IMG/VR virus record: IMGVR_UViG_3300049740_002155
Direction: 5' to 3' (one strand)
Length of the DNA: 64,000 nucleotides
DNA from: a virus
Taxonomy: Duplodnaviria > Caudoviricetes
Under the pieces are notes generated by a model. The model saw nothing but the letters and a program-made list of their open reading frames with translations, searched no databases and had not been told where the DNA came from. The position numbers and the translations under genes were made by a program. Of this stretch, positions 1-64,000 are shown in pieces (within the stretch, counting starts at the first letter, position 1; every line of letters starts with the position of its first letter).

Positions 1-681
1 ACAATAGCTGGGTTTCAAAAGATATATGATGATTTTGTAGCAGATGGAAGAAAACGACAAGAAGCACTTGCTAATAGAAACAAAACTGACACAGAAGCAA
101 GAGGTCTTCGTAGACAACAATTAATGGATCGTCTTGCGGTATTGGATAAATCTAAAAGTGAATTAGAATCAAAAGGTGGTGGGTTATTTAGTAACAACAA
201 AAAGAAAATAGAAGAATTAAGAGTAGCACAGCAACCTGAAAGAGATTCCATCGCAACATCATTGTCAGCAATAACAGAAGAAGAAACTTCCGCAACAAAA
301 TCATATAATGATGCTCTTGCAAAGATTGATGATCAGATTTCAAGTGAATACGACAAATTTGTGGAAAAAGTAAATGGTCTTCGTGACACAACAAACGATT
401 TGGATAATGTGACTATTATAGAAGACAAATACGACAAAATAAAAGAAAACCAAGCAGAGATACTTAAGGAAAAAGAAGGAATTCGTGCAACTGATATTGG
501 TAGTTTTCGTTTTATTGCAGAATCATTTGGAATGCCAGTAGACCAAGTTGTAAAGTGGTTTATTATTGTAATTGTTTTGGTGTTTGATCCTGTCGCAGTT
601 GCACTTGTGTTGGCATACAACATTATGGTAGGTGGAAAAATGACTCTCGGAGAAGAGTTACCGAAAAAAAAAATTGGATAG
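1..681 (+). CDS. 5'-truncated coiled-coil membrane protein (conserved T4-like phage type)
   Basis: Frame is open from position 1. A long coiled coil is followed by IGSFRFIAE...[24 protein letters not shown], a TM hairpin motif typical of large myophages. The ORF ends just after an A10 run. Confidence 0.75.
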
Positions 682-1328
682 ATAATTTACCATTTGCCGA
701 TAAATTTCAAGAAGAAGGTGATTTCATAGAAGAAGTAGTTGAAGATGCTCCAACTCCAACTCCGTCACCTACACCAACTCCAACTGAAACACCAACCCCA
801 ACCCCAACTCCGTCACCTACACCAACCCCAACTCCGTCACCTATACCAACTCCAACTCCAACCGAAACACCAACCCCAACTCCGTCACCGACTCCAACTC
901 CAACTCCGTCACCTATACCAACTCCAACTCCAACCGAAACACCAACCCCAACTCCGTCACCGACTCCAACTCCAACTCCGTCACCTACACCGACTCCAAC
1001 TCCAACTGAAACACCAACTCCAACTCCGTCACCTACACCGACTCCAACTCCAACTGAAACACCAACTCCAACTCCGTCACCCACACCGACTCCAAGTCAA
1101 CAATTGGTTCGCAGACCAGCAAACTCGGTTGTTCGTAATGATGATAATGTGATTTCAACACCAATGTACGACACAGAAGAACAAAACAACAAAGGACCTT
1201 ATTATGTACCTTGGAAGAAGACATCAATGGAAGCACATGATAAATATTTTGCAAAAAAAATATATAAAAATAAAAAATATTTACCGGATAGTACACTAGG
1301 AAATGTACCAACAGACGAAGAATCCTAA
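672..1328 (+). CDS. Frameshifted C-terminal extension of the upstream membrane protein with a Pro/Thr repeat (no ATG of its own)
   Basis: The -1 frame after the A10 run (664-673) reads [26 protein letters not shown]-(PT/PS/ET)n-SQQLVRRP...TDEES* without a stop. It includes the track ORF 1104..1328. Confidence 0.7.
750..1094 (+). repeat. Coding tandem repeat (CCAACT-based) encoding about 115 aa of [14 protein letters not shown]
   Basis: Visible ccaact/ccgtcacct/gaaacacca units. The GVGVG and LQLQL track ORFs are off-frame shadows of this repeat. Confidence 0.95.
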
Positions 1329-1358
1329 TTTTAGTTTGGGGTTATATTTATTAAACAC

Positions 1359-1388
1359 TTGACTTTTCCTATTATTTTGTATTAAACT
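1359..1388 (+). promoter_or_regulatory. Putative sigma70-type early/middle promoter
   Basis: TTGACT-18bp-TAAACT immediately upstream of ORF 1394 and the sigma gene. Confidence 0.5.
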
Positions 1389-1393
1389 TAGGT

Positions 1394-1657
1394 ATGTATA
1401 TAAATATTTATTTAATAATTTTGGTAGTGATAGTGTCCACTATATTGTTATATACAATATTCAATCTATATAGAAAAAATTATATATATGAAAATTGGAT
1501 TTTTGAAACAAACGATTCTCTGAAAGATATACTCGATAAATGGCGAGTGATAGACTCTAAACAAATGTTTGAAAAGGATGATGAAGTCGGAGTGGTTTAT
1601 GAAGACATAGACGAACTTATCAAAGAAATAGAAACAAGGACAACCTATAATGGCTAA
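1394..1657 (+). CDS. Small membrane-anchored protein
   Basis: N-terminal hydrophobic helix IYLIILVVIVSTILLYTIFNLY. The ORF overlaps the start of the sigma gene. Confidence 0.7.
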   Translation: MYINIYLIILVVIVSTILLYTIFNLYRKNYIYENWIFETNDSLKDILDKWRVIDSKQMFEKDDEVGVVYEDIDELIKEIETRTTYNG

Positions 1658-2402
1658 TGAGAAAACAGAAAACACCACAAAAAAAGTAGTAAAACGAAGA
1701 AGACGAAAAAAAGGAAAAAGTAATATATACTTCTCACAAGAAACAGAAGATGCAATAGTTGAATATAATGCTTCGGATGATGAAAAAGAAAGAAATGACA
1801 TCTATAACGACAGAATAAGATACGCATTTGAAAAATTAGCCGAAAATATTTTAAATACATTTAAGTTCTCTTACTTTCAATGCAGCCATGAAGAAGTACA
1901 ACAAGAAGTTGTAAGCAACCTTGTAAGTAATATACACAAATACAAACAAGGAAACGGAAAGGCCTTCTCCTATTTTAGTATCATTGCAAAAAACTTTTTG
2001 ATTTTATATAACAACGGGAATTACAAAAAATTTAAAAGACACATGAGTGTTGATGACGATGAGATTGTGTATGAACGAAAAGAACTTACAGTAAATCCTC
2101 GTAATGAAACAAAAAGGAAAGAGGTGAATGAGTTCATTGGTTTAATGATTAATTATTATGACGCAAACCTTGAGAAGATGTTTAAGAAACCACAGGAATT
2201 AAAAATTGCGGCTGCGGTAGTAGAAATATTTAGAAGATGTGACTCAATTGAAAACTTTAATAAGAAAGCCATATATTTGTATATACGGGAGATGACTGAT
2301 TGCAAAACTCAAAATATTACAAAAGTTGTAAACAAAATGAGAGATGTGCAGACAAACATTACTAGATCGTATATAGAAAATGGGTATATTGACACTAACT
2401 AA
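1650..2402 (+). CDS. Phage late-transcription sigma factor (T4 gp55-like)
   Basis: Motifs YFSQETEDAIVEYN, RNDIYNDRI..AFEKLAENI and GKAFSYFSIIAKN resemble sigma region 2 of gp55-type factors. Confidence 0.7.
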   Translation: MANEKTENTTKKVVKRRRRKKGKSNIYFSQETEDAIVEYNASDDEKERNDIYNDRIRYAFEKLAENILNTFKFSYFQCSHEEVQQEVVSNLVSNIHKYKQGNGKAFSYFSIIAKNFLILYNNGNYKKFKRHMSVDDDEIVYERKELTVNPRNETKRKEVNEFIGLMINYYDANLEKMFKKPQELKIAAAVVEIFRRCDSIENFNKKAIYLYIREMTDCKTQNITKVVNKMRDVQTNITRSYIENGYIDTN

Positions 2403-2425
2403 TTATACAAAAAATATATACATCT

Positions 2426-2439
2426 ATATTTATATTTAT
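2426..2439 (+). promoter_or_regulatory. Putative late promoter motif ATATTTAT (tandem copy)
   Basis: The same octamer recurs upstream of about 15 structural genes (see findings). Confidence 0.6.
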
Positions 2440-2440
2440 T

Positions 2441-2860
2441 ATGGATTCGGATGTAGAAATTTTTAAAGGAAAAACATTTTCATCTCTTGTCAAAGACATT
2501 TATTTTAACTCTAGTCATAAAAAGGAGCAAATAAATCAATTGATAAAAGATTTACGTGAAATGGTAAAGGACATTGGGTCGGCTACGGTTATAGCACCCA
2601 TGATAAAAGATTATATTGATGTTGGGATTAAGAACGATGATCAGTTGGTTAAATTATCTGCGGTGTTACAAAGATTTATAGCAGGTACATCAGCAGGAGA
2701 TATAGACGGTGGTTCGGGTGGAATATTGTCAGATGAGGAAAAAGAACAACTATTGAGTAGTGTTAAAAAAGAAATTGATGAACTTGAAAAAAATAATAAT
2801 TTAGTAGAAAACAAAATAGACAATGCAGAGCAACTAAAGAAAAAAATAGTTGAGTCTTAA
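2441..2860 (+). CDS. Conserved helical phage protein (weak candidate for terminase small subunit)
   Basis: 139-aa helical ORF with a late motif upstream. The NDDQLVKL helix is only reminiscent of TerS oligomerisation helices. Confidence 0.45.
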   Translation: MDSDVEIFKGKTFSSLVKDIYFNSSHKKEQINQLIKDLREMVKDIGSATVIAPMIKDYIDVGIKNDDQLVKLSAVLQRFIAGTSAGDIDGGSGGILSDEEKEQLLSSVKKEIDELEKNNNLVENKIDNAEQLKKKIVES

Positions 2861-2861
2861 A

Positions 2862-5800
2862 ATGGCATATAGCAAGTATAAGAAAAAGTCTGTAACGAAG
2901 GAGTTGAATACCAATCACCTGGCAACTCATAGATATCTACACAGTACAACACCAGACAATGTTCAGTTTTATGAATTAGAATCGGCTGTGGTACTGGATG
3001 TTATACGGAACGAAGATCATCCGATATTTTCTGATTCTGAATTAAAACCAGTAATTTCTCAAGATGAGTGGCCAGAAGGTTGGAACACTCAAGATCAAAT
3101 TGATTATTCGTGGATTGGTCGCATTAAAGTTAGAATGATTCATAGCCAGAATAAAGCACCCATTAACGAATTATCTTGGGTTCTGCCTATGGATGGAACT
3201 ATTAAAGAATATCCACTTGTAAACGAAATAGTAATAGTAGCAAAGTATGTAAACAATTTATATTATACAAGAAGATTAAATTCACGAAACTTTTTAAATA
3301 ATTCCGCAGACTTTAGAACAGAACCAAGGTTTGGTGCAAATAACCGACTAACTGCACAGAATTGCCCAAATCTAAAAGGGGCATTAAATTCATCAAATAT
3401 TAGCAAGGCATCAAATAAATATGGACAATTTCTCGGAAAGTATTTTAAAGCAAATAATATAGTTCGTCCGTTAAAAAACTACGAAGGTGACACTATAATT
3501 GAAAGTAGATTTGGTTCAAGCATAAGATTTGGTTGTTATGAAGATAATCCTGAAATAGATGCAGGAACCTCCGAGGGGAATGGAGACGCATATAACAATA
3601 ATCTTGGCAATCCAATGATATTAATAAGGAATCGTCAAAAACCCAGAGCAGGTGAAGAGGATACATATTCGCATACAATATTAGAGGATATAAATCACGA
3701 TGGTTCTTCCATACACATTACTAGTGGAAAAACAAAAAGCAAATTTGCACCAACACTTGTTGGACCCGAGGGAGACAGTGGGGGTGGAGAAGAAGAAACA
3801 CCTGAAAAGTTTGGTGGGTTATCTAATTTGGCAAATTCATCAGTAGGTACTGGAATTGATCCGTCAAATTCACTTGCACAGGCCGCATCTACTGCCGGGG
3901 CAGTTGGTCAGGCGGGTTTAAATATGGCAGAGACAGCTGGTAAAGCATATGTTGACCAACAATTAGCAGGTCCTATGATGGCTGCACAACTAGGTGGTGC
4001 GGCTATGGACGCAGCGGGTGGAATCTCAGGTGGTGGGGGTGTAGGAGGAGGTTCTGGTGTAACAAGTGGCAACACCGGAGCAACCGGACCAGGAGCAGCC
4101 GCACAGAAAGCATCACAGGGAGATTGGTCGGGTTCTATTGGAGCAAGTATGGGGACTGCAATTGGAACAGAGGACGGACAAAAAGTAGGAAACCGACTCG
4201 GTAACATGGGAATTGAAGATGCATCAAAGTTGGTAAATGTAAAAGGTGTTTCGTCTGGAACCGGATCATCTGCACTGGTTGGTGGAAGTGTTGGTGCTTC
4301 CGGTGCTATCGGGTCTGGTGGTGTTTCACACCCAATTGGCACGAATAAAGGAAAAAGTAATTTCATAAAAGGTGTTGGTCTTGGTAACTTTTCACTCAAT
4401 TCAACATATGAACAAGGAATAATTGGAGCAGTGAAAACTGCAAATAAAGTCGGAAAGTCAACATTACTTAAAAAAACGAAAGCAGGAAGGGCATTGTCAG
4501 CTGCTTCGTCTCTTGGGATTGGAATACCGGGTGCCAATGATCTTGGAATTAACTCGGGTGATAGTGCAATGTTTAAAATATTTAAACTTGCTTCGTTTGG
4601 TGTTAAGTCAATATGTGCTGGTTTAAAAAATAAAAAAGGATATGGTTCTGATACCGAAGAGTCTTTGGGGTGGTTGTTATCGTTTGGAATAAATCTAGAA
4701 CTACTTGCAATTTTAATGGCAATATTTGATCGTCTTAGAAATCTTAAATTTAATTTTGGTGCAATGTTTTCATTTGATCTTAATAGTCTTAAATTCGATT
4801 TGTGTGATTGGGTAAATCAAGTTGAGTTTGGAAATTCACTGACAGATACACTTAAAGGTGAGACGGGTAAATTTCTTGGTGGGGCAACCTCGGGTGCAGG
4901 TTTAATGGGTGGGGTTGGTGGTGGACTTTTAGGTGGTCTAACCGGAGATGCTTCCAATAAAGATAAGACGGCTGCACTTGGAATGGATTTGCAATCAAAA
5001 GGAACACTTGGTGCTTTTACCAAAAGAGATCCCGACTTTGCTCAACAATTTCAACTTATTACTGACGAAGAAAAGGCACAACTCAAAGCAGCCGGGTCTA
5101 GTTTTGGTTCAATGGGGTTGTCGTTAAAAAAAGGAAACAACCAAGTTGCCACTATGGGATTTGATCCGATTACTGGTCTTTTTAGAAATAAACAAGCAGG
5201 ACCTGGAAGCATACTGAGTGCAAGTGTAGACCCAGGTGCAGCCAGTTCGTCAAAAATAGCAAGCAATCTTGGTGCAATAAGTTATATGTCCGGAACCGGT
5301 GGAATTCAATATGGAGCATCTGTTGATGAGATTAACACAGGAAATGCTACAAAAGAAATTAAAGACCCACTCGGTGAGAAAAACCAGCAAACTTCACAAC
5401 CTCAACAACAAACTCCACAACCTACTTCTCAGACAACAACACCAAATAACCAAACAACACAACCAGCATCAACGGATCAGAGTTCGCAACCATCTGCTCC
5501 CCAAAGCAATCAACAAGCAGGTGGTGGTGGCCAAAGTCCACAATCGTCTAGTGGAACATCTTCGACACCTAATACACAACTTGCATCCGATCCAAACACC
5601 CAATCATCACCCAACGCATCGACCACCACATCACCATCTGCGAGTAATGGAGTGACGGCTGCTCCACAAAATCCAAGTTCTGTAACATCATTTCACACGG
5701 GTGATGAAATAACAAAAGCAGATTTAGCAGGAACTCCTTTGCAGAATGCAGATTTAAATGCCGTATCTTTATTGCATCCCAATGACCTTGCGGTATTAAA

Positions 5801-6335
5801 AGACTCAAAAGCAGTTAATGACTCACTAAAACAAGCACAGGAAGCAAAAGATCAGACATTTAACTCAGAAATGGAAAAATCTGAAAAGCAAGCAAAAGAA
5901 GAGGGTGGTGGGAATTTAATTTTCGGTCAACCTATCGGTGAACTTACTGGTAATCAAATCATATTAAACTCAGAACGAATATTGTTGTCATCAAAAAGTG
6001 CAGAAATGGTACAATATGCAAAGGGTAAGTATGCAGTTGCAACCGATGGGGAATTAACAATGAATGCAGTGCAGAGAATTGTAACAGTTACTGCTGTACA
6101 TACATCTGTTGTTTCCCCAACTATTCACTTGGGAGAATATTATACATTTAACCATCCAGTTTTAAAGGGTGATATTGCAGTCAATTGGTTGAGTTCATTG
6201 TGTGGTTGGTTAAGCTCACACACTCACCACGACCCATATATTTCAACGAGTAGTCCGGCTCAACAAGGACAATTGTCTGGATTAAGAGCAAGATTGCCAA
6301 CATTATTAAGTACACGTGTATTTATAGCTGGATAA
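2862..6335 (+). CDS. gp5-like baseplate central hub/spike protein with a large Gly/Ala/Ser-rich insertion
   Basis: N-terminal OB-fold-like IGRIKVR...PLVNEIV and GDTIIESRFGSSIRFG; C-terminal QIILNSERILLSSK...IHLG...PVLKGD; located upstream of gp25/gp6. ATG at 2862 is preferred over the track start at 2850. Confidence 0.7.
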   Translation: MAYSKYKKKSVTKELNTNHLATHRYLHSTTPDNVQFYELESAVVLDVIRNEDHPIFSDSELKPVISQDEWPEGWNTQDQIDYSWIGRIKVRMIHSQNKAPINELSWVLPMDGTIKEYPLVNEIVIVAKYVNNLYYTRRLNSRNFLNNSADFRTEPRFGANNRLTAQNCPNLKGALNSSNISKASNKYGQFLGKYFKANNIVRPLKNYEGDTIIESRFGSSIRFGCYEDNPEIDAGTSEGNGDAYNNNLGNPMILIRNRQKPRAGEEDTYSHTILEDINHDGSSIHITSGKTKSKFAPTLVGPEGDSGGGEEETPEKFGGLSNLANSSVGTGIDPSNSLAQAASTAGAVGQAGLNMAETAGKAYVDQQLAGPMMAAQLGGAAMDAAGGISGGGGVGGGSGVTSGNTGATGPGAAAQKASQGDWSGSIGASMGTAIGTEDGQKVGNRLGNMGIEDASKLVNVKGVSSGTGSSALVGGSVGASGAIGSGGVSHPIGTNKGKSNFIKGVGLGNFSLNSTYEQGIIGAVKTANKVGKSTLLKKTKAGRALSAASSLGIGIPGANDLGINSGDSAMFKIFKLASFGVKSICAGLKNKKGYGSDTEESLGWLLSFGINLELLAILMAIFDRLRNLKFNFGAMFSFDLNSLKFDLCDWVNQVEFGNSLTDTLKGETGKFLGGATSGAGLMGGVGGGLLGGLTGDASNKDKTAALGMDLQSKGTLGAFTKRDPDFAQQFQLITDEEKAQLKAAGSSFGSMGLSLKKGNNQVATMGFDPITGLFRNKQAGPGSILSASVDPGAASSSKIASNLGAISYMSGTGGIQYGASVDEINTGNATKEIKDPLGEKNQQTSQPQQQTPQPTSQTTTPNNQTTQPASTDQSSQPSAPQSNQQAGGGGQSPQSSSGTSSTPNTQLASDPNTQSSPNASTTTSPSASNGVTAAPQNPSSVTSFHTGDEITKADLAGTPLQNADLNAVSLLHPNDLAVLKDSKAVNDSLKQAQEAKDQTFNSEMEKSEKQAKEEGGGNLIFGQPIGELTGNQIILNSERILLSSKSAEMVQYAKGKYAVATDGELTMNAVQRIVTVTAVHTSVVSPTIHLGEYYTFNHPVLKGDIAVNWLSSLCGWLSSHTHHDPYISTSSPAQQGQLSGLRARLPTLLSTRVFIAG

Positions 6336-6367
6336 AATATATATTGATATATTTATTTATAATTATT

Positions 6368-6772
6368 ATGAAGAAGACAGAACTAAAAAACCTAATAAAA
6401 GAAGCAGTTCGTGAAGAACTAAGAAGTTACTTACCAAAACTAATCAGTGAACTGAGAACAAAACAAACGAACGAAAAACCTACGGATATTGTAGAAGAAA
6501 CAAAAAAGTCATTGTTAAAGGTAAGAAATACAGAAACTAAACCTCTAAAGAGTTTTTCTAAAAATCCTGCGATTAATCAAATACTAAATGAAACAGTCGG
6601 AGGTGTGCCACAAGAAGGTTCTATGGTTTCAGGTGGACAGACATCGTTTTCCGATACCAACGGAAATCAAGTAGATGTAAATACATTACCTGACCACTTA
6701 TCCTCCGCATTGACAAGAAATTATTCGGACATAATGAAACTTGTTGATAAAAAACGAGGAAAGATTACATGA
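6368..6772 (+). CDS. Hypothetical protein with head-protein-type N-terminus
   Basis: Starts MKKTELKNLIKEAVREEL and has an internal ILNE site. ATATTTAT at 6349-6356. Confidence 0.75.
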   Translation: MKKTELKNLIKEAVREELRSYLPKLISELRTKQTNEKPTDIVEETKKSLLKVRNTETKPLKSFSKNPAINQILNETVGGVPQEGSMVSGGQTSFSDTNGNQVDVNTLPDHLSSALTRNYSDIMKLVDKKRGKIT

Positions 6773-7161
6773 GTGGAGTTGGGCTAGGAATAAAAATTCC
6801 GTATACACGGGATAATCAGTTTGGTTACTTTGCACAGGTCGAGACCGACCTTGAAAAAGCAAGAACTAATCTAAAAATGTTATTAATGACATCAAAGGGA
6901 GAACGACCCATGATGCCCACATACGGAAGTGACTTAAAAAAGATTTTGTTTTCGCAAAATACGGAAGGTGCGGTTGATCTTGAGTTTGAAGATGCAGTCA
7001 TATCAGCAACAAGTACATGGATGCCTTCGGTTATTATATCTAATGTAAGTGTTGACCGAGACCCAATTAATAATCCATATCAAGCAACAATAATAATACA
7101 ATTTGAACTATCAAACATTCCAGACTCGGAACAAACACTTGACCTACAACTTGAGATTTAA
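6769..7161 (+). CDS. gp25: Baseplate wedge protein, gp25-like
   Basis: NLKMLLMTSKGERPMMPTYGSDLKKILF matches the GPW/gp25 signature. Confidence 0.9.
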   Translation: MSGVGLGIKIPYTRDNQFGYFAQVETDLEKARTNLKMLLMTSKGERPMMPTYGSDLKKILFSQNTEGAVDLEFEDAVISATSTWMPSVIISNVSVDRDPINNPYQATIIIQFELSNIPDSEQTLDLQLEI

Positions 7162-7163
7162 TT

Positions 7164-9137
7164 ATGGCAACTGACATGGACATTTTTGGCAACACAAAGG
7201 GTAAAGACATAAATTACCTTAGTAGAGATTTTAATTCATTTAAGACAAATTTGGTTCAATATATAAAATCATACTATCCAGGTTCATATTCAGATTTTAG
7301 TGAAAACTCAACGGGTATGATGTTCGTAGAACTCACGGCTTATGTGGGTGATGTTCTTTCTTATTATATAGACTATCAATTTAAAGAGGGTTTTCTTCAA
7401 TTTGCATCTGAACGAAAAAATATAATGACACTTGCAAATTATTTGGGATACAGACCCAAACCGGCAGTACCTGCATCTACTAATGTAGAGATTATGCATA
7501 TCGTACCAGCAAGGTTGGATAACAAGGGAAAAAATATACCAGATATGAGGTATTCTTTGAATATTGAACCAGGAATGGAGGTACGTTCAAATGATAATGC
7601 AGATGTTGTTTTTAGAACTACACAGGCCATATCCTTTGCAGAAAATAGTCCTGATTCACCACTGACAATTAAAGTCTTTGAAAGAGATACCTCGGGACAA
7701 CCAGTTTATTATTTGCTTAAAAAAATAGCACACGTATCAAGTGGAACACTCATACGAAAGAAAATTCAAGTGGGAGAGGCATCACCTTTTTATGAGGTTG
7801 AACTTGGAGAAGAAAATGTGCTTGAAATTCTATCAGTAACGGATTCAGACGGAAACGCATATTACCAAGTTCCTTATTTAGCCCAAAGTACTGTGTTAAT
7901 TGAAGAACCTAATAATGAAAGAAATAGTCCACTTTACTCTAGGTATGCAACCAGTGTACCTTATATACTAAAATATATAAAAACATCTCGTAGATATGTG
8001 GTACATACAAATACCGACAATTCAACTACATTGGAATTCGGAAAGGGTGACGATAAAATTGATGATGAAATTATAATTCCAAGAATGAGTAATGTAGGAC
8101 GCACGATGAATGAAAACAGATCGGTAATGGATATGGGATATGATCCAAGTAATTTCTTAAAAACGGATTCTTACGGAGAAGCACCTGCAAATACAGAACT
8201 TACGATTGACTATTATATTGGTGGTGGAACTACTTCTAATGTTGCAAGTAATACATTAAACACAATAAGTCTTGTAAAATACACAGAAACAAGTGAATAC
8301 TTAAATCAAAGTGAACGTTCGGTTTTAGAGGGAATAAAGAATAGTCTTAAAGTAAACAATCCAAATCCCGCACGTGGTGGTAAGGGAAGTGAGAGTGATG
8401 AAGAAATACGACTCAAAGGGTTGTCATCATTTCCAGCACAATTACGAGCAGTAACCCGTGATGACTATGTTGTAAGGGCATATTCAATGCCATCTAAATT
8501 TGGAAGTGTGGCAAAAGCATTTGTGACAAAAGATGGAATATTGGATACAAACTCACAACTTGATGTTATAAAAAATAATGAAACAGAAAACGATGTAACT
8601 CCTGAATCAATCAATAGAGTTTATGGGGAAATCAATAATCCATTTGCAATAAATATGTATATATTAAGTTACGATGCGGATAAAAAATTAACAGAACCAA
8701 ATGACTTAGTATTTAAAAACCTAACAAGTTATATATCACAATACAGAATGTTGACAGATGGAATAAACATTACAAACGCATTTGTAATTAATATTGGTAT
8801 ATATTTTGAAATTTCTGTTTTGCATAATTTTAACCAAAAAGAAGTATTAGATACCTGTCTGATTGAATTAACCGATTACTTTGAAGTAGACAATTGGCAA
8901 ATATCACAACCAATTGAATTAAGTAGTATAGAAATAATGATTTCAAAAATCAATGGAGTGCGTACGGTTGGTAGTCTGAGGGTGGTTAACTTAACATCAA
9001 ACGAAGGAAACTATTCAGCAAATGAATACGACATTGAGGCCGCAACAATAAATAAGATTTTATACCCATCGATGGACCCATCCATATTTGAAGTCAAATT
9101 TCCAAGCAGAGATATTGTAGGGAGGGTGGTGTCGTGA
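7164..9137 (+). CDS. gp6: Baseplate wedge protein, gp6-like
   Basis: RDFNSFKTNL...YVGDVLSYYID...SERKNIMTLA..LGY; GG...ESDEEIR...QLRAVTRDDY. Confidence 0.9.
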   Translation: MATDMDIFGNTKGKDINYLSRDFNSFKTNLVQYIKSYYPGSYSDFSENSTGMMFVELTAYVGDVLSYYIDYQFKEGFLQFASERKNIMTLANYLGYRPKPAVPASTNVEIMHIVPARLDNKGKNIPDMRYSLNIEPGMEVRSNDNADVVFRTTQAISFAENSPDSPLTIKVFERDTSGQPVYYLLKKIAHVSSGTLIRKKIQVGEASPFYEVELGEENVLEILSVTDSDGNAYYQVPYLAQSTVLIEEPNNERNSPLYSRYATSVPYILKYIKTSRRYVVHTNTDNSTTLEFGKGDDKIDDEIIIPRMSNVGRTMNENRSVMDMGYDPSNFLKTDSYGEAPANTELTIDYYIGGGTTSNVASNTLNTISLVKYTETSEYLNQSERSVLEGIKNSLKVNNPNPARGGKGSESDEEIRLKGLSSFPAQLRAVTRDDYVVRAYSMPSKFGSVAKAFVTKDGILDTNSQLDVIKNNETENDVTPESINRVYGEINNPFAINMYILSYDADKKLTEPNDLVFKNLTSYISQYRMLTDGINITNAFVINIGIYFEISVLHNFNQKEVLDTCLIELTDYFEVDNWQISQPIELSSIEIMISKINGVRTVGSLRVVNLTSNEGNYSANEYDIEAATINKILYPSMDPSIFEVKFPSRDIVGRVVS

Positions 9138-10351
9138 ATTTATTTTATTATCCAAAAAAAGACTCAACAATTTATAGTCAAAGTTCTATACGTGAACTGA
9201 ACTTCGGAAAGTCAGAGATTTTAGAATTAAGAAATGACTGGTCAATGGGACGTGGGTCAGATATTTCACGCATTCTATTACAATTCGATATTCCATTTTC
9301 TTTGCAAAATTATACCAATTTTAAGAATTTAAGATTTTATTTAAAACTCAACATTACTCAGTCCGAAGAACTGACGGATGACACAAACATTTGTATCCAT
9401 CCTGTATCGGATGAATGGCAAAGTGGAACTGGAATAGGGTTTGACGCAGATCCAGAATATCATGCGGTAAATTGGTTGTTTAAAACCGACTCTAATCTAT
9501 GGAATACAGAAAACCAAGGTGGTGGTAGTTATTACACTCACATTAAAAGATGCGAAGCTGATAAAAGACCTTTAGTGTCAATATATAAATTTGAAAACAA
9601 AACATCCGACGTAGAGGTGGACGTAACTGACATAGTAAAATGTTGGATTCTCGGTGACATTAAAAACAATGGTTTTTTAGTCAAATTTGAAAGTGAGGGA
9701 CGAAGTGAAAGAAGTCAGTCAATAAAATTTTATTCAAGTAATACAAATACAATATACTCACCGATACTAAAGGCCTGTTATGTTGATTATGTTAGTGTTG
9801 AAACCACAGACACAGCAATCGGATCAGGAAGTTTATCCGGATCATTAAGTTCATTTGAATTTAACATTCCAACATCATCTAGTTTAGAATTATATGAAGA
9901 AGATGTAGATGAAAACGTAGTAATTGGAACGTGTGAACAATTTGTAGAAGAACCCACACTAATAAAAAAACCAGAACCATCTGTATCGGGTGATATTACG
10001 GCAAAAATAAAAACAATAAGAAAAAAATATTTTAATAATGAACAAGTTAAGTTTAATGTCTCGGTTAGAAATAAAAACCCAATTAAAACATTTTCAAACA
10101 AAGCAAGGTATGGTGGAGATAGCATAACTGATTATGATATGTTTTATAGTGTACGAGATGCAGAAACTCATGAAATAATAATTGATTATACCGACTTTTC
10201 ACGGATAAGTAACTCAACAGATGGTCATTTTTTCATATTAGATTTAAGTGGTTTGCATATAGGAAGGTACTATAAGATAATGCTTATGGTCACAGGTGAG
10301 AATGGAACTGAAGTGTTTGATGATACACGTGTATTTGAGATAGGAAGTTAA
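9134..10351 (+). CDS. Baseplate-associated protein with DNRLRE-like N-terminal beta-sandwich
   Basis: YPKKDSTIYS...NFGKSEILEL...SRILLQFDI...NNGFLVK pattern; lies in the baseplate operon. Confidence 0.55.
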   Translation: MNLFYYPKKDSTIYSQSSIRELNFGKSEILELRNDWSMGRGSDISRILLQFDIPFSLQNYTNFKNLRFYLKLNITQSEELTDDTNICIHPVSDEWQSGTGIGFDADPEYHAVNWLFKTDSNLWNTENQGGGSYYTHIKRCEADKRPLVSIYKFENKTSDVEVDVTDIVKCWILGDIKNNGFLVKFESEGRSERSQSIKFYSSNTNTIYSPILKACYVDYVSVETTDTAIGSGSLSGSLSSFEFNIPTSSSLELYEEDVDENVVIGTCEQFVEEPTLIKKPEPSVSGDITAKIKTIRKKYFNNEQVKFNVSVRNKNPIKTFSNKARYGGDSITDYDMFYSVRDAETHEIIIDYTDFSRISNSTDGHFFILDLSGLHIGRYYKIMLMVTGENGTEVFDDTRVFEIGS

Positions 10352-10353
10352 GC

Positions 10354-10944
10354 ATGAAAAAACTACCAGAGTATCTCAAAGAAGAAAAATTTAATCAAAG
10401 AAATCTTCAAACATTATTAACTGAAGGAAACTTGGAAAACAAGATTGACACTTTTAACACTATATCCTTTTCAACTGATGAGATAAATGAAGACTCACAA
10501 CTGGAAGATTTTCTTTTATTAATTCCAACCGAAAAAAGAAGACCAATCCCACCACAGGTTGAGACATATATACCAACACAGGTTACTGATTATGCACAGG
10601 ATGTAGCAACTAATCCGGACGAAGAGGTTAGTGTGATTGATGGTGTGGAGGATATACAACAAGAAATGGAAAATATGCTTACATCTGAACAGGCATTACA
10701 AGCACAAATAGACGAACTAAGCAACAGATTGGATGACGAGATTGGTAATTCTGTTAAATTAAAAGAAGATGCAGCCGAAACATTTACGGCCGCAAAAGAT
10801 ATAATAGTATCACAAAGAATTGCAGCCGGAGAAGGAAGTGCACCAAGTGAATTTTCGGATGTTTTTCCATTTCTACCAAAATCAGCAGAAGAAAGACAAA
10901 ACGAAGGAGTCGATCCATTTCCATTTATGGGTGGATATGAATAG
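10354..10944 (+). CDS. Hypothetical baseplate-region protein
   Basis: 196-aa acidic ORF with a coiled-coil segment, tightly packed in the operon. Confidence 0.7.
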   Translation: MKKLPEYLKEEKFNQRNLQTLLTEGNLENKIDTFNTISFSTDEINEDSQLEDFLLLIPTEKRRPIPPQVETYIPTQVTDYAQDVATNPDEEVSVIDGVEDIQQEMENMLTSEQALQAQIDELSNRLDDEIGNSVKLKEDAAETFTAAKDIIVSQRIAAGEGSAPSEFSDVFPFLPKSAEERQNEGVDPFPFMGGYE

Positions 10945-10955
10945 GAGTAAATACA

Positions 10956-13900
10956 ATGGTGGATTTTATGAAATATATCCAACAGACTCCGTCTGATAAT
11001 AAAAAACTCACACGTGGTTTTAGTGTTAATGAGTCAACCTTATCCATTGGGTTTGAGAATGAACCAACACAATATAACTTTGGTTTGTCTCCAAAAGATT
11101 CAATTGAATTCAGTGTATTTTCATCGGAGGGTATACGTTTGGCTTGGAAAGTTGTTGATGATGAACCAAACTTTGAAGTATTAAACCTTGATTATACAAA
11201 CTTAGATGGAGATAGAATAAGTGGTCAAGCAAGACTATTTACAAGCAACTATCCATCTATTGATGGAAGTGTAGTAGTATCGCCGAGCATTGACGCCAGG
11301 TCGGTTGGAATTGACTCTGGTTACTACTATATGCGTTATTCTTTTTTAAATGATATAGTTGGTTCAAGTGCCAATAAAAGTAAATTGTTAATAAAGGAAA
11401 TATCAAATTCACGAACAGAAATAAAAGTAATTCCAGAGTGCCTAAAAACATCTCTTCGTGCAGAGGATATATCGTTATCTTTTGATTATATAAATTTCAC
11501 CACAAAAAAACTACCGGTTTCTCATTTATATAACTTCACGGATAAACTTCTCAGAGAAGATAAAAATCTATTATCTCAGGAATTTGATACGGAAATGTCA
11601 GAAATTATATCTGATTACGAAGACTCCATTGAGTTAACTCTTGAAATGCTTGGTACAACTACACGAAAGCAAGTCTTCATAGAAATAGACTCTGTCAGAA
11701 AAAGAGTTTTTGAGTTGTATAAGAATACATTAATTTCAGAATATAATGAGGTATACACACGAACAGATTTTTATGTTCAGTATATAAATTGCATTAACTA
11801 TGAAATATCCAAACAAAAACGATTAGCAGATTCAAGTGTTGATCCACGTATAATTGATTTATATAAGTCTGTGTTAGTCACACTATATGATTCAGATTAT
11901 TTAAATAGATTGTTCGTAGATAGATTTGAACTTTACTTCAACAATTATGCTAATTTTGGCCAAGGTGAGTTATTCCCAATACTTGGAACACAACTTGCAA
12001 ATGAAAATATAGGTGATGAAGACAAACACACACCACTCATTATAAAACTATCAGATGCACTTCCTGCGAATATAACGGTTGGGTCTCGATTGTATATTTC
12101 AAACAAACTATATTCAGACGATGTAGTACAGAAAGTAACTTACTTTAAAGAAATTAAGTCAAGTCTTACAAAGTTAAGAGGACCAAATAGAAGTCAGATT
12201 ATCAAGAATAACGGTACTAAAGAATATACAAAGGAAGAACTTGATACCGAGTCGGGGGTAGATGAAATAGATGAATCAACGACAAAGATTTCTACATATT
12301 TCAACAAAAATATAAATACAGGAATTACAAGTTTTGAAGAATTTTCGGACTTTGTAAAGTTCTCTTCGGCAAAAAGACAACTTGATTTGTTTATACAAAG
12401 ATTTTCTAAGATTTCAAAATTAATAAATGTTATATCTTCATATGAATATTCAATCGAGACACTTGCTAAGAAAGTAGAAGATAACTTATTACCAGAAAAA
12501 GAAGCAAGCAGTTCTATTTCAATATTACAAAAACTAGAACTTAAAGAAAAACTAAAAGAACTTGACACAGAATTGTTGTCTCTGTCTGAGTATGAGAGAT
12601 ATTTACTTTATACAGATTCACCAAGAGCATATCCACGAACCGATAATGTCTATGTTAGTGGCATAACTGGAAAAAACCGACTTGCAAATGGTCGGTATGA
12701 AAAATATTCATTTTTTAATGATAAGAACTCTTTTAAGCATTGGTTAGGTGACTGGTATCTTTGGTGGGACGCAACTTCGTTTGAGTGGGTATTATCGGTT
12801 GATCCTTATTCACGAAAAGAAACTTTCTTTTCTTTTAAAAGTGAGTCATACTTTTTTGAAACAGATGTAAGGTGGGGAAATCATCTAGGTTTTGGTGGAG
12901 ACGAATATGTAAAAATATCCAAAGAAACATTAGAATACGGACCCGAAAAGGGAAAACTCGCACCTGAGTATATCCCAGATGACATATCAAAATGGTCAAC
13001 TGCAAGTAGAGGATATGCTTGGTATATAGACATGGCAACTGAGGCTGCTTACTACGACAAAAGCAATGACGATTTCTTGGGTTTAAATATACCTGAATTT
13101 TTAATAAGAGATGACCAAAACGAAGATTTCCTAAAATTATTAAGTGCAGTTGGTACGATTTTTGATGTAATTGACAACTACATCAAGAACATGGGAAATT
13201 CAAGAGAAATACGGAACAATCCTGAAAAAGGAATACCAGATGAACTTGTTTATTATTTTTTAAATTCCTTCGGAATAAATTTCACAGGAAAAAATACAAG
13301 AGGTGATGTAGTATCAAAACTTAAAATAAAAGACAAAGAAAGCACAGAGTATAAACGTAATCAGATATGGAGACGTATTTTAAATAATTTACCTTTAATA
13401 TTAAAAACAAAAGGAACCCGTGAGTCGATTGAGGCACTTATGCGTTGCTATGATATACCAGAGCAATTATTTGTAACACGTGAATACGGTGGTGCGTCAC
13501 TAGAAGACTCTTCATCAAATTTTTCCGAGTTTTCTTTTGACACATACGATTATAGTTTATCTATTGAAAATGAAGATGAATATCTTGAAGTGCCTTGGAA
13601 TCACAATGATTTAAAACCAAAATCAATTGAGTTTAAATTATTTATAAGTTCGGAGTCGCAGATCAACAAAACATCAGCCGATGACGAGACAACAGAAACC
13701 TACGCACGTGAATTTCAAACTATAATTTCAAACGAAAATTGGAAGTTTGGAATTATGAGATTTTCTGACTACGATGAAGGTTGGTGGAGATTTTATATAT
13801 CGTATCAAGTAGACGGTGAGTCGCAGGAAACACATAAACTAATACCAGATTTAGATAAAAATCCACTTGATATAAAACACTCGGATGGATACGATGTACT

Positions 13901-16900
13901 AATTCAGGTATCAAGAGCTTTCCGTCAGTTGAAAAGAAAAACTTTGCGGATCATAATTAAAAGACACAGTGATGGTGAAATTGTATTAACAGAAACTGCT
14001 GATATTATTATTGATGAAAAAATCTTTTTGAATTTCTCAAAGGCAAAGGATATTTACATTGGAAATTATTTAGGTAGTAGTTTCAAGGGGCAGTTTGATC
14101 GTCTGCGTATATATAACGAAGAAATTACAGAAGACGATTTTGAGCAACATATTAAATACGGACAATCTTACAGTTTGAGAACAACGGATAAATCTGTTGA
14201 AGATACCTTGTTACTTAAAACTAATTTTGACCAACCACATGATATTTCTCTTGAAACAAATTATAAGTTTGGTTATGGAATTATACCAAACTCTTCGTTA
14301 AAAGAATCACACCCAAAATATATAAAATGCTACAATTTTAAAAAGACACAATATCCGTTTGAATTTGTCGGTGCATATAAAAAAGAATTTGCAGGATTGC
14401 CAAACTTCGGAGCCCAAGTTTTTAATAATAAAAAGATAAGAAGAGAAGAACTAAGTTTAAATTCAAATTTAAATCCATTTAATAGAGTAACAAATAAATC
14501 CTTGGATCGGGTTGGGGTTGATACAAATAAACTTGGAGTGTTTTTTGGAAAAAGTGTAACACTTAACGAAGAAATAATAAAGTTTTTTGGTAAAATAAAA
14601 CTGGGAGATTACATAGGGAACCCAGAGGACTATAACAAACGGACATATAATGAATTAAAAAAACTAAGAAATCTATTTTTCAAACATGGGTTTGGTAAAG
14701 TTGACTGGAACAATTATATAAACAGTATCAAAGGATATTTTGACGAGTCCTTTTTTGATAACATAGAAAAGATAGTACCTGCGAGAAGTATACTAGTAAG
14801 TGGTCTTTTGGTAGAACCACTGTTGCTTGAAAGACCAAAGGTCAAGGGAACGGACTTAAACACAAATCTTGAATCAAATGTTGATAGATTTAATATTATA
14901 GAATCAACTGAAAAAATAAAACCACTAAAGAATATAAGACTTTCTGCTAAACACACAAACAAGAATATAGTAGAATTTGCAAACGCAAAAGTTTACGGAC
15001 AACGAAAAACAGATGAGAACGCAATATGCTTAAATTCAGATTTTGTGTATAAGAAAATAAAAGGAAAAACACACAAAACCGAGTTGTTTGAGAATATTGA
15101 TTATGGCAATTTACAAAGTGTTGCGTCCAATTTTGGTCATGTGAGTATAGATGGTAGGGATTATCGTGTTGAAAAAGATGAATTTACACTGAGTCATCAC
15201 ACAAGTTTTACAAACGGTCTCGTAGACTATACAATTGCAAATAAAGTAAAAATAACAATAAAAATTACTAATGATAACTCTAATCACTTTTCTTCTGCGG
15301 AGGGCGAGTTCTTCTCTGGTAAAAACCTAAATGGACAACGTCTTTTTGCAAACAATGCAGAGACCTGGTTCATTTACTTTGAACCTTATATTAATCTATG
15401 GGTTCTTGTAAACAAAGACCCACGTACAAGTGCAAATACAAATGAAATAATTTCAGACGGTTCTGTTAAGAGAATTTACTGCACAACACAAGGTACGGAA
15501 TTTCCTACAAATTTCTACATAAACTCCTATACTGATGTAGTAAGAACACTGTCAGGTTCATTTGAGTCGTGGGGTGATATGTTTACAATTTCCGGAGCAA
15601 CCGGAAAATTACCACTTAACACAAATAGGATTTATCGTGCTACATCGTTGGTAAATATATTAAACGATAAATTTATTAATTTATCGGGGGGAATACTCGG
15701 TGTTGTTGATTGTGAAATAAACGGAGTTTTTGACGGAAAGTATAATGAAATTTTAGATGACGGAACACTTGTAATACACAAAAAAGGAAGTTATATATTT
15801 AGAGGACTGAGGCAAAAGATTAAATTTGACGGAACTTTCTCAGGAACTTTAAAAAGAGGATTTGTTGGATCAACTGAAACTCAGTCAGACTTTGTAATTC
15901 GAAGTGGTTATGTAAATGGAAAGAGATACGGTGGATGTTATTTTTCTGATAAAAAATTATATGGAAATATAAACGATGTCATTGAAAATGATTTAAGGTA
16001 TACTGATTTAGATTTAAGTATTTTTGATTCAAATAAGATAAACACCACATCTCAAACATTTAAGAATATTAAATTAGTACCCGTTCCTAATAAAATAGAA
16101 TACAATGTTGACGAGAGTAAATTTGGTGTAAGTAAAAAAGTAAACATAGAAAGAAACTCCACCAACCAAGTATATAATATTGGATCGTTTCGATATAGAA
16201 AAACACTTGGTACATATTCTAACTGCTTTTACCACAGAACCAAGGATGTTTTTGTTCCTGCTTTATTTCACGAATTCGATATAAAATTAAATACTAAGAT
16301 AAAAACGAATCAAATAAGAGAGGTAAAAGTAATTGGTTATACTGATTTGATGGCAGACATTAGAACGCAGGAAAATATATCCTACAAAAGAAAATTTAAA
16401 ACTGAGGTTATTAAAAATGAAACATATACAATTAGTATGTGTTTTGACTTTATATATAAAATGGAAACTAACGATTACAAAGTTAGTCCTATTATCTATT
16501 CCCGTGGTAGAAATCTTGAAAATAATAATTACTATCGAATAACATTTGATGAATATGGTGATACTATAAGAGTAAAAGAAAATTTCTTTGATGAGAGTTG
16601 GGATTCTCTTGACAAAATATATGAAATTGATGATTTTCGATTTTTATTATCAAAAGAAGATATTATGGCTGAGTTTGAAAATACAAATTCTTCACTTTTT
16701 TATGTTGAGATTGATGATAAAAACTCAATTGCATTCTTAGCAAACCACGACTCGGAAGAAACAACGTCAATTGATTTTCACTCACTTGACTTTGTAAAAA
16801 ATGCGACTGAAAAAAATATAAAAGGGGAGATTGAAATATTAAATACACGTGATTTATATAACCAAACTGGTAAAATATACGGTGAACAGGAACAGGGGGT

Positions 16901-19900
16901 GAGTTATGATACACTTGAAATAAAACACAATAGGCATCATCTCATAAGTAATAACATAAAGGTTGGTGATACAATTAGACTTGATGTTTATGGAAAAAAC
17001 AAAACCAAGTATGCGATTCAGACTAACCGAGAACTTACACCTGACGAAGTGGATGACTCCGAAGCAATAATTTATACAGTAGATACCTTAGATTGTCATA
17101 TCACATATGACATCAATGAAAACTTTTTAAGGTATACGGCCGAAACACTTCCATTAAAATATCATTCTTATTTTACACAAGAAAGTCCGTCTAATTACTT
17201 TTTAATAATGCCAAAGTCTGAGTATAATGGATTTGAACTAAGTGGGTATAATGGAAAGTGGAAATCTGCCAATGGGATGTATAAACAGAGTTTTATGCTA
17301 AATGATAAATACACATACACAAACGTACATTCAGAGTGGATTGTATTTTGGAGCAAAGTCACTCCTAATTGTGAAAAAGATGGTGTAAATGGTGCATGGG
17401 TTTTAGCAAAAGAGGAAGAGTCGGGATTCACAGACAGAATTCAAAGTGATTTGGAAACTGACAAAATAAAACTATGGATGTATGGATTTGTTCGTGGAGA
17501 ATTTGCATCTGAAATTGAATACATAACAAGTCCGACAATTAATGTAGATACATTCAGTTCAGACTTTGGTGGAGATGCTGAAGAATTTTTACTTAAACAA
17601 GAAGCATCTGTACTATATACAAAGGACCTGTGTTCGGACGAAGATTATGTAAAAAACAAAATAAAAGATAGCAATCAGAATGTGGATACCTCATTTGTTA
17701 TTATTCCTAATAAAGAAGCATTTAGATTTGCAGAAAAATACGGAAAGAATACATTAAGTGTAAAGGATCAAATACTTGCCTGGAGTTTAAATATTAAGAG
17801 TGTAGAAAGCAAGTTACCCGCACGTGGTTTATACGACAAAGTAAAGCCAATGAAAGAAGTTGATGTACAGGTTGATGTGGAATATAATCAGAACTTTGAT
17901 AGAGTAGTTCCGTACGTAAGGTTGATAGGAGCAGATGTTAGTTCAACTCAATATAGAATGGTAGAAGGTGACTACTATCTTACCACACAAGAAATAAATA
18001 ATTATCCTGTTTATAGAAATCCACATGGATTTTTGATGAAACGAGATAGATATGTTGATGAGGAAACCGGTGATGCAAATTATTTGTGGGTGATCGCACA
18101 AGACGCACAACCACTAACCACTAAAAATGAAGATCTAACCAACAAGAACCGACTTGTTTTTATTTCATATAACGGAACTTGTGCGAGTGATGATTTTAAT
18201 TTTAGAGTTGGTTATGATATGAATCCAAATGTAGATACCACCCGTGACAGAAATGATATGCTGGCAGATGCTTTTAGGGATGCCGTATTACTTGATGATC
18301 AAGAAGTAAATGTTAGGTGGGGATATGACAGAAACGAACAAGCCTGCTCTACCTGTGAGGATATAGCAACACCAGATTTTAAAATTACAGTAAGTCCAGA
18401 TAATTTATATACATCATATGCAGGAAAAAAGAAGTTTATTACAATTTACCAAGGGGAGGTTGATGCAGAAGTTGGTATCAATGAATTAAATCCAAATATA
18501 TCTGCAAAGCAATTCGGTGGATTATATAGTCACGTCACTGGAAGTTATTGTGATTCTGAAATTTGCTATCATCAAGAAAGTGGTGGATCGGTTATGAAGA
18601 AATCACCTGCGGGTTGGATCATAGAACCAACGGTAGTTGGAAGTGGTAACAAGTTTACGACATACATATCAAGCAATCATATAGATGTAAAATCAAAGGG
18701 GTTGATATTTCAACATCCAAAATACGGAATGTATAAGTCAGAAAGTGGGGAGTTGGCATTTATTTATTACGAAAAAAATGAATATTCAGACATCAAAATA
18801 TGCATTGATTCTGATAATGAAAATTTAAGATCAAAATTTTCTAAAACAACTTATGTGCAAAATAATAGAGTTGTGTATCAAAATGAAAATGGTTGGTTGG
18901 TATTCTATAATATAGAAGAAGTTTCGGGTGATGAATATTGGTGCATAAATGATACTTTATCTGATAGAAATGTAAAATACAAAGCAGATATTAGATGGAA
19001 AAATGAACTTAATTTTAAAGAAGGGGACCGTCATTATGATGAGGAGTTTGGTGTCTATTACCAAAAGACTACAAATATAGACTATAATGAAAAAAATGCA
19101 ATTGTAGTAAATATGAAGATTAATCTCGATGAAGAAAATCCAACTAACATATTGAACTTGGATAGATTTGATGTTAATACATTTAGTTATCGTTTAACAT
19201 ACGACTCCACATTTAGACAAGAATCAACCGCATTGGAAATTCTACCAGTGTTATCAAGGGTTGAAAATAAGTATATATCGGAACTACCTGTGTCAATAAA
19301 TTATGATCCTGAAACATTTTATCTGGAGTATCCTAATTTGGTTGATATTCATGTTTTATCTGATGGGTCGTTTGAATATAATGAAACAGGTAATACTAAT
19401 TTAACACTTTCATTAAATTCTTTTGGAACGACTAAAAACTTTGATATGAAGATTGATATTGAAAATACATTTGGTCATGTCAAAGTTGATTCGACCGATA
19501 TGTTCTCTGCGGACTTTAAACGGAACAATACTGATCAAGAAAGAGAGGACGGATATATTGACATAAATAAACTATATGAAAAGTATTATATTGACGAAGT
19601 AAACTATACACTTGAAGTTGGTGTAAAAACGAGAAGAGAACCAATCGTGGTAGAAAAGAATATAAGAAAAATAAATCAACAAAGCAAATTTGAAGAATTA
19701 TTTTTGGATGATTCCGATGAAGATGAACGTGAAATTAAGATTACATTTGATGAAGACCTTAGTTATAAGGTAAATAAAAATTATGCTTTAACTGACATTA
19801 CAAAATTAAAAGTAAACAATGATATTGTATCAAGAAATATTTCAAAAGATCATCTATCATATAAAAGAAGATTTAAAAGAACCACGACACAAAACAATGT

Positions 19901-20222
19901 TTCAACAACTATTTCACAAGAAGGAATACAAGATTTTACATCACCAATAACAAGAACCCGTAGAGTATTTCCAAGAACTGACTTTAATAGTGGTTCGTTT
20001 GATTCATTTTGGTTTATTGATGATATACCTGTTGCTAATCAGACCGATGAGCAAAAACCTGTAATCATTAGAAAGGGTGTGTATGAACTACCAACTGATG
20101 TTCTTGATAAACTTGAATTTTATTATTCATTTAATGATTCGGATGTAGAATTTGTTGAGGCATTTCCAACTCACACTCCGTCACCAACTAAAACAGAAAC
20201 CAAAACACCAACTGATGACTAA
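10956..20222 (+). CDS. Giant (3088 aa) baseplate wedge-like protein (gp7-like) with a LamG domain and repeated small modules
   Basis: IWRRILNNLPLILKTKGTRESIEALMRCYDIP wedge motif, a LamG-like segment (FKGQFDRLRIY), FFDNIEKIVPARS..SGLLVEP..LERPK. Confidence 0.7.
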   Translation: MVDFMKYIQQTPSDNKKLTRGFSVNESTLSIGFENEPTQYNFGLSPKDSIEFSVFSSEGIRLAWKVVDDEPNFEVLNLDYTNLDGDRISGQARLFTSNYPSIDGSVVVSPSIDARSVGIDSGYYYMRYSFLNDIVGSSANKSKLLIKEISNSRTEIKVIPECLKTSLRAEDISLSFDYINFTTKKLPVSHLYNFTDKLLREDKNLLSQEFDTEMSEIISDYEDSIELTLEMLGTTTRKQVFIEIDSVRKRVFELYKNTLISEYNEVYTRTDFYVQYINCINYEISKQKRLADSSVDPRIIDLYKSVLVTLYDSDYLNRLFVDRFELYFNNYANFGQGELFPILGTQLANENIGDEDKHTPLIIKLSDALPANITVGSRLYISNKLYSDDVVQKVTYFKEIKSSLTKLRGPNRSQIIKNNGTKEYTKEELDTESGVDEIDESTTKISTYFNKNINTGITSFEEFSDFVKFSSAKRQLDLFIQRFSKISKLINVISSYEYSIETLAKKVEDNLLPEKEASSSISILQKLELKEKLKELDTELLSLSEYERYLLYTDSPRAYPRTDNVYVSGITGKNRLANGRYEKYSFFNDKNSFKHWLGDWYLWWDATSFEWVLSVDPYSRKETFFSFKSESYFFETDVRWGNHLGFGGDEYVKISKETLEYGPEKGKLAPEYIPDDISKWSTASRGYAWYIDMATEAAYYDKSNDDFLGLNIPEFLIRDDQNEDFLKLLSAVGTIFDVIDNYIKNMGNSREIRNNPEKGIPDELVYYFLNSFGINFTGKNTRGDVVSKLKIKDKESTEYKRNQIWRRILNNLPLILKTKGTRESIEALMRCYDIPEQLFVTREYGGASLEDSSSNFSEFSFDTYDYSLSIENEDEYLEVPWNHNDLKPKSIEFKLFISSESQINKTSADDETTETYAREFQTIISNENWKFGIMRFSDYDEGWWRFYISYQVDGESQETHKLIPDLDKNPLDIKHSDGYDVLIQVSRAFRQLKRKTLRIIIKRHSDGEIVLTETADIIIDEKIFLNFSKAKDIYIGNYLGSSFKGQFDRLRIYNEEITEDDFEQHIKYGQSYSLRTTDKSVEDTLLLKTNFDQPHDISLETNYKFGYGIIPNSSLKESHPKYIKCYNFKKTQYPFEFVGAYKKEFAGLPNFGAQVFNNKKIRREELSLNSNLNPFNRVTNKSLDRVGVDTNKLGVFFGKSVTLNEEIIKFFGKIKLGDYIGNPEDYNKRTYNELKKLRNLFFKHGFGKVDWNNYINSIKGYFDESFFDNIEKIVPARSILVSGLLVEPLLLERPKVKGTDLNTNLESNVDRFNIIESTEKIKPLKNIRLSAKHTNKNIVEFANAKVYGQRKTDENAICLNSDFVYKKIKGKTHKTELFENIDYGNLQSVASNFGHVSIDGRDYRVEKDEFTLSHHTSFTNGLVDYTIANKVKITIKITNDNSNHFSSAEGEFFSGKNLNGQRLFANNAETWFIYFEPYINLWVLVNKDPRTSANTNEIISDGSVKRIYCTTQGTEFPTNFYINSYTDVVRTLSGSFESWGDMFTISGATGKLPLNTNRIYRATSLVNILNDKFINLSGGILGVVDCEINGVFDGKYNEILDDGTLVIHKKGSYIFRGLRQKIKFDGTFSGTLKRGFVGSTETQSDFVIRSGYVNGKRYGGCYFSDKKLYGNINDVIENDLRYTDLDLSIFDSNKINTTSQTFKNIKLVPVPNKIEYNVDESKFGVSKKVNIERNSTNQVYNIGSFRYRKTLGTYSNCFYHRTKDVFVPALFHEFDIKLNTKIKTNQIREVKVIGYTDLMADIRTQENISYKRKFKTEVIKNETYTISMCFDFIYKMETNDYKVSPIIYSRGRNLENNNYYRITFDEYGDTIRVKENFFDESWDSLDKIYEIDDFRFLLSKEDIMAEFENTNSSLFYVEIDDKNSIAFLANHDSEETTSIDFHSLDFVKNATEKNIKGEIEILNTRDLYNQTGKIYGEQEQGVSYDTLEIKHNRHHLISNNIKVGDTIRLDVYGKNKTKYAIQTNRELTPDEVDDSEAIIYTVDTLDCHITYDINENFLRYTAETLPLKYHSYFTQESPSNYFLIMPKSEYNGFELSGYNGKWKSANGMYKQSFMLNDKYTYTNVHSEWIVFWSKVTPNCEKDGVNGAWVLAKEEESGFTDRIQSDLETDKIKLWMYGFVRGEFASEIEYITSPTINVDTFSSDFGGDAEEFLLKQEASVLYTKDLCSDEDYVKNKIKDSNQNVDTSFVIIPNKEAFRFAEKYGKNTLSVKDQILAWSLNIKSVESKLPARGLYDKVKPMKEVDVQVDVEYNQNFDRVVPYVRLIGADVSSTQYRMVEGDYYLTTQEINNYPVYRNPHGFLMKRDRYVDEETGDANYLWVIAQDAQPLTTKNEDLTNKNRLVFISYNGTCASDDFNFRVGYDMNPNVDTTRDRNDMLADAFRDAVLLDDQEVNVRWGYDRNEQACSTCEDIATPDFKITVSPDNLYTSYAGKKKFITIYQGEVDAEVGINELNPNISAKQFGGLYSHVTGSYCDSEICYHQESGGSVMKKSPAGWIIEPTVVGSGNKFTTYISSNHIDVKSKGLIFQHPKYGMYKSESGELAFIYYEKNEYSDIKICIDSDNENLRSKFSKTTYVQNNRVVYQNENGWLVFYNIEEVSGDEYWCINDTLSDRNVKYKADIRWKNELNFKEGDRHYDEEFGVYYQKTTNIDYNEKNAIVVNMKINLDEENPTNILNLDRFDVNTFSYRLTYDSTFRQESTALEILPVLSRVENKYISELPVSINYDPETFYLEYPNLVDIHVLSDGSFEYNETGNTNLTLSLNSFGTTKNFDMKIDIENTFGHVKVDSTDMFSADFKRNNTDQEREDGYIDINKLYEKYYIDEVNYTLEVGVKTRREPIVVEKNIRKINQQSKFEELFLDDSDEDEREIKITFDEDLSYKVNKNYALTDITKLKVNNDIVSRNISKDHLSYKRRFKRTTTQNNVSTTISQEGIQDFTSPITRTRRVFPRTDFNSGSFDSFWFIDDIPVANQTDEQKPVIIRKGVYELPTDVLDKLEFYYSFNDSDVEFVEAFPTHTPSPTKTETKTPTDD

Positions 20223-21216
20223 ATTATATAAAGTAAAAGATATTACCGACAAGGTAAAGGACACAGAGTTGTATGGTCATGTAGCAAATAAACTACAAAA
20301 TGATTTGACTACACGATTTGCTGTGTTGCGTAATTTTAGTGATGAAAAAAATGATACAATTCCCACGGAACGAATGGAAATAAAAAATATTTCATCAGGA
20401 GTTGAATCAGAATTGTTTTACACAAACGAACTTACATTATCGTGTTGGATCTATTTAACCGGGGAATCTGAGGCAAGTTGTGGTGTAATGACCAATGGAG
20501 ATAATACAAACAGATGTGGGTTGTTGATAAACGCAAATGAGGAAACGGGTGACGATTCCGAATCAGGACCGATTGGATACACTTGGGAAAATAAATTAGA
20601 ACAAAACTCAGACGGAGATGGTGTGTGGTCAATACAAGACTTTACATTTGGTATCGGTTTACCAAAACAAAAATGGACTCATTTGGTAATAATGATATAT
20701 CCTTCGGGAAAAGCAAGATTGTTTATTGATAATATTTATCGTGCTTCATTTGACGAGGGGATAGTAAGAGATAAGGTTTCGTTTTCTAAAATTGAACTTG
20801 GAAGATTTAATGGATATGCTGATAATATTATGTGCTTTTCGACTACACTTGATTACGGAAATGTAGATATTGACCAAGAAGCAGTATCAGATTTTGCTAC
20901 ACTTTATTATACAAGCAGAACTGAACCAAAAAAAGCAATAGTGGAGACACCAATTGTACCAAAAAAACAAACTGCTGATAATATACCTTTTTTTTATATG
21001 CAATCTGATGAGTATATAGAGGCCGCAACACTGTACGACGAAAATACACGGAAAAAGATAGAAAGTGGTATGACAAGGAAAGAAGCAATTGATTCACAGA
21101 CGCAAGAAGAACTAATGGTACAAAAATATGCAATTGAGGGTGGGGTTAATGATAAAACTCGGGTTTATGCAGATAATGAGTTCATGACATTTCCCGGAGA
21201 ACTAAAGAAATTGTAA
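20215..21216 (+). CDS. LamG/concanavalin-A-like domain protein
   Basis: LTLSCWIY...KWTHLVI...ARLFID...GRFNGYADNI. The ATG at 20215 overlaps the upstream stop. Confidence 0.75.
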   Translation: MTKLYKVKDITDKVKDTELYGHVANKLQNDLTTRFAVLRNFSDEKNDTIPTERMEIKNISSGVESELFYTNELTLSCWIYLTGESEASCGVMTNGDNTNRCGLLINANEETGDDSESGPIGYTWENKLEQNSDGDGVWSIQDFTFGIGLPKQKWTHLVIMIYPSGKARLFIDNIYRASFDEGIVRDKVSFSKIELGRFNGYADNIMCFSTTLDYGNVDIDQEAVSDFATLYYTSRTEPKKAIVETPIVPKKQTADNIPFFYMQSDEYIEAATLYDENTRKKIESGMTRKEAIDSQTQEELMVQKYAIEGGVNDKTRVYADNEFMTFPGELKKL

Positions 21217-21283
21217 ATTGTGACTTTAATGTAAATAAAAAACCAATATATAAATATTTATTAGAAAGAATATATATATTGTT

Positions 21284-21976
21284 ATGGGTTATTTAAATAA
21301 TGAAACTATTACAGTTGAGGCAACACTCACAAAACGGGGTCGTGCGTTATTAGCATCAGACTCTGGATTAAATATTACAAGTTTTGCATTGGCTGACGAT
21401 GAAATTGACTACAAATTGTATGATCCGAACCATCCAGGTGGTTCTCAGTATTATGATGCAGCTATTAGAAATATGCCAATATTCGAACCACTTTCAGACG
21501 AAACACAGGCATTAAAATATAAATTGGTAACTTTACCAGCAGGTACTCAGTATATTCCATTGATAAAACTTGGTCAACAGAGTATCACACTTGACAAAAA
21601 CTACAACGGAGTTGTTTCAATATCACCAACCACAGATCCTGTATATAACACTACACTTGGATACACGGCAGTATTGTCTGATAAAAGAGTTGGTTCTATA
21701 ACAGGTTCTGGTGTAGACGGAACGGCAGCTGCCTCTTCTGCATTGTTTCTCGGAGATACTTCAAGTGACCAAGCACAAACAGTAGTCGGTTTGACATTTA
21801 CATTTAGACCAAATTCTGCAATCGACAAAGACAGAACTGCAACCTTAACAATAATAGGAAACGAAAGTGGCGGGTCGGTCACGATACCTGTACGAGTTTT
21901 CACAGATGATTTAGCAGAAAGTGGATTGTCAGATTCACTTGGACTCGATTCGTCATCTACAAGTTCAAGTTACTGA
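21284..21976 (+). CDS. Baseplate/tail-fibre attachment protein
   Basis: MGYLNNETITVEATLTKRGRALLA...ITSFALADDEIDY resembles the N-terminus of the tail-collar fibre fold. Late motif at 21254. Confidence 0.6.
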   Translation: MGYLNNETITVEATLTKRGRALLASDSGLNITSFALADDEIDYKLYDPNHPGGSQYYDAAIRNMPIFEPLSDETQALKYKLVTLPAGTQYIPLIKLGQQSITLDKNYNGVVSISPTTDPVYNTTLGYTAVLSDKRVGSITGSGVDGTAAASSALFLGDTSSDQAQTVVGLTFTFRPNSAIDKDRTATLTIIGNESGGSVTIPVRVFTDDLAESGLSDSLGLDSSSTSSSY

Positions 21977-21977
21977 T

Positions 21978-23474
21978 ATGATATATAAGCAAATAGAAGA
22001 ATCGGATAAAGTTTTTGGACGATCACTGAGAGTTTCTTCTGGAACTTTCAATGAGGGGTTTCAACTTAAGTCAATGCACATTGATCAAGATGAACTTACC
22101 ACCAAGATGGCGAAGTATGTTTTAACTGGTGCAGGTTCTGCATCAAATATATCAGACGCAGAACTTAGTAATTTAGATGCAGATGAACTTGAAGCATTTT
22201 CTTCTGATACAATATATGATTCTTACGAGAGTGCTTTTTTATTACAAGGTTATTCCCCACACATTGTTGCAACACAAAATTATCAACATGGACATTGGAC
22301 TGATGTTTCTTTTGGTGATTACTACGCAAATGTTTATGATGAGCAAACCAAACTTGGTGATATAGAAAATGAAAATGCTCAAGTACAATTTTCTGTTTCT
22401 TATGGTCACAAGCATGGTCATGGTAGCAGACAAGGTAATAGATCAGCATCTGTTACACAGGCAATATATAATCAATATAGAAATATTTTACTTGGACCTG
22501 GTGACGATTCATTTACATTCACATCAGACAACTCTGCTCTTTCGGGTGCGGACAGAGATTCTTTTTTTGTTATTAACTTTGCATCATCTGCACTTAAAGA
22601 TAAAATAGATGAAGGAAACCTTGAATTTACTCTTAGTCTAAATGCAAGGTTTGAATATACACTTGATAACAATAGAACATTCATTGAACAAACTTTTACC
22701 CAAACATTTAGAGACGATTCTCGTTTTGAAACCGAGATATTATCTACAACCGGTGAGAAAAAAGTAGAAAAATCTTTTAACATAGTTAAGGGTACACTCG
22801 CAGATGGTGCTCCACAGACGGTAGACAAATATGCCGTAGGAACTGGTGACGGAGCAGGTGAGGGTTTCGGATTAATGTATCCTGATCTTGGATTGATTAT
22901 TTTAAATCCATATGCACTTGCGTGTGAATTTGGTACTAGAATAGAAACATGGTACGATGAATGGTACTCAACATCAAAAACAAATATTTTTCCTTCAAAA
23001 GAAAATAATGTTGGAAGAGCAATTTCATGGTCAGGAAACATAAACCCAACATCAACTGATTCAAGTGTATCTGATGATTTAAAACTGGGAATCGAGAGAA
23101 ACCATCAGAACTTTTTAAAATTGTTCTATATGCTAAAGAGTGGAGGTGACTTTAAATCAAGAAGCAGTGAACTCGTCCCATCCAAGCACTATTTTATACG
23201 AGTGCGAAATACTGATTTTAATTATAGTAACAACCCAAGTTATATAATTCAATCAAAAGAGGCAAGAGAACTTGCGTCAACAACTGGTATGCCACTTGAG
23301 TATTATACTGGTAGATTGCGGTATGATAATTTTGTCAACGATCCGAGAACATATATTACTACAATAGGATTGTATAATGATAACAATGAACTACTTGCCG
23401 TGGCAAAAATGAGTGTACCTGTATTAAAAACATTTGATTCCGAAACTTTAATAAAAGTAAGATTAGATTTCTAA
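21978..23474 (+). CDS. Baseplate/tail structural protein
   Basis: C-terminal EFN.S.NP...YITTIGLYNDNNELLAVAK-type domain, shared with the next gene. Confidence 0.65.
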   Translation: MIYKQIEESDKVFGRSLRVSSGTFNEGFQLKSMHIDQDELTTKMAKYVLTGAGSASNISDAELSNLDADELEAFSSDTIYDSYESAFLLQGYSPHIVATQNYQHGHWTDVSFGDYYANVYDEQTKLGDIENENAQVQFSVSYGHKHGHGSRQGNRSASVTQAIYNQYRNILLGPGDDSFTFTSDNSALSGADRDSFFVINFASSALKDKIDEGNLEFTLSLNARFEYTLDNNRTFIEQTFTQTFRDDSRFETEILSTTGEKKVEKSFNIVKGTLADGAPQTVDKYAVGTGDGAGEGFGLMYPDLGLIILNPYALACEFGTRIETWYDEWYSTSKTNIFPSKENNVGRAISWSGNINPTSTDSSVSDDLKLGIERNHQNFLKLFYMLKSGGDFKSRSSELVPSKHYFIRVRNTDFNYSNNPSYIIQSKEARELASTTGMPLEYYTGRLRYDNFVNDPRTYITTIGLYNDNNELLAVAKMSVPVLKTFDSETLIKVRLDF

Positions 23475-23505
23475 GTATTTTCTAAGAAAAATATATTTAT
23501 ATTTT

Positions 23506-26500
23506 ATGATAAAGAATCTACGTGTGTCTGACAAAACTGTCAGAAAATTTAAGTCGGCTAAGTCTTGGAAGTATTCTACAATTGACTCTTTATCTAATTT
23601 AGTTTTAGAACAAACGAAAACAGATGGAACACAAGTACCGATTAGTCTTGATACTACACAATCAATAGCACTTGAACAGGCATCCAATAAGGCAAAAGTA
23701 AAAATAAAGTTTGGAAAAAAAACCGATGGTAGATTTTATCCAGATGATCACGAATTTCACAATCCAGATATTGAATTAAAAAACACAGATGGGTCTTATT
23801 ACAGAACTGTTTACGATTCAGTCAAACATTTATTTTACAATAGTTATGGCATTTATGACAATGAAGAGGATATTAAAAATCCATTAATGGTATTTGGATC
23901 ACAAACAGGTCATTACAAAACAGACGGAGATGACGGAGATGTATTGAGAGACGATACCGATAGATACGAGAAACGAAAATTGACAGATAATGTTCTTGTA
24001 ATAGAATTTACAAAGAATCAATTTGGTGAAACAATTAAGCCAAATAATTTCAAAATTAAAGATTACAGTTCTCCGTATGGTACAATTGAAATAGAAGATG
24101 ATGGTTGCACTAACTTAGTTGTAAGTAATTCTTCGTTTAATGAAATTACTGAAATTTCACACGCAAACTCAGATAAAATTGAATTTCCCAACTTAAAACC
24201 AAAGTTTGACTCTGAGACACTATCATTTGGAAAAAATATAGTTGCCGAGAGTGACTATGTGTTATCTGGTAGTCCAATGGATCAAGATTCTCCAACAGAT
24301 TTTCTTACAGGTAGTGCTTCGTTGTTTAAATATGATAAATCTAAAAAGCAATTTAGAAGAATAAGAAAATTTAAATGCCCGTTTACACAAGAAGGTTTGC
24401 TATATGAGTCAAAACAAAACTCAAATGGTTTTTTAGTCACGGAGTTAGGAAACTTAATTGCGTCTGACGATTATTCACAAAATGATAATTTTGGTGGTGC
24501 GGTTGAATTAAAAAATGGTACGTGTGCAATCGGGAGTTCTCGTTCACATATTACATCTGCCTGCAACGAGGCAAGACAGGGTCATGTCTTTATTTACGAC
24601 ATAAACAAAGGAGGAACTGAACACTGGGGACTTGTAAATATATTAGAAGGTACACCGGGTTCTGAGTTTGGTTCATCAATTTCAATAAGTGGCAACTATA
24701 TGGCAATAGGAGCACCTGGTATGTATCATTGCGAAGGTGCGATTTACATTTTTGAAAAGTCTATTAGAGATAAAACATCACCTTGGTATAGAATATCAGA
24801 CTCACACGATGATTTATGCTTTAATGAAAAATCAAATAACTTCTTAGGTTTCCCTGTATGCGATAAACTTAAAGAATTGAATGAAACCATATATAGATGG
24901 AAAATACAATCCGCATCTCCACACGAAACACCAATGACTTATTTTTCAGAAAAAGGTGAAGACATCTGCGATGATTATGAAATTGCAACATTCAACGATG
25001 AAACCCTGAGTTACTATGGAAATGACTTAGGAATGCCTACTAGTAGATTTTATAAGTTTGACGAGGATAGATATACACCACATTACGGCGAGGGTGATGT
25101 TATGTGGAAACTCGTAACTATTATACGACAACCCGGAACCGATATGCTTGGTCAAAAAGTAAAATTGTACGGAAGCACACTTATTTCATCGACACCAAAT
25201 ACAGATAATCAGGAAGTTTATGTTTTTAGAAAAAGACCAAAACAAGAAACTTCTTGTGATGAGTGGGTGTATACTCAAAAAATTACAAGAACAGGCACCT
25301 ACAACTATGACCGAAATAAAGTAAATATGTCAAGTTCTTTTGACAACATAAACTTTAATATAAATAAAAATTCAATTACAATTGATGTAAAAACCAAATC
25401 TATTGATAAAAAAACATCACCAGGATTTATATGGAGATTGAATGAAGTATTTGGTTCTGGTGAAGACTTATATAGCAGTAAGATTTTTCACGGTGGTCGG
25501 ACTGAATTGACCGAACAATTAAAACTGGAGAATCTTCCATATGGTGACCATGTTTTATATGTAGGCAGATATGATGGAAATTTTTTAGTTGATACTCCAG
25601 CAGCCATTAACTTTTCAATCAACCCAACTCCGATTACTCCACAAGAAAGACACGAACAGGTAAAATATCCGTTTACATATAAAGAACCAAAGAAGCATGA
25701 ATTTGGAATTACACTTGAGACAAACGGTAGGTATTTATTTATAGGTGACTCAAGAGATAGAATTTATTCGGATTCTGATTTCAATAGTATTTTCAAAAAA
25801 GATTTTAACGCAGGTTCTGTATATTTTTACTCAATGGAGGAAAGTTCAATTGAATTTATAAGAAAAATATATGAGGATGACGATGATGAAAGACGATACT
25901 CAAGTTCGTTTGGAAGTAGTCTTTCTATGATAGGAAGAGATTTGTTAATTGGATCACCGTGCCTTGAACAAACAAAAATTTCAATAATTGATAATGGAAA
26001 AAGTTTTGTCATACCAGATTTTTCACATGGTGCTGAAAACAACGAAGAAACTTCTTTTATTGTAGGTGAGTCTATGTTTACTAAATTTGAGCACGAATTT
26101 ATTGGTGACGATTTTGTAGATTTAAAACTTAAAATAGATGTTGCTTCAATTGACGCATTATCAATGGAATCACTTGATGATTTTGAAATAAAAGCATCTT
26201 TTCTTTCCGAAGAAGAAAGTTTGGTTGATGGAGAACACGGAACATTTACCCGTGGTATATATCGTGATAAAACTGAATATGATGGAGACTATGTAACTTT
26301 CTATTTAAAAGTATTGGGTCATAAATTCGATCCAGACGAGGAGGTCGAATTTATATACTATATCCACAGAAATAGTATTCAAGGAACTGCAACTTATTGC
26401 AAAATAACAAGTGAAAACACTCTTGAAAAAATAAAAAACATAAAAACAATAAAGCAAAAAAATGGAGTGATGGGAAGTTACGGTACATCTGTTGCACTAA

Positions 26501-27618
26501 GTTCTGATTTTATATTTGTAGGTGAACCTATTGTTGGTGATTGGCCAATTGACTCGATTGAAGGGTTTGGTGAAGAATCTATTGTTTCATTTGATGGTTG
26601 TTCTCATGTATTTACTTCATCCGGTGATATCGTTTGGGGTAATTTAGAAAAGCAAGATATATTCGTAGAAGGAAAAATAATTAGTTACGATATCAGAACA
26701 ATAAGAGATAATGTTAAAATACACGTTGGAAACATTTTCTACAAAAATGGAATTGCAGTGATAACAGAACTTGGAAATTATTTTAAAGAAATGCTTACCC
26801 GGGGTGGCCGCAGAGGTTTTGAAATTTTATTTGACGGAGTAAATTCAATTTATGAGAATGAAATATTATGTAAAGTAAATCCAAATGAATTTAATATTAG
26901 TACAAACCCAACTTCCGTAACATATTCAGATATTCCTTTTGACGTTACAGGTGATAAGAAATTTACGATACTTGATGTATCCTACATTTATAGATACATA
27001 ATGGGTACATTTAGAAAAATAGTTGTAGAATCAAGTGATGACGAAGAAGTACGAGATTCCTTGGTGCTTGAACAAGATAAAAAGTGGCCAAACGAGGATG
27101 TATTGTTAAGTGAGTCGGAAGATGTCATCTTAATGAATACATTTATGAATATTACAAAAGATAATGTATTAAATCCAGAAGAAGAGTTGAATATACTTGA
27201 ACGAATAGATACTATTTTTAATATGGGTGCAGACGGATTGGATATTGATGGTGACGGTGCCGTTACTGCTAATGATGCAAAACTTCTTGCTAGATACTTT
27301 GTAGGTCGTAAAGGAAATTCATTAGTTGACGGCTTAATAAATCCACTTGATGATACTATAACACGATACAAACCCTTCCAAATTATTCAGTATTTGGATA
27401 TAAAGACAGGAAAAGATAGAGGTAGACGAATTATGCAGGATTTCTTAGATTATGATGAAAATGATAAAAACGATACAACAGGTAGTTATCTTGCACCATT
27501 TGCTACTACTATTGGTTTATATGACGGACCTGATCTGGTAATGACTGCAAAACTTGGTTCACCTATTAAGATAGTTCCAAACTATCCTATAAATTTTTTG
27601 ATAAAATACGACTCTTAG
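23506..27618 (+). CDS. FG-GAP beta-propeller tail protein with dockerin-like Ca-binding motifs (candidate receptor-binding protein)
   Basis: Seven FG..V/I.....IG.P repeats, two DxxGD.....D....RY motifs and a C-terminal TTIGLY..AKL domain. Confidence 0.75.
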   Translation: MIKNLRVSDKTVRKFKSAKSWKYSTIDSLSNLVLEQTKTDGTQVPISLDTTQSIALEQASNKAKVKIKFGKKTDGRFYPDDHEFHNPDIELKNTDGSYYRTVYDSVKHLFYNSYGIYDNEEDIKNPLMVFGSQTGHYKTDGDDGDVLRDDTDRYEKRKLTDNVLVIEFTKNQFGETIKPNNFKIKDYSSPYGTIEIEDDGCTNLVVSNSSFNEITEISHANSDKIEFPNLKPKFDSETLSFGKNIVAESDYVLSGSPMDQDSPTDFLTGSASLFKYDKSKKQFRRIRKFKCPFTQEGLLYESKQNSNGFLVTELGNLIASDDYSQNDNFGGAVELKNGTCAIGSSRSHITSACNEARQGHVFIYDINKGGTEHWGLVNILEGTPGSEFGSSISISGNYMAIGAPGMYHCEGAIYIFEKSIRDKTSPWYRISDSHDDLCFNEKSNNFLGFPVCDKLKELNETIYRWKIQSASPHETPMTYFSEKGEDICDDYEIATFNDETLSYYGNDLGMPTSRFYKFDEDRYTPHYGEGDVMWKLVTIIRQPGTDMLGQKVKLYGSTLISSTPNTDNQEVYVFRKRPKQETSCDEWVYTQKITRTGTYNYDRNKVNMSSSFDNINFNINKNSITIDVKTKSIDKKTSPGFIWRLNEVFGSGEDLYSSKIFHGGRTELTEQLKLENLPYGDHVLYVGRYDGNFLVDTPAAINFSINPTPITPQERHEQVKYPFTYKEPKKHEFGITLETNGRYLFIGDSRDRIYSDSDFNSIFKKDFNAGSVYFYSMEESSIEFIRKIYEDDDDERRYSSSFGSSLSMIGRDLLIGSPCLEQTKISIIDNGKSFVIPDFSHGAENNEETSFIVGESMFTKFEHEFIGDDFVDLKLKIDVASIDALSMESLDDFEIKASFLSEEESLVDGEHGTFTRGIYRDKTEYDGDYVTFYLKVLGHKFDPDEEVEFIYYIHRNSIQGTATYCKITSENTLEKIKNIKTIKQKNGVMGSYGTSVALSSDFIFVGEPIVGDWPIDSIEGFGEESIVSFDGCSHVFTSSGDIVWGNLEKQDIFVEGKIISYDIRTIRDNVKIHVGNIFYKNGIAVITELGNYFKEMLTRGGRRGFEILFDGVNSIYENEILCKVNPNEFNISTNPTSVTYSDIPFDVTGDKKFTILDVSYIYRYIMGTFRKIVVESSDDEEVRDSLVLEQDKKWPNEDVLLSESEDVILMNTFMNITKDNVLNPEEELNILERIDTIFNMGADGLDIDGDGAVTANDAKLLARYFVGRKGNSLVDGLINPLDDTITRYKPFQIIQYLDIKTGKDRGRRIMQDFLDYDENDKNDTTGSYLAPFATTIGLYDGPDLVMTAKLGSPIKIVPNYPINFLIKYDS

Positions 27619-27669
27619 AGTTTTTTTTTAATATTTATTAACATACAAACTTAAATTGGAGATTAAATT

Positions 27670-28185
27670 ATGATTACAACACCACCACCAACCGGTTTTA
27701 GAGAATTTAGAACACAAGCAGATCGTGCTTCAAACAAACTTAGTTTAGAAGACCGTCTTCAAAATTATGATACAATGTATCGTCAATCCGCACCAAGTCC
27801 ATCTGGAAAAGGAGCACCTGGAATTGATGACCAAACAAAGGGTCCTGAAGGAGACGGAGCAAACTTTTTTGGTTACGGAAGTAGCGTCGCAACAAATCCA
27901 TTCGGAGAAGCAGGAAGTGTAGTTTCAAACGCAAATGCAACCGGGTCCGTAAAAATTAAAGGATTTACTACAAAAAAGAGTGCAGGTAACAAGGTAACTG
28001 ACTATGGTCATGGTAATCCTGGTGATGCAGCTGACGGAAGTTTTTATCGTGATAGTAAAATCAACTCAGCAGATGATCCATATATAAACTACATCAAAGG
28101 ATTTACTGGAACTCAACGTGATAACAATGGAAGTTCTACTGCGGGTAGAAGTCGTTCCAACGTTGGTGGTTCAAGTTCACGATAA
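27670..28185 (+). CDS. Gly/Ser-rich hypothetical late protein
   Basis: 171-aa ORF with a GGAG RBS and ATATTTAT at 27631. Confidence 0.7.
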   Translation: MITTPPPTGFREFRTQADRASNKLSLEDRLQNYDTMYRQSAPSPSGKGAPGIDDQTKGPEGDGANFFGYGSSVATNPFGEAGSVVSNANATGSVKIKGFTTKKSAGNKVTDYGHGNPGDAADGSFYRDSKINSADDPYINYIKGFTGTQRDNNGSSTAGRSRSNVGGSSSR

Positions 28186-28191
28186 ATAATA

Positions 28192-28220
28192 TTGATTTTT
28201 CTTATATTTTGTCATAACAT
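28192..28220 (+). promoter_or_regulatory. Putative sigma70-type promoter for the recombination/replication genes
   Basis: TTGATT-17bp-TAACAT. The spacer is similar to that of the promoter at 1359. Confidence 0.55.
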
Positions 28221-28225
28221 AGTTT

Positions 28226-28753
28226 ATGCAAGATATAAAAGTATCTCTTGGACTAGACATTAGTTCAACGACAATAGGTTATTGTTATTCATCTTCTGAA
28301 CAGAAAATAAATCAAGCAGGATACATTTCTGTTCATAAAGAAATCTCCATAAGAAACAAAGCACAAAAGGTTGCGGAAGAATTAAGAAAAATTCAACTGC
28401 AACCTTTTGTTATTATTGTAGAAGATTCACTTAGTGGATTTGGTGGTGGAAGAACGAGTCAACAGACTATTGTAAAATTAGCAAAGTGTAATGCCATAAT
28501 AAGTTATGTTGTAGAAGAGTTATATAATTTAGAAGTACAACATATTAATGTATCTACGATGCGTAAAGCAGTATTTGGAAAAAGCAGAGAAAAAGGATTA
28601 GATAGTAAAACATTTGTAAAGTGCAACCTTGAAAATATGCTTGATTTATCCGACTTTATTCACTATAATTCTAAGAATAATTATGATAAAAAAAACTACG
28701 ATATGCTTGATGCCGTGGTCGCATCTCTGCATCATTGGTATTCTTTAAAATAG
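28226..28753 (+). CDS. ruvC: RuvC-like (RNase H fold) Holliday junction resolvase
   Basis: LGLDISSTTIGY, IIVED and DMLDAVV acidic catalytic motifs. Confidence 0.8.
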   Translation: MQDIKVSLGLDISSTTIGYCYSSSEQKINQAGYISVHKEISIRNKAQKVAEELRKIQLQPFVIIVEDSLSGFGGGRTSQQTIVKLAKCNAIISYVVEELYNLEVQHINVSTMRKAVFGKSREKGLDSKTFVKCNLENMLDLSDFIHYNSKNNYDKKNYDMLDAVVASLHHWYSLK

Positions 28754-29682
28754 TGGGCATCTCTGAACAAAAACTTCTCAATCTTCTGCAAAAAGTATTA
28801 GGAACTGGAAAAATCGTCTCTAAAGACGAGGCTATGTTTATGTGTCCATTTTCACATCATAGAAAACCCAAACTTGCTATTAATTTATCTACACAAAGGT
28901 GGCAAAGTTGGATTGATACAAATGCAAAAGGCAGATCAATCTATGGTTTATTCAAAAAGATGAATGTTGCTCCACAATATCTTACGGAATTATCTAGAAT
29001 TGTAAAGATACCAAAAAACACACAACAAACCGAAGAGGAAGAGATAAAAGTTCACCTTCCATACGAATTTACATCGTTGCAGTATGACACCAAAAAAACA
29101 AGAGCATCAAAGGTTGCGTTTAATTACCTAAGACAACGAAACATATTTTCTTATGATATAGAAAGATATAATATTGGATATTGTGAAAGTGGTGATTATG
29201 CCAATAGAATCATAGTACCATCATATGATTGTGACAATAATTTAAATTATTTTATAGCAAGAGATTTTACAGGAACTGCGTATTTACGATACAAAAATCC
29301 ACCAGTCAGTAAAGATGTTGTGGTGTTTGAGAATCAAATTGATTTCTCTGAACCACTTATTTTTTGTGAGGGTGTATTTGATGCTATGGCAATTCGTAGA
29401 AATGCAATTCCACTATTGGGGAAGAATATTCCAAGTAAACTAAAAACAAAATTAGTTGAGCATGGAGTTTCTGAAGTATGTATCGTTCTTGATAATGATG
29501 CATTCAAAAACGCATTACAAATTTCCGAAACATTGATGAACGAAAATGTTCGTGTCAAATTGGTAAAAATGGGAAATGACGATGCGGCGGACATTGGGTT
29601 TAATAAAATAATTCATAAAATTAGAAATGCAGAACTTCTTGATTTTAGTGAATTGATGAAGCAAAAGTTATGCATGAACTAA
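28753..29682 (+). CDS. DNA primase (DnaG/gp61-like, TOPRIM)
   Basis: N-terminal CPF Zn-finger-like region, RIIVPSYD, CEGVFDA and LDNDA. A GTG start overlapping the upstream TAG is likely. Confidence 0.88.
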   Translation: MGISEQKLLNLLQKVLGTGKIVSKDEAMFMCPFSHHRKPKLAINLSTQRWQSWIDTNAKGRSIYGLFKKMNVAPQYLTELSRIVKIPKNTQQTEEEEIKVHLPYEFTSLQYDTKKTRASKVAFNYLRQRNIFSYDIERYNIGYCESGDYANRIIVPSYDCDNNLNYFIARDFTGTAYLRYKNPPVSKDVVVFENQIDFSEPLIFCEGVFDAMAIRRNAIPLLGKNIPSKLKTKLVEHGVSEVCIVLDNDAFKNALQISETLMNENVRVKLVKMGNDDAADIGFNKIIHKIRNAELLDFSELMKQKLCMN

Positions 29683-30374
29683 AAACAAATTTAAAGAATG
29701 TTGAAAAAGTATATCATCTCGCAGACATTCATATAAGAAACGTAAAAAGACACAATGAATATTCATTGGTATTTGAAAACTTTTACAAACAAGTAAAAGA
29801 AGATAATCTTGATAATGCGATAATTTTTATTGGTGGGGATATTGCTCATGCCAAAACAGAAATGAGTCCAGAGTTGATTCACCAAATATCTTCATTTTTA
29901 AGAGAGTGTTCTAAACTTCATCCAACGATTGTAATTGCAGGAAATCATGATTGTAATTTGAATAATCCTGATCGTCTTGACGTACTATCACCTATACTTG
30001 ATATGATGGACGATGACAATTTGTTTTATTTAAAAGATACTGGTGTATATAAATTAGGTGATGTTGCTATTGGAGTTTTTGGGATATTTGAAGAACCAGG
30101 TGAATATATCAAAGGTTCTGACATAAAAGATGATTCTATTAAAACCAAGATTGCGGTATACCACGGTGCGGTAAAAAGAAGTAGAACCGATATAGGATAT
30201 GTAGTTATGGGTGGTGATATTAATCTACCTATGTTTAATGGATATGATATTGTTATGCTTGGGGATATACACAAGTATCAAGTTTTGCAGGAGTATCAAA
30301 CTGAGCATAGATTTATTCCTGAGAGTAAGATAGATGAATATAAATTAGAAGGATGGTGCGTTAGTGATGACTAA
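29670..30374 (+). CDS. gp47: gp47/SbcD/Mre11-like nuclease, N-terminal part (split gene)
   Basis: Phosphoesterase motifs ADIH, GGDI, GNHD, YHG and LGDIH are present. The YxGS strand is missing and is found in ORF 31289. Confidence 0.85.
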   Translation: MHELKTNLKNVEKVYHLADIHIRNVKRHNEYSLVFENFYKQVKEDNLDNAIIFIGGDIAHAKTEMSPELIHQISSFLRECSKLHPTIVIAGNHDCNLNNPDRLDVLSPILDMMDDDNLFYLKDTGVYKLGDVAIGVFGIFEEPGEYIKGSDIKDDSIKTKIAVYHGAVKRSRTDIGYVVMGGDINLPMFNGYDIVMLGDIHKYQVLQEYQTEHRFIPESKIDEYKLEGWCVSDD

Positions 30375-31299
30375 TATACTCATAAGATGTAGAAACATAC
30401 AAATCGGTGATACTTTGTTTGCAAGTAGTGTTGCAAAAAAACTGAAAGAAGAAAACCCAAACTGCGTAGTTCATTATGACATTTCTTTTTTACAACCAAT
30501 TGAGTTGATGATGAACAATCCATATATCGATGGGGTGTTTTATAAAGAATCTGCGGATATTCAATATGATGTAGTTTACAATCTAATTGATACAGATTTT
30601 GTAATTGATCCATATATATCGGCCGTTTCTCAACTTCAAAGGTTGTGCAATATTAAAAACTTCGACGATACCTTTGAAATTTATACAAACCCTCACCTTG
30701 ATTATTCTATAAAGAAAAGTATTCAAGAATTAAAAAACATAAATGAATTAGAAGATGGTGTAATTTTGGTAGGATATCAAGTAGATTGGGAACGAAAAAG
30801 TTATTTGTTTACAGAAGATGAATATGAAAAAGCAGAAGGTGCAGAAGATGGATCAGGATACGGAAGTGGCAAACGAAATATTTATGATATAATAAATCCA
30901 CTAGAGGTTAACTCAGATGTTTTGTTGCTTGCACTTGGTATAGAGGAAAAAATTTCCAAGCACTATCCCGAAATAAACTCTACAAACAAATTTTCTTTTA
31001 CTGCAAGTTTAATTAAAAATTGCGACTATGTAATTGGTGCTGAAGGGTGTATTACAAATATGTCATCGGCAATTGGAACAAAAACTATTATTACAACTGA
31101 TTACATTCATCAGTTGTTCGGTCCCAAAGGAATTAACTGGTTAAAGCAAGGAAGAGATTTTTCTAATTTAGAAAAAAGAACTCCGTTTTTAGGACCTCAT
31201 GTGTATTTTCCAAATAATGGTCATGTGCATCTTAGTCCATATCTTACTGATTACGAGGTAGGGGAAGAAATTTTAGAAATTGTAACGAATGGAAGATAA
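30364..31299 (+). CDS. Glycosyltransferase family 9-like (heptosyltransferase fold)
   Basis: IGDTLFASSVAKKLKEENPNCVVHY and LIKNCDYVIGAEGCITNMSSAIGTKTI match the GT9 N- and C-terminal motifs. Confidence 0.7.
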   Translation: MMTNILIRCRNIQIGDTLFASSVAKKLKEENPNCVVHYDISFLQPIELMMNNPYIDGVFYKESADIQYDVVYNLIDTDFVIDPYISAVSQLQRLCNIKNFDDTFEIYTNPHLDYSIKKSIQELKNINELEDGVILVGYQVDWERKSYLFTEDEYEKAEGAEDGSGYGSGKRNIYDIINPLEVNSDVLLLALGIEEKISKHYPEINSTNKFSFTASLIKNCDYVIGAEGCITNMSSAIGTKTIITTDYIHQLFGPKGINWLKQGRDFSNLEKRTPFLGPHVYFPNNGHVHLSPYLTDYEVGEEILEIVTNGR

Positions 31300-33889
31300 A
31301 GAAACATACATAAAAGTAACAAGACATAATCCCGAAAAACCGGTTGTGGTTTATTCGGGTAGTATGATACAACAAAACCACGGGGAGTTGCCTTCTGGCC
31401 ATGGTTATGTTTTATGGGATTTGAAAAATAGAACACACCAACAATATGATGTACATAATGAATATGGTTATTATACGGTTACGGTTCGTGATGGAAAGTG
31501 TGTTAGTGATTTATCTAAACTACCAAATAAAGCAAGATTGCGTGTCAAGGTGTACAATACAACCGCAACTGAGACAAAGGAGATTATTGCAGAAATACGA
31601 AAGCAAACTAGTATAACGGATTTAAATGTTACACGATGTGATGCAATTTCCGAAGCAAAAAAATTTGATCGTGACAACAAATTTGATTTCGGTGACATAT
31701 CTCTTGCACAGATTCAAAATGATTTAATTGAAGATTATCTAACTCGTAATTTTGTGGTTGATGAAGAGCAAATAAAAACTGCTCTTGACATTAATAAAGA
31801 AGTAAATGAAAAGTTGGTAATTAAAGAGATACTTAAAAACTGTATTTGGAAACCAAAGAAGTTTGAGTTTGGAAATATGTTTAGTTACGGCGATGGAAAT
31901 GTAATTGACTTTTCTAATATGAAAAGTGTTATGGGGTTGTTTGCTTCTAATGCAAGTGGTAAAAGTAGTGTAATGAGTGCATTGAGTTTTTGTTTATTTG
32001 ATAAGTGTGACCGTGCGTTCAAGGCCTCACACGTATTGAATACACAAACGGATAATTTTTATTGTAAACTTAATTTTGAAATATCCAATATAAATTATTA
32101 TATTGAAAGAACTGCATCCACAAAAAAGAATGGAGATGTTACCGTTGTTGTAGATTTTTGGAAACTAGACGAAGATGGTCAGACCATTTCATTAAACGGT
32201 GAACAAAGAGCAGGAACAAACGCACTTATTCGTGATCATGTAGGTTCTTATGATGACTTTGTATTAACTACTTTGAGTTTACAAAATAACAATGCGATTT
32301 TCATAGATAAAAGTCAGAGTGAAAGAAAAGACTTGCTTGCTCAATTTATGGGAATTGATATATTTGATCAATTGCACTCTACTGCATCTGAAGATATAAA
32401 AGAAATAAATGCATTATTAAAAAGATTTAATCGTGAAAATTTTGATGAAACATTGGTAGAGGTAACAGAAAAACTAAGCAGTATATCAGAACAATATTCA
32501 GAGCAGGAAAGTAAAACTAATGTTGCACTACTAGAGCAAAAACGCATTAACAAAATTCTCTCAGATAAAAGTTCTAAATTTAAAAATTGTTCGTTTGATG
32601 AAGATAGTTCCGACATAGATAATTTGGAATTTAATAAAAAGAACTTAGAAGATAGACTTGTGGTTGCAGAAGAACAAAGAGATGTAGAATCTGCACGAAA
32701 AAAAGAACTTGTAAATAAACGAGGAGACTTATCAAAAAGAATTTCTGAGTTATCTGATGTAGAAGAAAATTATGTAAAGGTTCTTAAAATAAGAGAAGAG
32801 GTTGTAATTGTTGATAAAGACTTAGCAGTTTTGAGAACTTCGGTTAATGCAAAACTTGATAAATTAAAACATTATGATGATCACGAATATGATCCGAAAT
32901 GTTCATATTGTGTAAACAACTCTAAAAACTTAATTGAAAGTGCAGAGCAAACCAAACAAGAACTTGACAAAGATAAAGCAGCCGCAGACGAACTTGTAAA
33001 ACAAAAAGCAGTATATACAGAACAATTAAGTGAATTTGAGAATGTAGAAGATGAATATGAAGAATTAAAAGATTTGAACAACACTTTCACACAAACTTCA
33101 TTTGAAATCAACGAAGCAGATTCAAAAGTTCTTGCTTTATCTAGTATGATAGAGTCACTTGAAAAGGATATAGTAATTAATAACAAGAACATTGATTCAT
33201 ACCATGAGTGTAAAGACATAATTGAATTTAATAAAAAACTACAAGTCGAGGTAGATGCTCTTCAAGATAAGTTATTGTCTGTAAACAAAATAGCAAATGA
33301 TGAAAGTGAAAAACTTCAAACTCTTTTTGGTGAGGTAAAAATTGTTGAAAAAGAACACGAAGATATTCTTGCATCAATAGAAGAAGCAAAAAGCTACGAA
33401 AGAAAAAAACGAGGATATGAACTTTATCTTGATGCTGTAAAACGAGATGGTATATCATATGAACTTATTTCTAAAACTATTCCAAGTATTGAAAGTGAAG
33501 TAAATAATATACTTTCTCAAATCGTTGATTTCGGTATGAATCTCGAAATGGACGGAAAACATATTTACTCAAAGATTACTTACGAGGATCGTCATTGGCC
33601 ATTAGAAATGTGCAGTGGCATGGAACGATTCATAAGCAGTATTGCTATGCGTGTAGCACTTATCAATGTAAGTAGTCTTCCTCGTTCTAATTTCCTTGTT
33701 ATTGATGAAGGGTGGGGTTCATTAGACGGAGACAATATCAGCAGTGTATTTAATCTATTTACATATCTAAAAGGTCAGTTTGAGTTCATACTTGTTATAA
33801 GTCATTTGGATGTTATGAGAGATATGGTAGACGAAATTGTAGAAATTCAAAAAGAAGGTTCATTTAGTAAGATAAATTACGGAGCATAA
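31289..33889 (+). CDS. gp46: Fusion of gp47 C-terminal part with gp46/SbcC/Rad50 ATPase
   Basis: N-terminal VVYSGSMIQQNHGE..HGYVLWD; Walker A NASGKSS; Zn hook CSYC; signature SGME; Walker B VIDEG..SLD; H-loop ISH. Confidence 0.92.
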   Translation: MEDKETYIKVTRHNPEKPVVVYSGSMIQQNHGELPSGHGYVLWDLKNRTHQQYDVHNEYGYYTVTVRDGKCVSDLSKLPNKARLRVKVYNTTATETKEIIAEIRKQTSITDLNVTRCDAISEAKKFDRDNKFDFGDISLAQIQNDLIEDYLTRNFVVDEEQIKTALDINKEVNEKLVIKEILKNCIWKPKKFEFGNMFSYGDGNVIDFSNMKSVMGLFASNASGKSSVMSALSFCLFDKCDRAFKASHVLNTQTDNFYCKLNFEISNINYYIERTASTKKNGDVTVVVDFWKLDEDGQTISLNGEQRAGTNALIRDHVGSYDDFVLTTLSLQNNNAIFIDKSQSERKDLLAQFMGIDIFDQLHSTASEDIKEINALLKRFNRENFDETLVEVTEKLSSISEQYSEQESKTNVALLEQKRINKILSDKSSKFKNCSFDEDSSDIDNLEFNKKNLEDRLVVAEEQRDVESARKKELVNKRGDLSKRISELSDVEENYVKVLKIREEVVIVDKDLAVLRTSVNAKLDKLKHYDDHEYDPKCSYCVNNSKNLIESAEQTKQELDKDKAAADELVKQKAVYTEQLSEFENVEDEYEELKDLNNTFTQTSFEINEADSKVLALSSMIESLEKDIVINNKNIDSYHECKDIIEFNKKLQVEVDALQDKLLSVNKIANDESEKLQTLFGEVKIVEKEHEDILASIEEAKSYERKKRGYELYLDAVKRDGISYELISKTIPSIESEVNNILSQIVDFGMNLEMDGKHIYSKITYEDRHWPLEMCSGMERFISSIAMRVALINVSSLPRSNFLVIDEGWGSLDGDNISSVFNLFTYLKGQFEFILVISHLDVMRDMVDEIVEIQKEGSFSKINYGA

Positions 33890-33932
33890 AACATATTTAG
33901 ATATATATTTATTATGTACCTAAAATGTATTT

Positions 33933-34976
33933 ATGGAAAATTCTGAAGAAAATCAAAAAGTCCAAGAAACCCTGATTAAAGCAGGATTGCGTAAAGGATA
34001 CTTTACACTTGTAGAGGGTGTATATGACCCTGGCATTTTAAAAGCAGTATTTCTAGCAGGTGGTCCTGGTTCTGGTAAATCTGCTACTGTTGATACATTA
34101 TTCAATTTTCCACCGGATGCAAGAAACTTATCACCAAGTGGATTAAAGATTGTTAATAGTGATCCTGCATTTGAGATATTACTAAAAAAAGCAGGATACG
34201 ATTTAAATCTTGCTAAAATGGACGACAAAACCTTTAGCAAAGTAACAAGCAATGATCCAAATAGTGTTCGTTCCCGTGCAAAGAAAATAATGCTTAAACA
34301 ATTTGAGTTATTTAAAGATGGTCGTTTGGGTGTTATCGTTGATGGAACTGGTGATGATTATGCTAAAATATCAAAGCAAAAAAAAGAACTTGAAAAACTA
34401 GGATACGATTGTTATATGGTGTTTGTAAACACAACATTAGATGTGGCACAACAAAGAAACGCAATGCGTAAAAGAAAACTTCCACGAAAAATAGTAAAAG
34501 ATATTTGGACAGATGTTCAAAAAAATCTTGGTAAGTTTCAAGGTTTGTTTAAAGCAAATTTTGTTATAGTAGATAATTCAGAAGATACTCGCAGTAAAAC
34601 AAAACCTGGTAGATTAGATTTAGTTCCACGACTTATGAAAGAAGTTGCAAGATTTATATCCAAACCAATTCGTAATCCACTTGGAAAAAAGTGGATTAAA
34701 ATGATGATGGCACATGATAGGGTGAGTAAGAGTGGTGATAAAAGAAATCGTATGAACGAAGAACTGGATATGGTTTCAATGGGAGATGTAGTTCTACCTA
34801 TGGATTTGGAAAGACATTTATCTCGTTCTATATTTGTAATTAAAAAATTTAAATTAAACGAAAGACGGAATCTTGCAATTATATCAAGACTGGTTGAAAG
34901 TTTAGAGTTGGATAGAAACCAACTTAATAAATACTTCCATCAAATTAGAACATTAAAGTTCAGAGGAGAAAAATGA
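33933..34976 (+). CDS. P-loop kinase (Pnk/zeta-toxin/AAA_33-like) with C-terminal extra module
   Basis: AVFLAGGPGSGKS, VNSD, VIVDGTG and lid QRNAMRKR. The domain starts after an LVE|G site. Confidence 0.8.
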   Translation: MENSEENQKVQETLIKAGLRKGYFTLVEGVYDPGILKAVFLAGGPGSGKSATVDTLFNFPPDARNLSPSGLKIVNSDPAFEILLKKAGYDLNLAKMDDKTFSKVTSNDPNSVRSRAKKIMLKQFELFKDGRLGVIVDGTGDDYAKISKQKKELEKLGYDCYMVFVNTTLDVAQQRNAMRKRKLPRKIVKDIWTDVQKNLGKFQGLFKANFVIVDNSEDTRSKTKPGRLDLVPRLMKEVARFISKPIRNPLGKKWIKMMMAHDRVSKSGDKRNRMNEELDMVSMGDVVLPMDLERHLSRSIFVIKKFKLNERRNLAIISRLVESLELDRNQLNKYFHQIRTLKFRGEK

Positions 34977-35326
34977 TGTTTGACAAAATACTTGATGAAT
35001 TGATACTTGAAGATAAGTTGGGTGAGACATGGAGACTTGAAATGGCTCCAAATCATGCACATTATAGTTTTTCTTCATCAAAAAGTGGAAATGAAAAGTG
35101 GGCAAAACAATTGGCAATGAAACTTTTAAAAAATGAAAAAGATGATTTTAAGTTCATTGGAATTTATAGTGAGGGTGAAACTGATCTTGGTCCAATCGTT
35201 GATGGATATATATTTCATTGCACACCTGAGTACCTTGATAAAGCACCTCATTTGCATCGTGAGAAAAAAAAGGCCTGCAAACAACACATTAAAACAGGAA
35301 AAATTATTGAATATTTTGAGGACTGA
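34973..35326 (+). CDS. Hypothetical protein
   Basis: 117-aa ORF overlapping the upstream stop; N-terminus FDKILDELILE. Confidence 0.7.
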   Translation: MMFDKILDELILEDKLGETWRLEMAPNHAHYSFSSSKSGNEKWAKQLAMKLLKNEKDDFKFIGIYSEGETDLGPIVDGYIFHCTPEYLDKAPHLHREKKKACKQHIKTGKIIEYFED

Positions 35327-35328
35327 TT

Positions 35329-35844
35329 ATGAGCATAAAAGAATACAAACGATACAAAGATGATCCGTTTTGGATGAAGTCAAAATATGATGGAGTTTCG
35401 GGTGAACAAAGACTACCTGTACAACGAAGACTTCGCAAGGGTGGCATTAAGTTTAAGAAAGGTGATGAAATACTTTATTATCCAAAAGGAAAAGTGATTT
35501 TAGTCGGAAAAGAAGCAGAGCAAGCATACCGTGATTTTCAGGCAGCTGCACAGGATGAAGATTTTTATATGTCGATGTACGAGGGCAAAACTATGAATGA
35601 AATTAAAATAACAAGTAAAGAATATAAACAAGCAATTGATTTTATGTCGGATATGCATTCCAGTATATTAAAAGCAAAAGACAAAGTTATAGCATTTCTT
35701 AAAAGAAAAGGATTTGATGAAATGGCAGATGAACTTTCTCCTATGTCTAAAATTGAATTTAAGAAGTTTGTTGAAAAACGAGTGTATGAGCAAAAAATTA
35801 GAAAACAAATTCGTACAATTCTTTCTGAAATATTAAAAAAGTGA
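35329..35844 (+). CDS. Hypothetical modular protein
   Basis: 171-aa ORF with several xxE sites; ends KIRKQIRTILSEILKK. Confidence 0.7.
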   Translation: MSIKEYKRYKDDPFWMKSKYDGVSGEQRLPVQRRLRKGGIKFKKGDEILYYPKGKVILVGKEAEQAYRDFQAAAQDEDFYMSMYEGKTMNEIKITSKEYKQAIDFMSDMHSSILKAKDKVIAFLKRKGFDEMADELSPMSKIEFKKFVEKRVYEQKIRKQIRTILSEILKK

Positions 35845-38348
35845 AAACTGAACTAAGAGAATTGCTTACTCAAAATTTAACTGAGTATGTTGTGAAAGAT
35901 GTATTGCAAGAAAATTCAATACGAAAAGTTATTGGAATATATCCTGGTAGATTTCAACCAGCAGGAGTGCATCACTATAAAACATACAAATGGTTGGATG
36001 GTAAGTTTGATAAAGCATATGTAGCAACTAGTGACAAAACGGATGCCACAAAAAGTCCATTGAATTTCAAGGAAAAGAAAATGGTATGGACAAAGCATGG
36101 AGTCCGGAATGTTACAAAAGTAAAAAATCCATATGTATGTGAAGAAATTTTAAAGAAGTATGATCCAAATACAACGGCAGTCGTTTATATTTTCGGAGAA
36201 AAAGATGCGGGTAGATTAAAAACAACCAAAGCAGATGGTTCTCCTGCGTATTATCAATCATATGAAAAAAATAAAAATGATTTGAAACCATACGGTGAAC
36301 ATGGATATTTTATTGTAGCACCACACGTAAGCATTAAGGTTTTAGGAAAAGAAGTTAGTGGTACTCGTATTCGTGATTTATTAGGAAGTCCTGAACACGA
36401 CAAAATGACAAAAATTCAAGCATTTGAAGAATTGTTTGGTTGGTATGATGAAAAAATATTCAAGTACCTTACAAAGAAATTCAGCACATTGTTTGAAAAT
36501 GAAGAGTTATTTGAAAGTTTTTTGCAGAACTATCCAAACTTTACAAAATCAATTTCAACTATATTGAATGAAGTAAGCACAATAGCCGCATCGGGTATTC
36601 TGTTGGTTGATGACGGTCCGGGTTCTTTTTTCCCAAACAAAGTTTACGAAACTGAAAGTGCGGAAAGAGTTCAGCAACTTGGGTATGATCTTTTAGATTA
36701 TGTAGTGGGTAAAAACGGAGTAGGTAGAAATGCAGATTATAGAATGTGGAAAGAATACGCAGGACCCGTACCGGCAGTATCTTTTTATCCTGCAGGTGTA
36801 ACAGACGAAATAACTGCAAATAATCAAATTTCAATAGAAAAATCAAAATCAGCACACGAACAATGGGTTGAGGTAATAGATTCTGTTGCTCAAACTTCTG
36901 GATATAAATTAGTAGACTTTATAGGTTCAGACGCATCTATACGAAAAGTAGATAGGTCCGGAGAAGAAAATGTAGACGGAAATACACTGGATGTTGATGT
37001 TGATGAAAAAGAAGATAAAATAGAAAAGGGTGTTGAAGGTCAAGTAATCAAAGAAAATCAACTTCTGACGGAAGGAGGTGCAGCGGGACATATGAGCCAT
37101 CCGTTTGATGATCGTGATTTAACGTTTGGTGATTTAAAGGAAATGATTCGTAGATCACTCGCCGGAGAACTAAATGTTGAAAAAGAAGTTACTGAAAAAC
37201 TTGATGGACAAAATTTAATGTTTTCTTGGAAAGATGGTGAGTTAGTGGCTGCAAGAAATCAAGGTCATTTAAAAAATGCAGGAGCAGCCGCACCCAATGT
37301 AAAAGAATTTTCAAGTATATTTGCTGATCGTCCTGAGAATATACGTGATGCATTTGTAAGTGCAGTTGAAGATTTGGAAACTGCTATATCTGGTCTTACG
37401 GATGCTCAGAAGAATAAAGTATTTCGTGAAGGTGAACGTTTTATGAATATAGAGGTAATGACACCTGCTACACAAAATGTTATTCCTCAAAATGCAGATA
37501 TGTTGGTATTCCACGGAACACAGGCATATGATTCCGCAGGAAAACCAGTTAGTGTAGATTCCGAAGGAAATGATATAACAGGTGAACTTAAAGATTCTGC
37601 AAGAATGCTTAAAGGTATGTTGAAACAAATAAATGCAGATGTTCAAAGTCGTTATTCATTGAATGCACCGATTGTGGTGGAACTTCCTAAAAGCAAAACA
37701 TTTGGAGATTCTTATGCAAAGTATTCTGCTAAAATAGATAAACTGAAAAATAAATTTAGATTAAAAGACAACGACAAAGTAATGAAGTATCATGATTCTT
37801 GGTGGAGAGATTTACTGAACAAACAACAAACAAAAACTAAAGAGATATTTCCATCAAACGTATACGAAGCACTTATTGGTCGTTGGGCATATAATGATAA
37901 GTCTAACAAAATTACTACAATTAAAAAAGACTTATCTGATCACCCAAAGTTACTTGCGTGGGTCACTAAGTTTGAAAAAGAAGATATTACAAAACAATTT
38001 GAAGAAAATATGTGGCCATTTCAATTCATCTTTTTGAAATTGGGTGCGGAAGTATTAAAGAATGTAAAAGGATTTGTTGCGGCCGGTGGAAGTGATGATA
38101 TTGCAAAAGCACTAGATGTTCATGTTAAAACATTAGAATCAAAAAAGATTGGTTCTGTTGAATCACCTGATAAGTTTAAGAAAGACATGGAGAAGTTAAA
38201 TAAAAATCTCAATCGTCTTAATTCTATTGGTGGAAGCAACGCAATCGCACCAACAGAAGGTGTTGTATTTCAATATAAAGGTGGAACATATAAACTTACA
38301 GGTACATTTGCTCCTATAAATCAAATTATGGGTATAATGAGATTTTAA
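35841..38348 (+). CDS. Multidomain protein: HIGH-type nucleotidyltransferase, unknown module and ATP-dependent RNA-ligase-like domain
   Basis: YPGRFQPAGVHH...SGTRIR (cytidyltransferase-like); VDDGP module; TEKLDGQN...NIEV...EGVVF...YKLTG (ligase motifs I, III, IV, V). Confidence 0.75.
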   Translation: MKTELRELLTQNLTEYVVKDVLQENSIRKVIGIYPGRFQPAGVHHYKTYKWLDGKFDKAYVATSDKTDATKSPLNFKEKKMVWTKHGVRNVTKVKNPYVCEEILKKYDPNTTAVVYIFGEKDAGRLKTTKADGSPAYYQSYEKNKNDLKPYGEHGYFIVAPHVSIKVLGKEVSGTRIRDLLGSPEHDKMTKIQAFEELFGWYDEKIFKYLTKKFSTLFENEELFESFLQNYPNFTKSISTILNEVSTIAASGILLVDDGPGSFFPNKVYETESAERVQQLGYDLLDYVVGKNGVGRNADYRMWKEYAGPVPAVSFYPAGVTDEITANNQISIEKSKSAHEQWVEVIDSVAQTSGYKLVDFIGSDASIRKVDRSGEENVDGNTLDVDVDEKEDKIEKGVEGQVIKENQLLTEGGAAGHMSHPFDDRDLTFGDLKEMIRRSLAGELNVEKEVTEKLDGQNLMFSWKDGELVAARNQGHLKNAGAAAPNVKEFSSIFADRPENIRDAFVSAVEDLETAISGLTDAQKNKVFREGERFMNIEVMTPATQNVIPQNADMLVFHGTQAYDSAGKPVSVDSEGNDITGELKDSARMLKGMLKQINADVQSRYSLNAPIVVELPKSKTFGDSYAKYSAKIDKLKNKFRLKDNDKVMKYHDSWWRDLLNKQQTKTKEIFPSNVYEALIGRWAYNDKSNKITTIKKDLSDHPKLLAWVTKFEKEDITKQFEENMWPFQFIFLKLGAEVLKNVKGFVAAGGSDDIAKALDVHVKTLESKKIGSVESPDKFKKDMEKLNKNLNRLNSIGGSNAIAPTEGVVFQYKGGTYKLTGTFAPINQIMGIMRF

Positions 38349-38350
38349 TC

Positions 38351-39388
38351 ATGGAAGAGAAAAAACTTTCAATTGCAGCCAGAAGAAAACTATCAAGAGC
38401 AGCCAAACGAACTGCTAAAAAACGTTTACTTAAAAAAAAGTTATTGGCAAAACGAATGAAAACACCTGAAAAGTTAAAAGCATCTGCACAAAAGGCTGCC
38501 AAGAATGTTCTTGTAAAAAAAATTACAGGAGGGAAGTCGTATTCAGATTTAAGTATTACTCAAAAACAGACAATTGATAATAAACTAAAACCAGCAATAA
38601 TCGCAAAGGTCGCCAGAAAGATGTTACCAAAAATAAAAGCAAAAGAAAAAGAACGACTCAAACGAGTTAGAGCAAATACAAATACGGTGCAGGAAAATAA
38701 ACACGGAGTTTTGACTTTAAAAGTAAATGGATCACATCCAGAAGTATCTGCACATTATGAAGATGGGAAACTAAAACCATATATCTTTAAAACAAGAGAA
38801 GACGCAAAAAAACATTGTAAGAAAGTTGGAGGAAAACCATTTGAGTCATTTGAAACTGGTAGGTTCTATGTAGAGTTTACAAAAATAGACGGACCAATAA
38901 ATGAAAAATCTGTGTCAAAATCTCAACAAAGATTATTTGGAATGGTTCACGCATATAACAAAGGTGAGTTAAAAAAGTCTGATGTGGATGGTGGTTTATA
39001 TTCTAAGATTAAAAAAATAGCAAACGGAATGACAAAAAAGGATACAAAGAAAATGGCAAAAACTGATCACGATGATTTACCTGAAAAAGTTCCAACGAAT
39101 GAAAGTAAAGAAAACCAAGAAAATTTAAAAGATTTAAAAGCAATACTCGATGTTGCTAAAATGCTAAGTGATAAAAGTCCATATTTTAAAGGTCGTGGTA
39201 GCAAAAAAGAATATATTAAAATGCTTGTTCACAAAATACAAAAGTTGTCCGAGTCAAAAAAGCAAAAGTTATTAACCAAGATGGACGCATATAAAAAAGT
39301 TCGTAAAACAACTATGCCAAAAAGTATTCCTATGAAAAACAAAAAGGCATATGACAGAAAAGACTTTAAACGAGGTAAATATGATTAA
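38351..39388 (+). CDS. Very basic modular protein (probable internal head/DNA-binding protein)
   Basis: K/R-rich N-terminal module and an SVSKSQQRLFGMVHA module, separated by VQE/INE/TNE/LSE sites. Confidence 0.7.
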   Translation: MEEKKLSIAARRKLSRAAKRTAKKRLLKKKLLAKRMKTPEKLKASAQKAAKNVLVKKITGGKSYSDLSITQKQTIDNKLKPAIIAKVARKMLPKIKAKEKERLKRVRANTNTVQENKHGVLTLKVNGSHPEVSAHYEDGKLKPYIFKTREDAKKHCKKVGGKPFESFETGRFYVEFTKIDGPINEKSVSKSQQRLFGMVHAYNKGELKKSDVDGGLYSKIKKIANGMTKKDTKKMAKTDHDDLPEKVPTNESKENQENLKDLKAILDVAKMLSDKSPYFKGRGSKKEYIKMLVHKIQKLSESKKQKLLTKMDAYKKVRKTTMPKSIPMKNKKAYDRKDFKRGKYD

Positions 39389-39782
39389 GTTAAATGGAAA
39401 CATTTATCTAAAGGCAAACGAATTAGAAAAATATATAAACGAAGTTGCAAAACGATTTAAAACTTCGCACCGTGCAATATTACCCCAACAAATTACATAT
39501 CTTGATAAAGAATTTGTTGATAGTATAAAAGAAGAAGAGAAAAACTTGTGTTTATCTATTGTCTTTTTATATGGGTATGGAGAGGATCATGCTCCTTTAA
39601 AAAAAATAATACAAGGAATACACGACAGATTTAGAAAAGAAAATGAGTGTTGTGAAAAATTATACTTTATGCAATACGACTTAACAGATACTCAACGTAA
39701 GAAATATAGAACTCAATACGAGAACTTTTTAATAAATGTTTTTTTGAATGAGTGTATTAGAAAATTAGAAATACTATCATAG
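39381..39782 (+). CDS. Hypothetical protein
   Basis: ATG at 39381 after a GAGGT RBS, within track ORF 39351..39782. Confidence 0.65.
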   Translation: MIKLNGNIYLKANELEKYINEVAKRFKTSHRAILPQQITYLDKEFVDSIKEEEKNLCLSIVFLYGYGEDHAPLKKIIQGIHDRFRKENECCEKLYFMQYDLTDTQRKKYRTQYENFLINVFLNECIRKLEILS

Positions 39783-39785
39783 TAT

Positions 39786-39814
39786 TTGACAAAAAATAAA
39801 AAATATGGAATAAT
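39786..39814 (+). promoter_or_regulatory. Putative sigma70-type promoter
   Basis: TTGACA-17bp-AATAAT with an extended TG, upstream of 39823. Confidence 0.55.
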
Positions 39815-39822
39815 AATAGGTT

Positions 39823-40449
39823 ATGGCAAAAATGGATAAAGATGACTTGAAGTATGTGATAAAAAGATCACGTAAATTGTTTAAAGGTGAAGAACTTCCC
39901 AAAGTACATGGATACGAGGGAGAGGTTGAGGAACTTGTAATCCGACAACCAGGTGAAGTTTGGACAGATAAAGCTGGAAAAGAATGGAAACAAGTTGGTT
40001 CTAATTCAAAGGTTAGAACAGAAACTTTAATGGATAAGGTCCGAAAGTCTTTAAGAGAAGCACCGAATTGTCCTAAGAAAATGTGTACGGTTGATCCAAC
40101 TAAAAACCTAGACAAAAGAATGCTTGCTATGAAAGGTATGTGTTTTGATTGTGTTCAAGAATACGAACAAAAACTAAAGGATGAAGGTAAGTACGAAGCA
40201 TATGAAAAAAAGACTATGCTTGAAAATGAACTTAGTTTTCTGTTAGACACCAAAACAAAATTGGTGGAATCAAAAGAGCATATTACAAACGATCCCGAGT
40301 TTTTAAATGAAGATGGTTCACTTGAGCAGTGGAATCTTCCAAATAAACAGCAAGTTATGGGTGATTTGGAAAAAGATTTAGAAGAACTTGAAAATCGTTT
40401 AAAAGAAGTTGAAGAGAATTTAGAAGAATATGTGGATATGACTTTTTAA
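39823..40449 (+). CDS. Zn-finger/coiled-coil protein upstream of terminase
   Basis: CPKKMC...CFDC motif followed by a coiled coil. Confidence 0.7.
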   Translation: MAKMDKDDLKYVIKRSRKLFKGEELPKVHGYEGEVEELVIRQPGEVWTDKAGKEWKQVGSNSKVRTETLMDKVRKSLREAPNCPKKMCTVDPTKNLDKRMLAMKGMCFDCVQEYEQKLKDEGKYEAYEKKTMLENELSFLLDTKTKLVESKEHITNDPEFLNEDGSLEQWNLPNKQQVMGDLEKDLEELENRLKEVEENLEEYVDMTF

Positions 40450-40478
40450 AAGTTTCAAGGTATCCTTGAAACTTTTTT
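40448..40478 (+). terminator. Rho-independent terminator
   Basis: AAAAGTTTCAAGG-TAT-CCTTGAAACTTTT followed by a T-tract. Confidence 0.8.
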
Positions 40479-40516
40479 ATATTATAGAAAATTAAATACA
40501 TATATATTTATTCTTA

Positions 40517-42118
40517 ATGGCAGGTAATCAAAAAGTTCCATTAAGGGAAATAATAAAACAGGAGTATACGGAGTGTTTAAAATCACCGTCATACTTCATG
40601 AAAAAATACTGCAAGATTCAGCACCCAACTTTGGGTACGATTCCATTTGCACTGTATGACTTTCAGGCAAAAACTCTTGAAAGTTTTCGTGACGAACAAT
40701 TTAATATTGTTTTAAAAGCAAGACAAATGGGAATATCCACCCTTGTATCAGGATACGCATTGTGGTTGATGACCTTTTTTACAGATAAAAGTATTCTTTG
40801 TATTGCTATCAATCAAGAAACTGCAAAAAACATTGTTACAAAAGTAACTCATATGTCTGAACATCTACCGAGTTGGTTGCGAAGTGAGTGTACAGAAAAA
40901 AACAAACTTAGTATGCGTTTTAAAAACGGAAGTAATATTCGTGCAGCCTCAAGTAGTGTAGATGCTTCTCGTTCGTCATCATTGAGTTTACTTATCGTGG
41001 ACGAGTGTGCGTTTATTACAAACATGGAAGATATATGGACTGCGTCACAATCTACAATTACAACTGGTGGTCGTTCTATTCTGTTATCAACTCCGAATGG
41101 TATCGGTAACTTTTTCCACAAAACTTGGGTTGGTACTATGGATGGATCAAATGACTTTAATCCAATTAATTTGCATTGGTCATTGCATCCTGATCGTGAT
41201 CAAAAGTGGAGAGACCTACAAACCAAAGTTCTTGGTGAAAAAGACGCAGCCCAAGAGTGTGATTGTGACTTTATCAGTAGTGGTCGTTCGGTTGTGGATG
41301 CTAGTTTAATTGAATGGTACAAATCCACAATGATGAAGGAACCTGTTGAAAAACGAGGTGCAAACAAAGAATATTGGATATGGGAATATCCAAATCATAA
41401 CAAAGATTATGTTGTGGCTGCTGATGTTGCAAGAGGAGACGGAAAGGATAAAAGTGCATTTCATGTATTTGATGTAGAAAACGTAAGACAGGTGGCTGAA
41501 TTTAAAGGAGAAATAGAAACAAAAGATTTCGGCAATTTACTTGTTGCAGTAGCAAGTGAATTTAATGGAGCATTGTTGGTGGTAGAAAATGCAAATATTG
41601 GGTGGGCTGTGTTGCAACAAATAATAGATAAAGGATATAATAATCTTTATTACACACAAAGAGATTACCAATATATAGACGAATTTACTCAACATACAAA
41701 CAAATTGAACAGAATGGAAAAGAAGCAGGTTCCTGGTTTCACTACATCGATGAAAACACGTCCACTTATCATTAGTAAAATGGAAACATATGTCCGTGAA
41801 AAAGAACTTGAACTTGTATCAGAAAGAACTATTGAAGAATTATTCACATTTGTTTGGAATGGTCAACGTGCAGAGGCAATGCAAGGATATAATGACGATT
41901 TGGTAATAAGTTTGTGTATTGCTCTGTGGGTTCGTGATACTGCTCTAAGATTTAGATCAGAGAATATTGAAACTCAAAAAAGTTTATTTGACTATATGGG
42001 CAGTACGACAAATATGGATGCAGGACAAGCATTTTTAAATTCTGGTTTAAAGACCAATCCATATGAAATGAAAAATCCCCACGGAGGAAGTGAAAGTTTA
42101 GATTGGCTACTTAAATAA
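40517..42118 (+). CDS. gp17: Terminase large subunit
   Basis: LYDFQ, IVLKARQMGIST (Walker A), LLIVDECAF (Walker B), LSTPNG, ADVARGDG.DKS and DDLV nuclease motifs. Confidence 0.96.
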   Translation: MAGNQKVPLREIIKQEYTECLKSPSYFMKKYCKIQHPTLGTIPFALYDFQAKTLESFRDEQFNIVLKARQMGISTLVSGYALWLMTFFTDKSILCIAINQETAKNIVTKVTHMSEHLPSWLRSECTEKNKLSMRFKNGSNIRAASSSVDASRSSSLSLLIVDECAFITNMEDIWTASQSTITTGGRSILLSTPNGIGNFFHKTWVGTMDGSNDFNPINLHWSLHPDRDQKWRDLQTKVLGEKDAAQECDCDFISSGRSVVDASLIEWYKSTMMKEPVEKRGANKEYWIWEYPNHNKDYVVAADVARGDGKDKSAFHVFDVENVRQVAEFKGEIETKDFGNLLVAVASEFNGALLVVENANIGWAVLQQIIDKGYNNLYYTQRDYQYIDEFTQHTNKLNRMEKKQVPGFTTSMKTRPLIISKMETYVREKELELVSERTIEELFTFVWNGQRAEAMQGYNDDLVISLCIALWVRDTALRFRSENIETQKSLFDYMGSTTNMDAGQAFLNSGLKTNPYEMKNPHGGSESLDWLLK

Positions 42119-42135
42119 CAAAACGGAGAAAACAA

Positions 42136-42744
42136 ATGAAGATAACGCAAAATATACTCATAACAATATGCTTATTATTTTTTACAGGAGGTTGTGCAAC
42201 TCAATCTTTATTACCAACACAGGGGGTATATACTGAATCATCGTTTGAGACATACACTCAAGTTGAAGGTGTAGTTGAAAAAATAGTTCTAGGTGAAACA
42301 AAGTATTCTGACTTAGTTAAAATGGGACTAGACTTGGAAAATATTCCAAATGTAAAACGACTTACTTATCTCGATGTCATGAGTAAATTTAAATTAGATA
42401 GTCCGTCGAGATATACGTTATTTAATAAGATTGAGTTACCTGCGGGTGTTCTTAAAATGCTGGCTGCACGTGAAGATGGACTTGCATACGAAATTAATTT
42501 AGAAAGGATTAAAAATAAACGAGAAGGAAGTGTCATTTTAGATATACTAAACTTTAGAAAAAATGTACATACAACTGGTTGGAAGATAAGTGTTTTGATA
42601 TTAATTGTAGATGACACAGTAGAATATGTATTGTATTCTGGTGAGAAGAATATTGATACTTTAAAACGAGAACGAAATCCTTTGGGTCCGTTTCAAGGAT
42701 TTGATGGAGGTGACATCATTGGTGCGGCTAGTGATTTAAAGTAA
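42136..42744 (+). CDS. Predicted lipoprotein
   Basis: Signal peptide MKITQNILITICLLFFTGG|C with a lipobox Cys; GGAG RBS. Confidence 0.7.
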   Translation: MKITQNILITICLLFFTGGCATQSLLPTQGVYTESSFETYTQVEGVVEKIVLGETKYSDLVKMGLDLENIPNVKRLTYLDVMSKFKLDSPSRYTLFNKIELPAGVLKMLAAREDGLAYEINLERIKNKREGSVILDILNFRKNVHTTGWKISVLILIVDDTVEYVLYSGEKNIDTLKRERNPLGPFQGFDGGDIIGAASDLK

Positions 42745-42755
42745 TATATATTAGA

Positions 42756-42784
42756 TTGACATATATGTATATATTTAATAGAAT
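42756..42784 (+). promoter_or_regulatory. Near-consensus sigma70 promoter upstream of portal
   Basis: TTGACA-17bp-TAGAAT. Confidence 0.7.
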
Positions 42785-42806
42785 TTATCATTTATAAGGT
42801 TACACA

Positions 42807-44630
42807 ATGGCAGACCCTAAACAGAACAAATTATTTGGAGCATTAAAACGACTTTTTTCAAGTGGAGTTATTGTACGAAATGTCGGTGGAAAAAAACTAA
42901 AAGTAGCAGACACCGATAATTTACAGTATTCAAAAAAAACAAGAGACAAATATGATCGTATGCATACTTTGTATAGTGATTATGCAAACGGATTCAATAA
43001 TATAGGATTTCAGACTGCACGACTTGAATTGTTTAGTGATTATGAAGTAATGGACACCGATCCAATTATTTCAAGTGCATTGGATATTTATGCAGACGAA
43101 TCTACTACACGCAGTGAGTTTGGTGAAATACTAAAAATATCAAGTAATGATTCAAATGTTAAAGGTATTCTTGAAAATTTATTTTACGATATATTAAATG
43201 TAGAGTTTAATTTATGGGGTTGGATTCGTAATATGTGCAAGTATGGTGATTTTTATCTTCATCTTGAAATTGAACCTGAGTATGGTGTGTTAAATGTCAA
43301 ACCTGTTTCAACATATGAAATGACACGAATTGAGGATATGGATCCTGATAATCCACAATTAGTAATGTTTAAACAAGAAGGTCAGTATCGTGCAAATTAC
43401 GAAAACTATGAAATAGCACACTTTAGATTGCTCGGAGATACAAATTATCTTCCTTATGGAAAAAGTATGGTTGAGGCTGCTAGACGAACATGGAAGCAAC
43501 TTCAACTCATGGAAGATGCTATGCTTATTCATAGAATAATGAGAGCACCTGAAAAAAGAATGTTTTATATTGATATCGGTAATATTCCACCAAACGAAGT
43601 TGATAACTTTATGCAAAAGGTTATTAATAAAATGAAAAAAGTTCCGTTTGTTGACGAAAAGACAGGAGATTATAATCTAAAGTTTAATTTGCAAAACATG
43701 ACTGAGGACTTCTTTATGCCTGTTCGTGGTGGTGATAGTGGAACTCGTATTGAAAATTTAGGTGCAATGACCTACGATGGAACGGAAGATATTGAGTATG
43801 TTAAAAATAAGATGATGGCTGCACTTAAAATACCAAAAGCATTTTTAGGATACGAAGAAGGTATAACTGGTAAAGCAACATTGGCTGCCGAAGACATTAG
43901 ATTTGCAAGAACAATTGAGAGATTACAGAGAATCACGATAAGTGAGTTGACAAAGATTGCAATAGTTCATCTTTATTCACAGGGTTACACAGATGCCAAA
44001 TTAGTTGATTTTAATTTAAAATTGACCAACCCTTCTACAATTTTTGAAGAAGAACGTGTAAGAATATTGTCAGAGAAATTATCTACTGCACGTGATATGG
44101 TTGATGCAAAAATGTTTTCAAAAGATTGGGTCTATGATAAAATATTTGGTCTTGCAGAAGACGAGGTTAATGAAATTAGAAGTAACTTTGTGGACGATGC
44201 AAAGGAATTTTTCCGACTTGAAAGTATTCAAAATGAAGGAAATGACCCGGCTGACCCAACTCAAAATCAGACAGATACAGAAGATGATGGGTGGGGTTTT
44301 GGTAAACTTAGTGACGAAGAAAAGCAAGAAAAAATACATCAACGTGAAAAAGACGAAAACAAAAGAAAGAATGACGGAAAAAAATACGATCATCCGGATG
44401 ATAAACCAATGGGCCGTGATAGACTCGGTGCGGATGAAAGACGGAATTCTGGACGAGATTGGGGTGATAGTCCTCTAAAACTTGAAGCAGATTTGCAAAA
44501 GTTAGATTCTTTCTTGAAAACTTCTAAAAAAAGTGAAACAAAAATTGCAAAGTTATTAACAGAAAGTGAAGAAAAATCAAAAGATGATAATAGCAATTTT
44601 TTAGGTGAAGATAATTTAATTGAAAAATAA
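42807..44630 (+). CDS. gp20: Portal protein
   Basis: YEVMDTDPIISSALDIYADE, KYGDFY, LMEDAMLIHRIMRAPEKRMFYIDIGN and EDFFMPVRGG are T4 gp20-family motifs. Confidence 0.96.
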   Translation: MADPKQNKLFGALKRLFSSGVIVRNVGGKKLKVADTDNLQYSKKTRDKYDRMHTLYSDYANGFNNIGFQTARLELFSDYEVMDTDPIISSALDIYADESTTRSEFGEILKISSNDSNVKGILENLFYDILNVEFNLWGWIRNMCKYGDFYLHLEIEPEYGVLNVKPVSTYEMTRIEDMDPDNPQLVMFKQEGQYRANYENYEIAHFRLLGDTNYLPYGKSMVEAARRTWKQLQLMEDAMLIHRIMRAPEKRMFYIDIGNIPPNEVDNFMQKVINKMKKVPFVDEKTGDYNLKFNLQNMTEDFFMPVRGGDSGTRIENLGAMTYDGTEDIEYVKNKMMAALKIPKAFLGYEEGITGKATLAAEDIRFARTIERLQRITISELTKIAIVHLYSQGYTDAKLVDFNLKLTNPSTIFEEERVRILSEKLSTARDMVDAKMFSKDWVYDKIFGLAEDEVNEIRSNFVDDAKEFFRLESIQNEGNDPADPTQNQTDTEDDGWGFGKLSDEEKQEKIHQREKDENKRKNDGKKYDHPDDKPMGRDRLGADERRNSGRDWGDSPLKLEADLQKLDSFLKTSKKSETKIAKLLTESEEKSKDDNSNFLGEDNLIEK

Positions 44631-44693
44631 TTAGGTAAAATCTATTTTATATTTATATTTATAGTCATATATATATTAAGACACTACATCGAT

Positions 44694-45563
44694 GTGAAAA
44701 AACTAAAACATAGTAAATACAAAAACACAGGCATTTTGTTCGAACTTTTGGTCAGACAAATAACGGCTGATGTATTGGATGGCAATACAGCATCAGATGC
44801 AAATAAGTTACTAAAAAAGCATTTCGCAGAGAATACTGCATTGGGAAAAGAGCAAAGATTATATCAACTATTGATAGAAGAAACAACCGGTGATTCTTCA
44901 AAGGCAGAGTCTTTGTTGTCGGTGGTTGTTGAAAATCATAAAAAATTAACTCAAAAAGAATTAATAGATGCTCGTTATAATTTGGTAAAAGATATTAAAG
45001 AGTCTTATCCAATTAATGATTTATTTAGATCAAAGATAAGAAACTATAAAACATATGCAAGTATTTACAAGTTATTTGAGAGTCACAATCCATTAGTTTA
45101 TTGTGATCCGAAAGAAATTTATGAATCAAAAAACACCATCTTAAAAAGTTTGTGCTCCCGCACTTCTGAAAAAAATGAAGTAGTTGATGTTAATGATTAT
45201 GAAAAGCAAAATGAAGATTTGCGATTAATTGCATACAAATTACTCGTAGATAATTTTAATAAAAAATATAGTTCACTTGACGAGTCTCAACAAACTTTAC
45301 TTAAAAATTATATAAATAATATATCAAATACAAATAGTTTGCGTGAGTATATAAACAAACAAGTTCCTTCGATAAAAAATAAAATTAACAAATATTCACA
45401 ATCAATTGATGATGATGTAGTTAAAATAAAACTAAAAGAAGTTATTTCTCAACTTGATAAAACAACTGCGGGTAAAGTTGTGAGAGATTCCCAGGTATCA
45501 ACCATTCTTATTAGTTATGAGTTAATTAAAGAATTGAAGAGACACACAGATGAAAAAAAGTGA
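44694..45563 (+). CDS. Conserved head-region protein
   Basis: MKKLKHSKYKNTGILFELLVRQIT; directly downstream of portal with tandem late motifs at 44649-44662. Confidence 0.75.
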   Translation: MKKLKHSKYKNTGILFELLVRQITADVLDGNTASDANKLLKKHFAENTALGKEQRLYQLLIEETTGDSSKAESLLSVVVENHKKLTQKELIDARYNLVKDIKESYPINDLFRSKIRNYKTYASIYKLFESHNPLVYCDPKEIYESKNTILKSLCSRTSEKNEVVDVNDYEKQNEDLRLIAYKLLVDNFNKKYSSLDESQQTLLKNYINNISNTNSLREYINKQVPSIKNKINKYSQSIDDDVVKIKLKEVISQLDKTTAGKVVRDSQVSTILISYELIKELKRHTDEKK

Positions 45564-46029
45564 ATTAAAAACTTTAATAAAAAAAATTATATGTGAGTTA
45601 CAAGACGAGGATTCCGACATCCACGAAATAAATACTACCGGTAACATTGAAGGTTATCAAACTCCACACGCATTTAGTTCTGATGATGAAGACGAACATA
45701 AAAAAGGAATTAAATCTACTGCTGAAGTATTTGACTATAAATCAACCGAAAATAAAAAAACAAATACGGTAAAGTTGAACGAAGGCAAAAGTTTATTTCA
45801 TACATTTAGAGATCATCCCGATCTGTCACCTGAACAGAAAATGGGAGTTGCGGTTCGTGAGGTCAATAAGTTATTAAGTGAGGTTGAAAAGATAATGAAA
45901 GTTTCTTCTCGTTATAAAACCGAATCAAATATTAATAGTGGTCGTATGTGGAAGACGACCAATAGATATCTACTAAAACTTGAAGAAAGATTAAAACGAA
46001 TATCTATGAAAATCAAAGAAATGAAATGA
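45550..46029 (+). CDS. Probable internal head protein
   Basis: Starts MKKSELKTLIKKIICE, has IHE| and LNE| sites and a GYQTPHAF motif. Confidence 0.7.
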   Translation: MKKSELKTLIKKIICELQDEDSDIHEINTTGNIEGYQTPHAFSSDDEDEHKKGIKSTAEVFDYKSTENKKTNTVKLNEGKSLFHTFRDHPDLSPEQKMGVAVREVNKLLSEVEKIMKVSSRYKTESNINSGRMWKTTNRYLLKLEERLKRISMKIKEMK

Positions 46030-46039
46030 GGTAATTGTT

Positions 46040-46423
46040 ATGAAAAATTGTCAAAGATTAGATAATGTTGCAACCAACATGATTCCGTTTGAAGAAAAAA
46101 CAGCAAAACTTATTAAGAAAAATAAAACAAGTATAAAATTAACAAGTTCAAATACAGGTAAAACTCTTGCAAAAAAACTTGGTGAAAATTGGACCCCCCA
46201 TGCTAATTTGTGTGAAATATCATCCGAATCAAATGGTATTAAAACTTTTATACGGGTTAACAAAAATTCTAAAACAAATGAATTTGAATATTCATTTAGT
46301 TTTGATACATCTGAACTAAAAAATAATTCATTTAGAGATGTTAATGAGTTGAAGCAATCTGTGAGCAACTCACTTGTTGATGTAGTAAAAACAATTGCAG
46401 AGTGTGGCAATAAATTAGGTTAA
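46040..46423 (+). CDS. Hypothetical protein
   Basis: 127-aa ORF with a GAGG RBS in the head operon. Confidence 0.65.
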   Translation: MKNCQRLDNVATNMIPFEEKTAKLIKKNKTSIKLTSSNTGKTLAKKLGENWTPHANLCEISSESNGIKTFIRVNKNSKTNEFEYSFSFDTSELKNNSFRDVNELKQSVSNSLVDVVKTIAECGNKLG

Positions 46424-46426
46424 ATT

Positions 46427-47065
46427 ATGTGTGATTGTGGATGTGGAAGTTGTGAGATAGCAGAGGATTCTTCTCAAAGTGATCCAAGTATGGATGATTT
46501 TAAATCTGCTCTGAAGCATCTTGGTGATTCAATTAAATCAGTACACAAGTCAAGTGAGGGTAAAAAATTATCAACGGAATACTGGTTAGACCTTGTAAAT
46601 CTTTTAAAAAAAGCAAAATTGGGTGTTTCGATGATGGAACTTGGTATTGATGACGAAGAAGAAATTAAAAATACACACGATGCTACAATCAAAAAAGTGA
46701 AACCAACACCTGACGGAGAAAAAGGTGAAGGTGGTCCTAGAGATGGAACTGAACCACAGAAATCTGATACTGATTCTAAGCAAACTGAATCAACCGATGG
46801 CATATATGATAAACTAAACCATTTAACTATTTTATTAACAGAGAACTCTTTTGAAAACATTGAAAGTGACGGAACTGAACTTCATATCTGTAAGAATGAA
46901 AGAAAGTTTACCATAAAATATGATGATTCGTTTTATATGATTTCTGAGAACTACAACTTTGATCTTGGTTGTGATGATTTAAATGATGTAGTAAATATAT
47001 TTATTAAATTGAGTAATCAAACAGAAACTGCATTAAAAGAAGATTATCGTATGTCAGCCCAATAA
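46427..47065 (+). CDS. Hypothetical protein with Cys-rich N-terminus
   Basis: Starts MCDCGCGSC; has LTE and LKE sites. Confidence 0.65.
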   Translation: MCDCGCGSCEIAEDSSQSDPSMDDFKSALKHLGDSIKSVHKSSEGKKLSTEYWLDLVNLLKKAKLGVSMMELGIDDEEEIKNTHDATIKKVKPTPDGEKGEGGPRDGTEPQKSDTDSKQTESTDGIYDKLNHLTILLTENSFENIESDGTELHICKNERKFTIKYDDSFYMISENYNFDLGCDDLNDVVNIFIKLSNQTETALKEDYRMSAQ

Positions 47066-47121
47066 CTTTAATTCTAAAAAAAAATAATTAAATTAAGATA
47101 CATATATACTTATTTATTAGT

Positions 47122-47751
47122 ATGGCAAAAAAAATAATAGTATCTACAATGCCCTTTGAGTTTAGTCCTGAGCAGATAAGTGAAAGCATAGAAAAAAATT
47201 CAGGTAAACTATTGGTCAGAGGTATTCTGCAAAAAGCAACTGAGCAAAACCAAAACGGAAGAGTTTATAGTCGTGCTTTGCTTGAACGTGAAGCAGGTAA
47301 ATATCAAGAAATGATAAACGACAGACGAGCATTGGGAGAGTTAGATCACCCGGAGAGTAGTGTAGTCAATTTACAAAATGTAAGTCACAATGTTACAAAG
47401 ATGTGGTGGGATGGTGATAATCTTTTGGGTGATGTAGAAATACTTGGAACTCCTGCTGGTAATATTTTAAAAGAACTTTTCAAGGGTGGAATTACACTTG
47501 GAATCAGTTCACGTGGAATGGGAACAACCCGTGAGCACGAAGGAAAGACAATGGTAAACGATGACTTTGAATTGGTCGCATTTGATTTTGTCAGTAATCC
47601 TTCCACCAGAGGTGCATTTTTAGAACCGGTTAAATTAAACGAATCAGTTACACATGAGACTAAAGTTGTAACAGAAGGCCGAGTTTGCACAAAATACTGC
47701 AAACTTGAAGGAATAATCCACGAAATACTTAATGAAGTAGGAGATATGTAA
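47122..47751 (+). CDS. gp21: Prohead protease
   Basis: NQNGRVY, ALGELDHP, LGISSRGMG and FDFVSNPST are T4 gp21-family motifs. Confidence 0.95.
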   Translation: MAKKIIVSTMPFEFSPEQISESIEKNSGKLLVRGILQKATEQNQNGRVYSRALLEREAGKYQEMINDRRALGELDHPESSVVNLQNVSHNVTKMWWDGDNLLGDVEILGTPAGNILKELFKGGITLGISSRGMGTTREHEGKTMVNDDFELVAFDFVSNPSTRGAFLEPVKLNESVTHETKVVTEGRVCTKYCKLEGIIHEILNEVGDM

Positions 47752-48209
47752 TGGCTACTGATAATAAACTACTAAAAAGTGTAATTCTTGAGGTTCTTCG
47801 TGAGGAAAAGCAAAAACAATTAAATGAGTTTAATCCTGATACCGGTAGATTTGCTGACGAGGGGTTGTCAAGTGAGCAAAAAAAATTAACATCTGAGAAA
47901 ATTTCTAAGTTCGGTAAATATCAAAAATATATTGCACTTGAGGCAAGAGACATGAATGTTGCAGAGGATATATGTAATATTGTAGAAAACGCATCCAAAT
48001 ATATTTTAAATGAAACTGATGACTGGTTTGATGCTATTAGTGTTAAACGGAATTTAAAAGAGATAAAAACTTTAGCAAAAGAATTCTATAAAACTGCAAG
48101 TGAACGACAAGTTTATACACAAAGAATGCAAAGTTTATATGAAGATATGGGAAATATTTTAAACAGATACTTTGAAATCAAAGGAGAATTATCGGATGAA
48201 CAGAGATAA
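47751..48209 (+). CDS. Probable internal head protein
   Basis: LLKSVILEVLREE...QLNE| propeptide-like N-terminus; C-terminal YEDMGNILNRYFEI. Confidence 0.7.
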   Translation: MATDNKLLKSVILEVLREEKQKQLNEFNPDTGRFADEGLSSEQKKLTSEKISKFGKYQKYIALEARDMNVAEDICNIVENASKYILNETDDWFDAISVKRNLKEIKTLAKEFYKTASERQVYTQRMQSLYEDMGNILNRYFEIKGELSDEQR

Positions 48210-48921
48210 CTTAAAAAACTTTATTACAAAAGTTCTACTAGAAAAGGTAGACACTACACCAAATGTAATCGGCAAACTTGTTAAGAAAACCGTAAGTTTT
48301 CGTGGAATAGACAGACAATGTGTATGCGAAGGAACTATTGAAGATGCAAATCAGTATGCCTTTGAGAATGATCTTTCTTATACATTAGAGTCTTCGTCTC
48401 ACTTTGGGGGGCATTATGTTAGTGAAATGACTTCATACGAATTTCAACCAAATGCTGAATTTTACGGAGACTTAATGGAGACCAATTTGTCTGCAAGAGA
48501 GCAATTTTCTAGAATATGTGGAACAAATGACCAAATTTTAAAAGAAGTAGATGCCCAAGGTTCTGAAAACTTAGTCGAGTTTATCTGCACCGATAAGACT
48601 TTTCGTGAAGATAGAACTGATATGGTATTTGAAAAGATTAAATCTGATGTGAATGGAAGGATGTACGATAAAACTCAGTTTGTTAAATTATTTGAATATC
48701 TCGTAAAACAGGCAAATTTAGTATGTGAAAATAAAAATTTATCAGAGTCAGAACTAGAATATGCAACAAAATTACTTTCACAAAGATTTTTTAAAAATGA
48801 AATTGAGTCTCCGTCTTGGGTAACCGAAGCAGAAACATTATGTGGAAAAAAATCATTTAAAACAGGAAACGCATTGGAAAATATGCAAAGAATAGTATCA
48901 GGACACCAAATGTTCTTATAA
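48196..48921 (+). CDS. Probable internal head protein
   Basis: ATG at 48196 with an AAGGAG RBS; N-terminus MNRDNLKNFITKVLLE. Confidence 0.65.
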   Translation: MNRDNLKNFITKVLLEKVDTTPNVIGKLVKKTVSFRGIDRQCVCEGTIEDANQYAFENDLSYTLESSSHFGGHYVSEMTSYEFQPNAEFYGDLMETNLSAREQFSRICGTNDQILKEVDAQGSENLVEFICTDKTFREDRTDMVFEKIKSDVNGRMYDKTQFVKLFEYLVKQANLVCENKNLSESELEYATKLLSQRFFKNEIESPSWVTEAETLCGKKSFKTGNALENMQRIVSGHQMFL

Positions 48922-48936
48922 GGAATAAAACTTAAA

Positions 48937-49677
48937 ATGAAAATAACAAAATCAGAACTTAGAGAAATTATTCAAGAAGTAGCAGACGAACTTGGTTTGT
49001 TTGAAGGTTTGACCGCTGCCCAAGAAAAACTACCAGAACCATTAAAGAAAGCAATTCTTAAAAAGCAAGGAAAGCAAGAAGAGTCAGATGATTCTGAAGA
49101 AGAAGCAGTTGAAGAAGGTTTGACCGCAGCCCAAGAAAAACTTCCTGAACCATTAAAGAAAGCAATTCTTAAAAAGCAAGGAAAGCAAGAAAAATCTGAT
49201 GATGATTCTGATGAAGAAAAAATTGAAGAAGGTAATGCGTTTGGAGCGGCAGTAAAGGCTGCACGTGACAACGGAGATTCTGAATTTGAAGTAGGTGGAA
49301 AAAAGTATAAGTTAAAAGAGAAAAAAGAAATCACAGAGGACACAGAAGAATTTACTGGTGAAGAAGACGAAGACGATGTAGAAGAAGGAAATGCATTCGG
49401 TGCAGCTGTAACTAAAGCAAAAGAAGATGGAGATTCTGAATTTGAAGTAGACGGAAAAACTTACCAAGTTAAAGAATCATCATGTGACCAACACGAAGAA
49501 GACGAAGATGACGTTGAAGAAGGAAACGCATTCGGAGCAGCCGTTACTAAAGCAAAAGAAGACGATGACACCGAGTTTGAAGTAGATGGTAAAACATACA
49601 AGGTTCGTGAAAATTGGTCTAAGATTACACTTGCAGAAAAACTAAATAGAATGCTTGGAAATCGTAAAGTTTTGTAA
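48937..49677 (+). CDS. Repeat-built internal head protein
   Basis: MKITKSELREIIQE N-terminus, then 2x EGLTAAQEKLPEPLKKAILKKQG and 3x EEGNAFGAAV..A...GD.EFEV.GK.Y. Confidence 0.8.
   Translation: MKITKSELREIIQEVADELGLFEGLTAAQEKLPEPLKKAILKKQGKQEESDDSEEEAVEEGLTAAQEKLPEPLKKAILKKQGKQEKSDDDSDEEKIEEGNAFGAAVKAARDNGDSEFEVGGKKYKLKEKKEITEDTEEFTGEEDEDDVEEGNAFGAAVTKAKEDGDSEFEVDGKTYQVKESSCDQHEEDEDDVEEGNAFGAAVTKAKEDDDTEFEVDGKTYKVRENWSKITLAEKLNRMLGNRKVL
49003..49191 (+). repeat. Two near-identical 78-bp direct repeats (49003-49080, 49114-49191)
   Basis: Directly visible; the few differences are synonymous. Confidence 0.9.
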
Positions 49678-49706
49678 AATACTACACCAAAAACACTTAA
49701 AAAACT

Positions 49707-49736
49707 AAAAAAGGGAAGAAAATCTTCCCTTTTTTT
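49707..49736 (+). terminator. Rho-independent terminator
   Basis: AAAAAAGGGAAGA-AAA-TCTTCCCTTTTTT. Confidence 0.85.
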
Positions 49737-49892
49737 ATATATTTTTGTATATTTTTAAATATTTGTTTACATAAGTATATATTTATCTTTCAAAATGTTT
49801 TCACTTTATTGAAAACCACAATTAAAGGTTTTAATTATTTGAAGTCCTATTAAAATGACTTTACCAAACTAATCTATAAAGGATAATTAACC

Positions 49893-51230
49893 ATGAGTAA
49901 ATTACTTAAAGAAGCTATTGCTGATGCGAAAGCAGTTCGTGAGACAGCCCTTGCCAACGCAAGACTTGCTCTTGAAGAAGCATTCGCACCACGTTTGCAA
50001 AGTATGCTTACCAAGAAACTCAGAGAAGAAGAATTAGAAGGCGAAGAATCAGAAGTTGAAGTTTCTGATGAAGTTGAAGAAGGTTCTTACTCCGAAGAGG
50101 ACGAGGAAGTTGCAGTTGAAGACGATGAAGTAGAAGAAGGTTCATATGCAGAAGATGACGAAGAGGCACCAGTTGAAGAACCGGCTGCTGAAGAGGCACC
50201 TGTTGAAGAACCAGCTGCTGAAGAAGAACCAGCTGCCGAAGAAGCACCTGCGGACGAAGAAGAAGAAGTCGCTGAAGACGATCTTGAAGCAGAACTATCT
50301 GCTGATGAAGACGAAGAGTCAGTTGAAGAAGACGCATTCGATTTAGATTCCATCATCAAGGAACTTGAAGATGAAATGGCAATCGAAGACGAAAACGAAG
50401 AAGAATTAGAAGAGCAATCCGACTCATCTGAATTAGGTACAGGTGGTGAAGAACACGTCAACGTTGCTGATAGTGACGATGAAGATCTTCCCGATGACAC
50501 CGAAGTTCAATCTGCACCAGTAGGTGAAGAAGACGATGAAATGCCAAAAGTTGCTGACATCGATGAAGATATTGATATCGAAATCGTTGACGAAGAAGCA
50601 CCTGCAGGTGACGAATCTGATGAACCAACTGCAACAGAGTCCGATGAAGAACTTGCTTTTCCAACTAACGAAGCAGAAGGATGCAACCAAGGTGGTGACA
50701 TCGGAGAAGACGATGAAGAAATCAACTTGGAAGAAATTCTCAAAGAACTTGAGGACGAGTCTGCTGAATTGGAATCTGACGAAGAGGAATCTTCAGAAGA
50801 AATCGCAGAATTTAAATCTGCAAACGAAAAGCTTCAAAAAGAAAATGATGAATACCGCAAAGTTTACAAATTTTTGCGAGGTAAGTTAAATGAAGTAAAT
50901 CTTCTTAATGCTAAATTGCTTTATACAAATAAGTTGTTTAAGGCACACGTATTAAATGAAGATCAAAAGTTAAAAGTCGTAGAAAGTTTTGACCTTACGA
51001 AGAATGTTCGTGAAGCAAAACTCGTTTATGCAACACTTGGTGAGAGTTTTCGAACTCAAGCAACACCTCCTGTAAAATCTGCTCCTAAAAAAGCAAAAAT
51101 TCAAAAGAATCCTCTTACAGAAGGAATTGCTTCAAAACCAATTAAATCAACAAAACCTTCCAAGAAGATTTTATCTGAAGGCAATGATCTTGCTGACAGA
51201 TTTAAGAAACTTGCAGGTATACAATCATAA
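49893..51230 (+). CDS. gp22: Prohead core scaffolding protein (gp22-like)
   Basis: MSKLLKEAIADAKAVRETALANA, a very acidic centre and a C-terminal coiled coil EVNLLNAKLLY; lies directly upstream of the MCP. Confidence 0.85.
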   Translation: MSKLLKEAIADAKAVRETALANARLALEEAFAPRLQSMLTKKLREEELEGEESEVEVSDEVEEGSYSEEDEEVAVEDDEVEEGSYAEDDEEAPVEEPAAEEAPVEEPAAEEEPAAEEAPADEEEEVAEDDLEAELSADEDEESVEEDAFDLDSIIKELEDEMAIEDENEEELEEQSDSSELGTGGEEHVNVADSDDEDLPDDTEVQSAPVGEEDDEMPKVADIDEDIDIEIVDEEAPAGDESDEPTATESDEELAFPTNEAEGCNQGGDIGEDDEEINLEEILKELEDESAELESDEEESSEEIAEFKSANEKLQKENDEYRKVYKFLRGKLNEVNLLNAKLLYTNKLFKAHVLNEDQKLKVVESFDLTKNVREAKLVYATLGESFRTQATPPVKSAPKKAKIQKNPLTEGIASKPIKSTKPSKKILSEGNDLADRFKKLAGIQS

Positions 51231-51261
51231 TTAATCATAAAATTCAAAAGGAAATAATATA

Positions 51262-52704
51262 ATGAGCGAAATAGGCAAATTATTACAAGAAAGTCAAAAT
51301 CCTCAAGAACGTCTTATGGCTGAAACCCGTGGTTTGGTATCAAAATGGGAAAAGACAGGACTTCTCGAAGGAATTTCGACTGACACAGAAAAGAGTGGTA
51401 TGTCCATTCTTTTAGAAAACCAAGCAAAGCAGTTGATCGACGAAGCATCACGCACCGGTACAGGTGGAGGTAACGAAGAATGGAGTGGAGTAGCACTTCC
51501 TCTCGTTCGACGTGTGTTCGCAGAAATCGCATCAAAGGAATTCGTTTCCGTCCAACCAATGAATCTTCCATCAGGATTGATTTTCTACTTAGACTTTAAG
51601 TATGGAACAGACCAATCACTTCAAGGTAAAGGTGGAAGTCTTTTCGGTGGATCAGCAGACGCAAAACTCGGTTCAACCGACAAAGCAGAAGGTGGTCTAT
51701 ACGGTGCAGGACGCCATGGTTACTCAATCAATGACAAGCAAGTTACTGTTGAAGTTGGAGACGCACTTCCATCTGATGCAGACTTAGAAAGCATTCGTGC
51801 ATTCCAAGTTGACGGTAATGCACTTGTTCTTGATGCAGATAACAAAATGACACAAGCAGGTACACTTCAGTATCACGCACAAACAACTGCGGACAATCGT
51901 GGTGACTTTGAAGATAATCTTGGAAAGTCAGCAGAAGTTGCAGGTGCTGATCCAGAAGTTCCTTCTGATTCTGGTCTTCAAAAGGACATCGGAATTCCTG
52001 AAGTAAACTTGGAACTCAAAAGTGAACCAATCGTTGCAAAGACACGCAAGTTGAAAGCAGTTTGGACACCAGAGTTGGCACAAGACTTAAACGCATACCA
52101 TAGTATTGACGCAGAAGCAGAATTGACTTCTCTTCTTTCCGAGTACGTTTCAATGGAAATTGATTTGGAAATTCTTGATATGCTTATCGTTAACGCACAC
52201 ACAGACGGTGGTACATTCAATGCGGCTGCTGATCTCCAAGGTGGTGAGACTCAAGGAACATTGTTCCAAAAACTCGGCACAAAGATTCAAAAGGTGAGTA
52301 ACACAATTCATCAATTGACTCTTCGTGGTGGTGCAAACTTCTTGGTTTGTTCCCCACAAGTTGCTACAGTTCTTGAAAGTATCCCAGGATATGCAGCTGA
52401 CACAGACGGAAATCAGTCTCAGTTCGCAATGGGTGTTACCAAGGTTGGTGCATTAAACAATCGTTTCCAAGTCTACAAGAACCCATACATGACAAGTGGT
52501 GACGTTCTTATCGGATTCCGTGGAACAAACTTCCTCGAAACAGGTGCAGTTTATGCTCCGTACATTCCGTTGATCCAAACTCCTTTGGTATACGATCCGG
52601 TCAACTTTACTCCACGTCGTGGTGTAATGACTCGTTATGCTAAGAAGATGGTTCGTCCTGAATTCTACGGAAAAATCTCTGTTACCGGTACAGCAGATCT
52701 TTAA
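51262..52704 (+). CDS. gp23: Major capsid protein
   Basis: KWEKTGLLEG, LPLVRRVF, VSVQPMNLPSGLIFYLD, KTRKLKAVWTPELAQDLNAYH, YAPYIPL and GVMTRYA. Confidence 0.97.
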   Translation: MSEIGKLLQESQNPQERLMAETRGLVSKWEKTGLLEGISTDTEKSGMSILLENQAKQLIDEASRTGTGGGNEEWSGVALPLVRRVFAEIASKEFVSVQPMNLPSGLIFYLDFKYGTDQSLQGKGGSLFGGSADAKLGSTDKAEGGLYGAGRHGYSINDKQVTVEVGDALPSDADLESIRAFQVDGNALVLDADNKMTQAGTLQYHAQTTADNRGDFEDNLGKSAEVAGADPEVPSDSGLQKDIGIPEVNLELKSEPIVAKTRKLKAVWTPELAQDLNAYHSIDAEAELTSLLSEYVSMEIDLEILDMLIVNAHTDGGTFNAAADLQGGETQGTLFQKLGTKIQKVSNTIHQLTLRGGANFLVCSPQVATVLESIPGYAADTDGNQSQFAMGVTKVGALNNRFQVYKNPYMTSGDVLIGFRGTNFLETGAVYAPYIPLIQTPLVYDPVNFTPRRGVMTRYAKKMVRPEFYGKISVTGTADL

Positions 52705-52729
52705 TTCTGCAAAGGATAACACAAAATTT

Positions 52730-52757
52730 AAGAGGGGTTCTTTTGAACCCCTCTTTT
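52730..52757 (+). terminator. Rho-independent terminator after MCP
   Basis: AAGAGGGGTTC-TTTT-GAACCCCTCTT followed by TT. Confidence 0.9.
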
Positions 52758-52797
52758 ATTTTATAACGATTACTATAAGTGATGTATATTTATAGAC

Positions 52798-54138
52798 ATG
52801 GATGAAACAGAGAATACTGAATTAGAGAGAATACGGTGGGACGGAGTGGCAACATCACCAGTCGGAAAAACACCATTTGGTTTTTTTGACTCGGATGCTG
52901 AGTTTGTTTCGTTCGCACCAAGAGCAGCCGACTGGGCAGCTAAAAGACTCGGTTATCCAATTGTTGATGTTGAAATGATTGATGTACAATTTTATACCTG
53001 TTTTGAAGAAGCAGTAACTGAATATAGTGCTCAGATAAATCAATTCTCAATCAAACAAAATTTATATAGTTTAAAAGGAACATCAACAAGTGTTAATTTA
53101 ACTACTTCTGTTTTACAAACACAACCTTTGCCATTTTATTTAAAACTTTCAGAGGCATATGGAGCAGAAGTTGGTGTTGGTGGAAACGTAGATTGGAGAA
53201 AACAAAGTTTAGATGTTAAAAAAGGAGTACAAACATACGACTTACAAGGTTTGTTTGATCAATATTACACTTGTCCTAAAACCGGTGAAAAGAAACTTGA
53301 GCAAATTGAAGTAAAAAGAGTATTTCATTTTCCACCACCTGCACTTAATAAAATATATGATCCTATGTCCAACTCGGGTATGAGTCATTCTAATTTATTA
53401 GGTGAATTTAATTGGGCAGGTATGTCACCTGTTGGTACACAATTTCTATTAAGACCTGTAAATGAAGACTTAATGCGATTACAGGCAATAGAATTCAATG
53501 AGCAAATAAGAAGAAGTGCGTATGGTTTTGAGTTAGTAAATAACAAACTAACTATATTTCCGGTTCCTGAAAAAGATTTTACACTTTGGTTTGATTACAT
53601 ATACAAACGTGAAAGAGATATAGCAGCCGTACAAGGTTATGTAGATGCAGATGATTTCAACACAATTCCAAAAACACAAACACAGGTGACCGAAGAAACA
53701 ACACAACAGGTAGTTGCGGATCAAGTGCAAACAGGACTTCCATCTGACCAAAGTGAACATTGCGATACACGTAATATAGCATCATCACCGGATTCGGTAA
53801 CAGATTTTAGTAATGTTCCTTATCAATTTCATAGTTTTTCTACAATTAACGATGTGGGTAAACGATGGATTATGAAATACTATTTATCAACTTGTAAAGA
53901 ATTATTAGGTTCAATTCGTGCAAAATATCAAAGCATACCAATACCTGGTGGAGAAACTTCGTTAGATGGTGATGCTTTGAGAGCAGAGGCACAAACCGAG
54001 AAAGAACAATTAATCACAGAACTTAGAGAAGATTTAGATGTAACAAGTCGTAGTACAACAAGTGAGCAACTTAATCAGGTATCTGATAACCTACAAGAAA
54101 ACCTAAAGAAAGTACCTAACTATTTATATATTGGATGA
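52798..54138 (+). CDS. Neck/head-tail adaptor protein (gp13-like)
   Basis: RLGYPIVDVEM...FEEAVTEY; KELLGSIRAKY..IPIPGGE..LDG..L..EA..EKE.L. Confidence 0.75.
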   Translation: MDETENTELERIRWDGVATSPVGKTPFGFFDSDAEFVSFAPRAADWAAKRLGYPIVDVEMIDVQFYTCFEEAVTEYSAQINQFSIKQNLYSLKGTSTSVNLTTSVLQTQPLPFYLKLSEAYGAEVGVGGNVDWRKQSLDVKKGVQTYDLQGLFDQYYTCPKTGEKKLEQIEVKRVFHFPPPALNKIYDPMSNSGMSHSNLLGEFNWAGMSPVGTQFLLRPVNEDLMRLQAIEFNEQIRRSAYGFELVNNKLTIFPVPEKDFTLWFDYIYKRERDIAAVQGYVDADDFNTIPKTQTQVTEETTQQVVADQVQTGLPSDQSEHCDTRNIASSPDSVTDFSNVPYQFHSFSTINDVGKRWIMKYYLSTCKELLGSIRAKYQSIPIPGGETSLDGDALRAEAQTEKEQLITELREDLDVTSRSTTSEQLNQVSDNLQENLKKVPNYLYIG

Positions 54139-54144
54139 TTGGCA

Positions 54145-54606
54145 ATGTCGTATGGTAGATATTTTACAAGAAGAGACGTAAGATTAATGAATAGTCTTAA
54201 TGGTGAATTGCTAAATGATATAATTGAGCAATATGTTATTGTATATAAAATTAATCCAAACGAGACTGAAGCAAATTTATATGGTGAAAGTCTTGATAAA
54301 ATATATTACGAGGGTGTAAAAATAAATTGCTTGGTAGAAAGTGACCCACGAAGCACGAACTATGAAGGATTTGGTCCTGATGTTAAAAAAGGAACACTGT
54401 TTAGATTTCATCAGAAATTGTGTGAAATAAAAAATATATACCCAGAAGTCTCGGATATTATTGAATGGGAGAACGCACATTTTGAAATCAGTAATGTGGT
54501 AGAAAATCAATTCTTGGGTGGCCAACCTGAAAAGAATTATAGTTTAGTGTGCAATGCACATATGAGCAGAAAAAGTAGACTTAACATAACCAACCGAGAA
54601 GTGTAA
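54145..54606 (+). CDS. Neck/head closure protein (gp14-like)
   Basis: NLYGES, FEISNV..NQFLGG; follows the gp13-like gene. Confidence 0.65.
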   Translation: MSYGRYFTRRDVRLMNSLNGELLNDIIEQYVIVYKINPNETEANLYGESLDKIYYEGVKINCLVESDPRSTNYEGFGPDVKKGTLFRFHQKLCEIKNIYPEVSDIIEWENAHFEISNVVENQFLGGQPEKNYSLVCNAHMSRKSRLNITNREV

Positions 54607-55832
54607 TGGACTATGGTAATGTAAACAATCCTTTTATTACATTAAGAAAATTATCAGGTGATGATTCCGATACATTTACGGCTAAATTAAATACAAGTCC
54701 ACCAACACTTGCAAATGATAAATATATGTCAAATAAAAAGGTTTCAAAAGATTCCTTATATTCTGATAATCGTTCTGATAAAATGAGAATGGACGATGAT
54801 GGAATATCATTTGAAAATTACTCAATTACATTAATGGATATTGACAATATTTTATACGAATATTTCACTAAAGTAATAAACCCACAGGTTGATGATTCAG
54901 GTGGAACTATTGCATCGGTACCTGTTAGACACGCATCACCTGAAAGATGGAGTGCAATTTTGAATGATGGTGTTTATCGTGATAATAAGGGTCAGATTCA
55001 AAAACCAATGATAGTATTTACACGAACAAGTGTATCTAAGGATGATTCATTTGTTTATTTTAATCGTTATTTGTCCGTTCCTTTTATTAAAAAATTTGAT
55101 AAAAAAAATATGTACGATAAGTTTAGTTCTTTGACAAATTCAAATCGTCAATATGAAGTGCATAATATAACTTTTCCTGATCATGTAATATTGAATTATG
55201 ATTTCACAATGACAACCGAGTATGTACAACAAATGAATGCTCTTGTTGAACGTATAAATTGGGTAAGTAATGATTATTGGGGTGATCCTTCAAGATTTAA
55301 ATTTAGAGCATCGGTTGATTCTTTTTCAAACAGCGTGGAAGTACCTACCGATGATGACCGAGTGGTAAATACAACATTTTCTTTAACTGTTAATGCTTAT
55401 TTATTACCGGAAGTTTTTGATAATACAAAAACAACTAAACGAAACTTAACAAACAGAAAAGTCATATTTGGAACGGAAGTAATTTCTGATAAGGCAGTAA
55501 CAGGATTGGAAAACGCAGGTCAACGAGAAAAATTTGTTTTAAATAGAACCAACCGTGAATTATATATTGAAGGTGATGTTGGAGACGAAACTGAGATAAG
55601 AATATGGAACGACGAAGAATACTATAATATATTCATTGACCAAAATAAATTTGAGATAGCAATTGATGTAGATGACGATGCTAATGACTTTTTAATATGG
55701 AACAGAGATTCGGAGTTTGAATCAAACTTATTTAAAGACGATCACCTACAAATTCAAGTAGGTAATAAAAAAATAGAAATATCTACACACGAACATACTG
55801 TTGAAATAATTAAAATAAAATATATAACTTGA
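54606..55832 (+). CDS. Tail terminator/sheath stabiliser (gp15-like) with C-terminal extension
   Basis: VPVRHASPERW...KIQ.PMI pattern and FRASVDSF; positioned between neck and sheath genes. Confidence 0.6.
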   Translation: MDYGNVNNPFITLRKLSGDDSDTFTAKLNTSPPTLANDKYMSNKKVSKDSLYSDNRSDKMRMDDDGISFENYSITLMDIDNILYEYFTKVINPQVDDSGGTIASVPVRHASPERWSAILNDGVYRDNKGQIQKPMIVFTRTSVSKDDSFVYFNRYLSVPFIKKFDKKNMYDKFSSLTNSNRQYEVHNITFPDHVILNYDFTMTTEYVQQMNALVERINWVSNDYWGDPSRFKFRASVDSFSNSVEVPTDDDRVVNTTFSLTVNAYLLPEVFDNTKTTKRNLTNRKVIFGTEVISDKAVTGLENAGQREKFVLNRTNRELYIEGDVGDETEIRIWNDEEYYNIFIDQNKFEIAIDVDDDANDFLIWNRDSEFESNLFKDDHLQIQVGNKKIEISTHEHTVEIIKIKYIT

Positions 55833-55857
55833 TTTTTTGATTATATTATTGTATTAT
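55829..55857 (+). promoter_or_regulatory. Putative sigma70-type promoter
   Basis: TTGATT-17bp-TATTAT upstream of 55865. Confidence 0.55.
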
Positions 55858-55864
55858 TTTAGCA

Positions 55865-56152
55865 ATGAAAAAAAACCAAGTAAAATTAACTAGTGACGAA
55901 CTAGCTGAGATTTTGGCGTTAAATAATGAGTATCAGGATATTCTAATAGGACTCGGTCAGGTTAGCATCCGTAGAGACTCTCTTAAAAAAGAAGAAGAAT
56001 CTATATCAAAAATGGAAAAAGAATGCTACTCTTCATATGAAGAAACTCAGAAAAAAGAAACTAATTTTAAAGAAAGAATTGCAAGAAAATATGGACAAGG
56101 TGAAATAGACCTTGAAACTGGTGTTTACACTAAATCAGAAAATAATTCATAA
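55865..56152 (+). CDS. Small coiled-coil protein
   Basis: 95 aa; ends KYGQGEIDLETGVY. Confidence 0.75.
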   Translation: MKKNQVKLTSDELAEILALNNEYQDILIGLGQVSIRRDSLKKEEESISKMEKECYSSYEETQKKETNFKERIARKYGQGEIDLETGVYTKSENNS

Positions 56153-56246
56153 ATATAGGATTTTGAAATTTTCAAAACATATTTATCATTAAAAGTAAAA
56201 CATTTCCAAATTTTCAACCCATAACCCATAAAGGAGACTATATAAG

Positions 56247-58898
56247 ATGGCAGAACGAATTGTAAGTCCAGCAGTTTTCACCAACGAAATCGATCAAACG
56301 TTTTTAACGCAAGGCATTTCACAGATTGGTGGTGCGGTTGTAGGTCCATTCTCAAGAGGACCTGCATATGCTCCAACTATCGTGAGAAGTCACGCAGAAT
56401 TAGAAGATTTATTCGGTGTACCAGAAGGAAAATATTATCAACCATTCACAGCACGTGAGTATTTAACACACCAAGGTGTTGTTACTATCGTTCGTGTTGG
56501 TGCATTGGGTGGATACAAACAAGATAACGCACTTGTAATCAAAGCAAAGGTAACAGATGTACCGGCAGACTTAAGTGGATCACTCGGAAGTGGGTCACTC
56601 GGAGTTTCCGTTGGAGACGAAGTAGTTATCGGTGTATTAGCAAATACTCTTTACGAAGGTATAGCAGATACATCTGGTTTTGAAGGTTCAAGTATTGATA
56701 ACGACACATCCGTATTGTACTATGATACAGAGAGTGTCGATCCTGATTCAGGTGAAGTAGTTTCAGTAGGAAACTTAGAAACAACTCTTTACCTCAGAAA
56801 AACAGTTAGAACCGAAGACGAGTTCACAGGTGAAGTTATTGAGAGTGTTCAAAGTTTGAAAGATGAATTTGATTCTGATTATGCTTTTAACATTGATCCA
56901 AAAGAACCAGATAGTCTTCAAAATATCTTTGGTAGAGCAGCCAAGAAGAATTTAGAACCAGCATATTTCTACTCATATTTCCAAAATTCACAAGAAGATG
57001 TTTTCAATAACATCATGTCTGGTGTAAAGTATAAAGTTGAAGTAGATACTTCTGACGATACAATGATATTTGAAACACGTGATAGTGTAACCGGTGAAGT
57101 TGACGATGATCCTTGGAAACCAGGTGAGGCTGCTTTCAGTTGCCGTCCTGCTGAAACTCCTTGGTTCAAGTCACAAGAAATCAGTGGAAGACGATATGAT
57201 CTATTTAAGGTTTGGACAAGAAACATGGGTTCAAGTGCAAATCGTGAAATCAAGATTGCTATCTATAACATCAGAACTCCGGGTTCAATTCAAGATACAG
57301 ATTATGGTTCATTTAGTTTGATGGTTCGTTCATTTAACGATAACGATAAATCACCTGAAATCATTGAGAACTATGATAATTGTACACTTGATCCAATGAG
57401 TCCACGATTCCTTCCACGTGTAATCGGTGATCGTTTTACAACAATTGATTCAAAAGGAAAAATCGTTGATTACGGTGATTACGCAAATTCAAGTAATTGG
57501 ATTCGTATTGAAATGCCTTACGAAAGTACTGCACCTGCAAATGCTATGCCTTATGGTCATGCTCCATATCGTTCACCACTTGGTGGAATTGACATCGGAA
57601 CACCAAAGTATAGTTATGCTTCTCAATACTCAAGAAATGTAGGAAGATACTTCAATGGTGCGGTGTTTAATCAAACATCACCTGACGGAATTCTTGAACT
57701 TCCACGTTCTGCAAGAGATACATCTGAACTTTTCCAACCACTTCCTGCTAACCCAGGTGATGCTGGAAGAGGTTTCTACATGGATAAATCAAAAGATTTA
57801 GAGTGGGTAGGTTCTTATGTAGAAGAAGTTGACGGAACAACTACCGTAACTGAAGTTGATCCAATTCCTGTTAATCCATCTACTGCTGACGAATTGCTTG
57901 TAGCAAAACTTCGTAGATTTGTAGTTGGTTTCCAAGGTGGATTTGACGGACAATCTCCTGCACATCCAATTATGTTAGGAAAAGACATTTCTGAAACAAA
58001 TGTTCAAGGTCTTGATTGTAGTAGAGAATTTAGTTCTGGAACAAAGGGATACAAACGTGCGTTTGCGGCTCTTAGTAACCAAGACGAGTTTGACATCAAT
58101 CTTCTTGTAACACCTGGTTTGACACTTGATCTACATAGATCAGTTATTAATCGTGGTGTTGATTTGTGCGAACAAAGAGAAGATTGCTTCTACATCCTTG
58201 ACTGCGTAAGTGCTCATAATCAACCAGGTCGTGTTGATGATGCGGTACAACAAGTTTCTACAATTGATAGTAACTATGCAGCCACATACTATCCTTGGGT
58301 AAAGATTATTGATCCAGCAACAAATGTTTTACAACCATATCCACCCTCATCACTTATGATGGCTGTGTATGCGGCTAACGACAAAAGTTCTGCTGAGTGG
58401 TTTGCTCCTGCCGGTTTAAATCGTGGTGGAATTGAGCAAGCAGTTGCAGTAATGGATCGTCTTAACTTTGCAGAAAGAGATACACTTTACGAAGGTAAGG
58501 TAAATCCGATTGCGGCGTTTCCTGGTCAAGGTATTGTTGCATTTGGTCAAAAGACCTTACAACGTCGTTCAAGTGCATTAGACAGAGTTAACGTACGTCG
58601 TTTGCTTATTACACTCAAGAAGTTCATTGCAAGTTCCGCAAGATTCTTGCTTTTTGAACAAAATGTTGCATCAACTCGTAACCGTTTTCTTAGTATTGTT
58701 AATCCATACTTGGAAAATGTTCAGCAACGTCATGGTTTGTATGCTTTCCGTGTTATCATGGATGAGTCAAACAATACACCTGACTTGATTGATAGAAACA
58801 TTCTTTATGGTCAAATCTTCTTGCAACCAGCACGTGCAGTTGAGTTCATCATTCTTGATTTCAACTTGACACCAACTGGTGCTAGTTTTGAAGCATAA
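56247..58898 (+). CDS. gp18: Tail sheath protein
   Basis: SPAVFTNEIDQTF, YAATYYPWV, WFAPAGLNRG, VNPIA.FPGQG...GQKTLQ...ALDRVNVRRL and FEQN. Confidence 0.96.
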   Translation: MAERIVSPAVFTNEIDQTFLTQGISQIGGAVVGPFSRGPAYAPTIVRSHAELEDLFGVPEGKYYQPFTAREYLTHQGVVTIVRVGALGGYKQDNALVIKAKVTDVPADLSGSLGSGSLGVSVGDEVVIGVLANTLYEGIADTSGFEGSSIDNDTSVLYYDTESVDPDSGEVVSVGNLETTLYLRKTVRTEDEFTGEVIESVQSLKDEFDSDYAFNIDPKEPDSLQNIFGRAAKKNLEPAYFYSYFQNSQEDVFNNIMSGVKYKVEVDTSDDTMIFETRDSVTGEVDDDPWKPGEAAFSCRPAETPWFKSQEISGRRYDLFKVWTRNMGSSANREIKIAIYNIRTPGSIQDTDYGSFSLMVRSFNDNDKSPEIIENYDNCTLDPMSPRFLPRVIGDRFTTIDSKGKIVDYGDYANSSNWIRIEMPYESTAPANAMPYGHAPYRSPLGGIDIGTPKYSYASQYSRNVGRYFNGAVFNQTSPDGILELPRSARDTSELFQPLPANPGDAGRGFYMDKSKDLEWVGSYVEEVDGTTTVTEVDPIPVNPSTADELLVAKLRRFVVGFQGGFDGQSPAHPIMLGKDISETNVQGLDCSREFSSGTKGYKRAFAALSNQDEFDINLLVTPGLTLDLHRSVINRGVDLCEQREDCFYILDCVSAHNQPGRVDDAVQQVSTIDSNYAATYYPWVKIIDPATNVLQPYPPSSLMMAVYAANDKSSAEWFAPAGLNRGGIEQAVAVMDRLNFAERDTLYEGKVNPIAAFPGQGIVAFGQKTLQRRSSALDRVNVRRLLITLKKFIASSARFLLFEQNVASTRNRFLSIVNPYLENVQQRHGLYAFRVIMDESNNTPDLIDRNILYGQIFLQPARAVEFIILDFNLTPTGASFEA

Positions 58899-58921
58899 TA
58901 TAGTGTAAGAAACTAAAATTT

Positions 58922-58954
58922 AAAAACCCCTCTGTTCGCAGAGGGGTTTTTTTT
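58922..58954 (+). terminator. Rho-independent terminator (TTCG tetraloop)
   Basis: AAAAACCCCTCTG-TTCG-CAGAGGGGTTTTTTTT. Confidence 0.92.
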
Positions 58955-58977
58955 GTGTAGATATATATTTATTAGAA

Positions 58978-59679
58978 ATGGATATGTCATTAACAGAAAT
59001 TCTTCATGAACTTCAATACAAAGAGTTTTGTAAATTTGTAAAAGAAAACAAACTTGATAAAGATGAAGTACAATTAAATGAATTTGCGATTCCTGGTAAA
59101 CTAAAAAAGATTTGGTCTTTTTTGGTGGAACTGAAAAACATAGTAAAAGTCAAAATGAAAGACTTGGTAAAATTGTTTTTGAATAAAGTTGTTTTTAAGT
59201 TCTTCGCAAAAATTAAGTTTAGTATGAAGTATCTGTTTGATCTTGTTAAAAGAGGATTTAAGGCATATAAGCAGATCATAAAGGCAATCGGTGAATATAT
59301 AGCAAACACTAAGGTAGGTCGTTGGACAGAAGACAAATTAAAAGACTTAGACGCATTTTTAGCAAAGCATCCTAAAACTAAAAGAATTGCAGGTTTGGCA
59401 GTTGCTGGTATTCTAATTTATATTTGGTTGAATATGACATTCACCGGTAATGCTGATTATGACTTTGATATGGGTGACATGATTTTGGCACTCGGGGGAG
59501 GATTCACTTTATCTACACTATTTGCTGGACCAGAAGGAATGGCACTTCTTACTTTGTTTGCAACCGGTGTTATAGGTTTATCTTTTCCATGGCCAGGTCC
59601 TCAACATTTTCAATTTATAGGAGCAGTTCTATATGGTTCTGCAAAATTAGTTGGACAGAAATTAACGAAAGATAAATAA
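58978..59679 (+). CDS. Predicted membrane protein with propeptide-like N-terminus
   Basis: QLNE|F site; C-terminal hydrophobic helices IAGLAVAGILIYIWL and MALLTLFATGVIGLSFPW. Confidence 0.7.
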   Translation: MDMSLTEILHELQYKEFCKFVKENKLDKDEVQLNEFAIPGKLKKIWSFLVELKNIVKVKMKDLVKLFLNKVVFKFFAKIKFSMKYLFDLVKRGFKAYKQIIKAIGEYIANTKVGRWTEDKLKDLDAFLAKHPKTKRIAGLAVAGILIYIWLNMTFTGNADYDFDMGDMILALGGGFTLSTLFAGPEGMALLTLFATGVIGLSFPWPGPQHFQFIGAVLYGSAKLVGQKLTKDK

Positions 59680-59798
59680 ATATATTTTTTAATTTACCAA
59701 CTATTTATATTTGTTGATTGAAAAAATGAACTTTCGGATTTTTAATCAATATTTATACTAAAAATAATCATTTAACATTAAACTGGAGAATATATAAA

Positions 59799-60290
59799 AT
59801 GGCACAAGTTATTTCAACCGAAGAAATGTTTTTTACGGCATTTGAACCGAAAACAGCAAATCGTTTTATCATGTATATGGACGGAGTACCCGCATACCTT
59901 ATTAAAAGTGTTACTCGTCCTAATCTTAATATCGAAGTACAAACTCTTGATCACATCAACATCAAACGCAAGATTCGTGGTGGTAAAGCAGAATGGCAAG
60001 ATATTACAATGACTCTTTATGATCCAATCGTACCAAGTGGTGCTCAGGTAGCAATGGAATGGGTTCGTCTTTCTCACGAATCTGTAACAGGTAGAAACGG
60101 TTATGCCGACTTCTATAAAAAAGACCTTGTTATCAATACACTCGGTCCTGTTGGTGACCTCGTTGAAGAATGGACAATCAAAGGTGCTTGGTGTCAAGCA
60201 ACTAACATGGGAACATTAGACTGGTCAACAAGTGAATTCATGACTGTTGAACTTACCGTTTCCTACGATTACGCAATTCTTCAATACTAA
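59799..60290 (+). CDS. gp19: Tail tube protein
   Basis: FEPKTANRF, WQDITMTLYDP, GPVGDLVEEW.IKGAW and VSYDYA; 163 aa downstream of the sheath. Confidence 0.92.
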   Translation: MAQVISTEEMFFTAFEPKTANRFIMYMDGVPAYLIKSVTRPNLNIEVQTLDHINIKRKIRGGKAEWQDITMTLYDPIVPSGAQVAMEWVRLSHESVTGRNGYADFYKKDLVINTLGPVGDLVEEWTIKGAWCQATNMGTLDWSTSEFMTVELTVSYDYAILQY

Positions 60291-60311
60291 TCTAAAATTA
60301 ACCAGTTTAAT

Positions 60312-60342
60312 AAAAAAAACTTCCGAATGGAAGTTTTTTTTT
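60312..60342 (+). terminator. Rho-independent terminator
   Basis: AAAAAAAACTTCC-GAAT-GGAAGTTTTTTTTT. Confidence 0.88.
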
Positions 60343-60365
60343 AGCCAATATATATTTATGATAAC

Positions 60366-60707
60366 ATGAAGTCTGATAAATTAAAAAACCAAGTTCTTTC
60401 TATTTTTGAAGAAATTAAACAAGATAAACAAACCGACTTGCAATTAGAAGGTTTAAAAGGTGCGTATGCTAAGTTGGCAAAGTTTTTGTTACAACAAGTA
60501 AAAGCAGGTAAATTTCTTAGAAATTACGACATTGAAGATAATGCAGGTCGTATGGTGTTCCAAACAGGTAGTGGAAAGAAAATTGTATTCAATGATATGA
60601 AACTTGGAGTTACTTTAAACAAAACATGGAAAGGTAAAAAGTCTAACGAGTTTTTTAATTATAATGATCACAAGGGTATTTTAAAATTTGCTCTTGCTGA
60701 CATTTAA
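60366..60707 (+). CDS. Hypothetical late protein
   Basis: 113-aa ORF, ATATTTAT at 60352, LQLE|G site. Confidence 0.7.
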   Translation: MKSDKLKNQVLSIFEEIKQDKQTDLQLEGLKGAYAKLAKFLLQQVKAGKFLRNYDIEDNAGRMVFQTGSGKKIVFNDMKLGVTLNKTWKGKKSNEFFNYNDHKGILKFALADI

Positions 60708-60736
60708 TATATATTTTTTTTGAAAAAATTTTTTTC

Positions 60737-60765
60737 TTGTATATGTATATATATTGGTATATATT
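60737..60765 (+). promoter_or_regulatory. Putative sigma70-type promoter
   Basis: TTGTAT-17bp-TATATT upstream of 60795, in very AT-rich context. Confidence 0.4.
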
Positions 60766-60794
60766 ATACTTCAATTTAAATAAAGGTTACAATT

Positions 60795-61724
60795 ATGAGT
60801 GATGATAAATCAGTAGAATTACCTCCTGAGGTAAAGCAAGCATTACAACGTGATGCTAATGAACAAAAACAAGCAAATAAGAATTTGCAAGAAACGAATA
60901 TAAATCAACAAACTCAGTCGACACAGACATTTACTCAACAAACAGATTCTCCCAAGAAGTTTGAGTTTCCAAGTGAGGTAGTTGATTTGCCAAGTCAAGG
61001 TTGGTTTTATGATCCAACATCTCCATTGGCAAGTGGAAAAATTGATATTAAATACATGACTGCACGTGAGGAAGATATTCTTACGAGTCAGAATCTTATT
61101 AAGAAGGGTGTTGTTCTTGATAAATTGCTTGAAGCACTTATCGTTACACCGAATGTAAAACTTAATGAAATTTTGGTCGGAGATAAAAATGCTATATTTG
61201 TGGCTGCTCGTATTCTTGCGTATGGAAAAGACTATAAAGTAAAATTTAAAGACCCATCAAATAACGAAGATGTAGAAGACACGATTGATTTATCAAAAAT
61301 CGAACCAAAGGAATTTGATTTTGAACAATATGATCGTGGTTCTAATTTGTTTTCGTTTGAACTTCCATTTAGCAAAAAAAATATTCATTGGAGTTTGTTA
61401 ACACACCAAGACGAACAGAATATTGATGCTGAATTGAAAAGCATGAAAAAGTTTTCAAAGAATAAACACGAAACAACCGAGGTAACTACTCGTTTAAAGT
61501 ATGTTATCAAAGCAATTGACGGAGACGAAGACAAAACTAAAATCAAGCAGTTTGTTGATCGTGACCTTCTTGCACGTGATAGTTTGGCATTTCGTGAGTA
61601 TATTAAAGAAAATACACCTGACTTGGATATGACATTTAACTTTGAATCGGAAGACACCGGATATACTGAAAGGATGACGATCCCACTTGGGGTCGACTTT
61701 TTTTACCCTTCCAGCCGAGTATAA
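60795..61724 (+). CDS. Baseplate hub assembly protein / tail assembly chaperone (gp26-like)
   Basis: VDLPSQG..Y, IKYMTAREEDILT, GDKNAIFVAARILAYG and LARDSLAFR..I....PD.D. Confidence 0.8.
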   Translation: MSDDKSVELPPEVKQALQRDANEQKQANKNLQETNINQQTQSTQTFTQQTDSPKKFEFPSEVVDLPSQGWFYDPTSPLASGKIDIKYMTAREEDILTSQNLIKKGVVLDKLLEALIVTPNVKLNEILVGDKNAIFVAARILAYGKDYKVKFKDPSNNEDVEDTIDLSKIEPKEFDFEQYDRGSNLFSFELPFSKKNIHWSLLTHQDEQNIDAELKSMKKFSKNKHETTEVTTRLKYVIKAIDGDEDKTKIKQFVDRDLLARDSLAFREYIKENTPDLDMTFNFESEDTGYTERMTIPLGVDFFYPSSRV

Positions 61725-61968
61725 GGTTCAACTTCACGAAGAGATTTTTAATCTCTCGTATTATAGTCAAGGTGGATTTACACAAGATGTTGTGTATAAT
61801 CTTCCGATTTATCTTAGAAGATTTTATATCAAGAAATTGGTGGATGTCCGAAAGAAAGAAAATGAAGAAGCAGAAAAAGCACAAGCAAAAGCAAAGTCTG
61901 GTGCAAGAACACCATCTAAACCTTCTACGTCAAGACCAAGTATGCCTAGTCGCAGAACATACAGATAA
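61687..61968 (+). CDS. gp51-like/chaperone partner ORF overlapping the gp26-like gene (possible frameshift product)
   Basis: No early ATG; the FFTL...EEIF.L.YYSQGGF...VYNLPI.LRRFY..KL pattern begins inside the upstream ORF at a T7 run. Confidence 0.7.
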   Translation: MGSTFFTLPAEYKVQLHEEIFNLSYYSQGGFTQDVVYNLPIYLRRFYIKKLVDVRKKENEEAEKAQAKAKSGARTPSKPSTSRPSMPSRRTYR

Positions 61969-62056
61969 CCTTTCATAAAGTAACTTAAATTACAGAAGTC
62001 GTATATTTATCAATATATACGACTTTTTGTATTTATAACCTACACTTAAAAACAAT

Positions 62057-62359
62057 ATGGAAAAGAAACAATTATCAGAAGAGCAACAATTAAATGAATT
62101 TGTTGGAAAAATTGCGGCCGCAATGTTTACTAAAAAAGCAGACAAAATTGTAAAAGCAACAAAAAACAATCCAAAAATTTATAATGCCTTATCACAATAT
62201 AAAAAAGACCTTGAAGATTTTCGTGCGAGAATGAAAAAATTAGGAGTAAGCAGTTCAGAAGATTTAATAGCTGCGGTTAACAAGGACCCGAATGTTCCAA
62301 ACATAGAAGATCCAAGAGATAGACGAAAAAGAATAAGACGTGAACTTGGTCTTGACTAA
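62057..62359 (+). CDS. Hypothetical late protein
   Basis: 100-aa ORF with QQLNE|F; ATATTTAT at 62003. Confidence 0.7.
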   Translation: MEKKQLSEEQQLNEFVGKIAAAMFTKKADKIVKATKNNPKIYNALSQYKKDLEDFRARMKKLGVSSSEDLIAAVNKDPNVPNIEDPRDRRKRIRRELGLD

Positions 62360-62375
62360 CTAAAGTAATCAAATT

Positions 62376-64000
62376 GTGGCAGATTTAGATGACATCAAGG
62401 ATGATTTAAAGGATGTAGTAGATATATCCAAAATGATTTCTGGTGTCATGGCAGGTGACGTAGAAACTTCCTTGGGTGGAGTTGATGACAAAGTAAAAGA
62501 AATTCAAGGTGCGATATCCGATGCATACGAAACAGGTCAAACGTTTACTATTGAAAATACTACATTTGATACAATGCAAAGAATGCTTGGTAATTCACAA
62601 ACAATACTTGCAAATACAATTCCACTAGCAACTCAATTTACAGAACAATTGATGGGTGCATCGGATACGGCAGAAATGCTTACAAGTATTCAGGATGCAG
62701 GAACTCAGTTTCAACAACAAAAAGTTGATTTACAAAATGAATTAACTACAAATACAGGACTTACGGCAAATAAAGTTGATGAAATACAAGCAAAACTTGC
62801 TCAATTTAGTGAAGTTGAAAAATTCCTTCAATCTTTAGAATCATCGGTGTCTGCAACAAGTAATTTAGATGATGCTATAAATGTTGCGTATGGTTCTATG
62901 GAAACTTTTATAGATACTCAAACTACATCACTCGAAAAAGTAAATGCGTTACAGGATGAATTAAGACGCATAGAATCAGCTGTAACTGATATAAGTTCAA
63001 AAACAATTTCATTTAATCCGGTGGTGGATACAAGTGCATTGACAAATGCTTCGGAAAAAATAAAAGAAATTGAGAGCAATGTAGCAGGTGGTAACATTAT
63101 GGCAAACCTGGAAATAACAGGTGATAATGAAATAGAAAAATTAAAAGGGGATTTGGCAGCCGCACAAAACGGAGCAACAGCACTATCAGACGCCGCAAAC
63201 GATTTTCGTAAAAGTTTAATAGGAGTATCAACAGAAAGTGAAGCACTTGCTAAAATTGAAGATGCTAGAAAAATTGCAAACCAAACAATAAGTGAAATTA
63301 CCTCAGCTATGCCATCACAACAAGCCGCAGTAGATTCCGCAAGCAAAACACTTGAAATTGAAAAAGCAAGACTTAATGCGTTACCTGCAGGAACCTTAGC
63401 ATATGAAACACAAAAAGCACGAATGGAAGAAGTGGAAGTAACCCACATACGAGCAGTTAATGCAGTAAAATCCCAACAAGCAGAATTGGCAGAGGTTCAA
63501 CGATTCGGAAAAGATTATCTTGATCAACAATCCATGTCGTTGGCCAATGCGGAAAATATTGCATCTGGTATTGCAGAAATAAAAGGAAATACATCCGATT
63601 TAATTTCTGAAACGAGTAATTATCAAACCGAACTACAAAAATCTCAAGATAAACTAGATCAATATGGAGAGAAATATCGTAAACTTGTTAAAGAACTAGG
63701 TCCTACATTTGATTCAGCTGCAAAAGGAATAGATTCAGCAAAGGAAAGTATATTGGGTATTGCTGGTAGTATTCCAATATTTGGTGGAATGATAGAAAAC
63801 AATTTAAGAAAACCTTTTGAAGATGCTTCTAAAGAAATAACATTAGGATTGGGAGAAGGATTTAAAGCATTTACACAAGTTATATCAGACAAAGGTTCGG
63901 TGACAGATGCAATGACCGCAGGTTTTGAAAAAATGTCACAGGCAATCAAATCTGCCGGTGCAGCTTTGAAAGCTGCTTTCTCGGGTCCTATGTTATTGAT
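62376..64000 (+). CDS. Tape measure protein (3'-truncated by window end)
   Basis: GTG start (MADLDDIKDDLKD...). The frame appears open to the window end, is helical and A/Q/E/K-rich with later Gly/Ala-rich segments, and lies downstream of tube and chaperone genes. Confidence 0.75.
   Translation, partial: MADLDDIKDDLKDVVDISKMISGVMAGDVETSLGGVDDKVKEIQGAISDAYETGQTFTIENTTFDTMQRMLGNSQTILANTIPLATQFTEQLMGASDTAEMLTSIQDAGTQFQQQKVDLQNELTTNTGLTANKVDEIQAKLAQFSEVEKFLQSLESSVSATSNLDDAINVAYGSMETFIDTQTTSLEKVNALQDELRRIESAVTDISSKTISFNPVVDTSALTNASEKIKEIESNVAGGNIMANLEITGDNEIEKLKGDLAAAQNGATALSDAANDFRKSLIGVSTESEALAKIEDARKIANQTISEITSAMPSQQAAVDSASKTLEIEKARLNALPAGTLAYETQKARMEEVEVTHIRAVNAVKSQQAELAEVQRFGKDYLDQQSMSLANAENIASGIAEIKGNTSDLISETSNYQTELQKSQDKLDQYGEKYRKLVKELGPTFDSAAKGIDSAKESILGIAGSIPIFGGMIENNLRKPFEDASKEITLGLGEGFKAFTQVISDKGSVTDAMTAGFEKMSQAIKSAGAALKAAFSGPMLL

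Follow-up and report, generated by a model that had tools for sequence, protein, structure and literature searches.

A conserved kinase and ligase-fold cassette ahead of the head genes of a T4-like marine phage: possible packaged RNA-repair enzymes

In a distant marine myophage of the T4-like type, a conserved two-enzyme set stands at the front of the genes for head and packaging; it consists of a P-loop kinase and an 835-aa modular protein. Chemically, the cassette would most likely heal and seal RNA breaks, probably in tRNA: 5′-OH ends would be phosphorylated by the kinase, and the ligase-like domain of the modular protein, adenylylated on Lys453, would seal the break. A conserved [LI]xE tripeptide ahead of each module may be a cut site for the gp21-type S77 protease of the phage; the leader would direct the protein to the core of the prohead, separate enzymes would be freed during maturation, and these would be carried in the head and delivered to the cell along with the DNA. 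The probability of the whole reading, namely packaged and protease-released RNA-repair enzymes, is estimated at roughly 0.4. If it is true, the cassette enzymes are shipped inside the virus head.

The DNA analysed, here called the window, is a stretch of 64,000 nucleotides from a viral record of 161 kb that is about 80% complete. All features are given by their window positions on the + strand, and slashes within peptides mark junctions.

The phage and the setting of the cassette

The window phage encodes a gp23 capsid protein, a gp21-type S77 prohead protease, a gp17 terminase (TerL), a gp20 portal and a sheath protein. The protease that is proposed to process the cassette proteins is thus found in the same phage (47122..47751; Peptidase_S77, Pfam E 1.2e-27; phrog_207, E 7e-54). 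The gp23-type major capsid protein (51262..52704; Pfam Gp23, E 1.2e-82) carries in its N-terminal sequence LIDE/A (E61), shortly ahead of the start of the Gp23 domain at residue 72; by analogy with T4, this may be its maturation site.

The region 33902-40476 looks like one transcription unit comprising the kinase, two small ORFs, the 835-aa protein, and further genes. The sequence-only reading had placed the cassette in a single operon, and one apparent unit is indeed seen, but it runs beyond 38348 to a 13-bp hairpin followed by a T-run (40448..40476), the likely end of the unit. At its front, 31 nt upstream of the kinase ATG, lies the motif TATATATTTAT (33902..33912), also found upstream of TerL and of tail and head genes. 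Exactly five exact copies exist in the window, each of them intergenic, on the + strand and ahead of an ORF, namely the kinase (33902), TerL (40501), and the ORFs at 49893, 58978, and 60366. When one mismatch is allowed, the window contains 38 matches vs 6.2 expected. The late motif described earlier is a promoter-like sequence common to the cassette and structural genes, and TATATATTTAT is regarded as a candidate promoter. Sigma70-like sites were at chance level. TATATATTTAT stops just 5-6 nt upstream of several ATGs, an unusual spacing for a promoter.

Among related IMG/VR contigs, the cassette stands directly upstream of the terminase, portal, and protease genes in 79 of 80, on one strand, even at ligase-like domain identities of only 41-47% across the 80 loci. 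The conserved order is [kinase]-nucleotidyltransferase-ligase-(o208)-TerL-portal-...-S77 protease, and Microcystis phage Mel-JY01 shares it. Co-occurrence across related phages, earlier suggested as a check, takes the form of a fixed synteny, and a linkage of the cassette to the late or structural module is regarded as quite probable. The acidic 208-aa ORF directly upstream of TerL (o208, 39823..40449), which holds this position in 58 of the 80 loci, is possibly the small terminase.

Kinase and ligase-like domain

The 347-aa kinase (33933..34976) comprises a 28-aa leader, a P-loop kinase of the Zeta_toxin/AAA_33 clan with a Pnk-like constellation, and a C-terminal extension of about 95 aa. Both Pfam matches are above cut-off (Zeta_toxin, 42.4 bits against 22.3; AAA_33, 27.8 bits against 27), and the PHROG match is 'polynucleotide kinase' (E 1.9e-4). 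The family is viral only. In an alignment with 20 relatives, the invariant positions are E28, G29, D32, P33, the Walker A P-loop GGPGSGKS (34059..34082), S76-D77, D137-G-T-G, and R175-N176..R179..R181. The proposed Pnk/zeta fold is hence well founded. The full analogy with T4 Pnk is weakened, since the cassette has neither a 3′-phosphatase nor a cyclic phosphodiesterase domain, and no other 3′-end-healing domain was found in it.

The 835-aa protein (35841..38348) begins with GTG and is composed of a leader, a HIGH nucleotidyltransferase, a VDDGP module, and the ligase-like domain; 2135 homologues were retrieved, and one homologue alignment and two AF2 models were built. The last domain (37074..38345) has an Rnl-type covalent nucleotidyltransferase (ligase) fold with a helical insert of about 180 aa. 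It belongs to an uncharacterised family outside Pfam coverage (1821 representative clusters, always C-terminal), and its Pfam RNA_ligase match reaches only E 0.015. The AF2 model (pLDDT 89.4) resembles ligases modestly: the best 45 Foldseek PDB rows are all RNA/DNA ligases or capping enzymes, with a best E of only 1.6e-3, and VIA-align Z scores are 8.4 for NgrRnl and 7.7-7.8 for T4 Rnl1, Trl1-LIG, and T4 Rnl2. The residues of motifs I, III, IIIa, IV, and V of ligases are invariant or nearly so and lie on the strands where they would be expected. For instance, motif I is EKLDG (37194..37208), with Lys453 as the candidate adenylated residue; across 43 sequences, domain residues K49, D51, and G52 are invariant, and they are located in a strand-loop-strand at 47-60. 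Motifs IV-V, EGVVFQYKGGTYK (38256..38294; alignment and AF2), include the invariant G403 and K414 and the nearly invariant E402, on strands 403-408 and 411-415. The KxDG ligase-fold domain recognised from the letters alone is thereby corroborated.

The fusion partners in relatives bear on the substrate. Relative P0357 unites the ligase-like domain with an HD domain, a kinase of AAA_33/KTI12 type, a HIGH nucleotidyltransferase, DUF5661, and the head of a CCA-adding enzyme together with its RNA-binding domain; modules of the CCA-adding kind are carried by 6 of 149 representatives. Fusion to CCA-adding tRNA nucleotidyltransferase, HD domain, and kinase points to RNA or tRNA repair. The RNA-repair theme of the sequence-only reading gains from this and is somewhat favoured; the enzyme identities are held with considerable confidence.

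A service in DNA packaging, with the kinase and the ligase-like domain healing and sealing nicks or ends either of the replicated concatemer or of DNA already packaged, would account for the genes being locked to the terminase genes, invariably beside o208-TerL-portal on the same strand. The structural matches include DNA ligases, and the cassette gene is the sole ligase-superfamily gene in the 161-kb record, where no ATP-dependent DNA ligase (PF01068) was found. However, at about 80% completeness a DNA ligase could lie in the missing part, RNA ligases give the best structural matches, an OB or DNA-binding domain of the kind usual in DNA ligases is absent, and the fusion partners are tRNA enzymes. 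Such a role is considered improbable.

Nucleotidyltransferase domain

Residues 25-244 (35913..36572) form a NadM/PPAT/NadD-like nucleotidyltransferase domain of the HIGH superfamily, an adenylyl- or cytidylyltransferase by type, according to AF2 (pLDDT >90 over residues 29-215), Foldseek, and hhalign. NadM, PPAT, and NadD are matched by Foldseek at E of about 2e-5 with probability 1.00 (best, 2qjo NadM, E 1.8e-5), and hhalign with Syn9 gp184 (E 2.3e-5) places the cyanophage nucleotidyltransferases in the same family; Pfam matches of the 835-aa protein to nucleotidyltransferases are below cut-off. The sequence GRFQPAGVHH (35946..35975) is a variant of the GRFQPFHxGH (HxGH) signature. In the alignment G36, R37, F38, P40, and H45 are invariant, and many relatives have the canonical GRFQPFHKGH; the first His has been lost in the clade of the window phage (variant GxHH). 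SGTRIR (36357..36374) is the counterpart of the ISxTxxR motif, with G174, T175, and R178 invariant. Of the proposed HIGH NMNAT/cytidyltransferase-like domain, the fold is thus confirmed, while the HIGH motif proves non-canonical.

The domain might instead serve, as NMN adenylyltransferase, in an NAD+ salvage or regeneration module against NAD+-depleting defences, the kinase being a nicotinamide-riboside kinase and the ligase-like domain using or sensing NAD+. The GRFQPF..H signature resembles that of NadM-type NMNAT, the best structural match is a bifunctional NMNAT/ADP-ribose pyrophosphatase (NadM), and in relative P0119 the nucleotidyltransferase is followed, as in NadM, by a Nudix domain. 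Pathways by which phages reconstitute NAD+ have been described (Osterman 2024, as cited in PMC12801897). Nonetheless, PPAT and NadD score as well as NadM, so the substrate is not fixed by the structural match; the HxGH motif is altered; the 161-kb record, about 80% complete, contains no Nampt/NAPRTase; the kinase groups with the Zeta/AAA_33/Pnk/KTI12 clan and not with NRK; and the ligase fold and the CCA-adding and HD fusions are left unexplained. NAD+ rebuilding, also suggested by the sequence-only reading, finds no support here and is judged unlikely.

Module boundaries and possible head entry

Direct translation places the three protease-type sites that had been proposed, TLVE/GVYDPG, VLQE/NSIRK, and LLTE/GGAAGH, where they had been reported. 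The kinase leader (33933..34016) ends in TLVE/G, with E28 at 34014-34016, and the 24-aa leader of the 835-aa protein, MKTELRELLTQNLTE/YVVKDVLQE/N (35841..35912), has E24 at 35910-35912. LLTE (37062..37073; LLTE/GGAAGH, 37062-37091) is directly ahead of the ligase-like domain. A fourth junction, ILNE/V (36561-36572), precedes the 'VDDGP...VSFxPAG' module with its acidic linker (residues 245-411; 36573..37073), which has no confident fold in AF2 (pLDDT 30-60) and no match in Atlas, and which is also found after a kinase in relative P0168.

The overall [LI]xE count is at chance (background 0.0095 per residue), as the 835-aa protein has 9 (8.0 expected) and the kinase 3 (2.8 expected). Hundreds of diverged relatives were compared at the boundaries of four unrelated module types, and 64-97% of them retain the tripeptide there. 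The kinase junction has E at P1 in 111/111 relatives and L/I at P3 in 106/111; [LI]xE ends 10-14 residues ahead of GRFxP in 57/89 nucleotidyltransferase domains and lies 7-24 residues ahead of xDDGP in 139/144 middle modules. At the ligase junction, the 136 representatives have L at P4 in 68%, L/I at P3 in 96% (131), and E at P1 in 78% (106), the P1 residue being otherwise C (11%) or M (10%). The leaders vary: short kinase relatives have 9-13 aa (e.g., MKLIDIINE/GVYDPG), stand-alone ligase-like proteins retain 8-45 aa ending in [LI]xE/GG, and family-wide leaders of MNxLTxWLVxPFLxE type stand before differing first domains.

These data can also be read without packaging, the uncut 835-aa protein being a late multidomain RNA- or nucleotide-processing enzyme of the cytoplasm and [LI]xE a structural cap or hinge of recombining modules. 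T4 Pnk and Rnl1 are themselves cytoplasmic enzymes. The residues after the junction are invariant parts of each domain (GVxDP in the kinase, GGAxGHMxHPFDD in the ligase-like domain), hence the E could belong to the domain's own N-terminal motif; Cys or Met at P1 in 21% of ligase junctions fits a Glu-specific site badly; and the whole-protein frequency of the tripeptide is that of chance. Moreover, the related cluster of cyanophages and HTVC008M adjoins replication genes, and their DUF6267 proteins have no such leaders. On the other hand, fold-specific needs would hardly account for one tripeptide at the N-terminal edge of four unrelated modules. The 835-aa leader (helix 2-22, pLDDT about 66, outside the Rossmann fold) and the LLTE segment ENQLLTEGGAAG (pLDDT <50) lie outside the confidently folded parts of the AF2 models, and the gene position is fixed at the head of the packaging module. 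In addition, the leader motif [ST]EL[KR]x[LI][LI] occurs only four times in the 51,475-aa proteome, always N-terminally (0.09 in shuffles): its carriers, ORFs 6344, 35841, 45550, and 48937, are the 835-aa protein, two small proteins adjoining the prohead protease, and one baseplate-region ORF.

Precedents are found in T4 and in cyanophages. T4 internal proteins enter the head by a CTS of 10-19 aa that is removed by gp21 (PMC9026906), the CTS being MKTYQEFIAE (PMC8442874). Related cyanophage cytidylyltransferases begin with T4-CTS-like leaders (MKNFSSFLTE/A, MKKFSAFLSE/A, MKLFNQFFKE/A, MRFRQFIIE/A), and two of these related proteins, S-CREM2 gp154 and S-SZBM1_140, were detected by mass spectrometry in CsCl-purified virions, although the authors themselves allow for co-purification (PMC10665884, PMC9146016). 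The 835-aa protein, in contrast, has a leader that departs from the T4 CTS pattern, and that of the kinase differs again. Taken with the boundary signals, packaging and cleavage of the cassette proteins are plausible at about even odds, and a purely cytoplasmic role is a weaker, though still substantial, possibility.

The 117-aa ORF after the kinase (34973..35326; leader MMFDKILDELILE/D) has no family match in Pfam, PHROGs, and further family searches, and in relative P0164 (484 aa) its module is joined to the kinase via ...LLAE/GLGLEW. The basic 171-aa ORF (35329..35844; pI 9.6), without a significant family in the same searches, is syntenic in close relatives, as is the very basic 345-aa DUF3008 protein (38351..39388; pI 10.2, K+R 27.5%) encoded in the transcription unit of the cassette.

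The cassette and the phage that carries it

The most far-reaching of the readings considered here is that marine T4-like phages pack, cut and inject enzyme polyproteins as a tRNA/RNA-repair kit against tRNA-cleaving defences, and it is given a probability of roughly 0.3. An N-terminal targeting leader would carry modular 'enzyme polyproteins' into the prohead in a large class of these phages, and the prohead protease would cut them at [LI]xE (Glu at P1, Leu or Ile at P3) to yield a kinase, a HIGH nucleotidyltransferase and an RNA ligase and, in relatives, an HD phosphoesterase and a CCA-adding enzyme. The ready-made kit would be injected with the DNA and would neutralise tRNA-cleaving host defences before phage gene expression. 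Taken as a whole chain, from late expression through packaging, cutting and injection to RNA repair, the proposal is tentative.

A sequence-only reading had described one operon with three catalytic domains, each starting after a prohead-protease-type site. The four ORFs lie where it placed them and all the peptides that it quoted translate at the expected coordinates. The anatomy is confirmed and goes beyond the first description, with four modules, four junctions and a longer operon. The kinase is a 347-residue P-loop protein (33933-34976), while an 835-residue protein (35841-38348) holds a leader, the nucleotidyltransferase, a middle module and a C-terminal ligase-like domain.

The phage record is a single contig of 161,235 bp, ~80% complete. 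Its 64-kb window is AT-rich (~33% GC), with nearly all coding on the plus strand, and it encodes a gp23-type major capsid protein (Pfam Gp23, E 1.2e-82), a gp21-type prohead protease (Peptidase_S77, E 1.2e-27; 47122-47751), a gp17-like large terminase, a portal and a tail sheath. These genes mark the window as DNA of a distant T4-like myophage. By terminase, its closest cultured relatives are Microcystis phage Mel-JY01 and Flavobacterium phage immuto (52-53% identity), with cyanophage terminases next (~31%). In 79 of 80 related IMG/VR loci the genes lie on one strand in the order [kinase]-nucleotidyltransferase-ligase-(o208)-TerL-portal-o289-...-S77 protease, o208 being the 208-aa ORF before the terminase gene (TerL). 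Most of these loci are merely 41-47% identical in the ligase-like domain, the S77 protease is found in each related locus whose length extends that far, and the gene order is identical in Mel-JY01, whose nucleotidyltransferase-ligase gene is likewise fused. The ligase-like family occupies a constant position at the front of the packaging module in abundant ocean phages.

A strong hairpin terminator follows ORF 39823-40449, so the transcription unit probably spans 33902-40476. The motif TATATATTTAT, first met at 33902-33912, 31 nt before the kinase ATG, has exactly five copies in the window, all on the plus strand, upstream of the kinase, TerL and ORFs 49893, 58978 and 60366. It ends 5-6 nt before the ATG of TerL (40501-40511) and of two tail-region ORFs (58962-58972 and 60349-60359); should it act as a promoter, those mRNAs would have almost no leader, and alternatively it could be a translation-start element. 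The T4 late promoter TATAAATA was discarded as the relevant motif: its copies, in mild excess (18 versus 8.3 expected), fall largely on the minus strand, and none precedes the kinase operon. Sigma70-like sites occur at chance level in the region. A near-consensus sigma70-type site (39786-39814; TTGACA-17-AATAAT, 11/12, extended -10 TG) is found just 5' of ORF 39823-40449, the conserved gene ahead of TerL. Immediately 5' of the kinase operon, at 29670-33889, a glycosyltransferase-like ORF interrupts an Mre11/SbcD-like gene, whose C-terminal part is joined to an SbcC/Rad50-like ORF.

Fold assignments of the three enzymes

The fold assignments in the cassette are sound as judged by profiles and models, with a distant match for the ligase and an altered HIGH motif. 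The kinase scores above the Pfam cut-offs for Zeta_toxin (42.4 bits versus 22.3) and AAA_33 and matches a PHROG named polynucleotide kinase (E 1.9e-4). Its P-loop, S76-D77, DGTG and R175-N176..R179..R181 are invariant among aligned relatives, a pattern which we take to resemble that of T4 Pnk (P-loop, catalytic Asp, RNxxR arginine cluster). Its profile found only P-loop-level or non-significant matches in the PDB, including the CthPnkp kinase domain (E 0.3-0.8). Residues 250-347 have no family match, no HAD-type 3'-phosphatase domain was found there or elsewhere in the transcription unit, and the ORFs neighbouring the kinase have no family matches. A zeta-toxin role in a toxin-antitoxin system was considered and set aside as unlikely, since members of the kinase family were found in viruses only and their genes are syntenic with those of the nucleotidyltransferase and ligase.

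For the 835-residue protein, sequence libraries returned sub-threshold matches only, namely RNA_ligase PF09414 (15.9 bits versus 27, E 0.015), DNA_ligase_aden (13.2 bits versus a cut-off of 27) and PF01467 (13.9 bits versus 21; CTP_transf_like, E 0.064). A sequence search of the PDB with this protein gave nothing meaningful, and NCBIfam in general returned sub-threshold matches only. Because these hints were weak, the two halves of the protein were folded with AF2 on alignments of diverged homologues.

Residues 29-215 are modelled as a HIGH-type nucleotidyltransferase of Rossmann fold with pLDDT >90. Foldseek returned 80 matches at E<=1e-3, among them 2qjo (NadM, E 1.8e-5) and PPAT (2e-5), prob 1.00; NadM, PPAT and NadD match equally well (E about 2e-5, prob 1.00). 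With NadM, PPAT (CoaD) and NadD the domain shares the Rossmann fold, the GRFQP... signature and the SGTxxR motif; it differs from them in having GxHH for HxGH and in being fused to a ligase fold. The signature GRFQPAGVHH departs from (H/T)xGH by a change of the first His to Gly and of the Gly to His. GxHH is found in the window's clade, and H45 is the sole invariant residue of the altered HxGH, while many relatives retain FHKGH (GRFQPFHKGH). The second motif, ISxTxxR, is present as VSGTRIR, with G174, T175 and R178 invariant. Among 33 long polyproteins, 21 attain the PF01467 gathering score (best E 1.7e-10).

The model of residues 405-835 has a pLDDT of 89.4 and a pTM of 0.86, and its top PDB structural matches are all RNA ligases, DNA ligases or capping enzymes. 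The best Foldseek match is T4 Rnl1 (E 1.6e-3). By VIA-align the highest score is for the Naegleria RNA ligase NgrRnl (Z 8.4, rmsd 4.0 over 186 residues), followed by T4 Rnl1 (Z 7.8, rmsd 3.8 over 183 residues), with Z 7.7-7.8 for T4 Rnl1, Trl1-LIG and T4 Rnl2. These scores are modest. Some 185 residues align to ligases, interrupted by a helical insert of ~180 residues, identity to solved ligases is 11-16%, and the domain scores below Pfam thresholds. Both the insert and a unique N-terminal motif, GGAxGHMxHPFDD, distinguish the domain from T4 Rnl1 and Trl1. Motif I is EKLDG (residues 452-456), whose K453, D455 and G456 are invariant in 43 diverged sequences. Candidate motifs III/IIIa (E538 in strand 129-136; F557-H558 in strand 150-159) and IV/V (E806-G807 in strand 403-408; K813/K818 in strand 411-415) are invariant or nearly so; all were assigned from conservation and strand position, and candidate motif V departs from the classic KxK. 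The family comprises 1821 clusters at 50% identity, from >500 viral contigs, and has no Pfam model and no published study. In the representatives of these 1821 clusters the domain is always C-terminal, either standing alone or closing proteins of up to 1930 residues. Residues 245-404, the 'VDDGP' middle module with an acidic linker, gave no confident fold in AF2, and the ESM Atlas held no usable match for the middle module or for a 171-aa ORF.

Junctions and leaders as candidate packaging signals

Over whole proteins, [LI]xE is no more frequent than composition predicts (background 0.0095 per residue); at the module edges it recurs across the families. Among kinase relatives, all 111 have Glu directly before G-V-x-D-P and 106 have Leu or Ile at P3, as in the window's TLVE|GVYDPG. 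Even the short 250-aa kinase forms carry leaders of 9-13 residues, e.g., MKLIDIINE|GVYDPG. At the ligase junction (LLTE|GGAAGH in the window), 131 of 136 representatives at 50% identity have Leu or Ile at P3, while at P1 there are 106 with Glu, 15 with Cys and 13 with Met; stand-alone ligase-like proteins have leaders of 8-45 residues closing with the same motif. In 57 of 89 nucleotidyltransferase domains, N-terminal or internal, an [LI]xE ends 10-14 residues ahead of the GRFxP glycine. The middle module is preceded by [LI]xE in 139 of 144; its junction in the window, ILNE|V, is a fourth site absent from the earlier list. In the models, the segment ENQLLTEGGAAG before the ligase-like domain has pLDDT <50, and the N-terminal leader of the 835-residue protein forms a separate helix outside the Rossmann fold. 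In the capsid protein, LIDE|A stands at residue 61, shortly ahead of the Gp23 domain (start 72); by analogy with T4, this would be the expected location of the maturation cut.

Two explanations of these junctions may be weighed. As the same tripeptide stands at the edges of four unrelated modules, a shared processing signal is simpler than four separate structural needs. On the other side, what follows each Glu is invariant too, and the Glu could thus be part of each domain's own N-terminal motif; the Cys or Met at P1 in one fifth of ligase junctions is a counter-indication to Glu-specific cutting.

The leaders are conserved as a feature, with 24 residues in the 835-residue protein (ending LQE) and 28 in the kinase (ending LVE). 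Both exceed the 10-19 residues of T4, save for a 15-aa LTE site, and their sequence is unlike MKTYQEFIAE. Family-wide leaders of the form MNxLTxWLVxPFLxE precede whichever domain comes first, be it nucleotidyltransferase, kinase or a small GDT module. The pattern [ST]EL[KR]x[LI][LI], defined after seeing the data, occurs four times in the 51,475-residue proteome, always N-terminally, against 0.09 anywhere and none at N-termini in shuffles. Its carriers are the 835-residue protein, two small ORFs that flank the prohead protease (45550 and 48937) and ORF 6344 near baseplate genes. In the baseplate/tail region, a 196-aa ORF (10354-10944) starts MKKLPEYLKE|EKFNQRNLQTLLTE|GN, with an LLTE|G string identical to that of the ligase junction. 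Some close relatives (P0019, P0049 and P0376; 78-82% identical) have an extra N-terminal module of ~320 residues with a 'GKNRDRNY' motif before the nucleotidyltransferase; it adds a further module type to the polyproteins, and no Pfam match was found for it.

The closest known parallel is the set of T4 internal proteins IPI-III and Alt, which are CTS-targeted, gp21-processed and injected. The window phage, like T4, encodes a gp21-type S77 protease, and its candidate leaders are short, N-terminal and end in [LI]xE; Alt is a precedent for enzyme cargo, and the window's unit also holds basic proteins. T4 internal proteins are highly basic, and by analogy the 345-aa DUF3008 protein within the kinase-ligase transcription unit (38351-39388; pI 10.2, 27.5% Lys+Arg) is a candidate DNA-associated internal head protein. 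In contrast to T4, the window leader differs from MKTYQEFIAE, and the putative cargo would be a ~95-kDa polyprotein cut internally into several enzymes, a format that to our knowledge has not been described for T4. The concept would extend the T4 CTS/internal-protein system to another kind of cargo, delivered as a polyprotein. For T4, phiKZ and SPN3US it is established that gp21-like proteases cut after Glu and that enzymes are packaged; in the latter two, gp21-like (S80) proteases cut many head-packaged proteins, including the vRNAP, after Glu at short motifs, often several times within one propeptide (PMC5694885). The motifs of phiKZ and SPN3US are, however, A/S/G-x-E, and these phages are of a different lineage. 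We know of no kinase, nucleotidyltransferase or ligase cargo in either. Packaging with protease processing is coherent and favoured by several independent indirect lines, with some counter-indications, and we consider its chances evenly balanced. Should the junctions prove to be genuine cleavage sites, a T4-type head protease would for the first time be seen to free several enzymes from a single packaged polyprotein, and the RNA-repair kit would be the first delivered by a virion.

Insertions are also seen at the junctions. In the relative P0104, an in-frame module with a ROS/MucR zinc finger and an HNH-like endonuclease is inserted exactly at LLTE|GG, with a copy of the junction on either side (LLTEGGAY ... 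LLIEGGAAGH). In P0285, also a relative, an HNH-like stretch comes immediately before an internal nucleotidyltransferase junction, and one long polyprotein contains an intein. Mobile elements seem to target module boundaries.

Proposed RNA repair, its rivals and the cyanophage relatives

The fusion partners found in relatives bear on the chemistry of the cassette. For instance, P0357 combines a HIGH nucleotidyltransferase, DUF5661, an AAA_33/KTI12-like kinase, HD, a CCA-adding head with an RNA-binding domain, and the ligase-like domain. CCA-adding modules occur in six of 149 representatives and HD in four, and the window's kinase family is itself fused in others. From its domain content, this set of partners (kinase, HD, CCA-adding) belongs to tRNA end repair. 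The earlier idea of RNA repair is therefore independently supported by the relatives, although no recognisable 3'-end-healing domain exists in the cassette; RNA repair is the best-supported chemistry, with the odds leaning slightly in its favour. T4 Pnk with Rnl1 and the fungal/plant Trl1 (LIG-KIN-CPD) pair a P-loop kinase with an Rnl-type KxDG ligase fold as the window does, T4 Rnl1 and Trl1-LIG are among the best structural matches of the ligase-like domain, and relatives add HD and CCA-adding modules. Unlike those systems, the window's cassette lacks a 3'-phosphatase or cyclic phosphodiesterase. Even without packaging, these fusion partners would make RNA repair the likely function of a large and so far obscure group of viral proteins.

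Other substrates fare less well. The suggestion that NMNAT-type activity rebuilds NAD+ found no partner gene, NAPRTase and Nampt being absent from the record. Searches of the record for a PF01068 DNA ligase or DUF6267, and of the window for tRNA genes, likewise came up empty; as the record is ~80% complete, such absences are weak evidence. Since there is no PF01068 DNA ligase and the window's ligase-like gene is the sole ligase-superfamily gene in the record, a cassette acting on DNA stays a minor rival to RNA repair.

Separate genes of similar kinds are found in cultured marine phages. In the Pelagibacter phage HTVC008M, the gene for a DUF6267 protein, which bears a KxDG-like VKWDG, neighbours genes for a small module, a kinase of the window's family (ILKE|GLYDPG) and a HIGH nucleotidyltransferase; in T4-like cyanophages DUF6267 adjoins 'cytidyltransferase' genes. 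The window's nucleotidyltransferase profile aligns with Syn9 gp184 (hhalign E 2.3e-5) over a common SxxxDxxKxPLxFxEK stretch. The cluster (Syn9 gp183-185, P-HM1 161-163, S-SZBM1 139-141, HTVC008M) places a same-family HIGH nucleotidyltransferase beside a KxDG-bearing protein, in HTVC008M also adjoining the window's kinase family, and BFVD structural matches tie the ligase-like domain to cyanophage proteins of the DUF6267 cluster. In contrast to the window, these genes are separate and lie beside replication genes, and their DUF6267 proteins have no leaders; S-PM2 also has the split form. By hhalign, the ligase-like family against HTVC008M DUF6267 alone (prob 0.4%) or a four-sequence DUF6267 alignment (E 0.048) was not significant, so kinship rests solely on shared motifs, synteny and the BFVD matches. 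The ligase-like block of viral dark matter is probably related to DUF6267. A literature search returned nothing on DUF6267, Mel-JY01 or 'cytitidyltransferase', and the published supplements searched gave no expression timing for the cyanophage orthologue group.

The cyanophage nucleotidyltransferases start MKNFSSFLTE|A, MKKFSAFLSE|A, MKLFNQFFKE|A or MRFRQFIIE|A, a close resemblance in sequence to the T4 capsid targeting sequence MKTYQEFIAE (PMC8442874), in which positions 4 and 7 set targeting and positions 8 and 10 processing (PMC9026906). Mass spectrometry of CsCl-purified virions picked up S-CREM2 gp154 as well as S-SZBM1_140 and the adjacent 139; the authors of the S-CREM2 study noted that such enzymes are frequent in cyanophage virions and also warned of co-purification (PMC10665884, PMC9146016). 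If true, the delivery proposal would explain the recurrence of 'cytidylyltransferases' in cyanophage virion proteomes and would offer a testable route for marine phages to pre-empt tRNA-targeting immunity.

HTVC008M also has a free-standing 170-aa gene (6480-6992) for a small I-P-V-x-V-G-D-T-V-x-G-K-F-K-N-K module, which is probably a small beta-barrel; in many polyproteins (e.g., P0245, P0246 and P0256) this module comes first after the leader.
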